Shown here: positions 1 through 64,000 of the stretch, in pieces | How the letters are laid out: each line of letters starts with the position of its first letter | Numbering within the stretch: the first letter of the stretch is position 1 | Source of the DNA: Oikopleura dioica | Taxonomy: Eukaryota > Animalia > Chordata | Length of the DNA stretch: 64,000 nucleotides | NCBI GenBank assembly: GCA_907165135.1 | Contig: OU015567.1 | Location: 4,154,001 to 4,218,000, forward strand | Reading direction: 5' to 3' | Program-made: the position numbers and the translations under genes | The notes under the pieces: generated by a model | Told to the model about the DNA's origin: nothing | Database searches by the model: none | What the model saw: only the letters and a program-made list of their open reading frames with translations

Positions 1-3000
1 GAATCGAAATTAGCATAGTAACTTGACTCTACGCTTCTTCGTTTTCTCGATTCTTCCGGGCTCTTTTTGAAGGATTCAACAAAAGATTGGTAGTAGGAGG
101 TTATCATTCGTGCTGCCCCTAACCCTAGACCTAACCAAAGGGGCTACGCCCCCGGGACCCCCTCACCTCAGGCCTGAGCCAGGGGGCTTCGCTCCTCTGA
201 CCCCTGTTTAGAGTTCCCAGTCCCTAACCCTAACCACTAGCCCAGATTCTGGAGATCTTGAATGGCTCAAATCAAAGGGTCGAATGATAATCCCTCTCTA
301 CGATAAGATTCGTCCTTTCCTGATAATATGAGTCCGCCAATAAATCTGAGTAACCGTATTCTCCATAAGGATCATAATCTGGAAGACCCCCTCTCACATC
401 GCATCCGTCAGTAAAACCAAACTGGTTATCAAAACTTTCTTGTCCGTCAAGAATATAAATCGTGCTGAAGAAATCGTACCACTGAAAACTCGACGGATCG
501 GGATAAAAACTGTCAAAGAACTGAAGAGAATCGAAGAAATCATTCCTTTTTGATTGAAAATAACATCTTTTTCATAATTATTTGCTCTTCTGTTAGACCA
601 ATCAAGGTTATTTTTGCTTTTTCTGGTCTTTATAAAGCAGTTTATGCTTATGGTAAAGGGGTAAAGACCGTTCCTTCGGGATCCAATAAGCAAAGTCCAT
701 CTTTTATAATTTCGGAAAAATCATCATTCATTTTTGCCACAAAAATGATATTTCCCGATTTTAAGTCTTGTTTGCACTTTACAATTTTTCGTTGATAACA
801 ATACTCGTCCAGGGATTGATGACTAAGTTCGTGGGGACTAGGTTCGTGGGACTAGGTTCGTAGGTGGTTATGCCAAAGTATGCAAGATGGGGTATGGTTT
901 CCTTTCTATAAGGAACAATGTGGTGCGACTAGGTTCGTGGGACTAGGTTCGTAGGGGTGCTAGGTTCGTGGGTTTTGAAATTAGAGATTTTTCTATAAGT
1001 ATTATAAGTATTATAAAAATTATAATTTTTTTTTATAAGGAACAATTGAGTGCGACTAGGTTCGTGGGACTAGGTTCGTGGGTTTTGAAATTTTTTTTTA
1101 TAAGGAACAATTAAGTGCGACTAGGTTCGTGGGACTAGGTTCGTGAGTTTTGAAATTTTTTTATAAGGAACAATTGAGTGCGACTAGGTTCGTGGGCTAG
1201 GTTCGTGGGTTTTGAAATTATTTTTATAAGGAAAAGGAGGGTGCGACTAGGTTCGTAAGACTAGGTTCGTGGGTTTTGAAATTTTTATAAGGAAAAGGGG
1301 GTGCGACTAGGTTCGTGGGACTAGGTTCGTGAAGACTAGGTTCGTGAAGGTTAGGTTCGTGGGACTAGGTTCGTGGGACTAGGTTCGTGAAGATAAGGTT
1401 CGTGAAGACTAGGTTCGTGAGACTAGGTTCGTGGGACTAGGTTCGTGGGACTAGGTTCGTGGGTTGTAAAATTGGGTAAAGTTGAATGGTAAAAATGACT
1501 TTCCCACCCCCCAACCCCCAAAATAGGCCGCTAGGCTCTTTAACTGAGTTTCTATGTTAGCGCTGAATAACAATGGTTGCCTTAGAATAGAAACCCACGA
1601 ACCTAGTCCCACGAACCTAGTCGCAACCCATTTTTCCTTATAAAAAATTTTAAAAGCCACGAACCTAGTCCCACGAACCTAGTCGCACCCCATTTTCCTT
1701 ATAAAAAAAATTTTAAAAGCCACGAACCTAGTCCCACGAACCTAGTCGCACCTCCCTTTTCCTTATAAAAATAATTTCAAAACCCACGAACCTAGTCTCA
1801 CGAACCTAGTCGCACCCTCCTCTTCCTTATAAAAATAATTTCAAAACCCACGAACCTAGTCCCACGAACCTAGTCGCACATAATTTCTCCTTATAGAATA
1901 AAAATAATTACCAATTAAAAACCCACGAACCTAGTCCCACGAACCTAGTCGCACATATTTTTTCCTTATAGAATAAAAATTCTAACCAATCAAAAACCCC
2001 CGAACCTATATTTAGATAGCAATATTATTTTATATGATCATATAATTACAATACATATATATAAATATATATAAATAAATATATACATATAAATAACACT
2101 TAATCATTATAAATAAAAATATACATAGTAAATAAAAAACTCACGAACCTAGTCCCACGAACCACGTTTTCAAGCCAGCCACCCACGAACCTAGTCTCAC
2201 GAACCTAGTCCCCACGAACTTAGTCATCCCACACCTCGTCCAGTGTCGGCAGCGTTGCCTGTTTCATTGACTTCGGAGGAACAGTTGTGGTTATTGCTCT
2301 TTCCGTTGTAGTTGGGCAGTACCCGAGGCCGTAGACATATTTTTGATAGGCATCTTTGTCCAAAATTTGCTCGATATGCTGAATATCATAAAGCGGCCGG
2401 ATTGTTTCGAGTGAGTCGACACATTCTGATGCGTTCTTTTGAACAATCGCGAGATGGTTGATGTTGAATTTTTGTTCTGAACGAATGGGGAAAAATTGTC
2501 AGGAAGAAGGGCTCTTTCTTCTGCTTCCAATTCCTCAAAACTTTGCGGTTCTATATCCCCGATTGTTATCACAAATCTGTCCTTTTCCGCATCATCTCCG
2601 TCTTCTTTAATTTGCCTCAGTGCATAATTCAAATCGACTGGCTCCTCCTTCAATTCCTTTTTTATTCCCTTTATCAACTTGTGCTTCGAAGTGTAGTCAG
2701 TTGCCTGTCCATCTTTTTGAATGAGTCTCACGACTCGTCGTTTCTTACCATTTTCTATTTCGACTTTTTTGGCGAATCGGGCAATTGCTTTTGCTGTCAT
2801 TTTTTCTTTTTCAGGAGATGTCTTAGAAAGGTTTTTGAAGGGCGGAATCAAAGAGGAGAAAAATCATTGATTTCAACCTTTTTCCTGTTCGCCAATGATC
2901 AGTTCAATCGTCGAAATATCTTTCTTAATATCCTTAATACTTGCACCAAGATTTTCACAAACAGCTTCTTTAATTCTTTTCAAGTTATCCCGATTTGCAT

Positions 3001-4624
3001 CAAGTGAGTCTATCCGAACAACTTGATCTACAGCAGCATGAAATTCACGGAGATTCTGGTCGGTTTTGTTTTTATGGTCAAAATTGACTTTGTCCATAAT
3101 GACGATTCCAATAGTTTTGACTTTTGGCTTCTGGGTGTAGACGATTCTCGGGCTTGAATTGAAAATTGGGTCTTTATGTGGGTTCACAGTAAATTTTCGA
3201 TAAAAAAAGGTTATCCTCCTTGATTTCGGAAAGGATAAAAATTTTCAAATAAACTACTTTTTTGGTCATTTTTCAGTATTTCAGAAATTTCGGAACCTTC
3301 CCTCCTCCGCTTCTGACATCCGGAAATCCAGATTCCAGAGCATAATGAAACACAAACGCAATTTTCGGACTCAGCGGGCTTGGCGGGTCATTTGAATTCG
3401 GACAGCTCGCAAGCTCAGCCGCTCGAAAAGCGCGCTCATAAGCGTCCATTTTTCCATCGACCAATGCTTTTCGCACTTTTCCGCCGCCAATTCTGTCAGT
3501 GTCAAAATACCAAAAGGCCGATCAACATACTCAGTCGTCGCCCATTTTTTCTTCATCGAGTGTCCCTCCATAACATGCCCAATTCTTCTGTAGTTGAAGT
3601 CTTTAAGCGCTTTTGAGATGAGTTTTTGCTCGTCTTTGATGATTTGAATTGCGGTTCCTCCGTTTGGATTGTCATAATCGACCAAAACTTCGAACTCGTC
3701 GGTGCATTTCGCTTTTGATTTTCGAAGAGATCTGATTTTTTCGCGGCTGGCGGAGGAGTCAGCCCTGGGTACTGCTCTTCTGAGGCGGAAATTTCGCAGA
3801 GGCGTTGCTGAAAAACTGGCTTTGATAATCAAGAAAATGGCTTTGGAGTGTACCTTGATCATATTCGTAACGGTATTAAGTTTCTGCCAGCTTGTGGGCT
3901 GAAAGACGAAGCAGTGGTTTTCAGAAATTCTCAATAGCTGGCTTGGCGAAAATTCCTCTGGCGTAACTGAAATGACAAATGGAATGTCCTCTGGCTTCTT
4001 TTCCTCGCTCCAAAAACTTTCTGCCAGCGCGGATTTTTCATCAACGGAGCCGATTCCAGAGTGCAGCAGAATCACCACTTTCTTGTTCTCTTTTCTGCCG
4101 CCGGAAAACGCCATGGAAAATAAATCAAGGCTCTTGTCCGTCAATTTGTCGATCGGAATCGTTTTGCCTGGGTTGAGTGTGATTCTGTCAATTTTTCGCT
4201 TCAGAGTGGCGTATTTCTGGGTGAAGCCTGGAACTTTTGTTGTTTCTTTATTGAAAGCGAAGAGTTTTTGCTGATGGAAATTCGTTGCGCGGTTGGTTCG
4301 AGGGATCCAGGTTGTCAAGTTTTGAAGCATTCGTTTTTGATTATCAAGAGCTTCTGAATTATGACTTTATTCAAGGGTTGGGAATGGAGGGTCAAAGAGG
4401 GTTTGCTCGTCTGTGATTGGCTGACGCGTGAAATGCCGGTTTTTGATTGGCTAAAAGGTTAACGCCCGCTTTAAAGAGGTCATTATTCAGAACTTACCTT
4501 GATTATCGTGCCCTGTATCGACCATAAAAACAATATCCATTTTAAACTGATTTCCGCAGAATCTGAAATCATCTCTCTCCGCCCTCGCGTGAAATAGAAG
4601 CAATAAAAATCTAAAATTCATCAT
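1..4624 (-). CDS. Secreted multi-VWA-domain protein (spliced; probably runs off the left end)
   Basis: Exon 1 (4624-4498) reads MMNFRFLLLLFHARA (signal peptide) then MDIVFMVDTG (VWA beta-1). A GT-AG intron (4497-4354) joins in frame to ORF 3371-4330, which has FSGGRKENKKVVILLHSG. Further degenerate VWA-like segments lie in ORFs 2873-3187 and 2291-2851. The frame continues across the 2234-804 intron (TLPTLDE|YCYQRKIVKC). A D/Y-rich exon near 545-300 and ESRKRRSVESSYY near 20-60 follow. Two single-base homopolymer corrections are needed, and junctions below ~650 are unresolved. Confidence 0.7.
97..293. repeat. Small inverted-repeat (MITE-like) element with GC-rich hairpins and (CCCTAA)2 fragments
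   Basis: ggttatcattcg (99-110) is inverted, with one mismatch, at cgaatgataatcc (281-293). The interior has gggctacgccccc and gggggcttcgctcc motifs and cctaaccctaacc. Confidence 0.35.
813..2234. mobile_element. Non-autonomous foldback/Mutator-like element with 9-bp TSD
   Basis: Direct repeat CTCGTCCAG at 804-812 and 2235-2243. Long inverted arms (~813-1465 and ~1590-2234) are built from tandem GGGACTAGGTTCGT / ACGAACCTAGTCCC units, with terminal gatgactaagttcgtgggg inverted at both ends. No transposase ORF. Confidence 0.85.
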
Positions 4625-5575
4625 TTTTATTCTGAAAAATTCTTACTCATCTGTTTATGAAGTTGGAAAAAGTCCTGACCAAACAAATATCTGAGTTTGA
4701 CTTTCCAGTTCTGAATGATCTCAGAGGATCAAATTTTCCCTGATAAGTAGCATTGAGAATCTTCATTTTAGATTCTCAAAGCTTTATTTGGAAAAAAAAT
4801 TATTTTTGAAAAAAATTTTGTTAATAACTATCTAATTAAAATGCCATAAAATATATATGAATAAACTTAAATTTAAAAACTTTATCACCGGCGCTGCTGT
4901 CGACTACTCCGAGGGCGCTCGCGAGCTCCATCCTCCGCGCTCTCTGTTCTCGGCTCGAAAAGGTTCGAAAAGGACCCCGTTGAGCCGAATCGCGCCTAAA
5001 GAACTTCCTCCGCGTTTATTTTTCGCACCTATTACCTTTTTGGGAAAGAACCTAAGAGAGAGAGAAAATTAGAGAGTGTCCAGAGAAGAAATCTGTGATT
5101 TTCACACTTAGAGATTTGAAAAGTGCTCCGGCCAGAAGATTGAGAAGTTTTTGAAAAAAGCTCGTAAGTTCAATTTTATTTTTAGATCGTTAATAATTAA
5201 CAAATCTATTTTTTGAATAATTATGATAATTTTCAATGAAAAATTATTTTATTTTAATATTTTAAAAGAAAATTTTTTTAATTTATTAAAAGGCAGGAAA
5301 AAGCCATTTTACTGTCCGAAAATGCCTCTTTCAGTATAAATTAGGTTATTTTTACGTAATGATTCCTCCTCATTTTGGAAAATCGCCTTGACTTTTTCGC
5401 TCAAATTTCGCTTTGCGTCATCAAAAGGCGCTTGACCGCGTAAAACGTGGAACCAATCTACTTTATCGGCGCCAGTCTCTTGAGGAATTCCATCTTCTAT
5501 CTTTGCTTACTTTTGGCGGTCATGATTTTGTAGTAAAAACAGCCTTTCATCCTTGAAGGTCACGTGTTTATAGCC

Positions 5576-6370
5576 ATGGGACGTCAACAGCCAGATAGAG
5601 TTTCGCCGATATCGGGCTGTTTTGACTCTCGCCGCGAACTCAGCGAATTTCTAGCGTCTTGCGTTTATCAAGGGTGTCTTTTTGATGATACCCAATCTCA
5701 AAGTCACTTCATTTCTAGCTGTTTACTGCTCTCGTTTGAAACTCGGTTATCAATAATCCTGCCACGTTTTTGCTGGGTTGAAAATCTGATTTCTCTTTCG
5801 CCGAGGAAAAAATCCCTTTTTATGGTCAATTTATTGAATCATTTTCAAAATTTATTTTCATAAAATTATTGTTGCAGAGAGATAAATAACTTTTTTCTTT
5901 GTTTTCGAAGAGAGAGAATTACCATGATGTAATTGATTTCATTTTATGCAAATTTCTTTCATTATGAGTAAAAATAACAGTAACAAAGGTTTACCGATAA
6001 GCGTTAAGTACAGTCGGATCCATATCTTGTTCTTCTTTTAGCTCCATTGCCCCTTTGAGCCACAATTGCAGACCTCTATCTCCCTCTCTTTTCGCCGTTG
6101 AAAACATCTGTTTGTATTTACCTGAGTGACTTACTGTATGCTAACGGACCTGCACCCGGCACTAAATTTGCCCTCCGAGAGTCAAATTATGAAACGTCAT
6201 AAATTTCAAATTTGCCGCTGCCAGTTTGGACACTTGAAGGAACTCCCATGTCTCAGAGCAGAATGTGTTTTTGTTTTTCAATTGCCATGGAAGCTAAATC
6301 ACTATTCAAGTGAAAACTGCAAAATCAAGAACGTTTGCCCAGCGAGCGATAAAAGAGGACTTCAAGGTCG
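5576..6370 (+). CDS. Candidate N-terminal exons of the PLEKHG4/ARHGEF40-like RhoGEF
   Basis: 5576-~5780 encodes ...LASCVYQGCLF. ~6190-6370 encodes HLKELPCLRAECVFVFQLPW. As I recall them, these resemble the ARHGEF40/PLEKHG4B N-terminal motifs ACAQYSGFLF and QEVPVPNEACAYLFTPEW. Splice path not resolved. Confidence 0.4.
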
Positions 6371-6768
6371 GGAAGGGTAGGAAAGCGATAGGAGGGTAAA
6401 TAGATCGGAAAAAAAACGTACAAGTTTTTGAGAGCCGCGAGACAACAAAGATTGGAATAAGTAAATTCAAGTGCGTTGATAGTCGCTTAGGGCCAGTTGT
6501 CAAGGGGAATCATCCAAAATTCGAAATGTTCCAAGAAATTCCGAAAATTCCAGCAGTCGAAAAATCGAGGGCAAACAACTTGGAGACGGTCGATTTGGGC
6601 TTTTTATGGTCGAAAATTATTGAAATCGCGGATTTTTGACCAAAAAATCTTTCAAAATCAGCATTTTCGGGCATTTTGTTTTGAATATTTCGAAAATTTT
6701 GATAAATATTTATTTTTTTTATTCTTGATGAATTTTTTTCTTTTTCTTCGAGAAATTTTGGGATAGCG

Positions 6769-6870
6769 TCTAGAACCGACAAAAAATTTCGACGGTGAGC
6801 TGATTCCAGGCTTCTGATTGGTTGAAAATTTCCACTCAAAATTTGTCGAAATTTTTTTGTCGGTTCCAGA
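6769..6870. mobile_element. MITE, CCAAT-array family (short copy)
   Basis: TIRs tctagaaccgacaaaaaa / tttttttgtcggttccaga. The interior has one ccaggcttctgattgg unit shared with 20716-21035. Confidence 0.65.
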
Positions 6871-9301
6871 CACCTCCCGGAAATTTGGGCTTTTTTTTGA
6901 GCTGGTTCAATTAGGACAGTTGCGTGACGAAAATTTTTGCGTTGAAAAACAAGTATTTCTAACCTGTGGTTGCGTGAAATCGAAATCGGCGCGTGCCCTT
7001 TTCTGGGTCAAGTCAGAGTGTCTTTGACATCTTTGTGTTAATAACGTTTGGGTCACCACCAAACCTGGGTTTATACGCTGAAGAGATCGACCGCGCCGTT
7101 TTTTGGAGAAAACTTGTTTTAATATTTGTGTACCGACAGAATTTACATTCGGTTACGTATCGTTTCGGCTTCTTGGAGAGGCGATTTATTTAATTAAAAA
7201 TTATAAATATTGTTTAACACAATTTATTGCATACAAAATGGCTTTTTTCGAGGAGGAAATTAAAAAAAAGCGATTTAGGTTAAAAATGGTAGATTTGATT
7301 TAAAAAATTTCGCCCATGATCGTCGATTTTTCCCGGTTTCGAGGCGAAAATAAACGATTTCTGGTCGGTTTTCTGAATTTTGCTAGACTATCTTCGATTT
7401 GTGGTTAGTTCAAGATAGAAAAAGACATAAAATCTATCAAAATTCGACCCGAAATGAATCATTCTGTTGAAAAAATTGAGTATTTTAGCAAAAAATGAAA
7501 TTTCTTTTGAATTTTCCCAAGAAATCAATGAATTTTCTCACATTTTTGTTAATTTATGATCGAATTCTTGGGCTTCTATGGCCAAAAATACTGAAATTCG
7601 TCCTCCAAAAGCATTAGTTTTTTCTCAAGAATTCTAAAACCCGGAAATGCCTTTCCGAAAATCACTCACGTTTTCTCCCTCAATCTCTTATTATTGCTCG
7701 ACCGGATTCGCTTGCTATTTTCTAAATAGCAGCTTTGAAACAACTCGCAGCCGATCATTAGACTTAAATTTTTGAATTCATCAAGAAGTCGGTTTCTATT
7801 ACAAAAACAGTAGTTATGTTTAGATAAGTAGCTTTTTGTTTTAAAAATATTAGCATGTAACTTTCACGCTTGATAACTACCACTGGCAACTTGATGATCA
7901 CGTAGTCTTTTTTGAACACGTGCTTGTAAATAGAAGACCATCTCCGAGACGCTTCTTTAGCCGGATCGGCTTAGGTAGGCCACTTTTGGCGATTTTCGAT
8001 GATTTTGCCCGCTTGGGGGTTAAGTGCTATTGTGGGTTAAAATACTGTGGTTGGGAAATAATAAAGATGATAATGAATTCGATTTATTCTTGTGTAATCG
8101 TTTCGCCAAATCGCTTTCTTCGGGGTTTTTCAAATCTTATGCTTGATAAAAATCAATGTCTTTGGTAAAAAATATCAAGCTACCAAGATTTTGGTTAATT
8201 GAACTGGGCGAAATTTTGGCTGCGCTTGTTTATGGCTGAGTTTGTGGGATGAGCGATCCCGCCAAGGCGGTCAGACGATTGGAACTTGCGTCATGAGCCG
8301 TACCCATTAATCTTGTAATTATTTCTAGAAATTTGTCAATATGGGCAATCGATTCTTTAACTCTTGGACATTGTCAACGACTTCTTCGATTTCTTGATCG
8401 GTTATCAGCAAGAACATCGGATATCATTCTCTACAACCTTAAAATTCGACCTTATAATTATGGTTTTGAAAAGTTTTGGGTAGGTTTATTTTTAGTCACA
8501 ATGAAATTCGATAACATCTGACCTCTATTAGACGATAAAAGATTAAGGGTGTATCCCAGCATGTCAATTCTCGCTTCTCCTATAAGATAAGCGTTTCACA
8601 AACCCGAAACGTATTACCTCTTCTTCACGTTTTCCAACACGATTTTTAACAGAGATAAAGACAAAAACCTTCAGCTTGAGAAAGAGAATTTCGATAAGAA
8701 ATTTTAAAGCAAAGAGCGAAAAGTTCATTTGAGCAATTTGTAGTCTTGTCTCAGCGGGACAGCAAGACAGAGAGAAGAGCTCTTATCAGGAGCTTTTAGA
8801 AACTTCTCCTTGAGCTCCTCTCCCATGTGCAGAATTCCGAACGACGTGAGATCGGAATTCAAAGATGACTCGGGCGAAATTCAAAGTTTGGAAATTGACG
8901 CGTTTTTCGAAGAATTGAATTAATTTTTTCTTGAAAAAGAATGTTCAAGAAAAATTTGAAATTTTGAAAGTTTGAATTTTAGAACATTTGTGATGAAGGA
9001 CTTTTTCTTTTTCTGAAAATTTTGAAAACAATCTTAGTTTCTTTTTCTGCTTAGTGGGCTTTTAAAACGTTCCATTCTGGCAAAAACTAACCGCGCTAAT
9101 CTGTTGAGGGAAAATAGATTACGGACAGGTTCTTTCACCAAGAGTTATATAATTGAGCGTCTTTCCGATTCTTCTTCATGTAACTTTTCTTTTCGGATAA
9201 AAAGAAAATTCTAAAAACTTATCATATTGATCCCCTTATTTCATAAAGCTTAAATTCTGGTCCAAAAGGGTCAAGAAAAAGGGTCGACCCTAAGGGTGGC
9301 G

Positions 9302-9440
9302 TCAGGAAGCGACAGAAAATTTTGACAAATTTTGCGTGGGCGGCTATTCGGCTAGTGATTGGCTTGTTCGCCAAATCTAGGCTTTGGATTGTTTGAAAAT
9401 TTCAACGCCAAATTTGTCGAAAATTTTTGTCGATTCCCGA
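9302..9440. mobile_element. MITE, CCAAT-array family (diverged copy)
   Basis: tcaggaagcgacagaaaat ... tttttgtcgattcccga, with the same internal gattggc / aaatttgtcga blocks as 6769-6870 and 20716-21035. Confidence 0.55.
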
Positions 9441-9956
9441 CATCTCCACGATCCTTATTTATTCAAAATTGATTAAGGGGGTCACTTTGTTATTTTTTCA
9501 ATTTATTTCTTGATTAACCTGCTTACAGGTCCTTATCCTGTTGTCGAATTATGATTAATTAAATGAGCTCTGAGTTTTGTTTTATCAGCGAAATCTATCA
9601 AAAAGCATAATTTACCGGAATCAAAGCCGCCGAACTACAAATACACAGACACTTGATTAACAATCAGCACCATTCTCATTTTTAATTAAATTGAGTGTTT
9701 ACATAAAAACGCGCGCTAGAAGAGCAATAAGGGTGCCTAATAGTGGTTCACTTCTAAAAATCAACGACGCGAGTGGCATTTGCATAATTTTGTTTAGCTT
9801 CGTCCTCATTTTCTAAATGTTCGTATTTGACACCGAAAATGAGATAGGATAAAAACGACGCCATAACAAAATTCAACACCGTTAAAAATCACCTAAAACA
9901 TTTAAAAAATAATGTTTCTACATTTGTTATTTATTAAAGAAAAAAATTGAAATTTA

Positions 9957-10111
9957 ACATGGTGATACCCTTATTTTGCTCATCAAAAATAGCCTCACAA
10001 AAATTATGTATTATTTAATAAATTACTTAAAAATATGCTTGAAAATAATAAATAATTAATAGTTGATGTTGATGTTCATTTTTGATGGGCAAAATAAGGG
10101 TATCACCATGT
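9957..10111. mobile_element. MITE with ~34-bp TIRs and TA target duplication (Tc1/mariner-like)
   Basis: TA|ACATGGTGATACCCTTATTTTGCTCATCAAAAAT ... ATTTTTGATGGGCAAAATAAGGGTATCACCATGT|TA. Confidence 0.75.
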
Positions 10112-11463
10112 TATTTTCAATTTTTTTCTTTTGTTTTTTACACTTCAAAAAAAGTAACTGGACATATTTTTTCTCCGAATATCTTATTCAATCTAACCAG
10201 ACAAAATGAATCATACTTTCGCCACGTGAGAATTTTTTCATCTTCTGTAAACGCTACTTCAACTCCTAAAAAAACATGTGCTCAAATTAACCCCCACCCC
10301 TGCATGTAGCATGGGATCTCAAGTCTTGTATAACAATTCTTCAGAGCATTCTTTATCTAACATTCTTTTGCCCATACTTGAGAAATATTTGGAAGTATTG
10401 TACTTATTCGAAAGCAATTTCAGACCACGTGGACAAAAAGGAGGATGTTTTTTCCCTGCAAGTGAAAATTGAGTGGGGTCAAGACTGACAAATTGAGATT
10501 ATCAAATCTGAACTGATAAGGGTAGAAACAAAGCTGAAGGGGATTAAGAGAAGAAGCAAGCTTTGCCCTAGATTTCTCGAAGAAAAAAAGTTGATTTTTC
10601 TGGTTTGAAAATTTTTTGAATCGTAAGAAAAGATCTTCTAAAAACCTCGAAAATGAACCTAAAGGATAATACCCAATACAGCAAGTAACAATATTGGTAA
10701 TCGTCTAGAACCCACAAATACCATTTCGCGGCGCCACGAAATGACAGAGAGGGGAGGAGACTCGGGGAAGCCGTCTTCCCAGAATCAACGCCAACTCGCT
10801 CAGAGAGAAAAATCACGGGACAAACGACAAGACTAGCCAGCTCAGCTTAAACCTATTTCAAGTTTATTATGTATCCGGAGATTCCTCGTTTTAGCCCCTG
10901 CTGCGGAGCTGGCTGATCCAATCATTTTTGGAAATGAAAAAGGGAAATTTCATAAAACACGCATTCTCAGTAAAAACTCAAAAAACAAGGACAAAAAAGG
11001 AGGCAAAAATCGTTATCATCTATCATAAGCTAGTGACACCCTTATTTCATCGAAGCTCTTTTGTAAGAAACCGTGCCGATTCAGTTATCATGGCAAATTC
11101 AGTGAACGATGTTCGAGTGATCATTTTTTATGTTTTTCGATTTTCTGCTCCACCTAAGCGAATTGGCCCCCGATTATGACTGAATCATGTATTATCCCTC
11201 CCCTGGTTCTCCTTCTTTTATAAAATCCCCGTCGGAAAATTGCGTGACCCAACGTGGCTTTGAGAAATTAAATCATGTTTTTGCGATATCATGTAACGAA
11301 CGAGAATGAAATTTTTATAAATTGTTTAGATAGGAGATTTTAGATTTTATAAAGCTGTTAGAAACCCGCTAGCAATTTATAAACGAATTGGATCGAAGGA
11401 AAAAAATCTTGAATTGGTTTTGACCATAAGAGTATTTCGACTATTATCCTATTATTGTATATT

Positions 11464-11590
11464 GAAAGCCGCGTAGCGGCTTTTAGAAAAGTGAAGCCGC
11501 AAAGCGGCTTCGAAAAATTATTTTTCTAATTATTTTGTAATTTCTGGCGAAGCCGCTTCGCGGCTTCGTTTTCAAAAAAGCCGCTACGCA
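11464..11590. mobile_element. MITE, AGCCGC-nnn-GCGGCT palindrome family (subtype B)
   Basis: Four nested AGCCGC..GCGGCT mini-palindromes arranged as a larger inverted repeat. A near-identical copy lies at 13594-13724. Confidence 0.65.
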
Positions 11591-12422
11591 ATATTTCAAT
11601 AAGAAAATAATAATTTCAATAAGAATCTTTAGACCCTGACTCAGGCTTTTACACAAGTTTTTGTGCTCAAATTAGAGCTGTAGACTGAATTTTTGCCAAA
11701 AATAAATGAATTTAGATTATTCATCCAATTTTAAACTCCATGAAAAACGCGTAAAATCCGCTCTTTTAGCATTGCGGAATGTCACCCCTCTAAACAGGAA
11801 GTGGACATTTGCAGTCAGCTCAACGTGTCTGAGCGGGTTAAGGATGTCCCTCGTTCACGTGATTGTTTGAATTGCTCCCTCTTGGGCTGGAGAAAATGCA
11901 ATTAACCCGTGCAAGAATCGGCGAGTAAGGAGCTCCTCGAAATTAATTCAGCCCTGGAGTAATTTCCCCGACCGCGTTAAATTTCCGATGATTTAACTCT
12001 TACGTGGCCCCCGTTACTAAACCAGTGACTTTTTCGGGTTAATGACAGATTATTTTTTTCACCGAAACTTTTCGTTGAACGAAAAAAAGATGCTCTAAAA
12101 CGTGATTCTGAATTAAAATGAGTCTAACTCTATTTCTTGGTTTTCAAATGGAAAATTTTTAGATTTGAATTTCTTCGTCATTTTTCATGCGTGTGCGAAA
12201 AGGTTTTAAAAGCCACAATTTGATCTGAGAATGACACCCAATGACGGGCAGAGAAATTAGCCGTAACCAGCCGCGCGGCACCCGACAATTATCAATTCAT
12301 AATTTTGGCCAGAGATCGTTTTTCTAAGTCGTAATTGTTGAAGCTTTATTTTTGGTTGAGAAGCCTTTATTACTGACGCTCAGTGCTGTCGGACCCTTAA
12401 ATCGATATTTCGCTCAGTACAG

Positions 12423-12753
12423 TCGAGAAGCCGCTTGCGGCTTCAAACTTTTAAATTGAGCCGCGCTGAGCGCGGCTTTTTTAATTTTAACGCCGGAACG
12501 CATATACGACCCATTTTTGGGTTATACGATTTTGCTCATCAAAAAACCCATATTATATTTGATATACGCATATAATATGACCACGCTCAAGTTATATTTT
12601 TGTAGCTTAGAGTCCGGTTATAATATATAAACCCGGAATATTATTCTCTTTATGCCCAAATCGAGACAATATTCGGTTAAAAAATGGTCAGAAATTGGCA
12701 AAAATGGCCATGCGTTCCGGGGTTAAAGCTAAAAGCCGCAGGCGGCTTCTCGA
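12423..12753. mobile_element. MITE, AGCCGC palindrome family, expanded copy
   Basis: tcgagaagccgcttgcggcttc at 12423 and aagccgcaggcggcttctcga ending at 12753, with ~250 bp of extra interior. Confidence 0.55.
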
Positions 12754-13242
12754 TTGAACAGAAAAAAAATTCGAAATCGACCACTGATGGCGCTCTTCTC
12801 CAAACAGCGCCACCGAGCGTCGAAGATTTCGAAAGCTTTTCGTCTTTTTGTAAAAACCTAGTGAACTTGTTTTAGGTCCGAAAAAAAACGGAATGAGTCT
12901 TGTGTTATGTCAATTTTCGGGGTTCGTTGTTTCATCAAAAAACTCGGAAGCGCCTTTCACGCGGTTTTCGTGACTCTTCTAGTGACTAGCGAAAAGGCTT
13001 TTTTAATAAGGTCAATTAGCGATTAGGAGCTCCAAAAATTAAAAATTACGGAAAAAGGAACTTCTTAAAAAGGGGGAAAATAGACAATAATTAAAAAAGA
13101 ACAAGTGATTTTGCTTTGATTTTTTGTGTGTTTTCGAAAAAGCAAAGGAGCAATTAGCAGATTTCAGGGAAGCAAAACATCATTTAATTAATTACCGCTG
13201 CGGATGTAAATAATGAAACAATCTTTTGAATCATATTTTCAG

Positions 13243-13464
13243 GTCAAAATACGAATGTAACAACAATAAATGGAGTTTGTGTTACGACTACAACGAGCTC
13301 GCCGGTCCAGCTCTCAAGAACCTTCCAAGAACAAAACTGGTCAAAGTCGCCCGTCAAAAAATCAGAACTCGAAGAGACCAGCAACTGCTCAAAAGTCGAG
13401 GAAAGATTTCGATGATGTCAAGAGCGACTCAGAGGTGCACAGACGATCCAATAAAAGTTCAAAG
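13243..13464 (+). CDS. Candidate isolated exon (possibly of the RhoGEF gene)
   Basis: Flanked by ttttcAG| and |GTaaaa. It is 222 nt long, open in one frame throughout and in a second frame from ATG 13270 (Ser/Lys/Arg-rich). No recognisable motif. Confidence 0.3.
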
Positions 13465-13593
13465 GTAAAACCAACTTTTTTATGATTTACACTGTATTTT
13501 CAACAGTAATTTTATCCCAAGTCGTCAATCTTGGGGACTGGGCTCGGCAACCTGTATAGAAAACCTGAGTCAGGCTTTGAAGAACTAAAATAA

Positions 13594-13724
13594 AAAGCTG
13601 CAAAGCGGCTTTTTTAAATTGAAGCCGCAGAGCGGCTTCGCATATTTTTAAATCACAGAAGAGTGATTTTGTTTCGAAGCCGCGATGCGGCTTCGTTTTC
13701 AAAAAAAGCCGCTACGCGGCTTTT
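13594..13724. mobile_element. MITE, AGCCGC palindrome family (subtype B)
   Basis: Same layout as 11464-11590, ending cttcgttttcaaaaaaagccgctacgcggctttt. Confidence 0.65.
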
Positions 13725-16700
13725 CATTTGAGCTCTTCATGTCTCAGTTTTTTTACACAGGTTGTGGTGCCCAGCTTTTGGAGGAGCTGTGTTTGTAGAC
13801 TTTTTTTAGTAAAGAAAACGGTTGTCAAATAGGCAGCTGGGGATATAGCAACAATCTAGTTAATTAAAATTTGACGCTGATCAATTTACACTCAAAACTT
13901 CCCCCGATGAACGGATGCGTTCAAAACTTACGTTTTCAAGTCCCTTGATGACGCAAGAGACAAAATCGGAGCTTATCGTATTTCCGCAAAATAGAAAAAG
14001 TTACCCAGTTTCAATCAAATGAAATTGAGTTTGAGCCGAGTAAATTTGCGTTAAGGCTTCTAAAAAATCGAAAAAATTATTATGTTTGGAACATCCTTTT
14101 TCTTGCGCGATCCGTAAGTTATGGAAATCCTCACGTAGAGATAAGCATCATACAAACTCAACCGCCGTAATTCATCGTTTTTCTCACTCCTTGGTTTGAA
14201 AAATTTTTTGTTGTATTTGCTGCTAACAATTTGTTGGAAATGGAAATAAAAATGAGAAAAATTAAGTAGGCGGCTATTTTGCCCGTGATTGGCAAAAAGA
14301 TCTAATCCAGGCTTTTTATTGGCTAAAAATCCGAATTTTCTCGTAATTTTTTTGAGTCGATTGACGCCGCTAGCCGGATTCTCAAGGTGATAAAACTAGT
14401 GAAATTTTTTAACATTTGTTCAATTGAAAATCGATAAAAATATTCACCACGATTCCAAGTAATAATTTGATTTATGATTCTTATCTCTCAAAAAATAAAA
14501 AATCGTGAACCCGATGAACTACAGTAACCTGAATTATGAACCGTGAGGTACCCCAGACCAGCTGTTGTATAAAGCCCTTTGCGAAAACAAAGTTCTGAGG
14601 CCAGAGTGCCCTTAGAAATCAAAAGCCACAGCGTGAGTCCACGCTTTGAATTTATAAAAGCTCTTCATAAGCTTTTCATTACTTTTTTCTTTTTTGAGTT
14701 TCGTGAATTGAATTTTCATTCTTTCTTCCCCTTTCTTTCGATTTTGAAAAAAATCTTGAACTCGTGACCTGAATTAGATTGGATTAGAAAAGCTGACTGC
14801 GGCGTTTTTGATAAGCTGGGTCGAGCTTTGTGTTATCTAAATTCGAAGTGGTACTACTATTCGACACGTGATCTATCAAAGAGAGTCAGCGAAAATTTTT
14901 CGAACACGCGGAAAGCGGTTAACACGCTTGATACCTGCCACTGCGAAGGTACAAATTTCGGTCGAGCAGATAGCTACATCACCGGCTACAAACGATCAGA
15001 TATCCATTCTGGATAAGAAGAAAAAGCGGCTCAGAGTTTTTTCACTCCTCTAAAACACTCTAAAGAGGGCCATTTTTCTTCTAAAAATTTCTTCTTCGAA
15101 CTTTTAAAATTGTTCGAGAAAAAACGTGAAAAAAGGGGGAGACTACTAGAAAATCAATTTTCGCTGAAATACGCGACGAGCCGTGAAATTCTTCTGTTCT
15201 AAAGCTTACTTCGGCCAGGTAACGGTGACATATTTTGGGGAAGAGAATCCATTACGAAAACGCCCGCGTCGCCTAAACAGACTTATTCCGTACCTCCTCA
15301 AGATAACAATTATTTTTCAAGAAAAAATTTAAAATCAAGATGTTTTTAAGGCTTTATTTCAAAATTATATTGTTAAAATTAAATTTAATATTTATTAAAT
15401 TATAATTTTAATTATTCTTTAAAAAAAAATTTTTTTGATTTACTTTAGATCACGTGAGGTAGCACATGAGGTTTGTGATTTCAGTTCGAGTCTGAGAAAT
15501 TTCTTTTCTCGGCGGGAGAGATCAAAGGCGAGCCCCCGCCGCTCTGAAAATTGAAAGCTGGCTTTGTCCACTTCCGTGAAATCGAGACAGACCCTGGGAG
15601 TCGCAAAATCCGAGCCATTCTGAAAAATAGAAAATAGAAATTTGTTGTTTCTGCTGATTTTTTGTTGTTTTCTGAGAAAAAGAGCCGAAAATTCAGAGAT
15701 TTTTTTAAGAAAAAAAAACGAAAAGACCGATTTTCAAGGTAAAAAAATTGTAAAAAAAAAATTTTGTTTTCGTTGGAAAAAATTTTCTTCTCGAAAATTT
15801 ACGCTTGAAATTATACAATGAACAGATTTTTAAACGAAGATCGGCGCAGTCAAAAGCACGAACTCATAATACCGAATTCCAATGCCGCATTCTTCGAGAT
15901 TATTTTAGAGCGCTGAGGTGCCCATACTTGAAAGGTTATGTATTCATCACGTGTATCGCGACAAGGGGCAGGCCTTCTTTTCTAGCAGTTCAGTTCGTAG
16001 ATTCCTTTATCGAGGTTTTATCTATTCTAGGAGAATAAAGCTAAGAAATGTGAGAAAATAAAGTGGAACTTACTGAAAGAGGGGGAGATTTGCATATGTT
16101 AAGAAATGCAGACAGGTGTTGAAAATTATAACCAGAGTGACTCCCTTATGAAATTCAAAAAGAAAAAAAAAATGGAATGTCGCGAACAGACCAAAAATGC
16201 GGACTTAACCTATTTATGCAAGCGCATTTTTGGATAACCAATAAGACCTCTGTATTTGGCTTAACGGCCAATCAAAACCCTGGTCCATAAAATCACTTCC
16301 ATAAATTGGGTTAGCACAAAAATGCTACAAATAAATCAAATTTTCGCAAAAAAAAATTATGAAATCTGATTGGCCCACGCGCCAAATTTGGTGATCTGAT
16401 TGGTCTAAAATTCAACCAAAGTTTGGTTTCGTTTTTAACCCTTTTCTCGTTGATCCTTTAGTAAAATATTCGACAGTAGCCGATTTAAACTGTACCAATG
16501 GATAAACCGCCTGAAAACTTTCAGTAATCAGCCACTCAAGCGGGCCTTGAGAGCTGTGTGAATGAGATAAGCTAGCGCTATTATCCTTTATTAAAACAGA
16601 AAATCAAAATCTCAAATTTTCAAGCTTCAAAACTTTCAAGCGCTCACAATTTGCCGGATGCGGCGTTGAATCAGCAGATTTTCTTAAAGACACGAAATAC

Positions 16701-17145
16701 AGATGTTCAAAAAAGGGCTAGAAACGTAGCTCAAATTTGAGCTCGGCGCAACCGCAAGTTCTAATCTGCTCGCAGTTGCTGTCAGCTAAGATAGACCGCC
16801 CTGTAAATTGCTTCCGAGCTGCCCATAACACTATGCTACACGTTTTCGAGCATCAATCAAATCTGTCACATGAAAACTCGCATCTTCTTGCATTTCAAAA
16901 TGGCGAATCAAATGAGTGACTTTCGTTAAAAAAAAACCAGGTTGTCAGAAAATTTTGAGTGTTTGTTCAAGGAATCCCTTGAGAAGAATCGTCGTCAACG
17001 TAACAAAAATACGAAAAAGGGGATCAGGCATTGCCTGTCAAAATATTCTTGCGCAGAGTTTTTGCGTTTTTCAGAAATTTTCGCTCAAAGAAATTTGAAC
17101 TCAAAAAACATCTCCTTCAAATTCGCCTTTGAAAAAGCTTCAAAA

Positions 17146-17241
17146 ATCGAGAAGCCGCTTGCGGCTTCGAGTCAAATCATGATTATGCCGCGCGCGGCTT
17201 TAAAATTCCTTTTGGCTCGAAGCCGCAAGCGGCTTCTCGAT
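17146..17241. mobile_element. MITE, AGCCGC palindrome family (subtype A)
   Basis: TIR atcgagaagccgcttgcggcttcgag / ctcgaagccgcaagcggcttctcgat. Confidence 0.75.
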
Positions 17242-17670
17242 ATTTTTAGTCTATCCAAACAAGGAAATTTTATGAGGTCAAATTTTTCGCGCGAATATTT
17301 CTAAAAAGTATTCTTATCGCTAATTTATCCAAAATTTCGCGTGAAAAGCAACAGTTTTAAATCTTGATAACATCCCGTTATCCAGCGCGGATCAATATCA
17401 AGTGCGTGCCCTGCTAAGATTTACTGCCCAAGGCGCCAGCGCGGCCCTATTCGCCGTCGTAAAATACGCGATAACTATCGACCCAGCTTATAAAAAATAT
17501 GACTTTCATGGGCAATTTGCGTGCAAGCGGAGACAGCAACGATCATTTTTGAGCAGACTAATTGCAAAATGCATGAATCGGTTTTGAAATTAGCGTTTTC
17601 AAAGCGGAAAATAAATGATGCAACTCACGAGGAGTCAAGTTCAAAATTCTGGATCATCCAGGTTTTCTAC

Positions 17671-17824
17671 TAAAATAAGCCCTTATTCAGTGAAGAAAGT
17701 CGAGAAGCCGCTTGCGGCTTCGAGCCAAACAAAATTTGACCCGCGCGAAGCGCGGCTTAATGTCTTTTCGCTCGAAGCCGTAAGCGGCTTCTCGACTTTC
17801 TTCGCTGAAGAGGGGCTTATTTTT
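17671..17824. mobile_element. MITE, AGCCGC palindrome family (subtype A, long TIR)
   Basis: ~55-bp imperfect TIR: aaaataagccccttattcagtgaagaaagtcgagaagccgcttgcggcttcgag and its reverse complement. Confidence 0.75.
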
Positions 17825-20715
17825 GCGGAGATTGCTGGAAACCATTTTTCTGAAGAGTTCAAACGCGATGTGTATAATTAGGTTAGCCAAAGTGGGCCCG
17901 ATAAAAGCCGCCTCCTTGAGTCCTTGAAAATTATATTTTCCCTCGCAGCGGGGTTGTTTCTTTTTTATGATATCTCTTTTGGCCCTTGACCGTTTTACCG
18001 CAGCGCTGTGCGTCCTGCCGCGTGATCTCCCGCTGCGTCGATTCAAAAACTTTCCAACATACCAAACCAGGCGCCTCCTTCTTTTTTATTTCTTCTTTCC
18101 GTATTTAATATTCTGAAACCGTTGATTTTTATTCAAAAGAGATTTTCAAGGAAGAGGATCTTTCAGCGAAAATCAGCTTTTATCGAAAATTTAGCAAAGT
18201 GACACCCTTATTTTTTTTCCCAAAAAATTAACCCGTCGTAAAAACCGTAACGCTGCGGCGCGGCGCTAACGGGTTAACCCCCCTTTCACGCATGACCTCA
18301 AAAAGAAAGATCGAAACATGCCCCCTCGCCTGTCCTCGACGGATTTACTCGCTTCCGGCCCTGTTTCAACAAAAAGATAATTGACACCCTAACGAAAATT
18401 TGAAAATTTGAAAATTTCCATTTTTTGCTGCTGAAAGAAAAAGATCCGAAAACAGTGAAGAAAAAAAAAAGAGTGAAACTACTTGAATCGAATTGTTTTG
18501 ACAGAGAAGAGGGCCAAATCTCAGAAGAGGCTTGTTGAAAAATCGCTTTGTCTGAAGTAAAAGATCACACACGCCTGAGGGCGAGAGATTGTGAATGTCG
18601 GAAAAGAGGAAATATATTGACGAAAATGAGGGGTTCTTCAATAGCAGGAATAAAAAAGTAAGTTCTTACTGGTTCCCTACGTCTCCTTCTTCATAAAAAG
18701 ACGCGACTATAAATTTTTTTCAGCCAAAAAATTCTAGATGTATTTTTGAAACCCGTAAATCTGTCTAAAAATAACAATTTATTATATTAATTATTTATTT
18801 CTTGTGTGTTTTCCTTTTTTAAACTGAATAATTTTCTCAATGGACCATTGAAAATGGGTGCTAAGTAATATGAAAAAAGTACAATTCTGACGGTCAAAAG
18901 TGCGAGTAAACAAAAAAGCTCGTGAGAATTCCGGTTCTTGAAATTTTCAAAGAAAACGAATATTCACCCGTCCACATTTCTGGACTTTTCACGCGAGTCG
19001 AAAATTAATCTTTCTATAAAATGGAGAATCCTTGTTTCTGAATTCCTTGAACGAAAGATTGGACAAAAAACATATGTCCAACATTTGCTGATAGACAAAC
19101 AAAGTTGATTGATATTTTCAACCAATTTATAGAAAAGCCTTTTTCACGGTGCTTTTGAAGGTCTTTTGACAAAGAGTTGGTTCTATAACGTGACACTTGT
19201 CTTTTGCTAATTGCGTGAATTTTCTTGAATTTTTGGGAGATTGAAAAAATGTTTGGGAAAACGAGGGAGTCTCTTAGAGACGTTCCGGGTAGTAATGAGT
19301 CTTTTGGTTTTCTAAGCTTTTGAAAAAATCAGAAAAAAACAAAAGTTCAAATTTCCCAAATTTTTTCCAAAATTTTCAGAAAGATCATTTAGATTTTTGG
19401 ATAATTTGATGGCCCTTGTTAATGAAAAACCCTTCTAAATCAATCATTCCCATCGCCCGAAAACAAAGCGGAGCCGCCTTAAAATATACTTTAAAAGTTT
19501 AATCCGGCTTAGATAGAAAGGCTCCCGTGCGGCGATCCCCCTTGTCATCGGCTTACGTGGCACTGTGTGCTTTTTCAGTGAGCTACTAATCACGGGATAG
19601 ACAGAATTGTACATGGGAAAAAGTAAAAACACATGCTACTAGTAGAACATGATACCAAAAGATACATTTGACCAGTTGGATAACACCTTTTTTGGGGGAA
19701 CTAAAATGTGAAAAGCGATCGACTTTTTCAGAATTCAAAAGCTCCAAAAATCACGTGACTTTTTCCCTCGAGCTCAAAAACCAATTCACAAAGGCGCTCA
19801 TATTTGTAGCCCAAAATCAGCTGCGCCGAGTTTCCGTCAATTTTCAAAGGTCAAAAGGGGCAATAAAACGCTAAATATTCAGTAAAAACTATGCTCAACT
19901 GAATTTGCTCTTACGTAATGGCTTGACTGTATTTTGACAGAAAAAGAGAGGATAACGTCACCAAAGCGAGGCAGGCAGTCACATCCAGAAGGGAATTTTA
20001 ATTTAGATAAAATGCGATACTGTCAAAAATGCGAACAACACAGTTTACAGATACAAGCAGATACAGGGAGAAGTACTGTTTTCGCTCGTTCTAATTTGAA
20101 TTTTGCTGGAACTCGCTAAAATTTTAGTGAGAAGCGATTTCTTCCCGAAAAATGGAATTCTTCCAGCAAGCGGGGTCCTCCACCGGGACCTCCGCCGCTG
20201 AAAGAAAAAGATACCGCCTACTTTTATCGGTATCTTGGAGCTCGATTTTCAGAAGTGTGCTTGACTCTTTTGGGTTAATCGATCAATGTATAATTTTTCT
20301 CCGGGCGGGGTAATTTTGTATAATCAAGTATCGATGCTGCCCCCACCTGAAACTACTTAAATGACACTGTTACTGTCTAGATTTATTACGTGTTCAAGAA
20401 ATTTTTAATATAATTGGCTGTCCACATCAGTGAACAAGATAAGATCCAAATCGGAATGTGTTGTTCGCCTCAAAAGGGATGAAAATGCAAATGGCTCCAA
20501 TTTTGGTAAATTTCGGCGGTCGGATGACGTTGTCCGCCAGAGCAACCAGCGCACCGACTTGTGGTAAAATCCAAGAAGACGGAACCACATGGTGGTTCCT
20601 CACGCTCACGCTCACACAACACTTGCGTAAACTTTTCGGTCATCAGCGGGGTAAATCCTTAAAATGAGGGATCAGGGGAAACATCAAACAATGGATCAAA
20701 AAGTTGGGTCCTAGC

Positions 20716-21035
20716 TCAGGAACCGACAAAAAAAATCAAAAAAATTGGCGTGGGCGCTTTCTCGGCTTCTGATTGGCTCCTTGGCCGAATCCAGGCTTCT
20801 GATTGGCCTGCTAGCCGAATCTAGGCTTCTGATTGGCCTGCTAGCCGAATCTAGGCTTCTGATTGGCCTGCTAGCCAAATCCAGGCTTTTGATTGCGCTG
20901 CTAGCCGAATCCAGGCTTCTGATTGGCCAGCTAGCCGAGTCCGGGCTTCTGATTGGCCTGCTTGCCGAAATCAGGATTCTGATTGGTTTAAAATTTCGAC
21001 GCAAAATTTGTCAAGTTTTTTTTGTCGGTTCCTGA
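20716..21035. mobile_element. MITE carrying an internal 30-bp tandem array (about 8 units, most with ATTGG/CCAAT)
   Basis: TIR tcaggaaccgacaaaaaaaa / ttttttttgtcggttcctga. Interior unit gaatccaggcttctgattggcctgctagcc. Confidence 0.8.
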
Positions 21036-21950
21036 AACCTCCCCGCTCAGTTCTCGAGGAAATGGAATATGCCACCTTTTATCAGAAAATTTGAGAATTT
21101 CTCAAGATTCTCGCCAGTTAATACTTCCCCCTGCCCTCGTCTGACTTCCGTCATTCTCAAGCCAGCGCGTCCAGGTGATCAATGAGCGAGGCTGGTAATT
21201 ATCTGTGTTTTTTTCTGACGGGGCGCTCGAGTTCTCCTCTTTTTGAAGATCGCAAAATTGATGCTCTTAAAATCATGCGCCCCTTATTTTCTAAAAAGCG
21301 CCAAATCACGAAAAATTTAAAAGAAAAAAAGACGGCGCCAGTAATTCCTTTTGTTGAAAGTGGCGAATTTGCTCGACAAATACGGATTTTCAGAAATACA
21401 AATTTGAGACCGTTTTTGAACTAAAAATAACAAGAGATTTTGAATTAAATGTAAAGTATGGAAGATGAAGAACAGAAAAAGAAATCAGAACAGAGAAATT
21501 AAGAAAATCTATAGGACGTTTAATTTTGAAGATATTCATGGCGCTCTCAAGGTACATCTTTCTTGGGCGAAGACTAGGGTTAGGGTTAGGAAGGTTAACT
21601 GGTTGGCGCTTCTTACGAAAAATTGGTCGAAATAGGTTAAATTTCGAGCGCATTTTGGTCTTGTCGGTAGAAGTCGTCATTGATTGGTTCAAAAGTAAAT
21701 TCTGTTTTTTGATTGGCCAAAAATCCTTAAATTTTAGCATCAAACAATTAAGAAAACTACAAGCTAAGATCCTTGTCATCTTTGAACCATTATTTTTCCT
21801 TAAAAAATTTTTTCGATTTCTTTTAAAAAATTCTAAAAAGCAAGTTTTTGGAGTTGCCCTAGTACATGAATCTTTTTTCATAAAAGAGTATTTGCAAGTA
21901 TATGAAAAAACCGCGAGTGACGACAGGCTTGCGGAACTGACTAGTTCCTT

Positions 21951-22139
21951 GTAGACGGGCCGAACCAAAATAAGGAAGTAATAAGCTAGGAAGTGACAAA
22001 AAAGGAAGTGATTTTTTTGAAATGGGTTTTCATTGGCCGGTAGGCCAAATGCAGAGATCTTATTGGTCTTCAGAAAATGCACTTCCTTTTTTGTCACTTC
22101 CTAGCTTATAACTTCCCTATTTTAGTTCGTGCCGTAGAC
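21951..22139. mobile_element. Palindromic MITE-like element with 60-bp arms
   Basis: gtagacgggccgaaccaaaataaggaagtaataagctaggaagtgacaaaaaaggaagtg is inverted, with a few mismatches, at 22080-22139. Confidence 0.7.
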
Positions 22140-22889
22140 AGGGCCCAGTCACTTTCTTCAAACAATGTGCAGCTGCATTTGTATTTTTAAATTGTAAAAT
22201 TCAGATAACCAGATGAACAGCCTGTTTTCTTAGTTTATGAATTTGAAGAAAATGAATTCCTAAAAGTACTAAAAAGGGACAAAAATCAAGCTGGGAAGCG
22301 ATTAATCACTAAGCTTACGGAAGCGCTCAAAAGCTCAATGACTGGCGCCGGAAACAGATTTATGGCGCCGTTCCACTAAATTTTCGGCTCTTGAAGCTTT
22401 CTAGAGCTCAAGTCCATTTCGGGAGGATTTTAATACTTTCACATTGAAAGTCAAGTAGGTAAAATTTATTATTCGAAAAATCATTTCCCACAAGTACTTA
22501 TCTTAAAATATGCATTTTTTCTTCTGTAATTTTCCTAAATTGTCGGTATCAACGCTTTTAAGGTTAACTAATTTTTTGGAATTTCATAAAAATTGAATAA
22601 ATTCTGAAGCTGAATTTTTAAGAATAAGAGTTTCTTGTTAGAGGATAAGGAATTCGAATCAGATAAGATTACGACCTTTTCAAATTATCGTGCTGAATTA
22701 CCACGTTTCAGAGGCTCTGCCGACTCCTAACAGGATCAGAATCATCAGCATAAATCGAACAAAAAATTATTCGAAAAAACCATAAAGAAAAATTAAAAAG
22801 AAGAAAATCGCAATTTTTAAATGACCTAAAATTTGATTAATAGCAATGACCAAAATCATCGATATCCTTAATCTTCGTTAAGCATTTAA

Positions 22890-23227
22890 GGACCCCCCCG
22901 TCAACAATTTTCCTCAAAAAATCGAGAATTTCAAAAAAGCCATATTTTCGCTTTTTAGTGGTCCTGGAAGTTCAATTTATCATAAAAACTTGTTCGGAGC
23001 ACATTTTGACCAATAAAAATCTAAAATTATAGCAAAATTGGGACTTTTTCGTCATTTTTCGCCAAAAAGTCCAATTTTCAAACGCGATTTTGAGGGTGTT
23101 AGAGTCGAGATAGACCCCCAAAAAATGAAGCCTCAAAATCGTTTTTTGACCTGTAGAATCCATTTCTGGGGTCAAAATTCTGAAATTCCGAAAATAGATT
23201 TTTCGAAAATTGTTGACGGGGGGGTCC
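22890..23227. mobile_element. 338-bp MITE, TTAA TSD, GG..CC termini (Kolobok-like)
   Basis: TTAA|GGACCCCCCCGTC ... GACGGGGGGGTCC|TTAA. A same-length copy lies in opposite orientation at 26044-26381. Confidence 0.8.
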
Positions 23228-23981
23228 TTAAAAAACGCATCTTTTCCATGAGAAACAACAGTGAATCTTCGTAACCGTCACGACTTCCTGTGCGCTAATT
23301 GCACAGCTTTTGAAGTCAACTAATCATTTTTCATGGTCAGCTCCTCCCGCCTCCATGTCTCCAAATTTTGCATTTTTATTGCATGCATCGTAGCTCATAA
23401 AAAGTCTGGAATGTCACCCTCAATTACTCAAGGCTCAAGGCTGGTGGCACCCCTTTTAAAATTAACTCCAGCTGTCGAAAAAACAATTTCTGGACTCGAA
23501 AATTAGAAATTGGGTAATTGCCTCGGGGCGGGTAGGGGTAGTATTCCCTTAAGAATTTTATATTTCAAGGGGAAAATTGGCGACTTGTCAAAACCGACTT
23601 CGCGCATAATGGCTTTTTGATTAAATTAGTTTTCGGGGGGATATTGGGAGACTCCCAGTATTGGAAGCGACGTAAATTGCAGCTATCACTCAGCGGAGCC
23701 GCGTTTTGAGCTCAGGGGGATTATATTTTTAATCGATTTTTTCTTTTTTTTAGGGCTCTATGAAATTTGAGAAAAGTGGAATGAAAATTTTAAAAACCAC
23801 AAAAATTCTTAGAATTTATTTTTTCATATATTTTTTGACTGTCAATAAAACGGCTTCTAATCAAATTTTTTGCTTTTGAACACATGTAATCGAATATCGT
23901 CGATTTTTTATGGATATTTTTATGATAATGAACTTTGAAGTATTCACTTCGGAACTTAGAAAAATTAACCTTAAACTTTAG

Positions 23982-26900
23982 GCGCGATGCAATGCTGCGA
24001 TTGAAATGACGAGGCACTCATCTGTCTTCGTCTCGTCCGAAATGCGCCGACCGCGGAGCGCGAAAAACCCGCCCTGTACATTTTCGCGAATTGCCAACTT
24101 CGACGAGGGAGCCCTCTCCCGAAACTCCTCCCTGGAAACGACTTCGTCCGCCAGCTTGAATCGCATTTCCAGTCCGTTTTCATCCAAGTAAGTGCCGTTC
24201 TCTTTGTAATTGATGAAGAGCTACAGTCATTCAATAAATGACCTGTGTTTTGCAACGCGTGGCCCCCAACAACGATAAGATTTCCGGGCAAACAAAAATG
24301 ATGTTTATAAATTTGTCGGAAAAAATAATCAACCACGCGCCAATTGCTAAAATCATAACTCAATCCAATCTGACAGTTACACCCTTATTTGTAGCCAACG
24401 TCATTCCCTGTCATCGTCAAATCCAGATTCTGGACTGTGCTCCCTCGACTTGAGCGATATTTCCCTCAACGGAGCGAGCAGAAGCGACATTTCTAGAGTC
24501 AGGAGTTCCGATGATGTTACAAAAAGATGCCTAAAGGTAAGAAAAAACTGGATATCCGGTAGGAGAAGATTGCATTTTGGACATTTTAATGCGCGGCTCT
24601 AATGAATAACTCAAAAAGCTCTAAGTGGCGAATGAAAGGGCAGATATATGACCGGAAATGTCAAAGCCGGCGATGCGGCTTGCTACCTCGTGGCTCGAAA
24701 ATTACGCTACTGAGGGTTTTCTGGAAGGTTTTTTGGAACTTCCGATTTTCAAACAATTTGAATTTGAACTTTGTCCATTTGGAAAGAAGGGGGGTCTTTA
24801 GAAACAACAGTAACAGACAGTAATAAAACTTGGTCTAACAAAAAAACACTTTCAGGAAATTGGCAGTCGTTCAACCTCAGCCCTTGGCTCCGTCACGCGA
24901 CACGATGTCCTTCCAAGGCCGCTTTCAGGTGAGCAAACTCGGGATACAGCAATCACTGATTGCCTAATCCAAAGCAATCTGCAGCGGCTTCCGAAAAAAA
25001 GAATGACTCTCGCTGGGTTAAACTGGCTGGAGCAGGGCCAGAGCTCTTTCCGGCGGGGGCGAATTGACTTTTCATACTTTCTTGATCACCCGCTATTTTT
25101 GGGAAGAAAAGAAGGTTGAATTTACAAAATCGAACTTTCGAAAGTTTAAAGAATTATTATCAAAGAAAATTATCTTCCGTCCGAAAATGAGCATTTTTTA
25201 ACAATTCTTTTAGTTTCGTCCATGCCAAACACATCCCGCCACCGATCCTCGAAGACATTCCGCAATTCCGTCAAAATGACTCGTCAAAGTTCCGCCACTC
25301 TCCCGGGCTGGGATGTCTTCCCCAACCCTTCGAATCTCCCTCTACCGTAAGTCACCCCTTCTTGCCCTTTTCCTGATAAGACCTCCCTCTCTCAGAATAA
25401 GAAAAAAAGGGAGAACGTCTGAATCGAGATCGGAAACCGCAAGTGTCAGTTTTTATCAACCACAGGGAGGTGGATAAGAATAGACAGCTTCGTGTACATT
25501 TTTTTTCAAGATCATCCTTTTTTCCAACTCAAAAGGGTATCACATCGTGTTTTCGTGTCTTCCTGAAAAAAGAAAATGCTCAAGAAAAAATTGACTAGTT
25601 GTTTGAGTTTCAACCCTTTTTTGAAACATAATCCATTCTGAAATTAAAATTCGAGCAATTTCGCTGTCGCACGGCGATTTTATTTTTCTCGCTTCGCCCC
25701 GTTTTCATTCTGAAGATGTGGCGTTATTTGGACGCGGAATTGATGAAACTAACCAACCGATTTAGAAAAATTGACAAACGAATTGAAGAACTCGTTCACA
25801 CTGAGAGGGAGTACGTCAAGAGTTTGAATTACATCGTCAAGGTAAGACTGTAATCTCGCATTTTTAAAGATGATAAAAAACGAAAAGCCGCTTGCGGCTT
25901 CGAGTAAAAATTTGAAGCCTTGTCCTGCGCGGCTTTTTTTTTAATCTCGAAGCCGCAAGCGGCTTTACGATTTTTACAATCTTTTTGAAAAAAGCCGTAC
26001 AAATATAATCAGTTTTAAAGAAGGGGATAAAAAATCGATTTAAGGACCCCCCCGTCTGCTTTTTTCGAAAAATCTTATTTCGGAATTTTTAAATTTTGAC
26101 CCCGGAAATGGATTCTACGGGTCAAAATAACGATTTTAGGCTGCATTTTTTGGGGGTCTATCTCGACTCTTACACCCCCAAAATCGCGTTTGAAAATTGG
26201 ACTTTTCGCCGAAAATTGACGAATTTACCCCAATTTTGGCACAAATATTGATTTTTCTTGGTCAAAACTTCTTCTTATCAGTTTTTCTCAGCAAGTTTAA
26301 CCTTAGAACGCATTATGAACAAAAAATATGGCGATTTTAAAAATTTCCATTTTTCGAAGGAAAAAGCTGACGGGGGGGTCCTTAAAAATTTGTTGATTCT
26401 TTCTAAAAATGTTCCTTTGTAGCATTATATTCCGGAAATGGACCGAGCCGACATTCCAGCAACGTTGCGAGGCCACCGGTCAACTTTGTTTGGCAATTTG
26501 GCGAAGCTGCGCGACTTCCACCAAAATCAGCTTCTTCCCCAGCTCGAGCGTTCCCACCAATTTGCGCATAGAATCGCTCCCATCTTTCTTAGACACGTGA
26601 GTACCACCCCTAAATGACTGTTTTGAACATATTTCTCCCTTCTAGGAGTCCGAATTGGACATGTACGCCTACTACGTAAAAAACAAGCCGCTTTCCGACC
26701 GGTTAATGGCCGAATCCGGCAAGTTTTTCGCAAAGAAACAGGAGCAAATCGGCGATGCAATGGACTTGGCCAGCTACTTGCTCAAACCGGTGCAGAGATT
26801 GACAAAGTACGCGCTCTTCTTGGACGGAATCTCGAAAAATTTGACGAAAACAGCCGATAAGGAGGAAATTGATAAAGCCAAGAAGCTGATCGAATTTCAG

Positions 26901-29900
26901 GTACGAAAAAATTATCAAAAAAGCGAGAAAAGTGTGAAATTCAGAAATCAAAATGTTTTGCAAAATTCCAAAAATCACTAAATTTCATTTTCCAAAAGTA
27001 AAAATTATCAAACTCCGCGAAAAAACCCCGCGGTCGAGATCAAAAAAAGTTTCTCAAGAGAGTGCTGTAAAATTAATGCTGCGAAAGTTATTCTAACGTT
27101 TTGGATTAGTCGACCTCTAGCCTTGAGCTTTTTGACGAGCACCGCGGTGCTGGGTTAAAAATTAAAGAACACGTAAATGAAATTAGTTTTCTTCTTTTTT
27201 TCGCCACCTGGTGAAAGCGAAAAGTTAAGAGAGACAAGAAAATTGTGAGCAATTTCGATTGTCAAAAAGTCGAAAGTCGAAATCTGAATTGGCCACTTTG
27301 TCTGATAAGCAACTGAATTTATTCGCGAAATAAGCACTTATTGACATTTTCGTTCGATAGCCAGTCATTATCGACAATTTTTAGAAAGTCGAAAAATATT
27401 TGAATTTCTTTCCAATTTTCCAATTCGGAAGTCAATATTACTGTGTTTTGGAGATTTCTCAAAACAAAAAAAAAATCAAAAAAATTTCAGCTGCGCCATG
27501 GAAATGATCTTCTAGCGATGGACATGATCCGAGGATGCGACGTTGATCTTCGATCTTGCGGAAAACTCCTCCGCCAACACGAGTTCATAATCACGATCGG
27601 ACGGCGAAAAGCTCAACGAAGAATCTTTCTCTTCGAAAAAGTCTGCCTTTTTGCCAAGACGAAGAAACTGCCAAGCGGAGATATTTATCAATACAAGAAC
27701 TCTTGGCTCGTAAGTCATTGCTCAGCAAAAATAAAATTGAGATGACTAATGATAATCGTTTTCTTAATCGATACAACCACGGTTTAAGATTTGGCCGAAC
27801 ATGTTAGCATCGGGAAAAAAGATAATAATTTTAACGGGAAAACGGCGATAAGAGCGTGCGCCGCCGCATGGAACAGACGGATACTCGGAAACAGGGATGT
27901 ACATTTTCTAAAATTTTCAACTGCGGTGCGGTGCGAACTGCGATTTTTTTTTGACGATTTTCTGCGGTGCGAACTGCGAGATTTAAAATTTTCTCTTCGC
28001 AGTGCGGCGCAGACTGCGATTTTCTGCGATCTTCGGAAAAAATTGAAAAATGCGGTAAATTCTGCGATTTTCTGCGAAACTGCGGAAAATAAGCTGAAAC
28101 TGCGCTTAATTCTGCGATTTTTTGTGAAAAAATGCGAAATTTTCTGCGAAATGCGATCCGAGTGAAAAGAGTGGTCATTATTATGACGGGCAGAGTTGCA
28201 TTTTTGAAAATTTTTTCTAAGCTAAGCAAGAGGGCCGTCTCAGCCCCGTTCCATGATTTTTAAGTTTAAGGGGCTTGACGGCCCTTCGGGCCGTCTCAGC
28301 CCCGTTTCATGATTTTTAAGTTTAAGGGGCTTGACGGCCCTTCGGGCCGTCTCAGCCCCGTTCCATGATTTTTAAGTTTAAGGGCTTGACGGCCCTTCGG
28401 GCCGTCTCAGCCCCGTTCCATGATTTTTAAGTTTAAGGGCTTGACGGCCCTTCGGGCCGTCTCAGCCCCGTTCCATGATTTTAAGTTTAAGGGGCTTGAC
28501 GGCCCTTCGGGCCGTCTCAGCCCCGTTCCATGATTTTTAAGTTTAAGGGGCTTGACGGCCCTTCGGGCCGTCTCAGCCCCGTTCCATGATTTTTAAGTTT
28601 AAGGGGCTTGACGGCCCTTCGGGCCGTCTCAGCCCCGTTCCATGATTTTTAAGTTTAAGGGGCTTGACGGCCCTTCGGGCCGTCTCAGCCCCGTTCCATG
28701 ATTTTAAGTTTAAGGGGCTTGACGGCCCTTCGGGCCGTCTCAGCCCCGTTCCATGATTTTAAGTTTAAGGGGCTTGACGGCCCTTCGGGCCGTCTCAGCC
28801 CCGTTCCATGATTTTTAAGTTTAAGGGCTTGACGGCCCTTCGGGCCGTCTCAGCCCCGTTCCATGATTTTTAAGTTTAAGGGCTTGACGGCCCTTCGGGC
28901 CGTCTCAGCCCCGTTCCATGATTTTTAAGTTAAGGGGCTTGACGGCCCTTCGGGCCGTCTCAGCCCCGTTCCATGATTTTTAAGTTTAAGGGCTTGACGG
29001 CCCTTCGGGCCGTCTCAGCCCCGTTCCATGATTTTAAGTTTAAGGGGCTTGACGGCCCTTCGGGCCGTCTCAGCCCCGTTCCATGATTTTAAGTTTAAGG
29101 GCTTGACGGCCCTTCGGGCCGTCTCAGCCCCGTTCCATGATTTTTAAGTTTAAGGGGCTTGACGGCCCTTCGGGCCGTCTCAGCCCCGTTCCATGATTTT
29201 AAGTTTAAGGGGCTTGACGGCCCTTCGGGCCGTCTCAGCCCCGTTCCATGATTTTTAAGTTTAAGGGGCTTGACGGCCCTTCGGGCCGTCTCAGCCCCGT
29301 TCCATGATTTTTAAGTTTAAGGGGCTTGACGGCCCTTCGGGCCGTCTCAGCCCCGTTCCATGATTTTTAAGTTTAAGGGGCTTGACGGCCCTTCGGGCCG
29401 TCTCAGCCCCGTTCCATGATTTTTAAGTTTAAGGGGCTTGACGGCCCTTCGGGCCGTCTCAGCCCCGTTCCATGATTTTAAGTTTAAGGGCTTGACGGCC
29501 CTTCGGGCCGTCTCAGCCCCGTTCCATGATTTTTAAGTTTAAGGGCTTGACGGCCCTTCGGGCCGTCTCAGCCCCGTTCCATGATTTTTAAGTTTAAGGG
29601 CTTGACGGCCCTTCGGGCCGTCTCAGCCCCGTTCCATGATTTTTAAGTTTAAGGGGCTTGACGGCCCTTCGGGCCGTCTCAGCCCCGTTCCATGATTTTT
29701 AAGTTTAAGGGCTTGACGGCCCTTCGGGCCGTCTCAGCCCCGTTCCATGATTTTAAGTTTAAGGGGCTTGACGGCCCTTCGGGCCGTCTCAGCCCCGTTC
29801 CATGATTTTAAGTTTAAGGGGCTTGACGGCCCTTCGGGCCGTCTCAGCCCCGTTCCATGATTTTTAAGTTTAAGGGCTTGACGGCCCTTCGGGCCGTCTC

Positions 29901-32315
29901 AGCCCCGTTCCATGATTTTTAAGTTTAAGGGGCTTGACGGCCCTTCGGGCCGTCTCAGCCCCGTTCCATGATTTTTAAGTTTAAGGGCTTGACGGCCCTT
30001 CGGGCCGTCTCAGCCCCGTTCCATGATTTTTAAGTTTAAGGGGCTTGACGGCCCTTCGGGCCGTCTCAGCCCCGTTCCATGATTTTTAAGTTTAAGGGCT
30101 TGACGGCCCTTCGGGCCGTCTCAGCCCCGTTCCATGATTTTTAAGTTTAAGGGGCTTGACGGCCCTTCGGGCCGTCTCAGCCCCGTTCCATGATTTTTAA
30201 GTTTAAGGGCTTGACGGCCCTTCGGGCCGTCTCAGCCCCGTTCCATGATTTTTAAGTTTAAGGGCTTGACGGCCCTTCGGGCCGTCTCAGCCCCGTTCCA
30301 TGATTTTTAAGTTTAAGGGGCTTGACGGCCCTTCGGGCCGTCTCAGCCCCGTTCCATGATTTTAAGTTTAAGGGGCTTGACGGCCCTTCGGGCCGTCTCA
30401 GCCCCGTTCCATGATTTTTAAGTTTAAGGGGCTTGACGGCCCTTCGGGCCGTCTCAGCCCCGTTCCATGATTTTTAAGTTTAAGGGGCTTGACGGCCCTT
30501 CGGGCCGTCTCAGCCCCGTTCCATGATTTTTAAGTTTAAGGGGCTTGACGGCCCTTCGGGCCGTCTCAGCCCCGTTCCATGATTTTTAAGTTTAAGGGCT
30601 TGACGGCCCTTCGGGCCGTCTCAGCCCCGTTCCATGATTTTTAAGTTTAAGGGGCTTGACGGCCCTTCGGGCCGTCTCAGCCCCGTTCCATGATTTTAAG
30701 TTTAAGGGGCTTGACGGCCCTTCGGGCCGTCTCAGCCCCGTTCCATGATTTTAAGTTTAAGGGGCTTGACGGCCCTTCGGGCCGTCTCAGCCCCGTTCCA
30801 TGATTTTTAAGTTTAAGGGGCTTGACAAAGGCTTTGAACTATGAGTTGATCAATCTCAGTTCTGTCCCCAACCCCTCCCTCACCCATTATTTAAAAAATT
30901 AAAATTATCACTGTTTTTAGCTCAATTATGGTTTTGATTTAAAGTTTGATCAAGTTGGGCGAACGGCGACTTGGACAAACGGAGACCATTCTTACGACGC
31001 CCTATTTTTCGTATATTTCCAGTAACACACAAGAGAAAAACTTGAAAAATTGCTGGAAAATGACCGCAGAATCCGCAGTCTGCGAACTGCGAGATTAATC
31101 AAAAACTGCGGAAAATGACTGTGGAAAAATCGCAGTTTTCGAAAATTCTGCGAAAACTGCGGACTGCGGTGCGATGTGCATACGTGTGCTATGACTGCGC
31201 TGCGAAGTGCGAATTTCCGCAGTTCGCAGGTCGCACTGCGAAGGTTTCTGCGATTTCCCCACTGCGAATGTACATCCCTGCTCGGAAACAGTTCTGAAGT
31301 CCGATGCTTATGAAGAAAATTTAATTAGTGGAATTTTCGGTTCAGCAAAAAAGAGTTATTTTTGTAGAAAAATATTTTTCTCATACAAATAGCAAAGAAA
31401 AACGCGAAAAATTCCCGATCTTTTTGCAATGAAAATTTTCAGACCTCAGAAATCGGCATGACTCCTGTCCTAGAAGAACCCCTCAAATTCGAGCTCTGGC
31501 ACCGCCGCCGTAATCGTGAAACCGTAAGTCTTTCCTTCTATTTCCGCAACTGAGCTCGATTGAGCCCGATTTCATCCCTTTTATCATTTTTAACTTCTTT
31601 TTCAGATTACTGTGCTTCCCAATTCGGCGATCGTAAAGAGCAGTGGATCAACGAGATCAACGCGTTGCTTCTTTCTCAGGCGGCGCAGATTAGAGGTGAT
31701 TCATCCCTCCTCACGTGATTGACGATAACGTTCGTTTTAGACGCTAGAATGAAGGAGCTAGCGGAGCTCGGGGTCGGAGCCAAACCATATCTGAACATCG
31801 AAGGGGCAGATGCAATTACAGACAGAAGCATTCATCTTTCAAGTGAGTCTTCCTTGATTTCGAGTAGCGATTTCTTCTTCCAAAACATTCTTCTCAAAAC
31901 CAAAACCGTATTCTCAGATATTCGACCTCGCATGCGAAACTCAGTCGCGGTATCTTCCTTCGACCACCAGTCCAGCAGCGTTTCCTCCCCTCGCGACCTG
32001 CTCAAGCGCCGCCCCAACTCCCTCGTCTCAACTGCCTCTTCCTCCGAGAGCACCTCCTCTCCACACCTAATCAACACCCTCAACCTGCATCTTTTCTCCC
32101 CCGATTCCTCTTCCTTCTCCTTTCCCTCCGCTCAACTCTCTCCCCCTTCCGCTCCAGCTCCTTTCCGCTCAGCTCCGCTCCGGCATTGCTCGGGCCGAGC
32201 GGGTGTCGCTCCGCCGCAATTAACGAGCTTACAGGAAGACGAATCTGATCTAGAATCGGATGCGCCGCAGACTGTGAGGATCAAGTCTTACAGACAATAC
32301 GAAACAACCGTTTAA
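23982..32315 (+). CDS. PLEKHG4: Dbl-family RhoGEF (DH-PH), PLEKHG4/puratrophin-like
   Basis: Phase-compatible GT-AG exons: 23982-24187, 24395-24536, 25766-25841 (IEELVHTEREYVKSL), 26423-26596 (LRGHRSTLFGNLAKLRDFH), 26646-26900 (DLASYLLKPVQRLTKY), 27491-27709 (LRHGNDLLAMD..RRIFLFE), 31443-31523, 31606-31695 (needs +1 A), 31741-, and a last exon with RMRNSVAVSSFDH to stop 32315. These motifs are characteristic of PLEKHG4/4B. Exons between 24536 and 25766 are only partly resolved. Confidence 0.88.
25875..25976. mobile_element. MITE, AGCCGC palindrome family, intronic
   Basis: cgaaaagccgcttgcggcttcgag ... ctcgaagccgcaagcggctttacg, inside a RhoGEF intron. Confidence 0.7.
26044..26381. mobile_element. 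338-bp MITE, TTAA TSD (Kolobok-like), second copy
   Basis: Reverse-complement copy of 22890-23227 with TTAA on both sides. Confidence 0.8.
27920..28160. repeat. Degenerate (aactgcg/tgcga) low-complexity repeat, left of the satellite
   Basis: About a dozen ctgcg motifs. A similar block lies at ~31065-31270. Confidence 0.5.
28232..30826. repeat. Tandem minisatellite, 55-56 bp unit, about 47 copies, internally palindromic
   Basis: Unit GGGCCGTCTCAGCCCCGTTCCATGATTTTTAAGTTTAAGGGGCTTGACGGCCCTTC. Copies differ almost only in T4/T5 and G3/G4 run length. It lies in the RhoGEF intron 27710-31442. Confidence 0.97.
31065..31270. repeat. Degenerate ctgcg/cgcag repeat, right of the satellite
   Basis: Same motif family as 27920-28160, in both orientations. 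Confidence 0.5.
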
Positions 32316-32719
32316 ACTACCGGTATATTTAACGAAAATTAATTTAATTAAATAATAATGTAGTGACTAACAGTATAAAAAAATAAAAGATAAAATAAGG
32401 GGCGTCCCTAAACATAAAAAAACTCTCTAAAAACCATTCCACCAAGAAATCCTATATTGTACAAAAAAAACCTTTCCGTTAAAAAACCCATTTTAACCAA
32501 CCCTTGTCCATTCGACCAATCGACCAAAAAACGAAGAATACTCTTTGTGAAGAAAAACTCTTCTTATCTGCAATGATGAAAAAATCCAAAGACAATCAAG
32601 TTCACTCTATCTCTTTCTTGGAGAAAACCAGCTCCGACTGCGCGAAATTCTTCGCGATTTACAAAATCTGTACAGAAAACAGTAATAAACGAATATTTCG
32701 AGTAATTACGACTTCTTTT

Positions 32720-33426
32720 TTATTCTATGTTGAAATGGTGAGACAGATGATCGTGGAGCTTTCCTCGATTTATACATCGATACTGACAGTATTGACAAAA
32801 CAAGAAGATGTTTTCGTGTACGTTCAAATGCTTCCTGATCTCGGATTTGAAGCGAAATGTGTACTTGCATGACTTGTACGGACAAAGATGAGTTGCATCC
32901 GCCGATTGCTTTCTTTTGTGAAAATTTACTTTATGAAAATGCAAATTTTTCTGCGAAAACGCGATGTAAGAACAGTCGACATAATCACACGGAATATCTC
33001 GATAGCCATGCTTAGAGATCATGTGATCGACGAGGCACTTGGTCCCTTGTTTCGTTCTGAAGCGACAATTTCTCTCGCTGCAATTGATTTCTGCCTTTTC
33101 TTTGTCCTCCCAGTAGAATAAATCTCTGTGTTCGTCGAAAAACTCGAGATGATCTTCTGGAAGCTCAAGTGTCTCAACACAACTGGAAAGGGCGATTTTC
33201 TTGATTTCTTTTGGAATAAATGCAATTTTTCTTCAACTTTTCTCTTTCTTAACGCTTTCGCCTTAGGACATTCTTTGGTCTTTCTCCATGACGCCTTTGG
33301 GCTCGCAGAAATGTTGACTGGTCTCTGCTCATCTTTAAACACTCTTGAGCATGTTGAAAGAAAATCCTTCAGTTCTTTTGAATAAGAAACAGGGAATTTT
33401 CCGGGATTTTGCTTCGAATTTTTCAT
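32720..33426 (-). CDS. C2H2 zinc-finger protein
   Basis: CSERNC..HMISKH, CDYVDC..HKVNFH, CPYKSC..HLNVH, CQYC..HLSHH. The N-terminal ORF 33019-33426 joins this frame if one A is added in the run at 33226-33230. Confidence 0.75.
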
Positions 33427-33712
33427 TTTTACTCAAGGAGAAATTCTCAAACCGGAAGAGTGGGACCTCAATAACTTCCGCTTGGTTTTATTTTGAATAA
33501 ACAAGAATAAGGCACGATGTCTTTTTCAAGCTTTTACGTATTTCCTTTCAAATGAACATAAATTAAAATTCGATTCAATAAAAATGACTCGGCTTTGATA
33601 TTATTGAAACGGTTTCAATGAAACCAAAGTTTGTGGCCTCGCCTTCCTTTAGTAATTCTCATAATGAATTGATCATTTATTAAAGTTTATTTACAAGCAT
33701 GGAAGAATCAGT

Positions 33713-35342
33713 TTACCAAATTATCCGCTGAATTTCGTCTTCGCTTTCCCAAATCACTTCTTTCGTCTGAAAAAGTAAACCCAAGTAGCTAGCAGTAATA
33801 AATTCCAGAGGATTTGAAGCTTGTACGAAAGTTTCTGCGAGAAAAGTAGAACAATCGTGAATGGAACCATGAAGTATCGAAATTCGAAGAGTTTCTTTGG
33901 AATATAAGTTATGAGAAGCAGAATGTCTTAAGACTAAAGTAAAGACTCTTTACCTGAGGCACAACAGAAGCAGCAGTGCAGAGCCAGAATGCGAAATTCC
34001 AGAGAAAGCTTCGAGGAAGCAAATAAGTGACACCAAGAATCGAGGCTCCGTAAACTGGGGCTAAGAAGGTTCGATATTTGTGAAGATAACGCCACGCGTA
34101 GAAGCAAAAATGACGATTGTCGGCAAGGTTGTACGGGTGGACGACGTCGAAATTGGCAATGATAAGATATGACAAGACTGTAAGAGGATGAAATTATAAA
34201 GATTAATTGCAGCGGAGTTTACTATGATTTCGAAAAGATAGATCTTCCCTTTATTTTTCATCCCTTTCCTGAGAGAACTAAGAGCTTCAAAATATTTCTG
34301 TAAAAGAACTTGAGAACATCAACCAAATTCGCGAGGAAGCAGGGCAACGCGAAGATACATGTAAAAAGCGAAAAGTAGAGCAGCTGAGCAGGGTTGAAAA
34401 CGGCAGTGTGAGCATCTTTATCGCCAAGAACTATTGATCCATTGACTTTCAGGAAGATAAGGAAGGCTCCGGCGCAGGAAAAGAGAGGAAACGTGTAGGA
34501 GAAGATGTACTTCAAAGAAGCAATATCAAGAAAAAGCCTGAAAATGAAAGCAAGCGACTACCAATCGCGAAAGAAAACCTGTAAAGAAGATGGATTCCGA
34601 CACTGGCAACTTCTTCCCAAAAGTATTTTCTCCAGGGCTTGATTTCTATTGCTAGAATTTCTCGATCGACGCCTCTTATTGCTTGCCCTAGAAATATGCT
34701 TGCCTTGTATCAAAAGATTCAAGTATTACCAGTGGGTGAGTTTGAGTACATGAAGCTAATGCAGCTTGTGAAGAAAAGCCAGACGATATTTGTCTGTCGG
34801 AAGAAAAGTGAGAGCATTCCAAAGAGCGACGCTAGAACGATGCTACCGCCGAAAAGTGATGAAGTGAATAAAACTAACACCAGAAGTGATGTCATGTCTG
34901 TGTAGAAGAGCAATGAGAAAGTCACTGTCAGGGGAAGGTAGCCACGGCAAGAGCTCTCATCCAGTTCGACTAAAATTTGTTGACGAAATTAATGGCTTTC
35001 TGATACCTTTGATCGTCCATATAAATGAGCGCAAAACTCCGTCAGGACGTAAAATAAAACGGGAAATAAAAATGCATTCGTCATTCGAATGTTTTTCGCA
35101 TCGCATTCTGTTTCTGTGAATAAATTAAGCACGCGCAAAACTCCGAGAGAAAGAAGATACGGGCCAGGAGGCGTAGTTATCTTCGGATCCCAGTAGGCAA
35201 AATTCCCTTCGCAATAACGCTGCGTTGCGGGAATGTGGAAGATTTCATCGATCAACGGATAAGGGCAAATTTCGTGAATAACTTTCGCCAAAGCGGCGGT
35301 GAGAGCCGCGACTATCCCAAAAATGAGCCGCGTTCTCGACAT
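33713..35342 (-). CDS. ALG10: Alpha-1,2-glucosyltransferase ALG10
   Basis: DEIFHIPATQRYCEG, WDPKITTPPG, FRQTNIVW, NGSIVLGDKDAH, HPYNLADNRHF, FEFRYF, and C-terminal QRIIW* (reached after +1 nt at 33770-33774). Confidence 0.92.
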
Positions 35343-35444
35343 TTATTGAATTCTCTGAAAATGAAAAACTGCCTCATTTCATCAAAAAACAGTCGTGTTT
35401 TGGAACTCTTAGAAAAACGATCAGAAATGGGCAGTAGGATATGA

Positions 35445-36003
35445 TCAAGCAAAACAAGTTTCTTGGATATCGTCTGTCAATAGTGTTCCTTCTCCCTCTA
35501 GAATCAGCTCGCTTGAAGGCCTTTTCTGAGTATCAAATTATGATGGTTAAAAGTGATATTATAAAGATTTGAACCCGTGACAATCCTCGTAAGATCCGTC
35601 TGGCAAATATCGGCGTACAATTATCGGAATTTTCTTCACTTTCAATTCTAGACCTTCAGTTAAAACAACAGTTTATTAAGTTGTCTACCTTTGAGCGCGA
35701 TCGCGAGAGGGTCAGTCTCTCCTCTCAATTCCACCATCACTGGAGCGTTCATCGCAATCTGCAGCGCTCGTGTTCCTAGAATTCGCGCTCGCTCGTATTT
35801 CGTCATAAACGGCGTCTAACTCAGGTTTTCAGAAAGAAAAGGAGATGAAGTCTTACAGTGATCCGTTCATCCCTCGGCACGGCTCGTCCGCCTTCAACTT
35901 CTTCTCCGGTCGTGATGAATGCGTCGCCTCCAGCATCGTCCCCAGCTCCAGTTTCTTCCATTGGATCGTCCAGGTCGTATTGTTCTTCTTCATTGTCCGA
36001 CAT
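35445..36003 (-). CDS. POLR2F: RNA polymerases I/II/III subunit RPB6
   Basis: Acidic N-terminus, then RIT|[42 protein letters not shown]|[22 protein letters not shown]. The last junction is ambiguous by one base. Confidence 0.95.
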
Positions 36004-36137
36004 TTCAACGATTTTTAGCGGGGCTTTCTAAATCGAAGAATGGATAGTCTGTTATTTTTCTGATTATTGGGATGATTGAAGGCAAGATGGTTCAGTTGAT
36101 TCAGTTAATTCAGAGTCAATTAAAAAGGAAACTAAAT

Positions 36138-36488
36138 TCAAGATTCGAGAAGCTTCTGAATCTTCCCAGATCTAACTCCAGCGACAGTATCATCCCCTCC
36201 GCCAAAGAACTTTTGATTGATAAAGACTCTTGGTACACTTCTAGCGCCCGTGATTTTCTTCAATTCATCCTGGATCGCGTTCATATCTTCAAACTATTTT
36301 AAACGAAATAACGAGAAAGGAGGCCTACCTGGGTTGGACTCGATTTCGTACGCTTTGAAGTCGATTCCAGCTGACTTGAGTGAGTTTTTCGCATTTGTGC
36401 AGAATGGACAAAAGGTTTTGCTGATGACGACAACTTTGTGCGAGTCGATCGCATTTTTGACGAAGTTTGACGCAGCGCTAGAACTCAT
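36138..36488 (-). CDS. GLRX: Dithiol glutaredoxin (CPFC), 102 aa, 2 exons
   Basis: Exons 36488-36329 and 36286-36138. Motifs KTFCPFC, SVPRVFI and GGGDD. Confidence 0.93.
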
Positions 36489-36786
36489 TATATCAACCCG
36501 ATTCAATTAAACATCAATTTTCATGCAATAATGATCTGTGATTGTTCAAGTTAATTACACTGGATTCCCCGTTTTACTCGTAGCACCACCCATTACCGAA
36601 TCTGTCGCATGTACAACCGCTTCTAAAAAGGACAAGTTAAGCACTTTCAGCGATTCCTGAGAACGCAAGATTACGAGATGAGCCTAAAACAAACGTAAAG
36701 AACATTCTATTGACCCCCGGGCGGTATCGATGAGGGTATTTTAACTCAGGAGGAACTTCCTGAAGTAGAATATTTATAGAGGAAAA

Positions 36787-37289
36787 ATGAAGAGCTATTT
36801 GAATATTTTTGTCTTATTGATCATCGGAAGTGCTCATGCAAAGCAAAACTACTCTTTATCTTGGAGACAGTAAGTTTTAAATATAAAGAGAATCGACCTT
36901 ATTTTGGGTTCTTTATAAACTGAATATCAAAAGGGATCGTGTTCAAAAGTTCGTCAAAGAAGCTATCGAAGAAAACGACGTTGTCGCGTTTACCAAATCA
37001 TACTGTCCTTACAGTCACCGAGCCCGAAAGGCCCTAGCCTCTGCTGGGATAGACTTCAAGCACTACGATATTGACAAGATGCCTGGTAAGTTAAGTACTG
37101 ATGAGTCTTGTTCCAAGATCAATTTTAGACATGAGAATGATTCAAGATGAGCTGCAGCGAATAACTGGAGCTAGAACTGTACCAAGAGTGTTTATTCATC
37201 AAAAATTCTATGGAGGGGGGACCGATACTGCCCAGGGAGTAGCATCTGGAGAAGTTCAGTCTTTAGTTCAAGGTGGAAAAAAAGAGTGA
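36787..37289 (+). CDS. Monothiol glutaredoxin (CPYS) with N-terminal signal peptide, ~131 aa, 3 exons
   Basis: Exons 36787-36869 (MKSYLNIFVLLIIGSAHA), 36934-37085 (KSYCPYS) and 37129-37289 (TVPRVFI..GGGTD). All introns are GT-AG and in phase. Confidence 0.88.
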
Positions 37290-37434
37290 AATAAATTAAC
37301 CGTATAAATGAACAAAACATTTTTGTTAGAAAATCAGATAGATACCGAGATAGGTATGATTTCATCATCTTTTATTAGAAAAAAAGTGCAGGAGACAGTT
37401 GAGATGGACAGTTAATGAGAGCAAAAGAAAAGAA

Positions 37435-39676
37435 TCAGTATTTCGGTCGATGAACTTCTTTTCCTGAAGCCGCATCAGATTGACGCTTCTTGAGGATATT
37501 GTTGATCTTTTGAAAGTCTTGGTCGAGCTTCTGCTTTTCATTTTTGTTGCCTCGGTTCTTGCCTAGCTTGCCCCTATCGACGTTTTTCTGGCCGTACTGG
37601 AACGCAGCTTTTGGTAGGGCTTCTCGTTTGGCCATGTAATCGCCGTATTTTTCTTCGTCTTCGAAGTCGAATCTAAAAGTGACGATGAAAAGTCGAAGTT
37701 GAGCCGTTCTTACCTGGTCATTGGGCCTTTAGTACTCTTTCCAACATCCATTTTTGTAATGTCCGTTTCCTCGTCGGAGTCCATTGTCACCCCTGAGACC
37801 TCGTACTGCATCGAAGGATAGCACTCAGCATACGAGTCAGGAACTTGGTCACCAAAAGAAACTCCGTCTTTCCCAGTTCGATCGACTTTGGTCTTTTTCT
37901 TGTCGTAAGCGCCAGCGAGTTTGGTGATGTCTTTGAGGGAGACAGGTGCATCGACCTAAAGGAAAAATGAAAATCATAAGATGCAAACTAGCTAAGGATC
38001 ACGGTCAAGGGTCTGTGCATTATGAGATTACGATAAATTCCTGGTACCAATTTTCAGGATAATTTTTTGAGGACGAACCGGTAACAAGCAAGCGCTTACA
38101 GCGCCTGTTGGTTCCGTCCAGTTTAAATGAACGAATTTAGAGCAAAAAGAACCCGTTTGAGGGGCTAGACATACCTGCTCGTCCTTTTCGATGTTGTCAA
38201 AGTATTTGGGCTTGTTGGACAAAAGTGGGCTGTTGCTTCTTGATCTCGATCGTCTTCTGCGTTTATCCTTTGACGTGCGCTTTGAACGATCTCTCGATCG
38301 AGAACGTTTTCTATCCCGACGATCTCGTCGATCTCTGGAGCGCGAGCGGGATCGACGACGGGACGATTTTTTCTTTTTCTTTTTTGATTCATCGTCACTT
38401 TTTGGCATTTCCTGAAAATTTATTAATCTAAGGATTCAGATGACAGAAGGTACCTCATCCTCATCGCTGAAAATTTTAAAATCATCAGCTGGTTTCTCGG
38501 TCTTCACATCAACCTTAGACTCTGGCTCTACTTTGTCCAAATCGTAGTCGAGCTTCTTAGTCTTCTTCTTTTTCGTTCCAGTTCGGATGTAGTTCAGAAT
38601 CTGCGTCAGCTTGATGATCACAGCATCGTTGGAGGTCTTGGACAATGTGTCGGACATATCAGGACATTCAGCTTTTGATCGGAGCAGCGTTGTTGGAATA
38701 TCCGATTCGGCGTATTCTTCGTCAAGTTCGAAAACATACGCCATTCTTCCTAGAAATAATCATCAAAAGAAAAGCTTCGAGCTTCGAGTAGCCAACACTT
38801 AAATCGCTCGAATACAGTACCTTCAAGGAAGTTATCAATATTCTTCGGCTTCGAGTTTTCAAACAACACATGATTGATCTTCTTCGCCATCGGATGACGA
38901 ATAGCCATCAAATCTTCCTTATCTCCAAGACGTCTGTCAGACTTCGCTTTTTGCTCTTGCAGAGCTTCTTCAATGGCAGCTTCATCTTCGTCTTTTCGGC
39001 TTTGTTCGGCGCGGATCTTTTGGAGAAGAGCGTAATCGAGACCTTTGACTAAATGGGTATGCGCCAAATCACCACCGAGGAACTTTGACTGCTCAATCAG
39101 CTGTTGTTTCTTGTCTGCAGCGCTGGAAAATGTCGAAGCTAGAAGATCGATTAAATCAAACACGAAAAGTCGCCATCTTACTGAATTTATTCTGGAATTC
39201 GTTGAAGCTCTCGGAGCTGTTTCCATCCCTTCTCTCCGCCGCTCGATCTCTGTACTTCGCTCCCGGTTCAGTTCCAGCTTGAGCTTCCTCATGCTCCCGC
39301 TGCAGCGAACTGTAGATCGCTCGCTTTTCCCGACGCGCGGCTGAAGCAGCGGCTTTCATAAAAGCATCTCCAGGTTTTTTGACACGATCCACCCATCGGG
39401 TGATCTCAGGTTCGGCAATTTCTTCTCGATCCATGTACATTTTTCGGAAGTAATCATTGTCCCTGGGCATGTCTTTTTCGTACTCGCGGCGCTGAGCTCG
39501 ACGCATTTCCCATTCTGTTTCTTTTTTCGCTGCATCTCGCTGAGAATGACTGTAAGAAACGGCTCACGCGATGAGTTTGTGCTCACCTGAATGTCAACAA
39601 GCATTCCACGAGCAGCGAATTTGTCGATGTGCTTGTGCGTCCGAAAATTCGGATCATATTCGACATGGTTCACCAT
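37435..39676 (-). CDS. IK: Protein Red (IK), spliceosomal B-complex SMU1 partner
   Basis: KYRDRAAERRDG, SKFLGGDLAHTHLVKGLDYALL, DIPTTLLRSKAECP, DSYAECYP, EALPKAAFQYG, and terminal RPKY*. The ATG is preceded by ttgtAG (SL-type acceptor). Confidence 0.93.
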
Positions 39677-39741
39677 TTTCTACAAGCAAAGAAAGATTAA
39701 CTTTTTAACATTCTCACGAGTTTTTATTGCACAAACTGAGG

Positions 39742-41980
39742 TCAATTTGAATTGGGAATGGCAGGATCGTAGAAATGGAAATTATAAATTTCTGAACTGT
39801 TTTGTTCGCGAAGTACGCTGATGACGAAGGGTTGATGCGGGTGGAAAATGTAGACAACTTGCGCTATAAATCTAGTTTAATATTTGTAAAAACATCGAAA
39901 CTTACAGTTTTTATGATGTGAAGAGAAGAAGATCGGGTCAATGTCGCCTCCGAGGGCGAAAACTTGACTATTGCAGCATCTAAAATTCGTGAACTTGAGA
40001 TCAAAAGTGTAGAAACAAACCTGCAAAAGAATCTGATCGGCGATTCCGGCAGCTTTCTTGGCTTATAAAAGGAGGAAATGAAAGTATCATCGAAAGAGAA
40101 CAAATCGACGCGCATATACGGACTGGGCGTGTGAACCTGCGGCGGTGGAGGACACTGCCATAGAATGTGCTTGATCGCTTCTGCCCGACTACCGTACTTG
40201 GCCTTCTCCAATTGAGCTTTGTACTTTTCACGGGCGGATTTTGAATGAATCGTGCAGGTTCGAAGCAACTTGTATTTTGATGGTTGGCTTTGGAATTCCA
40301 TCGTGTGTTGGAAATCAATCATCACTTTGTAGAAGCTTTCGGATATGTTTTCTTTGAGGGTTGATTATTTTGAAATTTTTATTCTCCGTTTTAACGTAGC
40401 TAACTTCCGTCGACATAAGTTTTCAGAAACATTTGATCAATCACTAGTTGAATTTTGAATTAATAAAATTAGAGCATATACGGATATTATGGTGTCTTAA
40501 AAACAATATTTCACGCCAAAATTAAACAACCCTAGTTCCTGTAATTCCAAGAATCTCGCCAGAGCTTATCTCAAACATAACAAAAAGCGCGACACGAGAC
40601 GGAAGCTGACTTCTCAATTGAGGATTGCTTACTGGACTGACGGCTTCCAAAATCGTCTTTTCCGCAGCGAGTTTGATCAGAAACGTATCATCGTCGACGA
40701 GATGGATTCGCCAGATCTTCAAGTGGCGTAAGAAGGAAAATTGAGACCAGAACTTTTCGTGAGGCAGATTTTTGAAGAGAAACGTCAAGAGTTTTTGTTT
40801 GAAGCTTTTTTGGGGTAGAAAATGATCGAAAAAGAACTGGAAAAGGAGTTCAAAAGCCCCTTTCGGCTTTGAAGAAGCAGCAAAAATTTAGTCATTTTTC
40901 GATAATTTCATCCCTTTCCTTGTCAAAACCGGTGATTTCCCGAGCGTCTCCCTGAAGTCTCTTCTATATTCTGGATGCATTCTGAGCAGTTCAAAGTCTC
41001 CTGGATAGATGACTGCTCCAATTTGTCCGTTCTTGACGACTCGGCCATCCGGAGTGATTTTAAAGAGGTAAATTTGTTGTTGATGAAGGCCGAGAATCGC
41101 GAGATTGTCGTTGTGGACAGTGACTCCTTGATTGTTGTAAAGAACGACGAATTCGTGGCGCATTTCGAAGTAGTCAGACACCACCTGAAAGCGTTTCTTT
41201 ATTGGCTTCTTTCTTTGAGGACGTTCTTACCCTCAATTTATCCTGATAATCTAACAGGTGAAAAGTATAGTGCTCGTGTTTGATACTTCTAGCGTCGTGA
41301 GGCGATCCAATCGTCTCGTTCGAGTATTGAAAGTCTCGGAGATCCATTCCTTCTGTCATATCGTGTTGCTCGAAACTGGCGACGAGGAGAAATCGACCGA
41401 CGAAGAGGGAGAATTCGCGGTAGATTCGCTTGTTCCCATCGCGAAGGAGATTGTAAGTGTGGACGTGTTGGAAGGCTTTGGAGAAGGACTCGGATCGGAG
41501 CTTCGAAAAAGTGTGTTCCAGTCGAATGTTTCTGAAAAAAGAGGTCAAAAGAAGCCGACAAAGCTGCTGCTACCTGGTTCTATCATGAATCGGCGGCTGC
41601 CCTTCAAACTTCTCCTTTTCATCCCGAAATTTCTGCCTCGTTTTGACCACACTGTCGCTTCCCTTGAATCTGAACAGTTCCACCGAATGGTCCCCCAAAG
41701 CAATCATATATTTTCCGCAGGGACTGAAGCGTTTTGGCGAGCAGTTCTGAGGCACGATGATTTTTGTGAGACTTCCATTTATCGGAATATTCTGCGCGAA
41801 ATTTGCGGTTGGAATTTTTCTACCGATTGAACGATTTCGTAATCGCCGGACAAGGCAGTGGTGATTATTCGCATTCTGAAAGAAAAATTAAGATTATTTT
41901 TTTTCGAAAAATCTAGAGCTTACGATTTTTCTGTTTTTGTCGATAATAGACTGAATCTCTGGTGACAACTTCTTTTCCAT
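39742..41980 (-). CDS. DET1: DET1 homolog (COP1/DDB1 E3 ligase partner)
   Basis: RFSPCGKY, REFSLF, YNNQGVTVHNDNLAILGLHQQQI, LKIWRIHLVDD, KYGSRAEA, SPYMRVDLFSFDD, and C-terminal FHPHQPFVISV..NFH. Confidence 0.92.
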
Positions 41981-42301
41981 TTTTCATTCTTCGAAAATCT
42001 CTACTTTATTGGTTTTTCTCGGTCATGAAAATTTCTCGTTTCGCTGGAGGAAACGGCGCGCGCTCTAATTGGTCAGCCGCCTGGATGATGGATCGGTCGA
42101 GGAAGAAGATTAATTGAGAATGAAAGATTGAGAAAGTTATTTATTTGATCACAGGTGAAGGGTCAATTCATGCAGACTGTAAACAAAGTTTTTGACAAGA
42201 TAAGAATCTTCTTCATATGTAAAATAGAGAATATTATATCAGCCCAATAATACGGCTTACCGGACGAAATTTCGGTCACTTTTTATTTTAAATAATTTAT
42301 T

Positions 42302-45300
42302 TCAGTAAAGAGGCTTGCAAACGTTCTCGCAATTCCAAGTACAAGTATCAACATCAAAGACGCCAGTTTCAGGGCAAGAATTGTGACAGTTTCTGTCACA
42401 GAAAGTAAGAATTTCGCGGTCTTTGCACATTTTTATTGAGCAAGAATTTCCATCTCGAACCATTGATCCGCCATCGAAATGAAGTCTTTCAAGATATCCA
42501 TTTGTCTCGTGTTCGATGTAGCAACGGGAAGAAAGAACTTAATTTTCAATCATTTTTAGTTTTGATTTTTACGAAACCTGGAATAAAGAGCTCGCCGATG
42601 AGATCCGGATTCTGGTTCTGGCAAAATATTCTTTGAATGAATTCATTCGCTTCATGAATTTTCTTCATCTCGAAGTCCGAGAAGCTGATAGGTCTTTGGC
42701 TGTCGACAAGATTCAGTTGATCCTCATTGTTGAAAATCCAGACTGCGTTCTTCAGTGGAGCTGGGTTTTGGCGGCCATTGTTTGTTGGACTTAAATTTTG
42801 TTGCCTGTTTTTTCGGGATGAAAGATACCTGGAGCTGATCATGATAACCGAGAACTCGTTGTCCTTTCTCTCCATCGCAAAAATCTGGTTGAAAACCATG
42901 TGACTTTGGACAAGACCAGATCTACTCTGCTCTAGAATCACGTTCAAATGCTCCTTGACATCGTTGAAATCCGTGAAAGTCTGGACATAATCGATTGAAA
43001 TTCCTTTTCGAGTCCCCTGGATGATGGAGAGTTTCATCCTCAATCTCAAGGGCATAAGGGCTGTTTTACTGGTTAAAAATTGGATAAAAAATTACGATTT
43101 TTATCAAAGAAAACCAGTTCCTTGATGAGCTTCAGCAAACTCGTAGATGACGTCTTGATAGTACGACCTTGAGGCTTCCTGGATATTGTTCGATATGTCA
43201 ATGTAGAAGTGAACTACAGCATCGTCGATTTCACAGGGTGGTAGGATTGTCTGAGATGAACAAACAGCGCTTGGGACGATAGCGCCTGTCACATGAATGA
43301 TGTCTTCGTGGATTTTAACGACGGCGGAATTGATCTTGTTTCTGTCATCGTCAGCTAAAAATATCTTTGAGAGAAGGTCTTTTAGGACCTCAGATTCTTT
43401 CATTTGAATATTATATAAGAGAGGTATCACTCTTATAAGGCAAAAAAAAAACAGAAAATATTTATTTATTGACAAATTTATGGTTTTTCATATAGTCGTA
43501 AATGTAGACTCTACATGATATAGAAAGCTTACCTGGTAAGCTCATCGTCGCATCTCCATTAAAACCACTGTCGATTTTCTTGACAAAATCAATCAATTCT
43601 TGCGCCTCAAACTCGTCCATTCCGACTGTGATAAGCTGAATCGGGCTTTCTCCCAACGTTCTTGCAGCGCCTCCAGCATGAGAATGGGACACGACCGATG
43701 GAACTTCGCCGACAAAAGCGTAGATTTTTGAGGGAACTTCTAAAGTGAGTTGGTCGGTTTTTACTCGAGCAAGAGCGGTCTTTTCGGGGGCTCAAAATTT
43801 AAGGACCGTAAAATCATTTAATTATTGATGCTTTTATATATTTTAGAACCGATTTTTACGGATGAAAGAAATATTTCCTTAGGTTAAAAATCTTCAGCTC
43901 AAAAATTAGGAGCCCTGTTCTTGAGTGGAAAATTCTGATCATCAAAAGACGAAACCTTGATTTTAACGGATTCCGAGAAGGTCGCATTCAGATTGTTCAT
44001 ATACTCCTCTAGAACTTTCGCATGATCAATATGCTTATCTACCATGACATAAATCACTCCTGCTCCTTCTATCGTCTGCGGCAAATTCGGCATGATGACC
44101 GGCTCAGCTAGTATCGTCTGTTTTTCCCGAAGAACTTGGCAGATGAGGGATGAGACGGTGCATGAAAAATGCTCGATTGATTCGATGTTGAAATGCCAGG
44201 CGCCGGAATCGCGGTAGTCGAAATCCTTGCCTTCGATTTCGATAAAACCAACGAAAACACTTTTATGACGGTTAGTTGTAAAATTAAATTTGAACTTCTC
44301 GTTAATTTTATGTTTTCATTAATGAGATTGAGGAAGAGATGACACCTTCTTCTAAGATTGCGAAGCAATTCGGTGATGTTTTTATCGATGATTTTGATTA
44401 TAGAACTCCCCGATGAAGACATCTTAGTTCCTCGAAAATCGCCTCAACAAACTGCCCGAAAGTTAGTTTTCAAGAACGAGCAGAGAAAAATTGTTGAAGA
44501 AAATCCGGATTTACAATTCCTTCAGAAAAGCTATCAATTCACGAAGAATTTTCAAGTTGAGGTTTTGTTTCTCTCCTTTCTAATTATGTCGGTCCTGCTT
44601 AACTTCTATCTGATCGCTCTCAAAATTATCAAAAAGAAGGTTATCGGGGTAATTAAATTTGTTGACATTTTTTCTTTGAGAAAGACTCACGAAGCAATCG
44701 AAAATAATCTGCTGAAAAGAATCTTAACCTTTCCTGTCACTCATTTTCGCACTTGTCATGAAATCATTAAATCTCGGGCCCGCATCCCAACCATCCTCGA
44801 AGTTGATTGCTTCTGGGAAAATCAAGATGATTTTAGTCTGGTCCTTCATTTCCGCAAGCTTTTCGAATCCTTTTTATTCAAGGCTCAATATCATCTATTA
44901 TTATTTTTTCCAAAGTATAAGGCTTCGAGGGAAGTCTAGAGCGGCTCAAGTAGAGCCTTTCCTGGAATCTCTTTATCATCATCTGCTTCTCTTCGACGCC
45001 TGTAAGCATAATAATCATCAGTAGCTATAAAATCAGTTTGATCATAAGCATCTCCATATGCATCTTGATAGGAGTTTCCATAGTCTCCAAGGGAAACAGG
45101 CTCATTTTCGAATCTTCCCTCCAGGATATCAGCTCTTTTCTGGACGTCGTAAAACAGCTCTCTTGGGATTTCAGAGTAGTTGATTGAAAATCCGGATGCA
45201 AAAAGAGCCGCGACTTCTTGAGGCGTTTGTCGGATGAAAATTACTTTTTCGTTGATGACGAGTGTGAGGGTGACGCCCTCGTTTTTGTGGTCGAGTGCAG

Positions 45301-48300
45301 TTGTGAAAATGATGGTGTTTTGGACAATCTCTTCAAGTTCTTCATCAGTTCGGCGATTGGCATGGATGTAGATAAGGACATTGACGATTTGGGAGTCGGA
45401 TTCGACAATGGTTTTGCAGACAGTTCCGTGCGACTTTGGACGCATGCAGATCGGAGTGTTCAGAACCTTGGTTTCGATTGTTGTTTGAATTGAAACCGGG
45501 GTAGTTGTTCTCGGAGCTGTCGAGGGCGAGTTCGATGTTGTTGCTTCTTCCGGACAAAGATGAGCGGCAAAAGAACAGTGCAGACTTTTTCGCGTTTCAT
45601 GAAATTTCATGATTTCATAATAAAAGTTATGTAATAAAAAATCGGGTCATTGACCCAAAGATTTTCGAGAAAATATTTCATAATGATTATTTAATATCCA
45701 AATTGACGCAGTTCCAGATTCACTGTCCAATATTTTTTCCATGATCTTGTCAAGATAAGTCTATCTGAGCACTCTTACAACCAACAAAGGCTATGGAATT
45801 CTTGACAGCACATGTTTGAGGGACAAACTTCAGTTTGGTACTATAAGCTGCTCGACTCGCGCTCGAAATCAAAGAGAGTTTTGTCAACAGAAAATTATTG
45901 ACCTATTTTGACTTGCGATCATGGCGAAACCGCGTGTTCGATTTTTGGAACATGTGGCCTTCATTTCTGCTCCAGACTATAAGCGAAAAATTAAGGTTTG
46001 TTTCATAAAAAAATGAAAATAATTTATTCCTCAGGTGCCTTGGGACAATTTGACCAACGAAGAAAAATGCATCGCGAAACTAGAACTCAACTTTTTCAAA
46101 GCCACCGAAATGATTGTTCACCCGAAGAGTCAGTCGAATACGTCTATGATCTTCATCGAACCCGCAGTCCTCCAAAAAATGGCGAAATTCAAGAAGAAAT
46201 ACAAGCAAATGATTCAACAACTACCCGTTTCTACTCCATGATTTTTTGCGGTTAAAAATTGGCCAAAAAGATATAAAAGTATAAATTCTTTCTAGAAAGA
46301 ATTTCATACAGTTACTCGACACAGTTAACTGCGAAAGTGTCACTCCCACGTGCTTTTTACGGGCGACTTGGGTCAAACATATTTGCATGTCAATAAAAAT
46401 TTCTAAACATCAAAACGCGTTCCTTTCACTATCCTCTGGCTCAAGAATGATCGCATATTGCTCGATTTCTTCTTTCACATTATCGTTCAAACTTTCATCA
46501 GGAACGAAAATTGCTACAGTAGAATTTTCGTCGACAGATCTTCGTTTTCTATAATAATAATAGTCGTCCGAAGCGTCTTTTCCTGACACATAATCGTCAT
46601 AATCTGGAGTTGGCGCTAGAATCTTTGTTGGATCGACACCTTCAAAGGAAAGAGCCTTCAATTCTTCAACAAGTGTTTTCGCTAATTCGTCGGAAATTGT
46701 CCCGTTGAATACAAGATCTTCGTTGAAATACAGAGCGAGATTTTCAAGCGACAATTCTGTTTTCAATACTGATTGAAGAAGAGCTTCGAGTTTTGCAGAA
46801 TAGTCTGTTGTTTCAAGAACTTCAATGATCAGGGTCATCGACACTGACCCACTTTCCACCGCGCAGGAATCGTATTTGATTTCACATGAATCGAAGAACG
46901 CTGGTGCTTCCGTTGAACTCGTTTTTGAAGTTGTTAAGTCAACAGGATCCATTCCAGAGCTTTCAACATCGTCACCAGAGCTTTGATAGTCTCCAGAGCC
47001 GCTTCCGCTGCCGTCGCCACTCCCACTTCCAGACAGTTCTTGTTCGAACTCCTGGCAGAAAAACTCTTTGATTTTGCATGGGAGGCCGTTCGAGATCTTG
47101 ACTTCCTTTGATCGTGAGTCACTTCCTTGACTGAGAGTCAAGACGTTCGAAGAAACTTTACTGTCTCGTAGACTGTTCATGAATTCCTCAGTTTTGATTT
47201 CCTTGGCTTTGACCAGCAAGGAAAGACCTTTGATGTCTTCCATGACAGTTATTCCGTTGACCTTCATTGTGACTGAATAAAGATTGGACCCATTGTCGTA
47301 CCCTAGAATGGTTGAAACAAGATAGTCAATCTGGCGTTCGAATTTAATGAAGTTTTCCTTGATGTTCCAGATTTCTATCAAAACTGATGTCGCGGAGGCA
47401 TTATCGCAAAAAGCTGAGCCTGATGATTCTGGTGAAATGCATGGGAATCGGTAAAGTGTATAAATAGAAAAAGTTGGGTCGTTGATTTGGAAGAAGTTTG
47501 CGACTGTTGTCGTTGTTGTTTTTCGTGATGGCGCTTTCGGCAGTGTGGTGGTTGATATGTTTGAAGAAGTTGTGTTAGTGGTGCTTTTTCTGCTCGTCGT
47601 GGAAGTGGACGATGTTGTCGAGGTAGTTGTTGTCGAAGTCGTGGTAGTTGTGGTAGATGTAGTTGTAGTCGTTGTCGTACTTGTTGTCGTACTTGTTGTA
47701 GTTGTTGTTGTAGTCGTAGTAGTGGTAGTTTTCGTAGATGTAGTTGTAGTAGTTGTTGTCGTACTTGTTGTTGTCGTTTTTGTAGTTGTAGTAATGGTCA
47801 TTGAGGCTGTTGTTGTAGTGGTTGAAGAAGTGGTGGTTGTCGTTGTTGTAGTTGTTGTGGTAGTTGTAGTTGTAGTCGTAGTCGTAGTTGTAGTTGTAGT
47901 TGTGGTGGTTGTTGTCGATGTGGTCGTCGTTGTCGTTGTCGTTGTCGTGGTGGTTGTCGTCGTAGTAGTTGTAACAATACAAAATTGCGAGAATTCATCA
48001 TCGTCAATAGACAGTATCTTACAAATACTATCAACAGTTGAATCATCAGCAGCGCTTCTCCGTTTTCGTGTGCCATAAAAGTCTGAACCATATGTCGAGT
48101 CATAATTTTCGTTTGAATTGTAAAAGTCCCCATCGTCTGCACTTGTTGCGTAGAAGCCATATGCATCAGATGCAACTTGCACTGTTGGCGACTTCTTGAG
48201 AACAAATCGGTCGAACTCGGATGGAATCTGGTCATTTTCTGAAGCGAGGATGAAATATCTTGGCTCCGGATCTGCCTCGCAAATGAGCTTTTCCAGCTCT

Positions 48301-51300
48301 TTTTCGAGATTATCGAAATTCACGGGGGTTAGTTTCAAAAGTGAGTAATGCTTTCCGAAAGCTTTTTTGAGATCATTTTCCATCGATGAACATAGTTCTG
48401 AAGAGTTTTGATCATAAACAGCCAGGACATAAGAAGACTCATCGATTTCTTGGTGGCACTGAGGATCGGATCGACAAGTTTCATGCATCTGAATCGCGTC
48501 TTTCCATATTGTGGCTTCTTGGTTTATCAAAGCACCAGATGTTTCATAAATAAAACTGTCTTCCAGCACCGTCAAGTCCATGAAATGCTTCAATCCGTTC
48601 AACTGAAGGGTCTTGAAGAATCCGTTTTCTCCTGGATTCTCGATCAAACAACCATCGAGTTCATAATGAGTCCATCCGTTAAGAATGTGATCAGGAGTTG
48701 CTTCAATTTCGCTCGTCAAGTTTTCCAGTCCTTCTCTGTCTGCTAGATACCCAAAAGAAATCAAGACGAGCTGATCTGGCTCAACTTGGCCAAGACGAAG
48801 ATCTTTCGTCGCCAATCGCTTGATCATGTTCTTCGGGAAAGTAAATTTCTCCGGATCGTTCGAGTTCGGTAAGTCTGTATCAAGCCAAACGCCGAAGGAT
48901 TTATAATTGTCCGATGTTATTTGAAGACCGTTTCCAGAGAAAACGAATTCGATCTGGAGATTTGTCTTCATTTTCGAGTGAAGATCTGCCAGAATCGATT
49001 CGAAAGCAAAGTTGAGATCAAGTGTTTCGGGGATGAAAGAAGTCGTCAAGAGATAGAGAATGATCTTCGGCGGGCTGAGCGGAATCGGGGTTGGAATGTT
49101 CGTCGCGATTTGACCCGCTTGTCTGCAGATTTCTTTCCTCACTGGCTCAACGAGATCATCAAGGTCAAAACTGTTCTTTACGTTGTAAACTCGCCCCTTA
49201 GTTTCTTTTACGTATTCGCCGAAATTGTCGATTTCTCGGCTTTTTCCAAAAGTAACTCCGATGATTGGATGATTTCGCATGTCAGGGCTGATCCATGAGT
49301 TGTCACGATTTGAACTCACACGAGACTCATCGTGGATTTCTGAGATCAGGTCGAAAGTTGGGAGAATATTGCGCTTCTGTGTTTCTGAGAGGGTTCCAAA
49401 CAAGATGATGGAGACTTTTTTCGCACCCTGGAAAATGCATTAGTATTTTTGTGCTTGATGTAAGAATATAAAGATATTATCTTAGATATATCAAAATTTG
49501 ACTTTATTAAAATTATTATTTCAAGACGAATCATTTAACGTAGATGACACTTATCAGTTTGTTTCATTTTAGCCATAAAATAAAGTTAGAATTTGATATG
49601 ATAACTCAATCGCAAAAATTCTAAACGGATTTGTTGATTCATTTGTGAAGATATTTTGAAAAAAGTAGCGCGATGTCGATTTTATATCAATCGGAAATGG
49701 TTCATTCCCTTTGATAAAAATCTCAAGACGATAAAATGGTTCGATCAGCAGCTGTTTTGAACCGAACCAAAAAAGGAACTAACCTGACGAGCACCATTTT
49801 TCTGCGAAAAGAACTCATTTTTGTTGAGCAGCGAAAGATCATGCAAGAAAACTCGGTATTCATAAGTTGAGTTTTGAGCGGCAATTTCCTCATCGATTCG
49901 ATCTGAGTTCGTGAAAAATTTTGAGCCTTTGTATTTCCTCAAAAATGCATGTTCGAAACCAGTGTCTCCAAGAGACCCAATCGAAACTGTCATGTGCTTT
50001 TCAGAACTGACAAAGCCATCCAAAATCTTTTCAACGAATTCTTTCTGGTTTTCGATTGTATTTCCCGCTGATTGAAAACCAATAAAAAGGTCGATTTGGG
50101 CGCAACAAATTGGAAGACCTCCAGAACTGTGGTCCTCAGCGATACATTGTTCATCGGGACTGAGGGTTGGGAAAGGTTGAGGGAGAAATGGGACGATTTC
50201 GTCTTCGATCGAGCAGATTCGGCTTGCTGAAAATAAAAATGACCGATTCTTGAAAAAATAGCGGAGACCTACCAATATTTCCAGCAATATACTGAGCATC
50301 ATTTATCTCCCACTCCGGCATGAAAAAGACTCGGTCGGAATGACCCGCCAGTTTGAACAATTTTTCGATGCTTTTCGTCAAATAATCAGAAACACCAATC
50401 GCAACGACAAAAACAACAGGCTCGTCAGAAGTTCCTTCCCAATATACTTGAGTTCGGTCGATTTCCGTTTCGGGTTCGTTTTCTGCGAGATGTTTTATCA
50501 CCACAATTGCTTTGTTTCGGCCAAGGGAGTCTTTGAACCAAGCTTCAGCAGCTTCCGGATAAAAGCCTTCATAAAAATGATAGCCGCGATATTCTTGAGC
50601 TTCGCTTTTGAGTCCATCGATTCGGTCGCAGATTCCTTCTTGCGATTCTGGCTCTGTGAATGGAAATTCTAGTCTCGCATGATCTCTGCTGATCGGTTCA
50701 ACGGAGATTCTAGTGACGGAGGTGTCGAAATGCGAAACGAGAGATTTGGCGAAAAGACGTTGCCATGCATGGTCGACTTTTTGAACTTCGCTTTTTTATA
50801 TTGAGGAAAAAATTTGATGATAAATAAAGAAACTTCAACTTTGGTCGAATACAGTTATTTATTATTCTGAGGGCATAATTGTAATCGGATGCATGATCAA
50901 ATTTCCTCGAAGAGAGATCAGATAAAAAGGTTCATTTTTACAAACTATCTTTCAAAAATTTCAAATGATAGCGTTTCCAGATAGTGTTAATAATTTTGAT
51001 TCATTTGATGAATCTTTTCTCGAAGAAAAATATCCGCAAAAATGACCAGTTTTTTGATTTTTATATCTAACGGCAGCTGTTTTACCTGATGCTAATTGCA
51101 GATAAAGTGCTAAGAGGTACGTTAACTTAATCAGATATCAGCTGATCATAATCCCAATACAAAAAATCAAATTATGTCAATATTTCCTGAAAGCATCGAG
51201 AGCGATAACAATATCAGTTTGCATCGAACACGTTCCATTTGTAAAGCAAGGTACCTCAAAATCAAATTCATCTTCACCTTCCAAATCCACCGTTCTTCCT

Positions 51301-54300
51301 TCTTTCACTGTTTCTCCTCCGGTTTCTTTGCAGATTTCCGCAAAAACAGGGCTGAGGAAGTTTTGCAAGTCGGTGAACTTCTTTGTATTGTGGACGAGCT
51401 CGGGTGAGCTGGCGATTTCAAGAAGCTCGGAGTCCACTGCTTTGTTCACTCCAACAGCGACAACGGCCAAGTCTCCTGCTTGACGAAGATTTTCGCCGAC
51501 GATTTTCACCGCATTTTCACCGAGGTCTTTGGATCTTCCGTCAGTGACCACGATCATGATTTTTCTTTGAGGAGTTTTTCTAGATTAAAAAAGAGAAAAT
51601 CATAAGGAGATAAAAATTAAGAGATAAGAGATGATTTGTCCTCTTATTTTTGCGAAGATTAATTTATAATAAATCTAACAAGGTACTCGACGTCAAATCC
51701 GCCAATTTTTCAATTCAAATCACGAATAGGGTTAACTCTTCCTGACATTTTCCCTTGCTCCTCTTTCCGGGGAAAACTCCTTCTCCGCAGCATATTTCAT
51801 CGCCGTTCCCGTCAAAGTTGAGAAACCAGAGTGATACTTGATATTCGACAGAACCTTCATGAACTCTGTTATCTCTCGCTGTCCCTCTTTATCATCAAAT
51901 CTAATGACTGGCTCGACAACATCGGAATATTGCAGAAGGCCGTAGTTCATGTCGCCTCCATGCTCGAAATTGATCTTGACGAATCGCTGGACGAATTCGA
52001 TGATGCTTTCCCAGCCGGCTCGTTTTGTTGAATAACTTCCATCTTAAAGTTTTGACTAATATTTTACTGGACCTTGAACCCTTTTCGGTGGGCAATGCAG
52101 GACAACCATTTGAAAATTATGTTTATTCGGTAAAAATACATTTTGATAATTTATAAAAACTTAGATGAAAAATGACATTTATGGTTCTTTGAATATTTCT
52201 TCCTCACCAAGAACAAAGAAAATATCCGCTGATGGATGCTCAACTGAGCATTCTCCAACTTGATCATGAATATCGTTAATATCCACGGGCGGTTCGACGA
52301 CCTTTTCTTCCACCGAGAGGCAAATGTCTTCAATAATTTTGTCGACGATATCTTGCTCCAAAAGCGATTCAGAATCATCAAACTGGTAAATGTCGCCGTA
52401 GGGATCCATTTTGTTCGCCTTCTCATATTGCGCTTTTTCGCCAAGTTGGACGGAAATATAGCTGATTTTCTTGCGTAAAAACGTTTCATGGACTTTTGCA
52501 AGGGAAGATTTTGGAAAGTTCTTTTCCGCCTTAGAAATGACCTGAATAAGAACTCTATCAGCGTTCTTTGCTTTGAAAAATGCGGAGATTTTCATCGCTG
52601 AGCTCCACGGCTTTGCGCTCGCCCAAGAAACTGACGGGGGAGGAACGCGGAGTTTCAGGAATTTTTTGACGATATGGACTTTTGGAAGCTTTGAATTCGC
52701 AAGGAATCCCATTGGACCTTGAGGAAGAGGGACCAGCTTGCCATTTTTGCCGTAAAAGACCACACCGACGGCTTTCAAATGTTAAAAATTGTTTTATCAC
52801 TTCACATTGAATTCTCAATTTAAAACCCTTAAAAACTATTTCAAAGTCCGGTTAATTCAATTCAGTTGAGTTGCCCTAATTTCGAAGGAAACGTTACCGA
52901 TAAAGTTCTACCCTTACACGTTGGAAAATTAATTTTCCAATGGAAATCTTAGATTTTTGCATAATTTATCCACTATTTCTATTAGAATTTATCGTTGCTC
53001 GTCCCCAAGACTCGCTGATATTCCGTATCAATCCTGTTTCTTTCCCAATTTATTCAGTTCAATCCTTTTGAATGCTCCCGCCCGTGCCCGCTTTGCCACT
53101 CAACGCTGCCCAAAATTGTGTTTCTTCCACTTTTCTTTCGCTCTCTACTGCCGCCCACTGGGCCGTTTTTCCTGCGATTTTCATTTTTTCTAGTGTAAAA
53201 ATGTTCATGTTTTCATCTGCGAAATTTCTGTTGCCGTATCTTGTCCGCGTCTTAGGTTATTTAGAGGTTTTGTAGGGTTTGATCATTTTGCTATCATAGT
53301 TAGGTCCGGTTTGATGCTCTTTAGACACCCTTAATATCAATCGATTTTAATAATTCTTTTTTTGTTCAAGAGTTTAATATCTAGACTTGTATCGCTGAAA
53401 GTTTAAAATGAATCGAACATACAGAACGGTCAGAAATCGCCTGTAAAAGAGCGCAAGAAACACATAAAGCGCGGAGCGCGCGAGCAAAATCGCTCGGCGC
53501 TGGGGTTGTCTCCCTCCCGTCATGTCGCGGCGCATTTATACCACGCGCGCTGCGCAGCGGGCTCACTTCAGTTTTTCAACAAAAAACTCGAATTTTACAG
53601 TTTTTTCACCGACAACTAACCAACTCCAACAACATGCCAGCTGCCAAAGCCGCAACCAAGAAAGCCGCCCCATCCCACCCACCATACAAGCAGATGATTG
53701 CTGAAACCCTCAAGGGTCAAGGTAAGAAAGAGAAACATTAGAAAAAAAAGAGATTTTAAAAAGTAAAAGCTACAAGCGGCTTTTTTTCAAGAATTTTGAA
53801 AGCAAAATTAATTCTATTTTTAGGCCGAAAGGGACTCTCCTTCATCGCCATCTCCAAGATGATCCAGGCCAACCAGAAGGGACTCGGTCCCCGACACGAA
53901 ACTTCCCTCAAATTGGCCCTCAAGCGAGGCATTGAGGACAAATCCCTCGCCAAAGTCAAGGGTGTCGGTCTCGCCGGTTCTTTCAAGCTCGCTGCTCCTG
54001 TCAAGCCCGCTCCTGCCGCCACGAAGGCCGCTCCCAAGGCCAAGCCTGCCGCCAAAAAACCCGCCGCGAAGAAGGCTGCAAAGAAGCCCGCTGCTAAAAA
54101 GTCTCCCACCAAAAAAGCTGCCGCCAAGAAGCCAGCCAAGAAGGTGACCGTCAAGAAGACCGCGGCCAAAAAACCAGCAGCCAAGAAAGCCGCGAAAAAG
54201 CCAGCTAAGAAGACCGGCAAGAAGTAAAGTACTTCTTCTAGAAAAAAAAAAAACAAAACGAATTCGCGACCTCAGGAAACGAAATAGTCTCGAAACGACT

Positions 54301-57300
54301 CTTTTCTCAACTGCCTTGAATACCCCTTGTTCTACTCTGTTCATAATATAAATTGCGCAAAAACACATTTTAATAATAATAACAATAAAAATTTACAAAA
54401 TCAAAATCCCCTTGATTCACTATTATTTTTCGCAAGGCATTTAAAATTTAAACATTTCCTGGTGCATTTTTTGAAGAGGAAATTCTCAACCTTTCGATAA
54501 TTTTTCTCGCAAAAGCCAAAAATCTTTTTGGCCCCTTTCTGTCAAGCTTGTAGCTGAAGTAAGACATGTCGAGGGCGATGAGGATCTCAAGCGGACGATC
54601 CAGTCCGGAACATCCACAGTTCTCTTCATCGAACGAGTTTCTTTCACCGGGTGCAGCTGGGCAGTCGTTACGATTGTCGCACACTTTGACGGGGCTGACG
54701 CAGGTGATTCCGTCTGCGCATGTGAATTTGTTGCTCGCCTCGCATTCGCCTAAATGGTGAGCTGCGCGAGGGGCGATCGTTGTCGTTAGCTTTTCTGCTT
54801 CAGTTGTCGTTGTTGTTGAAGTGGTAGAGGTCGTTGTCGTCGAAGCTGTTGAGAAAAAGAGCGGCATGTCCATTCCCGATCGACCTTGTTTCCTGCGCCG
54901 AGATGTTGTTGTACTCGAGGTTGTGGTTCTTGTCGTTGTTGTTGAAATCGTGGTGGTTGTTGTTTTAAGCGTGGTTGTGGTTATTTTCTCCGATAGCGTC
55001 GCTAGAGCGTCTTCATCTGGAATAGACTGAGTCGAAATCTGCTGAGTTGACAGACTTGCCAAAGTGACCTCTGTTGACGTCGATGCTGTCGATGGCAACA
55101 TTGTCGATGTCACCGGTTCAGTCGACTTTGCAAGTTTGATCCGCTCAATCGTCCGGCAGAGCTGACTTCCTTCTTGGAACAGGATCTTGCCAGCCATTTG
55201 GCTTCTTGAGCGAGACTCAAAGTATTCTAAATAATTTCCAGTTGATGTTGCTTTTTCTCGGACAAAATCATAATCGCTCGGTCCGATCACTTCAACAATG
55301 TCCGCGTCTTTCAGAACAAAGTTTCGAACATTTTGGAACCAGTCGGGATTGCTAGAAAAGAGGATGATTTGCCGAGTGTAGTCATCTTCGTTTCTCGGTT
55401 TTCGGAAAACATCGCGAAGGACGTAATAAAGGCGGCCTCGGAATCGATTGAATTCGTGGGGATAAAACCATGCTTTGACGAGTTCGTCGAAATGCTTGTT
55501 TGAAACGGGATTCGTAACTCCATTGAACTCTCCAAACATTCGATAAGCCAAGTTTGTTTGATGATCGAAGACTGCTACGCTTGGTCTTGCCAAGCCATCT
55601 TCAATGAGCTGCGAGTTAGAGAAGCCTTTGAGGAAGTTTGCTGCGATTTCAACGGGTTCATCATTATTAAAAATATCGACATCAAAGAGAAAGATGGTCT
55701 TGGTCGGCTTTCGGCAAATGAGAGGGTTGAGCGTTGTCGTAACTCGCTGAGTCTTGTAGCGTCGAAAGTAGGGATCTTCTGTAGTTGTTGTCTCTGGGGT
55801 TTTATGCTCGAAAAGTTTCACAGCAATTTCATCAGCAAGAGCGGCGCATTCATCTTCGCTCTTGTAATTTGCGTCTTCGAAGATATCCATGATAGAAATG
55901 AGAGGCAGTTTATCGGTGTAAAATCCGGGTGGAACTTTGAATGTTAAAACAGGGCCAAGGTCTTTGAAGGTAAACATTCTCTTCCGCTCCTCATTATGGA
56001 CCTGAATGCTGAAGAAATCATCGTAGCTCAGTTTCCACTTTCGCTCGTCGATATTTTCGTAGAGGAATCGCTCGACTTCTTCTGCTTTGAAGACTGTTCG
56101 AGAAATGTATGAGCCCTCGTGGAAGAGATAAATTCGGATTCCTTCGTTTTCGTCGGAATAATCTGCAATATTTCCGAGGAAGGCTTCTTGACAGTCAAAC
56201 AGTCGACGATTTCTTTCCAGGGTGAGATCTGGTCGCTCGATAATGAACATTGGTTGTTTTGGTAGGTAAAAAGGCATGCTTCGTCTTGTTGTTGTAGTCG
56301 TAGTTGTCGTGGTTGTCGTGGTTGTCGTTGTTGTAGTGGTCGTGGTCGTTGAAGTCGTTGTAGTAGTGGTTGTTGATGTTGTAGATGTTGTTGTACTTGC
56401 TGTTGAAGTTGTTGTGGTTTCAGGGCAAAGGTTTTGCTTGAAAACATCAAAATCAACGGTCTCCCCCTTCATCAAAAGTGCCATGGCAAAAGCAATAGAT
56501 TCTTTTGACTCTTTGATTTCACTTAGGTCTTTGAACGTCAAGATGATAGTTTTGTCTCGCAAAGCATATTCAGTAGAACTTGAACAGTCTGAAGCTCCTA
56601 TTTCGATAAATATAGCTGGATAGCCGATGTCGTCTACCCAAAGCTCGTCAATGATTTTTTGAGATTGCCCAGGAGAAGTCAGAGCTACAATGATCTTCTT
56701 TGCGTGGCCGAATACTTTGACTTTATGGTCAAGAGATAACGAAGTACTTCTTCTTTGCCGCGAATTTCGAGGAACGAGGATAAAATACTCATCATTGAAT
56801 GAAGGATCGTTGCTCGCAAGCGCTTTAAGTTTTCCGCCGATATTGCTATTTGTCAATTGGTCTTCATTGTTTTGTGTAAAAGTTTGAAGTCTGTCTTTGA
56901 AATCCTCTTCTGCGAAAATCTGAAGACCGTTATTTGTCACAAGTGTGCCTGTGGTTGAGAATGGAATCGAGTCGGTGGCTAGCTCAAACAAATCAGAGAA
57001 TAAATCTTGATTTTCTTGTGATGGGGTTTCAATAAGGAACAAAAATGCTCCTGATTTGGATAGGATTGTAGTTGTTCTTGTTGTGGTTGTCGTTGTCTTC
57101 GTAGTAATCTTAGTAGTAGTAGTAGTGGTAGTCGTGGTTTTAGTTGTCGTAGTCGTAGTCGTAGTCGTAGTCGTAGTCGTAGTCGTAGTAGAAGTTGTCG
57201 TTGTCGTAGTCGTAGTCGTAGTCGTAGTCGTAGTCGTAGTCGTAGTCGCAGTCGTAGTCGTAGTCGTAGTCGTAGTAGAAGTTGTCGTTGTCGTAGTCGT

Positions 57301-60300
57301 AGTAGTAGTAATAGTTGTCGTAGTCGTAGTCGTAGTCGTAGTCGTAGTCGTAGTCGCAGTCGTAGTCGTAGTCGTAGTCGTAGTCGTAGTAGAAGTTGTC
57401 GTAGTCGTAGTCGTAGTCGTAGTCGTAGTCGTAGTAATAGTTGTCGTAGTCTTAGTCGTAGTCGTAGTAGAAGTTGTCATAATCGTAGTCGTAGTCGTAG
57501 TCGTAGTAATAGTTGTCGTAGTCGTAGTCGTAGTCGTAGTAGAAGTTGTCGTAGTCGTAGTCGTAGTCGTAGTCGTAGTCGTAGTCGTAGTCGTAGTCGT
57601 AGTAATAGTTGTCGTAGTCGTAGTCGTAGTCGTAGTAGAAGTTGTCGTTGTAGTTGTGCTTGTGGTGGTGGTTGAGGTGGTGGTGGTAGTTGTCGTTGTT
57701 GTCATTGTGGTAGTTGTGGTAGTAGTTGAAGTTTTTGTAATTTGGTCAGTTTGTGCTGTCGTAGGGTACATTGTAAATTCAGAGTCGTCAAGTTGTGTTG
57801 TGACGGAACTAAAAATGATTTCTTGCGATGTAGAGAGTAAGACATCCTCTGTGGAAGAAAGTTCTGGAAGACCTTCAGTAACGAACATATTCTCAGTTGC
57901 AGCTCTACATTGAGCCATTAGCTTGTCTAGCTCGCTGAAATCTTCCAAATCCGGTAGTTCGAAATATGAACAATCCGCACTTCCTCCAGTCGAAGTGGTC
58001 ATTATCGATGTCATTTCCGTCGTATGGACAAAATCACCACAATAATCACGATGAACGCAGCGTTTTTCCTCTTCGCTCCAGAGAAAGTCCTCTTCTTCGC
58101 AATGCGGATAGCACCCTTCCACACAAAGGGTTTCATAAGGAGACGGAAAAGGATTTTCACAAGACGGAAGGGAGTTACCGCAGCACTCATAGTGAAAGAC
58201 ACAATCGTAGTGATGCTCGTCATAAGCCTCACACATCATCGGACAAAGCCTCTCATCTCGCCAAATGTGACAGATCTCCTCTTCAATCATCATCGCATTT
58301 GAGCATTTCTGTCCGTACGCTGACAAGACATCACAGAAATCAGGGCAAGTAAGGATATAAGACGCTTTGCAATTGCAAACAGCAGCTACACACTCGTCGA
58401 GATAGTCTTCATAATCAACGTAGGCATGGCAAGATTCAAATCGATCGCCGCCAAGGATTCTCTGGCACAAGGATCGGCCCTTATCATAACAAGTTGGCTC
58501 TAGATTTCGTTTTCTGCGGATGAGATTTTCTGAACTGAGACTTGAATAGCCAACATCCGACGAGCACATGCCGTGAGTAACATGATCTTTGGCCTTTTTG
58601 ATAATAACTGTGTTCCCTTCATCGAAAAGAATCTCAAAATCTTTCGCAAAAGATACCTTCTTGTATCGACCAATACGATCTGTGACCTGGTTTTTGATTG
58701 GAATTCCGTCAAGCTCAAATTCTTCATTTTCCGATAGTCTCATCGGAGTTGTATCAAATGAGATGAGTTCTAGATTTTTCATGCCTCGTATCGACTGCTT
58801 TCTTCCATCAAAGCCAGTTATGAAGTTGTTTTTGATAATGCGGCACTCGACAAAAAGTTTTTCTTCCTCCGAACATGACCATTTTTGATTCTCGCAATAA
58901 CAAGTCTGAATCGTATTTCCGAAGTCTGAAGTAATTTGCGTCGAAGAATTTGTCGGGAACGATCTCCCGCGGGAGAAACAACCACATTCTGACGATGGGA
59001 TGCACTGTTCAGCATCGAGAGAGTAATGATGGCCTTCTTGGCACTTGCAATCAAGATCAGAAAGCTTTCGATTATAGAAGAGATCTTCGCATGTGACCAA
59101 ATCATCTCGAGAAGCAGGAAGCATCATTTTTTGACATTCATCGCTTTTTGGCTCATTCGGAACGCAGAAGATCTCACCCTCGAGACACTCGCATTTGTGG
59201 TCGTTGATCATGTGATGCTGCCCCGGCGCCATGATATTTCCTTGATGATAGCATGAACAGTCAGAAATCGAGGGAACACATGTTTTGTTCAAGTCCATAA
59301 ATGAATCTTCAAGACAAAAACACGCTTCAATGTTCTTCAATCCGACTTGCAAGGAAGGGCAGCTGAACAAATCCGCGTTTTCAACAGATCGAAATGACAT
59401 GCCGAATGGGCACGAAACCAAACAATTTGTTCTCTCTCGCCAGGAAGAAGAAATATCGAAATTTTCTCTGCATCGAACCACAATCTCTTCTATGATTTCA
59501 CAATGATCGTCTGTCAAAGAGCATTTCATAAGCAAGTCATCAGCTTCTACGCATCCATTTAGCTCGAAAGATTCAATAAATTCCAGGCATTTGTCCGTTC
59601 GGCTTGGCAAACCAACGTATTCTCTGGGCTCGAACTTGACAATTTTCCCAATTCGCCAGAGATGTTGAAGATTTTGATGAGTAAAATCAAAGCCGACAGC
59701 CTCTTTCGAATCATTGCAAAGGCCTTGGACTTCAAGCTTGTTTGGGAATCTTAATTCAAGTTTTTTCCGCGTTATTTCAATCTTGAATTTATTCTCGAGC
59801 TCTAGAATTGCTTTCATCCCATCAGCCCAGAACTTGAGATTTTTATGAATTCCCGTTGTCAGTAGAGGAGCATGGTTGACACTGACAAGGCCGGGTTGAA
59901 CTTCGATTGTGTCGTTTTTGCTTTTTATTCGAAGATTTTGGGGGCAAAGGAAGCTATCGCACTCTTCGAATTCTGCTGAAATCTGAAAGTCATGATTTTT
60001 CGCCAGCAAGAAAGCTCCCGTGTATGTCAGATGAAATGATCTTTCATGGAATTGTTTCAAACCGCCAGCTTTGGCGAATGAGCACGTCAAATCGCAAGGA
60101 AGCTCGCTGCAATTCCAGGCTCCATCTTCGCAAATGCATTTTGAGCAGTCGTTCTGGCGAAAATCTCCTGGTTGAAAAATTCTCCCGAAGTAGTCACAGT
60201 TACATTCAGATTGCTTGACGCATTTGTTCAGGCTTTTATCAAGAACAGACCCGGGTGGGCACGAACAATGCTCGGAAATTCTAGAGCAGTCGCCTTTCTT

Positions 60301-61360
60301 TTCCCCAGAGCATGTTTGAAAGCAATCTTGGGAGAGATCCAATTCGAAGGAATCTTCGCATTCTCTTACACACTCCCCTGGTTCATTCGCGATTTCGACT
60401 GCATTTCCGCTCGCTTGGCAATCTTCAAGAAAATCCTCTCGAACAAGGCAGCTCCAATCGTCATCCGAGGAATATTGGCAGAGTTCTTCGTAGTCTTCGA
60501 CTTTGAGTTTCAGCCGACAATCTTTAAGACTCTTCGCTCGAAGAAACGATTCGCAAAGCTGATTTTCTTCTGCGAGATTGCTTCTGCTGCTGATGCTTTT
60601 TGACCAATGCTGAAAAATTGCATCATTGTTTTGGGAAAAACTCGGCGGGTTACAAAGACCGACTCGTTTTTGCCGAGAAATTTCTTCGAGCTTGACCGAA
60701 TTTCCGTCAAATATGATCCTGATATTTTCGTTATAGATGACCAAATAGCCGGGCATGATGTAATGATGAAAATGCTTCATTTCCGCGATTTCTGTGTCGA
60801 TTTTGAGGTCTTCCTTGATTTCAAATATTTGATTTTCGTAAATTCGCAGGATATTTTCTCCGTTATGGAAAGTTATTTTGAAGTCGACATCATCAAGAAT
60901 CGTGATTTCAGCAGATTTACTCGGGTAATCCAGCTTATTCCCAGAAAAGCTCTTCAAAAAATTCCTCGTCACATGACAAGTTCTTCCTTGATCATGGGAA
61001 AGGTGGCAGAATTTTCCGGAATATCCATTTTTACAGATGCACTTTCCACTCTCCGAACAGTCGCCATGAAGACAAGGAAAATCGCACGCTCGCAGATCGC
61101 ATATTTCACCTTTCCAGCCAGAATGACAGATGCATGTGTCGAGGGAGGGATCAAGGCCTCCGTTGTAGCATTCTTTTCGGACTTGTTCACTCGTAGTGCA
61201 ATTTGGCCCAGAAAAACCAAGGGGACAATGGCATTTTCCATCGATCAGTTTGCCACTCCCGCAGACAGAGTCGTCCGGACAGACGGAGCTCGCTAGAGCA
61301 AGTAAAGCTTAATTCAAATAAGAAGATAAATAAGAATTAAAACGAACCTAAACGCCTCAT
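42302..61360 (-). CDS. Giant secreted gel-forming-mucin/VWA chimera (~4,800 aa; oikosin/house-matrix candidate)
   Basis: ATG at 61360 (MRRLALLALASS), a 40-nt intron, then a 6.8-kb exon 61307-54459. That exon carries EGF repeats, VWD/C8/TIL assemblies (including a MUC2-D3-like WRDERLCPMMCEAY..FHYECCG..EGCYPHC), poly-Thr tracts, an LDLa repeat and the start of a VWA. In-phase exons 52771-52208, 52042-51742, 51564-51187, 50790-50273, 50226-49784, 49427-46423, 45584-44962, 44869-44734 and 44259- onward complete successive VWA domains across junctions (e.g. DIFFVL|DGSYS, GARENVR|KIMIVVTDG, LDAFS|EVQ). The last 3-4 junctions and the stop near 42302 are less certain. Confidence 0.8.
44339..44939 (+). 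CDS. Possible third nested antisense gene, unknown product
   Basis: ATG 44339, a possible 31-nt GT-AG intron, then the open frame of ORF 44358-44939 (ELPDEDILVPRKSPQQ..). It lies mostly in host intron 44733-44260. No known motif. Confidence 0.25.
45921..46241 (+). CDS. PHACTR C-terminal PP1-binding-domain microprotein (93 aa), nested antisense
   Basis: Exon 45921-45995, a 39-nt GT-AG intron, exon 46035-46241: MAKPRVRFLEHVAFISAPDYKRKIKVPWDNLTNEEKCIAKLELNFFKATEMIVHP. This matches the PHACTR pattern RF..V.V..A.DY.R....PW..LT..K.....ELN.FK..EM.VH. Confidence 0.8.
47480..47975 (-). repeat. Poly-Thr mucin (PTS) tract, ACN codon repeat
   Basis: Long Thr-rich run inside ORF 46410-49403. Confidence 0.9.
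53535..53572 (+). promoter_or_regulatory. Candidate H1 core promoter (TATA-like box plus TCAGT initiator)
   Basis: TTTATA at 53535-53540 lies ~30 nt before TCAGT at 53568-53572, in a GC-rich patch ~65 nt upstream of the H1 ATG. Confidence 0.45.
53634..54227 (+). CDS. H1: Linker histone H1, intron-containing, nested antisense in the giant gene
   Basis: Exon 53634-53721 (MPAAKAATKKAAPSHPPYKQMIAETLK), a 102-nt GT-AG intron, exon 53824-54227 (G.S..AI.K..KLALKRG..KGVGLAGSFKL plus a K/A/P tail). No canonical 3' histone stem-loop seen. Confidence 0.95.
57060..57740 (-). repeat. Poly-Thr mucin tract encoded by (ACTACG)n
   Basis: Plus strand (gtcgta)n over ~500 bp, giving over 200 mostly Thr residues in ORF 54448-60972. 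Confidence 0.95.
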
Positions 61361-61509
61361 CGCTGCATTCTCTCGTCTGATTGTGAAAGATCAGACTGAT
61401 CATAGGCACCGTTTTTTGTTTGTAAATAAGTTGAGGAAGCAATTTCAAAGTTGTTGATTTGAACTCTTGCCGGGTGGAAAACCGGTGAAAAGTCAGTATT
61501 TCTCCGAAA

Positions 61510-62266
61510 ATGTTATTTGCCCTAGTTAGCAAAGCTGAGAACCAAGATGAACAACCAAGTTCCTTCCTTGTGAGCTTGTTAACATATGTACTGATTAGGA
61601 AAAAGCGAGACTGAATTTTTGATGGCAAAAACTTGCTGGGTATAAAAGCAGATTCGCTGAAGCAGTTATATAATTCGACAAATGCGGCTTTCAACGGTAA
61701 GAATTTTTGATAAACTAAAAATCATCATATGTTTTAAGGCTCTCCTCCCTCTTTTTGCAGCTCAAAACCCCCCGAATTCGAGCGCTCTTGGGAGCAATCA
61801 TCAAAAAACAAAATACAAGTCGACATTCATCACCCTCCTTCATGTCACCCCTGCTCCGCCCGAATTGAAATTGGGAAAAATGCATGAAGAAACGAGATAC
61901 AAATCTCAGTTTATTCGACTGTTCAAATATTTCAGCGGCAAAGTTGATCAGGAGAAAGAATCTGGAATCAAAGAAGCTCTTCGAGCTCAACTTGCAAGAC
62001 ACAAAAATAACAAAACTAATCAATAAATTCATCATATTTTTTTCTGAAATAAAGACAGTAGTTTTAAAAGTCCTTAAATTTGAGAAAGAGCTATAAAACT
62101 TGAATTATATAAGTCTCACAAGACCGATTTCAAAACAAGAAAATGTAGAAATTCAAACAAATGGTTCTATAATTTCTATGACACAAAAGATGCGCTCTTC
62201 CGGAGACTTTTTGGTGGCAATTCATTCTATTCCGCTGTCTGGAATCATATTCGGGAACGACCTTAA
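61510..62266 (+). CDS. Possible small spliced gene of unknown function upstream of the laccase
   Basis: Coding-like frames with compatible GT/AG ends: ...QLYNSTNAAFN|AQNPPNSS..MHEETRYKSQFIRLF.. and ...KLELYKSHKTDF..WFYNFYDTKDALFRRLFGG..RERP*. Full path not resolved. Confidence 0.3.
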
Positions 62267-62325
62267 ATTTAGGGAACCGAAGCGAAAGAGAGTCATTCTT
62301 CGGGTTCTTCAGGAGATTTTCGGAG

Positions 62326-64000
62326 ATGCGAATAAAATTCTTACTTTTTGCATATTTCGTTCGCGCTGAGTTGATTTGCGACTACGGCGAAAATTGCGAT
62401 CGACTTTGCGAAGCTGATGTTTGCGACTATTTTTGGAACATCGAATATCGTTATTCAAATTCGTGGCAAACCAATGGTCCCTGGTGGCGAAGTTTTCCAC
62501 TTTTCTTTAATGAGACGGCAGATCAGCTGGAGATTCCTGAGCTGAAGACGGGATACACGCAGGGTGTTACTATCGACTCGATTGTTGGGGAAGATGGGGA
62601 AAGAAAGAGGCCAGAAGACAATTTAGACGAGCTGTTTTTCATCGACGGACATCGTAAGATTGTTTCAGAAGAAATAATCAAAAAAATTTTTAGCTAATAG
62701 AAGAGTAATCACCGTAAATGGCCAGTTCCCTGGTCCCAAAATCCACGTGAAAAAGGGCTCAACAATGCGAATCACCATCAAAAACCAGTTGCAATACGAG
62801 GGAGTAAACATTCACTGGCACGGCTTGCACATGATCGACAACTTCTGGAACGATGGAGCAATGTTTGTCAGTCAATGTCCGATTCCTGCAAATACCGAGT
62901 TTACCTACATCGTTCGAGCAGATAATTCGGGAACGCATTGGTGGCATTCTCATGCAGGAACGCAACGACTTGATGGCCTCTTTGGCCCCTTGATTGTTCT
63001 AGAACCAGAAGAAATAGAACAGAAAGTTACGACTATCCCGCTAACAATCGGCGACTGGTACCAAACTGATTCGATTTCATTCATTGCCAACGACCCTTTC
63101 CGGCTTCGAATGAACGAATATCCGGGCAACGGGCCTATTACTTGTGCAACGCCTTATCGAAGCTTCTTTGGCGGCATGAAGGTCACGGGCTTGTTCTGTT
63201 TGGACTCCTTTGTTGTCAATGGAAGGGGGCAGTTTCGTTTCCAAGAAGGTTCTTATTTTTAATTTTTATGAAATTATTTGATCTTTAAGACACTTCCAAG
63301 GGGATGTTCTCGATCGGCGAACGATATCTGATTCCAGAAGATGCTGATTTCATAAAGCTCAAGGTGATAAATACAGGATTTGAGATGTTATCTGCTGTAA
63401 CTCGCCTTGATGGAGAGACATTCAATGTAACAGGATCGGTCGCAAAAATATACGAAAATGTATCTTTTAAACCAGTTGACTGTAACCGAATAAAGCTACT
63501 GACGGCAGAGATATTGTCCTAGAAGAAGGAGATGTTCTTTTCCTCGGCGTTGGAGAAACGTATGATCTTCATATCCCCTTATCACTCTCCGAAGACAGTT
63601 TCTTCCTTCGATTCTGGCTACCTGTCGACCACATCGGACAAGAAGAAGATAATCTTGTTCATGAACCATACTTGGATATTGAATTCAAACGAAGTGAGAC
63701 AATTCCGGAAGGAGACTTTCAAACTGAACTTTTCATGAGAAAACCGGATGATGCAGTCAAAGAAAATTTGCATTCCAATTCTGCTGACGCTCCGATTTGG
63801 CTCAATTGTCCATTCCCGGAAAAGGATGTTGTTTGCAGGACTATCTCAGGACTGGGCTTTAACCATTGAAAATCTTTAACTTTTTCGTGATCGAGCCAAG
63901 AATAGATTTCAAGCGCCTTCTACCTTCAGACTACAAGTTCAAAGGCGAAAAGACAATCAACCTACCCGAAAATGTCTCGCCAACAGATGAGCCCGATGTC
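62326..64000 (+). CDS. Secreted multicopper oxidase (laccase-like), 3' end outside the window
   Basis: Signal peptide MRIKFLLFAYFVRA, a Cys-rich CDRLCEADVC segment, DGH|PNRRVITVNGQFPGP across a 40-nt intron, and copper motifs IHWHG and GTHWWHSH, plus SQCPI. Confidence 0.9.

Follow-up and report, generated by a model that had tools for sequence, protein, structure and literature searches.

Among animals, the marine chordate Oikopleura dioica is the classic case of wholesale intron turnover, and where its new introns come from is still debated. The locus described here raises that question in concrete form, because it carries a transposon in the middle of a coding exon: is the insertion removed from the transcript as an intron, or does it break the gene? 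The window, as we call the whole 64-kb stretch of DNA that was analysed, had received an initial annotation made from its letters alone, which proposed that the element is itself an intron of the introner kind. Our analysis places the element in a defined structural class, recovers the unoccupied site as DNA and weighs the proposed intron against other fates of the transcript.

A foldback transposon with a 9-bp target duplication

Window positions 813-2234 are occupied by a non-autonomous foldback DNA transposon of 1,422 nt. A perfect 9-bp target site duplication (TSD), CTCGTCCAG on the plus strand, flanks the element with copies at 804-812 and 2235-2243, as had been recognised initially. Read on the minus strand, which is the coding strand here, the copy at 2235-2243 makes up the 3' end (9 nt) of the upstream coding block, and the last two bases of the copy at 804-812 (805-804) provide a putative acceptor AG. 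The putative donor GT consists of the first two bases of the right terminus (2234-2233), and both dinucleotides lie where the initial annotation had put them.

A perfect inverted 19-mer is common to both ends, located at 818-836 on the plus strand and at 2210-2228 on the minus strand, for which the chance expectation is 0; no other occurrence was found in the 64-kb window. The left terminus (813-861, plus strand) comprises five unmatched nucleotides, GGATT, then the 19-mer and then 14-nt subterminal repeats. The right terminus (2182-2234, minus strand) is composed of 14-nt repeats, the 19-mer and six unmatched nucleotides that read GTGTGG on the minus strand. The terminal inverted repeats, initially described as intact, are perfect over the 19-mer, but the outermost 5-6 nt (GGATT versus GTGTGG) are not inverted copies of each other. 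Since these outermost nucleotides differ, the GT is supplied by one end only. A metagenome scan with the 19-mer returned two bacterial matches, both at a gene start reading MTKFVG, and these were dismissed as coincidence.

Between the termini lie two opposed arms. The left arm (1028-1331, plus strand; inverted pairs I1-I25) is built of 63-nt tandem units in 4.8 copies, each holding two 14-nt units, and at its inner end is an array of the 14-nt unit (1301-1463, plus strand; 11.4 copies). The right arm (1591-2008, minus strand) consists of 64-nt units (5.8 copies) and 75-nt units that are the reverse complement of the left-arm units. Within the opposed interior arrays the 14-nt unit, nested in the 63/64-nt tandem units, gives 19 matches against 0 expected. 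A central non-repeated spacer (1464-1590) forms the loop of the predicted hairpin, and an AT-rich simple-sequence patch (2010-2138) is found on the right-arm side only. Folded as RNA, the element is predicted to adopt a single hairpin with a minimum free energy of -779 kcal/mol, the strong stem of which begins 6 nt from one end and 13 nt from the other.

No transposase gene was found inside 813-2234, where the longest open reading frame (ORF; 69 aa) is encoded by the repeat units, and the 64-kb window contained neither a further copy of the element nor an autonomous one. In public DNA contigs, depth over the element reaches 10-300 times that of the flanks, and some contigs follow it as far as 2234 before entering unrelated sequence. 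We conclude that the element is one of a multi-copy family and that its right boundary is exact. The merged flank of two other family copies after 2234 begins AAAACTAGG and not CT...AG (two contigs, 0.62 agreement). Since these flanks differ from ours, the weak evidence of two contigs suggests that the AG-ending TSD is probably a property of the present site and not of the family.

The interrupted exon and its gene

The host is a gene for a secreted protein with a von Willebrand factor A (VWA) domain and a Thr-rich linker, on chr2 of the O. dioica assembly OKI2018_I69, which represents the Okinawa strain. Our reference contig, L001, is OU015567.1 of GCA_907165135.1 in the reverse-complement orientation of the window (0 mismatches over 14,540 nt), and it extends 6.4 kb past the window start. 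A 319-aa ORF at 3374-4330 on the minus strand is 100% identical to Oidioi.mRNA.OKI2018_I69.chr2.g5035, and a Pfam search of the pieces flanking the element gave a weak VWA match, upstream, as its sole hit.

The element sits in a minus-strand coding exon. The upstream half (2235-2480) contributes 82 codons of the Thr-rich linker, ending ...ATLPTLDE, and is homologous to tandem paralog B and to the environmental contig L004. The downstream half (651-803) contributes 51 codons beginning YCYQRKIV, is 59-61% identical to the same two relatives, and lies outside all annotated models. Paralog B is found 7 kb downstream, is annotated as one 1,273-aa gene and, starting at the signal peptide and VWA domain, is collinear with the whole interrupted region. 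Across the site it reads ...SKTLQD-YCEDRKIIQCDQ... without interruption (...TLQD/YCEDRKII). Two Oikopleura contigs from marine metagenomes, L004 (JGI Ga0115008_10003724) and L005 (ENA ERZ27250700), are 9.8-12.6 kb long and hold a full relative of B at 70-80% protein identity. Both are likewise continuous, as ...SITLDE-YCEDRKIIKCDQ... (...TLDE/YCEDRKII in L004); their source is presumably another Oikopleura lineage, and they are a useful outgroup for the gene family. In the interrupted gene the order is ...PTLDE, the element, and then YCYQRKIVKCKQ.... Alignment to paralog B and the environmental relatives, together with DNA contigs that join 803 to 2235, shows that the two flanks of the element are one exon.

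When the minus-strand frame is read unspliced past 2235 it gives VWDD and then a TAA stop at 2220-2222, 12 nt into the element, as the initial annotation had noted; the same phase reopens at 803. This stop is also where the public annotation ends model g5034 (...LDEVWDD). Where the paralog shows one gene, that annotation has three models: g5035 at 4540-3553, g5034 at 2800-2220 and a 609-aa model at 14551-16686 of L001. The stretch 803-395 is outside all of them.

Relative to paralog B, homologous exons of the minus strand contain four one-base frame breaks, at ~3741, ~3515, ~2474 and ~575, and the sole intron of g5034 (2541-2477) skips one such break. Each is one base short in a run of A or T (A6, T4, A5 and A5, respectively). 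The assembly derives from Nanopore reads of a single male, polished with Illumina data, with two haplotypes merged and a heterozygosity of ~3.6%. An Illumina contig that is identical to the window over 475-700 (226 nt) has two extra letters. From these patterns the four breaks are most likely residual Nanopore homopolymer errors, which would fragment the gene models. Other than at these breaks, all blocks that align to B are open and stop-free over more than 6 kb.

The unoccupied site segregates as genomic DNA

The initial annotation had suggested looking for an empty allele, and one was found as DNA contigs in two runs from two studies. Contigs of these runs (X1 and X2) connect 803 directly to 2235; 1,431 nt are missing from them, and 9 letters at the joint fit either side. 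Their haplotypes differ from the window in the flanks: the X1 contig is 292 nt long, and its two sides of 133 and 159 nt differ from the window at 4 and 12 positions, so it represents another haplotype. Contigs of both runs also pass through ordinary introns (2707-2918 and 3084-3730) and are therefore genomic DNA, not cDNA. At position 716 every contig of both runs has a letter other than the window's, which means that the filled allele is absent from view in either. The single 9-bp copy on a distinct haplotype identifies an unoccupied ancestral site, not an excision footprint. These contigs confirm that the insertion is young, polymorphic and real.

The same observation constrains how transcripts must be read. 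The spliced junction sequence occurs as genomic DNA, so a junction read proves splicing only when it also carries the flanking variants of the window haplotype.

Splice signals of the candidate intron

The putative intron runs from 2234 to 804 on the minus strand and comprises 1,431 nt with GT...AG ends in phase 0. Its removal would take out the element plus one TSD copy and restore the ancestral frame, and on this point the initial annotation was accurate. It also described correctly the geometry of the introner route, in which the element end contributes the GT, the TSD contributes the AG, and the phase is 0.

Transcript data bear on this junction as follows. Two oligo-dT RNA runs gave 0 reads on all of window positions 1-4200, neighbouring exons included, and are hence uninformative about it. 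The public annotation was built with RNA-seq intron hints, and none of its gene models uses the junction 2235 to 803. The 82-aa flank searched against 1.84 billion representative proteins found its own model, g5034, and a spurious tick protein only; the flank and the whole model P0005 found nothing further in a set of 5.8 billion proteins, including no transcript-derived protein across the site.

The donor, GAG/GTGTGG, is mediocre and matches CAG/GTAAGT at 5 of 9 positions, and the 14-nt repeats offer TAG/GTTCGT, a 6 of 9 match, at 30, 44 and 86 nt downstream of it. The acceptor, GACGAG/, has a G at -3, and the letters leading up to it are rich in purines. It competes with three acceptor-like TAG sites upstream, inside the element end (823-852, minus strand), which would start exon 2 at 822, 837 or 851, adding 19, 34 or 48 nt, respectively; among them the 48-nt option alone keeps the frame (+16 aa). 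For comparison, five introns with annotation or homology support were taken from this gene and its paralog and inspected by eye. T-rich runs precede their ends, which are CAG, CAG, AAG, TAG and TAG, and GTA opens four of the five. We also built a splice-site weight matrix on GT...AG candidates that join ORFs within the window; it settled on false positives, and its scores were discarded.

The predicted hairpin places the two putative splice sites within ~20 nt of each other and leaves just 13 nt unpaired before the AG. In such a fold a branch point would fall in duplex RNA, with no room for an accessible one. Judged on these splice signals, precise removal as an intron appears less likely than disruption of the allele or leaky splicing.

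Relation to known elements and introns

Drosophila FB elements and Mutator/Foldback-type elements have long inverted arms built of subrepeats, are mostly non-coding, generate a 9-bp TSD and consist of hairpin-forming DNA. The present element is like them in its arms, coding incapacity, 9-bp TSD and hairpin, a likeness of structure. Duplications of 8-9 bp are made by Merlin-type elements as well, so the TSD length does not single out a superfamily. In a full-text search, Oikopleura and foldback were mentioned together in no paper. Proposed intron gains by transposon insertion in O. dioica, as treated by Denoeud and colleagues, are said to be fixed introns inferred by comparison. Our locus shares with them the species and a transposon insertion as potential intron seed, but here the insertion is segregating and an empty allele exists.

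Introners are documented in Micromonas, Aureococcus, Chrysochromulina and others (Huff et al. 2016; Gozashti et al. 2022, PMC9860276); the median length of a family lies between 30 and 654 nt, animals rarely have such families, and the Chrysochromulina type carries its 5' site and co-opts a 3' site. The locus resembles them in being a non-autonomous DNA transposon with a TSD and inverted ends in a coding exon, with one potential splice site in the element end and one in the TSD. In contrast to introners, the element is 1.4 kb long, its TSD is 9 bp and not 3-8 bp, and its splicing is putative; moreover, the AG of the TSD is seemingly no family trait, and the element is polymorphic and rare and not fixed.

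The host of a further comparison is also an appendicularian tunicate, the larvacean Fritillaria borealis, in which non-canonical introns derived from miniature inverted-repeat elements (MITEs) are described by Henriet et al. 2019, in the part of PMC11282704 that summarises that work. As summarised there, these introns also have inverted ends and are bordered by TSDs, and evolution has made the spliceosome more tolerant. Their splicing has been demonstrated; they are short, occur in very large numbers and mostly have AG-AC or AG-AT ends, unlike our single long GT-AG candidate.

Competing explanations for the interrupted allele

We lean towards the view that this is a young polymorphic insertion allele that breaks the present gene copy or, at best, is leakily spliced, an account we regard as probable without being secure. 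Under it, a multi-copy non-autonomous foldback-type element inserted recently by cut and paste into the middle of a coding exon and produced the 9-bp TSD. On the window haplotype the reading frame runs 4 codons into the element and then stops. We infer the consequence for RNA from sequence: the transcript is most likely truncated or degraded, or heterogeneously spliced through the weak donor- and acceptor-like sites of the terminal repeats, and exact removal of GT(2234)...AG(804) would be at most one outcome among several.

The initial annotation favoured a newborn introner-like intron, in which the spliceosome removes 2234 to 804 precisely, using the GT of the element and the AG of the TSD. 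In the form considered here, the hairpin would help by setting the two sites side by side, and the insertion allele would yield a normal protein. We regard this as rather unlikely. The arrangement would leave the mRNA unchanged, restoring the paralog-like ...TLDE/YC... exactly with a phase 0 GT...AG intron, and the pairing of the element ends in the predicted fold brings the sites close together. Precedent exists as well: a 5' site in the element with a 3' site from the TSD is documented in introners of other eukaryotes, ~11% of introns in the O. dioica assembly are non-canonical and are tolerated, and a review table (PMC3443670, citing Denoeud et al. 2010) lists transposon insertion as a source of Oikopleura introns. 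Against this, RNA reads, transcript-derived proteins and gene models give the junction no support, the RNA runs having covered none of the 4.2 kb, and the RNA-hinted annotation lacks it. The acceptor is weak, with stronger TAG sites close upstream, and a length of 1.4 kb far exceeds the introner family medians. Absence of the insertion from two other DNA samples fits a rare and possibly harmful allele. A broader form of the idea, that foldback/hAT transposons active in the Okinawa lineage are spliced out from the moment they land in exons, with the hairpin joining a weak GT to a weak AG, strikes us as still more doubtful.

It is also unlikely, in our judgement, that the element landed neutrally in a copy that was already dead or silent, this being one of at least two tandem paralogs, such that splicing or disruption would be of no consequence. 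The four one-base frame breaks relative to paralog B would be expected of a dead copy, and a second repeat at ~107-292 splits another coding stretch. RNA-labelled contig runs of O. dioica hold almost none of the sequence words of the locus, and the protein searches found no transcript-derived relatives. The breaks are, however, all single-base shortfalls of the kind typical of residual Nanopore error; the Illumina contig with two extra letters and the long open, stop-free alignment to B speak in the same direction. The probable homopolymer errors could likewise be taken to favour an assembly artefact, in which a chimeric join placed a repeat copy in the gene. That is very improbable: a perfect 9-bp duplication exactly at the inverted-repeat ends, together with an empty allele that has exactly one copy, is the signature of transposition and not of misassembly.

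Implications

As it stands, the locus holds an ordinary young insertion allele. Its interest is that both states, the exon with and without a fresh transposon, occur in one population, and that flanking variants tag each allele, so that allele-specific RNA could reveal if a freshly inserted element behaves as an intron right from its first generation. Were splicing on landing true, a 1.4-kb intron at birth would be segregating beside an intron-less allele in an animal, and this would provide a missing mechanism for the very fast intron turnover of the species. For annotation, transposons and probable residual homopolymer errors have broken up the public gene models at this locus, so that a single gene appears as three.

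Other features of the host gene

The repeat at ~107-292 is, like the element, of high depth. It contains telomere-like CCCTAA motifs, and a 10-nt inverted pair, TTATCATTCG / CGAATGATAA, stands at its two sides. It divides into two blocks a Tyr-rich stretch of coding sequence that runs on unbroken in paralog B. An intron and an insertion are both conceivable, and no clean joint of an empty site was found for it.

On the minus strand, positions 673-623 contain a candidate 51-nt GA...AG intron after ...CLLDPE, and no GT...AG pair around this segment keeps the frame that the paralog demands. In B and L004, a 45-nt GT...AG intron separates ...HLPIV from SQC... (L001 19215-19259), and the interrupted gene is without an intron near ~2440 (HLAIVQKNASEC); this intron is thus a presence/absence difference between the tandem paralogs.

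What the first reader, a model, noticed from the sequence alone, without database searches (positions are those of the whole stretch)
42302..61360. Single ~4,800-aa protein joining a MUC2-like D-assembly/PTS front end to a long VWA array
The ORF track shows many separate ORFs, but the exon phases and split VWA motifs join them into one gene. Order: signal peptide, EGF x3-4, VWD/C8/TIL units, poly-Thr, degenerate VWAs, LDLa, then about ten VWA-like domains with further Thr tracts. Gel-forming mucins have D assemblies plus PTS, and vWF has D assemblies plus three VWA domains. This protein has both, and I see no C-terminal cystine knot. It is a candidate scaffold of the larvacean house or mucus filter.
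Basis: partly seen in the sequence, partly recalled or inferred. Interest (0 to 1): 0.75.

Follow-up and report, generated by a model that had tools for sequence, protein, structure and literature searches.

The report
Giant mucin-like secreted protein gene
This stretch of the Oikopleura dioica genome most likely encodes one very large (about 4,900 amino acids) secreted, sugar-coated, mucus-type protein whose front end matches gut mucin and von Willebrand factor, but only one of the claimed ten or so "VWA" domains is clear-cut, and where the animal uses the protein is unknown.

Summary
The minus-strand gene is real. It starts at ATG 61360 and stops at TGA 42304-42302, with AATAAA directly after. 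It has at least 14 exons and about 14.65 kb of coding sequence (about 4,880 aa).

Confirmed parts:
- signal peptide and three EGF-like repeats
- a D1-D2-D'D3 head colinear with MUC2 (BLASTP 4e-53) and scoring equally against VWF structures (8e-39)
- a 244-aa poly-Thr tract plus four shorter ones
- an LDLa-like module
- one canonical VWA with an intact metal-binding motif
- no cystine knot

Not confirmed: "about ten VWA-like domains". Three neighbouring units are weakly VWA-like, and two 3' exon fragments match the profile faintly. The other modules (X1-X3, G2-G4, H) show no detectable relatives. G4 and H are related to each other and end in a conserved Tyr/Asp-rich run followed by RKRR.

Continuity from 61360 to 46423 is well supported. 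One 2,283-codon exon covers the front, VWA domains are split by introns, and the public Norwegian protein CBY39058.1 makes the same five joins. The last ~2.6 kb is joined by inference only.

A paralogous locus on contig C4 encodes EGF/D units and, about 6 kb downstream on the same strand, VWA/PTS; whether they form one gene is unchecked.

House versus endostyle-mucus use is untestable here. I rate it a new variant of the mucin/VWF kind, of moderate interest.

The parts
61348..61360 (-). Exon 1: ATG and the first 4 codons of the signal peptide (MRRL; the peptide continues ALLALASS after the intron)
   Evidence: Sequence reading. Junction coordinates. Phase check.
54459..61307 (-). Exon 2, 6,849 nt, stop-free. 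It carries EGFx3, D1-D2-D'D3, PTS1, X1, PTS2, X2/X3, PTS3, the LDLa-like module and the start of VWA-like unit 1.
60994..61284 (-). Three EGF-like repeats (one complete 6-Cys repeat, two atypical)
   Evidence: Pfam EGF, EGF_2 and EGF_Teneurin, 3 stretches each above cut-off.
60094..60987 (-). D1 assembly: short, degenerate VWD1, then C8-1, TIL-1 and E-1
   Evidence: Colinear BLASTP with MUC2 from C8-1 onward. VWF-like/VWC Pfam hit at aa 371-412. VWD1 scores only 2.2 bits, with 7/300 shuffles as good.
59104..60096 (-). D2 assembly (VWD2-C8-TIL-E)
   Evidence: VWD2 scores 33 bits full-length against a 449-domain VWD profile, 0/300 shuffles as good. Colinear with MUC2 D2.
57904..59103 (-). D'D3 assembly (TIL'/E', shortened VWD3, C8-3, TIL-3/E-3). 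The equivalents of MUC2 Cys1088 and Cys1130 are kept.
   Evidence: Pfam C8 6e-11. PDB MUC2 D3 3.5e-17 and VWF D'D3 1.5e-14, with residue alignment. Residue roles from PMC7599080.
57043..57774 (-). PTS1: 244 aa, almost pure Thr
56443..57042 (-). Orphan module X1 (200 aa, contains RQRR)
   Evidence: No Pfam hit. Not above shuffles against the VWA profile.
55135..56250 (-). Orphan modules X2 and X3, preceded by PTS2 (56251-56442)
   Evidence: No Pfam hit. X2-X3 pairwise z 4.4 and X3-H z 4.1. X3 against the VWA profile: 9/300.
54766..55134 (-). PTS3 (interrupted Thr/Ser tract)
54616..54744 (-). LDLa-like 6-Cys module
   Evidence: Pfam Ldl_recept_a E 2e-4, 22.0 bits, just under the 24.1 cut-off. 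The CDxxxDC...DE..C pattern is read directly.
52230..54612 (-). VWA-like unit 1 (no metal-binding motif), split by the 1,687-nt GA-AG intron 54458-52772
   Evidence: The join ...SSSKNAP|AVG... is also made in the public Norwegian protein P0125 = CBY39058.1. VWA-profile score exceeded by 1/300 shuffles.
51321..52229 (-). Canonical VWA (unit 2) with a DGSYS...T...D metal-binding motif, split over three exons (52771-52208, 52042-51742, 51564-51187)
   Evidence: Pfam VWA 3e-15 and 2e-10 on the exons. 1.9e-35 full-length in P0125. PDB collagen VI alpha3, PTMP1, integrin I and VWF A domains.
50273..51216 (-). VWA-like unit 3 (degenerate), split by the GA-AG intron 51186-50791
   Evidence: Pfam VWA E 0.014. 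13 bits, 0/300 shuffles as good. Join confirmed in P0125.
49110..50108 (-). VWA-like unit 4 (degenerate), split by intron 49783-49428. It follows the 46-nt GT-AG intron 50272-50227.
   Evidence: N-terminal part 0/300 and C-terminal part 3/300 shuffles. C-terminal helix motif shared with VWA 2 (BLASTP 1e-3). Join GARQ|GAKK also in P0125.
46423..49427 (-). Exon 8, 3,005 nt. It carries the end of unit 4, orphan module G2 (48000-49079, RKRR at 48057-48068), PTS4 (47496-47999), and orphan modules G3 (47040-47495) and G4 (46423-47039, RKRR at 46539-46550).
   Evidence: For aa 1-505 (end of unit 4 plus G2), only Oikopleura or metagenome fragments match among 1.84e9 proteins. For G2: no paralogue in the own genome. 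No Pfam, PDB or Atlas match.
44962..45584 (-). Exon 9: short PTS plus module H, a homologue of G4 ending in a Tyr/Asp-rich run and RRRR (44990-45001)
   Evidence: G4-H pairwise z 6.8. YY.YR.RR invariant in G4, H and Norwegian G4. Codon-usage LLR +0.22 per codon. The join across the GA-AG intron 46422-45585 is inferred only.
44734..44869 (-). Exon 10
   Evidence: Phase-compatible AG|GAA...AAAAAG| intron. LLR +0.24.
43780..44733 (-). Unresolved exon-intron structure. The ORF I core (~44297-43956) is coding.
   Evidence: 17,387 phase-compatible exon chains. ORF I LLR +0.17.
42578..43779 (-). Three exons (43779-43515, 43429-43115, 43060-42578) joined by short GT-AG introns. Pieces J and K give weak VWA-profile matches.
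   Evidence: Phase check. J 1/300 and K 1/300 shuffles. LLR positive in the open frames.
42302..42537 (-). Last exon: C-terminal 8-Cys tail (no known family), then stop TGA 42304-42302
   Evidence: No Pfam hit at E<=10.
42296..42301 (-). AATAAA poly(A) signal directly after the stop codon

Best explanation
This is one gene of Oikopleura dioica (Okinawa lineage) encoding a secreted glycoprotein of about 4,880 aa in the gel-forming-mucin / von Willebrand factor superfamily. Shown: the reading frames, the exon phases, the domain content and the homology of the head. Inferred from homology, in order: (1) The signal peptide sends the protein into the secretory pathway. (2) The EGFx3 + D1-D2-D'D3 head assembles head-to-head in the acidic late Golgi and is locked by D3-D3 disulfides. 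The counterparts of MUC2 Cys1088, Cys1130, His1128 and His1133 are present. (3) Five Thr-rich tracts (244, 64, ~120, 168 and ~30 aa) are densely O-glycosylated and give a stiff, hydrated bottle-brush. (4) One metal-binding-competent VWA binds a matrix partner in a cation-dependent way. Three degenerate VWA-like units and the orphan alpha/beta modules act as spacers or contact surfaces. (5) The conserved 'Tyr/Asp-rich run + RKRR' motifs after G2, G4 and H are proprotein-convertase sites, probably next to sulphated tyrosines, so the secreted product is cut into large fragments. (6) There is no D4/VWC/cystine-knot tail, so tail-to-tail dimerisation of the MUC2/VWF type cannot occur. Any second linkage must come from the 8-Cys C-terminal tail or from non-covalent or oxidative cross-links. 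The material made is an extracellular gel or matrix. Whether that is the house (oikoplastic epithelium) or the pharyngeal/endostyle or gut mucus is not resolved.
For: Gene limits and phases. Continuity of the first 12 kb: a single 2,283-codon exon running from the signal-peptide region to the first strand of VWA-like unit 1; VWA units split by introns; five joins reproduced in the independent public protein CBY39058.1 (P0125). Head homology: BLASTP against marmoset MUC2 4e-53 over 1,027 columns, colinear D1 to D3; PDB phmmer gives VWF D1-D3 7.8e-39, MUC2 4.8e-38, MUC5B 2e-32; 235 mucin/VWF hits, best 2e-30. D3 interface residues: alignment read against PMC7599080. PTS tracts and dibasic sites. 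RKRRS invariant between Okinawa and Norway in a region that is 60% identical overall; YY.YR.RR invariant in G4, H and Norwegian G4. Canonical VWA. The 3' exons code in the predicted frames with the same codon usage. G4-H homology, z 6.8. A paralogous locus with EGF/D and VWA/PTS open frames in the same order and on the same strand.
Against: No transcript evidence was available. The join 46423 -> 45584 and everything 3' of it rest on phase-compatible splice sites, module homology and codon usage only. Region 44733-43780 has thousands of possible exon chains. VWD1 and VWD3 are degenerate, and no VWD in this gene reached E <= 0.001 against Pfam's VWD model in the genome-wide scan. One cysteine of the C-x-C-x-C cluster in D3 is replaced by Asp, and there is an extra Cys in 'ECCGN', so the disulfide map may differ. 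Cleavage, sulphation, glycosylation and polymerisation are all inferences. Both AlphaFold runs gave pLDDT 36-37, so no fold is established for the orphan modules.
Confidence: 0.7

Rival explanations
1. There are two or more genes. The ORFs 3' of 46423 (H to the 8-Cys tail, about 850 aa) form a separate downstream gene, for example an operon member receiving a trans-spliced leader, and the first gene ends at the in-frame stop at 46412-46410.
For: The stop-free frame of exon 8 does end at a TGA a few codons after the proposed donor. The 838-nt gap holds an antisense ORF and one AATAAA at 46028. The public Norwegian model ends at the same place. No transcript data were available.
Against: Exon H has no start codon with a hydrophobic signal sequence, and no minus-strand ORF in the gap supplies one. 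A phase-2 AG|GAA...AAAAAG| intron of the same unusual type as four junctions confirmed by P0125 links the frames exactly. H is a homologue of G4, and the [Cys pair - module - Tyr/Asp run - RKRR - acidic linker] series simply continues. The Norwegian model sits on a 10.5-kb contig and is truncated at its 5' end, so its 3' end is not informative.
Confidence: 0.15
2. It is a structural house protein (an unlisted oikosin) secreted by the oikoplastic epithelium.
For: Known oikosins include VWD proteins (oik30a-e), a VWA protein (oik35), and EGF and LDLa modules, and many lack relatives outside larvaceans (PMC3390340). The orphan modules diverge fast (57-61% identity between Okinawa and Norway). A secreted multicopper oxidase is transcribed divergently about 1 kb upstream.
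Against: The 90% cluster of the Norwegian orthologue holds no entry named oikosin. No paper in the library cites CBY39058 or E4YUB9. No expression data were available.
Confidence: 0.35
3. It is a mucus protein of the endostyle/pharyngeal filter or gut, not of the house.
For: The head is of the MUC2/MUC5 type. [quoted passage not shown]
Against: The preprint gives no gene identifier. The genome has at least 10 other VWD loci and a paralogue with better-conserved VWD that fit 'VWF-like' at least as well.
Confidence: 0.35
4. It is a decaying or non-functional gene, since several domains are degenerate.
For: VWD1, VWD3 and three VWA-like units fall below Pfam thresholds.
Against: Stop-free frames of 2,283 and 1,001 codons occur in 40% GC DNA, where other frames rarely exceed 200 codons. 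An orthologue is conserved in the Norwegian lineage, with invariant motifs. Codon usage is coherent across exons.
Confidence: 0.03

Closest known systems
Vertebrate gel-forming mucins (MUC2, MUC5AC, MUC5B)
   Same: The D1-D2-D'D3 head is colinear (23% identity, E 4e-53). PTS tracts follow directly after D3. The D3 dimer-interface Cys and His residues are kept.
   Different: It has three EGF repeats before D1. It has no CysD, no D4, no VWC and no cystine knot. VWD1 and VWD3 are shortened. It carries VWA and orphan modules and RKRR sites in the body.
von Willebrand factor
   Same: D1-D2-D'D3 scores as well as against MUC2 in PDB searches (7.8e-39). VWA domain(s) lie downstream in the same chain.
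   Different: There is no furin site at the D2/D' boundary. PTS and orphan modules lie between D3 and the VWA units. Only one VWA is canonical, and it is nearer to collagen VI, PTMP1 and integrin I domains than to VWF A domains. There is no D4/C/CK tail.
Collagen VI alpha3/alpha6 and mussel PTMP1 (VWA arrays of extracellular matrices)
   Same: These are the best sequence matches of the VWA region. Tandem VWA-type units occur in a structural matrix protein.
   Different: There is no collagen triple helix. Only one unit here is a confident VWA.
CBY39058.1 / E4YUB9_OIKDI, 'VWFA domain-containing protein' (O. dioica, Norway)
   Same: It is the orthologue of window 54500-46423 (57-61% identity) and makes the same exon joins.
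   Different: It is truncated at its 5' end, sits on a 10.5-kb contig and stops where exon 8 ends here. It lacks the head and the 3' exons, and it skips about 100 aa of exon 7 that stay open in this genome.
Paralogous locus G000:C4:8,477,800-8,495,900 (+)
   Same: Signal peptide, EGF and C8/TIL/VWD open frames come first. About 6 kb further on the same strand there is a degenerate VWA, a canonical VWA (36% identical), PTS and SRKRRS.
   Different: Its VWD passes Pfam. Its body is rich in acidic Glu/Pro/Val repeats. Whether its two halves are one gene was not checked.
Oikosins 30a-e (VWD, alpha-tectorin-like) and 35 (VWA)
   Same: They are larvacean extracellular proteins built from the same domain families.
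   Different: No sequence link could be made. Membership of the house proteome is untested.

Membership tests
Gel-forming mucin | N-terminal D1-D2-D'D3 (three VWD-C8-TIL units) | tested here: met
   Colinear alignment with MUC2 D1-D3, E 4e-53. PDB hits. VWD2 33 bits. VWD1 and VWD3 are degenerate.
Gel-forming mucin | Large central Pro/Thr/Ser domain | tested here: met
   244-aa Thr tract after D3 plus four more tracts.
Gel-forming mucin | CysD domains within the PTS region | tested here: not met
   No PF13330 hit in any piece.
Gel-forming mucin | C-terminal D4 / VWC / cystine-knot dimerisation region | tested here: not met
   No VWD, VWC or Cys_knot hit in any exon 3' of D3. The tail is an unclassified 8-Cys segment.
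Gel-forming mucin | Cysteines forming the D3-D3 intermolecular disulfides (MUC2 Cys1088, Cys1130) | tested here: met
   Both positions hold Cys in the HMMER alignment, with roles taken from PMC7599080. The neighbouring Cys1090 position is Asp.
von Willebrand factor | Furin site at the D2/D' boundary releasing a D1-D2 propeptide | tested here: not met
   R-x-K/R-R motifs in exon 2 lie at aa 212, 931, 1517 and 1699, none at the D2/D' boundary (~aa 735).
von Willebrand factor | Three canonical A domains directly after D3 | tested here: not met
   About 1,050 aa of PTS, orphan modules and LDLa intervene. Only one VWA is canonical.
von Willebrand factor | D4, C1-C6 and CK domains | tested here: not met
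VWA domain (PF00092), unit 2 | Full-length profile match and DxSxS...T...D metal-binding motif | tested here: met
   1.9e-35 over profile positions 1-171 in P0125. DGSYS, STLTG and TDG read in the exon translations.
VWA domain, units 1, 3, 4 and fragments J, K | Significant profile match | tested here: inconclusive
   Pfam gives only 0.014 for unit 3. With the custom profile, 0-3 of 300 shuffles reach the observed scores (2.9-13 bits).
VWA domain, modules X1, X2, G2, G3, G4, H, I, L | Any profile, structure or embedding match | tested here: not met
   Not above shuffles. No Pfam hit. PDB and Atlas searches of G2, and an Atlas search of H, found nothing. AlphaFold models of exon 8 and of G4 were unusable.
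LDL-receptor class A | Profile match above cut-off; six Cys with an acidic cluster | tested here: inconclusive
   22.0 bits against a cut-off of 24.1. Six Cys and the CD...DC...DE..C pattern are present, with a 5-residue insertion.
Oikosin (house protein) | Detected in the house proteome or expressed in the oikoplastic epithelium | not testable with these tools
   No named oikosin in the orthologue's cluster. No paper cites the accession.

The most novel reading that the evidence does not exclude
A tunicate lineage keeps, in two paralogues, a polymerising D1-D2-D'D3 mucin head fused to VWA domains in one chain. That would be either a relic of the mucin-to-VWF transition before vertebrates or an independent re-invention of it. 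In this reading the body of the protein is built from a larvacean-only module family ending in a sulpho-Tyr/Asp run and a convertase site, which is cut and perhaps oxidatively cross-linked by the neighbouring secreted multicopper oxidase during matrix assembly.
Probability: 0.12. Interest if true: 0.7.

Novelty: new variant of a known kind. Interest (0 to 1): 0.42.

Why it matters
Gel-forming mucins and VWF share one assembly head but differ in what follows it, and how VWF acquired its A domains is unknown. A chordate outside the vertebrates with a mucin head, PTS and a functional-looking VWA in one chain, and no cystine-knot tail, is a natural test of which parts are needed for polymer formation. 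For larvacean biology it adds a very large, probably heavily glycosylated candidate component of the house or feeding mucus. Such a protein could have escaped the published house proteome. It also defines a conserved 'Tyr/Asp run + RKRR' motif that can be tested for cleavage and sulphation. Still, domain shuffling in Oikopleura matrix genes is well known, and part of the gene is already in public databases as an unnamed protein, so the surprise is moderate.

Tried and rejected
- AlphaFold2 of exon 8 (with the Norwegian orthologue and fragments) and of module G4 (with H and the orthologue) gave mean pLDDT 37 and 36. Only a beta/alpha alternation could be read.
- An ESM Atlas search of G2 gave a best score of 0.79 (a CHAT/VWA cluster), below the useful range. 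The search of H gave nothing.
- A PDB profile search of G2 found nothing.
- BLASTP among exon translations gave one weak hit only.
- The third homologous-protein search found nothing, probably because its words came from the poorly conserved first 500 residues. It says little.
- No Oikopleura protein of 1,257-4,000 aa matches the head, so no public model of the 5' half was found.
- A metagenome scan with module H found no relative.
- Dynamic-programming exon search: the best-scoring chain filled the 46.4-45.6 kb gap with six short extra exons, and 17,387 chains fit 44733-43780. I left that stretch unresolved.
- AATAAA counts in introns are at chance level and decide nothing.
- A SEA-domain reading of G3, G4 and H is suggested only by secondary-structure order. 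Pfam gives no support, so it remains a lead.
- I did not map the published oikosin probe primers, because the lineages are too divergent.
All searches were exon by exon by reference, or used the public orthologue P0125.

Full report
WHAT IS THERE

The window comes from a 64.3-Mb, 19-contig assembly. Earlier notes of this scan name the organism as Oikopleura dioica, Okinawa lineage. In agreement, the only close relative in 1.84 billion proteins sits in a 90% cluster with a Norwegian O. dioica entry.

On the minus strand, stop-free frames of 2,286 and 1,009 codons stand out against other frames that rarely exceed 200 codons. The ATG at 61360 gives MRRL. A 40-nt GT-AG intron then leads into ...ALLALASSVCP, a short signal peptide. 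The last exon ends at TGA 42304-42302 with AATAAA immediately after, and the next minus-strand gene begins about 300 bp further on.

EXON MODEL

Every search was done exon by exon by reference, or with the public orthologue.

Junctions were located by context and checked for phase and stops. The exons are:
- 61360-61348
- 61307-54459
- 52771-52208
- 52042-51742
- 51564-51187
- 50790-50273
- 50226-49784
- 49427-46423
- 45584-44962
- 44869-44734
- an unresolved stretch, 44733-43780
- 43779-43515
- 43429-43115
- 43060-42578
- 42537-42302

The sum is 12,830 + about 523 + 1,299 nt, or about 14.65 kb and about 4,880 aa. Seven of the 13 listed gaps begin with GA, and nearly all of those follow the pattern AG|GAA...AAAG|.

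IS IT ONE GENE?

For 61360-46423 the case is strong.
- (i) The signal-peptide region, EGFs, D assemblies, three Thr tracts, LDLa and the first strand of VWA-like unit 1 all lie in one exon.
- (ii) VWA units 1, 2, 3 and 4 are each cut by introns, so neither side of a cut could fold alone.
- (iii) The public protein CBY39058.1/E4YUB9 (P0125, 1,721 aa, on a 10.5-kb contig, truncated at its 5' end) independently makes the joins ...SKNAP|AVG......FFVL|DGSYS......NVR|KIMIVV......LDAF|S... and ...GARQ|GAKK.... The first of these crosses the 1,687-nt intron that holds a plus-strand linker-histone gene.

For the last ~2.6 kb the evidence is indirect.
- A phase-exact GA-AG intron of the same type links 46423 to 45584.
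- Exon H has no start codon or signal sequence of its own.
- H is a homologue of G4 (pairwise z 6.8), with YY.YR.RR invariant.
- All 3' exons score positive for the codon usage of the 5' exons in their open frame, while other frames and introns score negative.
- The final three introns are short GT-AG introns in consistent phase.

I put a single gene at about 0.8. The exon chain in 44733-43780 cannot be fixed without transcripts.

THE HEAD

Pfam finds three EGF-like repeats, C8-3 (6e-11) and a VWC/VWF-like E module, but no VWD.

The region nevertheless aligns colinearly with MUC2 D1-D2-D'D3 over 1,027 columns (E 4e-53, 23% identity). It matches solved VWF, MUC2, MUC5B and MUC5AC heads at 8e-39 to 4e-32. 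It also draws 235 mucin/VWF proteins from the large database (best 2e-30).

Against a VWD profile that I built from 449 domains of those hits:
- VWD2 scores 33 bits full-length.
- VWD3 scores 7 bits (1/300 shuffles as good) in two colinear pieces.
- VWD1 scores 2 bits (7/300).

So D2 is intact and D1 and D3 carry shortened VWD modules. The genome has at least 60 Pfam-level VWD matches at about 10 other loci and none in this gene, so this gene holds the most diverged D assemblies in the animal.

In D3, the HMMER alignment was read against Javitt et al. 2020 (PMC7599080). Cys is present at the positions of MUC2 Cys1088 and Cys1130 (the two intermolecular disulfides), and His at His1128 and His1133. 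The Cys1090 position is Asp, and there is an extra Cys in 'ECCGN'. No R-x-K/R-R site lies at the D2/D' boundary.

THE BODY

Thr-rich tracts lie at aa 1179-1422, 1623-1686 and 2059-2181 of exon 2, at aa 481-648 of exon 8, and there is a short one in exon 9. An LDLa-like 6-Cys module scores just under Pfam's cut-off.

One VWA is canonical. Pfam gives 3e-15 and 2e-10 on its exons and 1.9e-35 full-length in the orthologue. The DGSYS...T...D metal-binding motif is present. The best solved relatives are collagen VI alpha3, mussel PTMP1, integrin I domains, and only then VWF A domains.

I built a VWA profile from 56 collagen VI/VWF domains and scored each candidate module against 300 shuffles of itself.
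- Weak support: unit 1 (1/300), unit 3 (0/300, 13 bits), unit 4 N-terminal part (0/300), unit 4 C-terminal part (3/300), exon pieces J and K (1/300 each), and X3 (9/300).
- No support: X1, X2, G2, G3, G4, H, I and L.

Aa 1-505 of exon 8 (the end of unit 4 plus G2) find only four hits in 1.84 billion proteins, all Oikopleura or marine-metagenome fragments. G2 has no paralogue in the own genome.

G3, G4 and H are about 90-110 aa long, with a predicted beta-alpha-beta-beta-alpha order in low-confidence models. That is too small for a VWA. A SEA-like sandwich is only a lead.

After G2, G4 and H comes a Tyr/Asp-rich run followed by RKRR or RRRR. The RKRRS motif is invariant between the Okinawa and Norwegian lineages, although the surrounding sequence is only about 60% identical.

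The C-terminal exon has eight Cys and matches no family. There is no D4, VWC or cystine knot.

The claim of 'about ten VWA-like domains' is therefore not borne out. The count is one sure VWA, three probable, at most two more possible, and the rest are modules of unknown fold.

HOW IT PROBABLY WORKS (inference from the families)

The protein is secreted. The heads pair in a pH- and Ca-dependent way and are locked by D3-D3 disulfides. The Thr tracts are O-glycosylated. The one competent VWA binds a partner through a cation. Convertases cut at the RKRR sites, and nearby tyrosines are likely sulphated.

Without a cystine knot, the MUC2/VWF way of making long polymers (tail dimers plus head links) is not available. 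Either the product is a head-linked dimer carrying large glycosylated arms, or the 8-Cys tail or other contacts supply the second valency.

WHERE IT ACTS

This is unknown. Known house proteins include VWD (oik30a-e), VWA (oik35), EGF and LDLa modules (PMC3390340). However, nothing links this gene to that list.

A 2026 preprint reports a 'von Willebrand factor-like gene' strongly expressed in endostyle cells, but gives no identifier. Lang et al. 2016 counted 17 multi-VWD proteins in O. dioica, some with PTS (PMC4948705), so the gene was probably catalogued but not described.

I give house and feeding/gut mucus equal weight.

CONTEXT

A paralogous locus on contig C4 (8,477,800-8,495,900, plus strand) encodes a signal peptide, EGF, C8/TIL/VWD frames (22% identity to aa 12-450 here, E 2e-13). 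About 6 kb further on the same strand it encodes a degenerate VWA, a canonical VWA (36% identical), PTS and SRKRRS. If the two halves are one gene, the architecture is a small family and not a one-off.

A secreted multicopper oxidase is transcribed divergently from about 62326.

VERDICT

This is a real, very large mosaic gene of the mucin/VWF superfamily with an unusual body and no cystine-knot tail. I rate it a new variant of a known kind, with interest about 0.4.

No sequence taken for human was met.

Noticed in passing
window 53640-54240 (+), inside intron 54458-52772: A two-exon linker-histone H1 gene lies on the opposite strand, nested in the 1,687-nt GA-AG intron of the mucin-like gene (Pfam Linker_histone 5e-13).
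   Followed up: partly
window 62326-64000 (+): A secreted multicopper oxidase (laccase-like) gene is transcribed divergently, about 1 kb upstream of the ATG. It has a signal peptide, HWHG and WWHSH copper motifs, and Pfam Cu-oxidase_3 5e-27.
   Followed up: partly
window introns 54458-52772, 51741-51565, 51186-50791, 46422-45585, 44961-44870; also the donor at 44733: Seven of the 13 listed gaps begin with GA. The five listed here and the gap opening at 44733 (donor only fixed) have the form AG|GAA...AAAG|. Four of the donors and acceptors are corroborated by the public Norwegian protein. The two longest host opposite-strand genes. I did not test the claimed end-to-end base pairing.
   Followed up: partly
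G000:C4:8,477,800-8,495,900 (+) = L002, L003: A paralogous locus: signal peptide, EGF and C8/TIL/VWD open frames, then a 1,597-aa open frame with a degenerate VWA, a canonical VWA, PTS, long acidic Glu/Pro/Val-rich repeats and SRKRRS. Whether it is one gene was not checked.
   Followed up: partly
P0125 (CBY39058.1) residues ~617-625 against window 50226-49990: The public Norwegian model jumps from ...YIASNI to VSLGALGD..., skipping about 100 aa (first strand and helix of VWA-like unit 4). These stay open in this genome behind a canonical 46-nt GT-AG intron. This is a likely annotation error or an alternative splice.
   Followed up: no
window 45921-46241 (+), inside intron 46422-45585: An opposite-strand ORF was flagged by another reader as a PHACTR-like microprotein. 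Pfam gave no hit for the overlapping 85-aa frame 45998-46252.
   Followed up: partly
G000:C2:12,013,000-12,027,000 (-) and C4:7,142,700-7,156,600 (+): Other giant multi-VWD open frames (5,529 and 4,257 codons without a stop) exist in the same genome. They are candidates for SCO-spondin or mucin-like genes.
   Followed up: no
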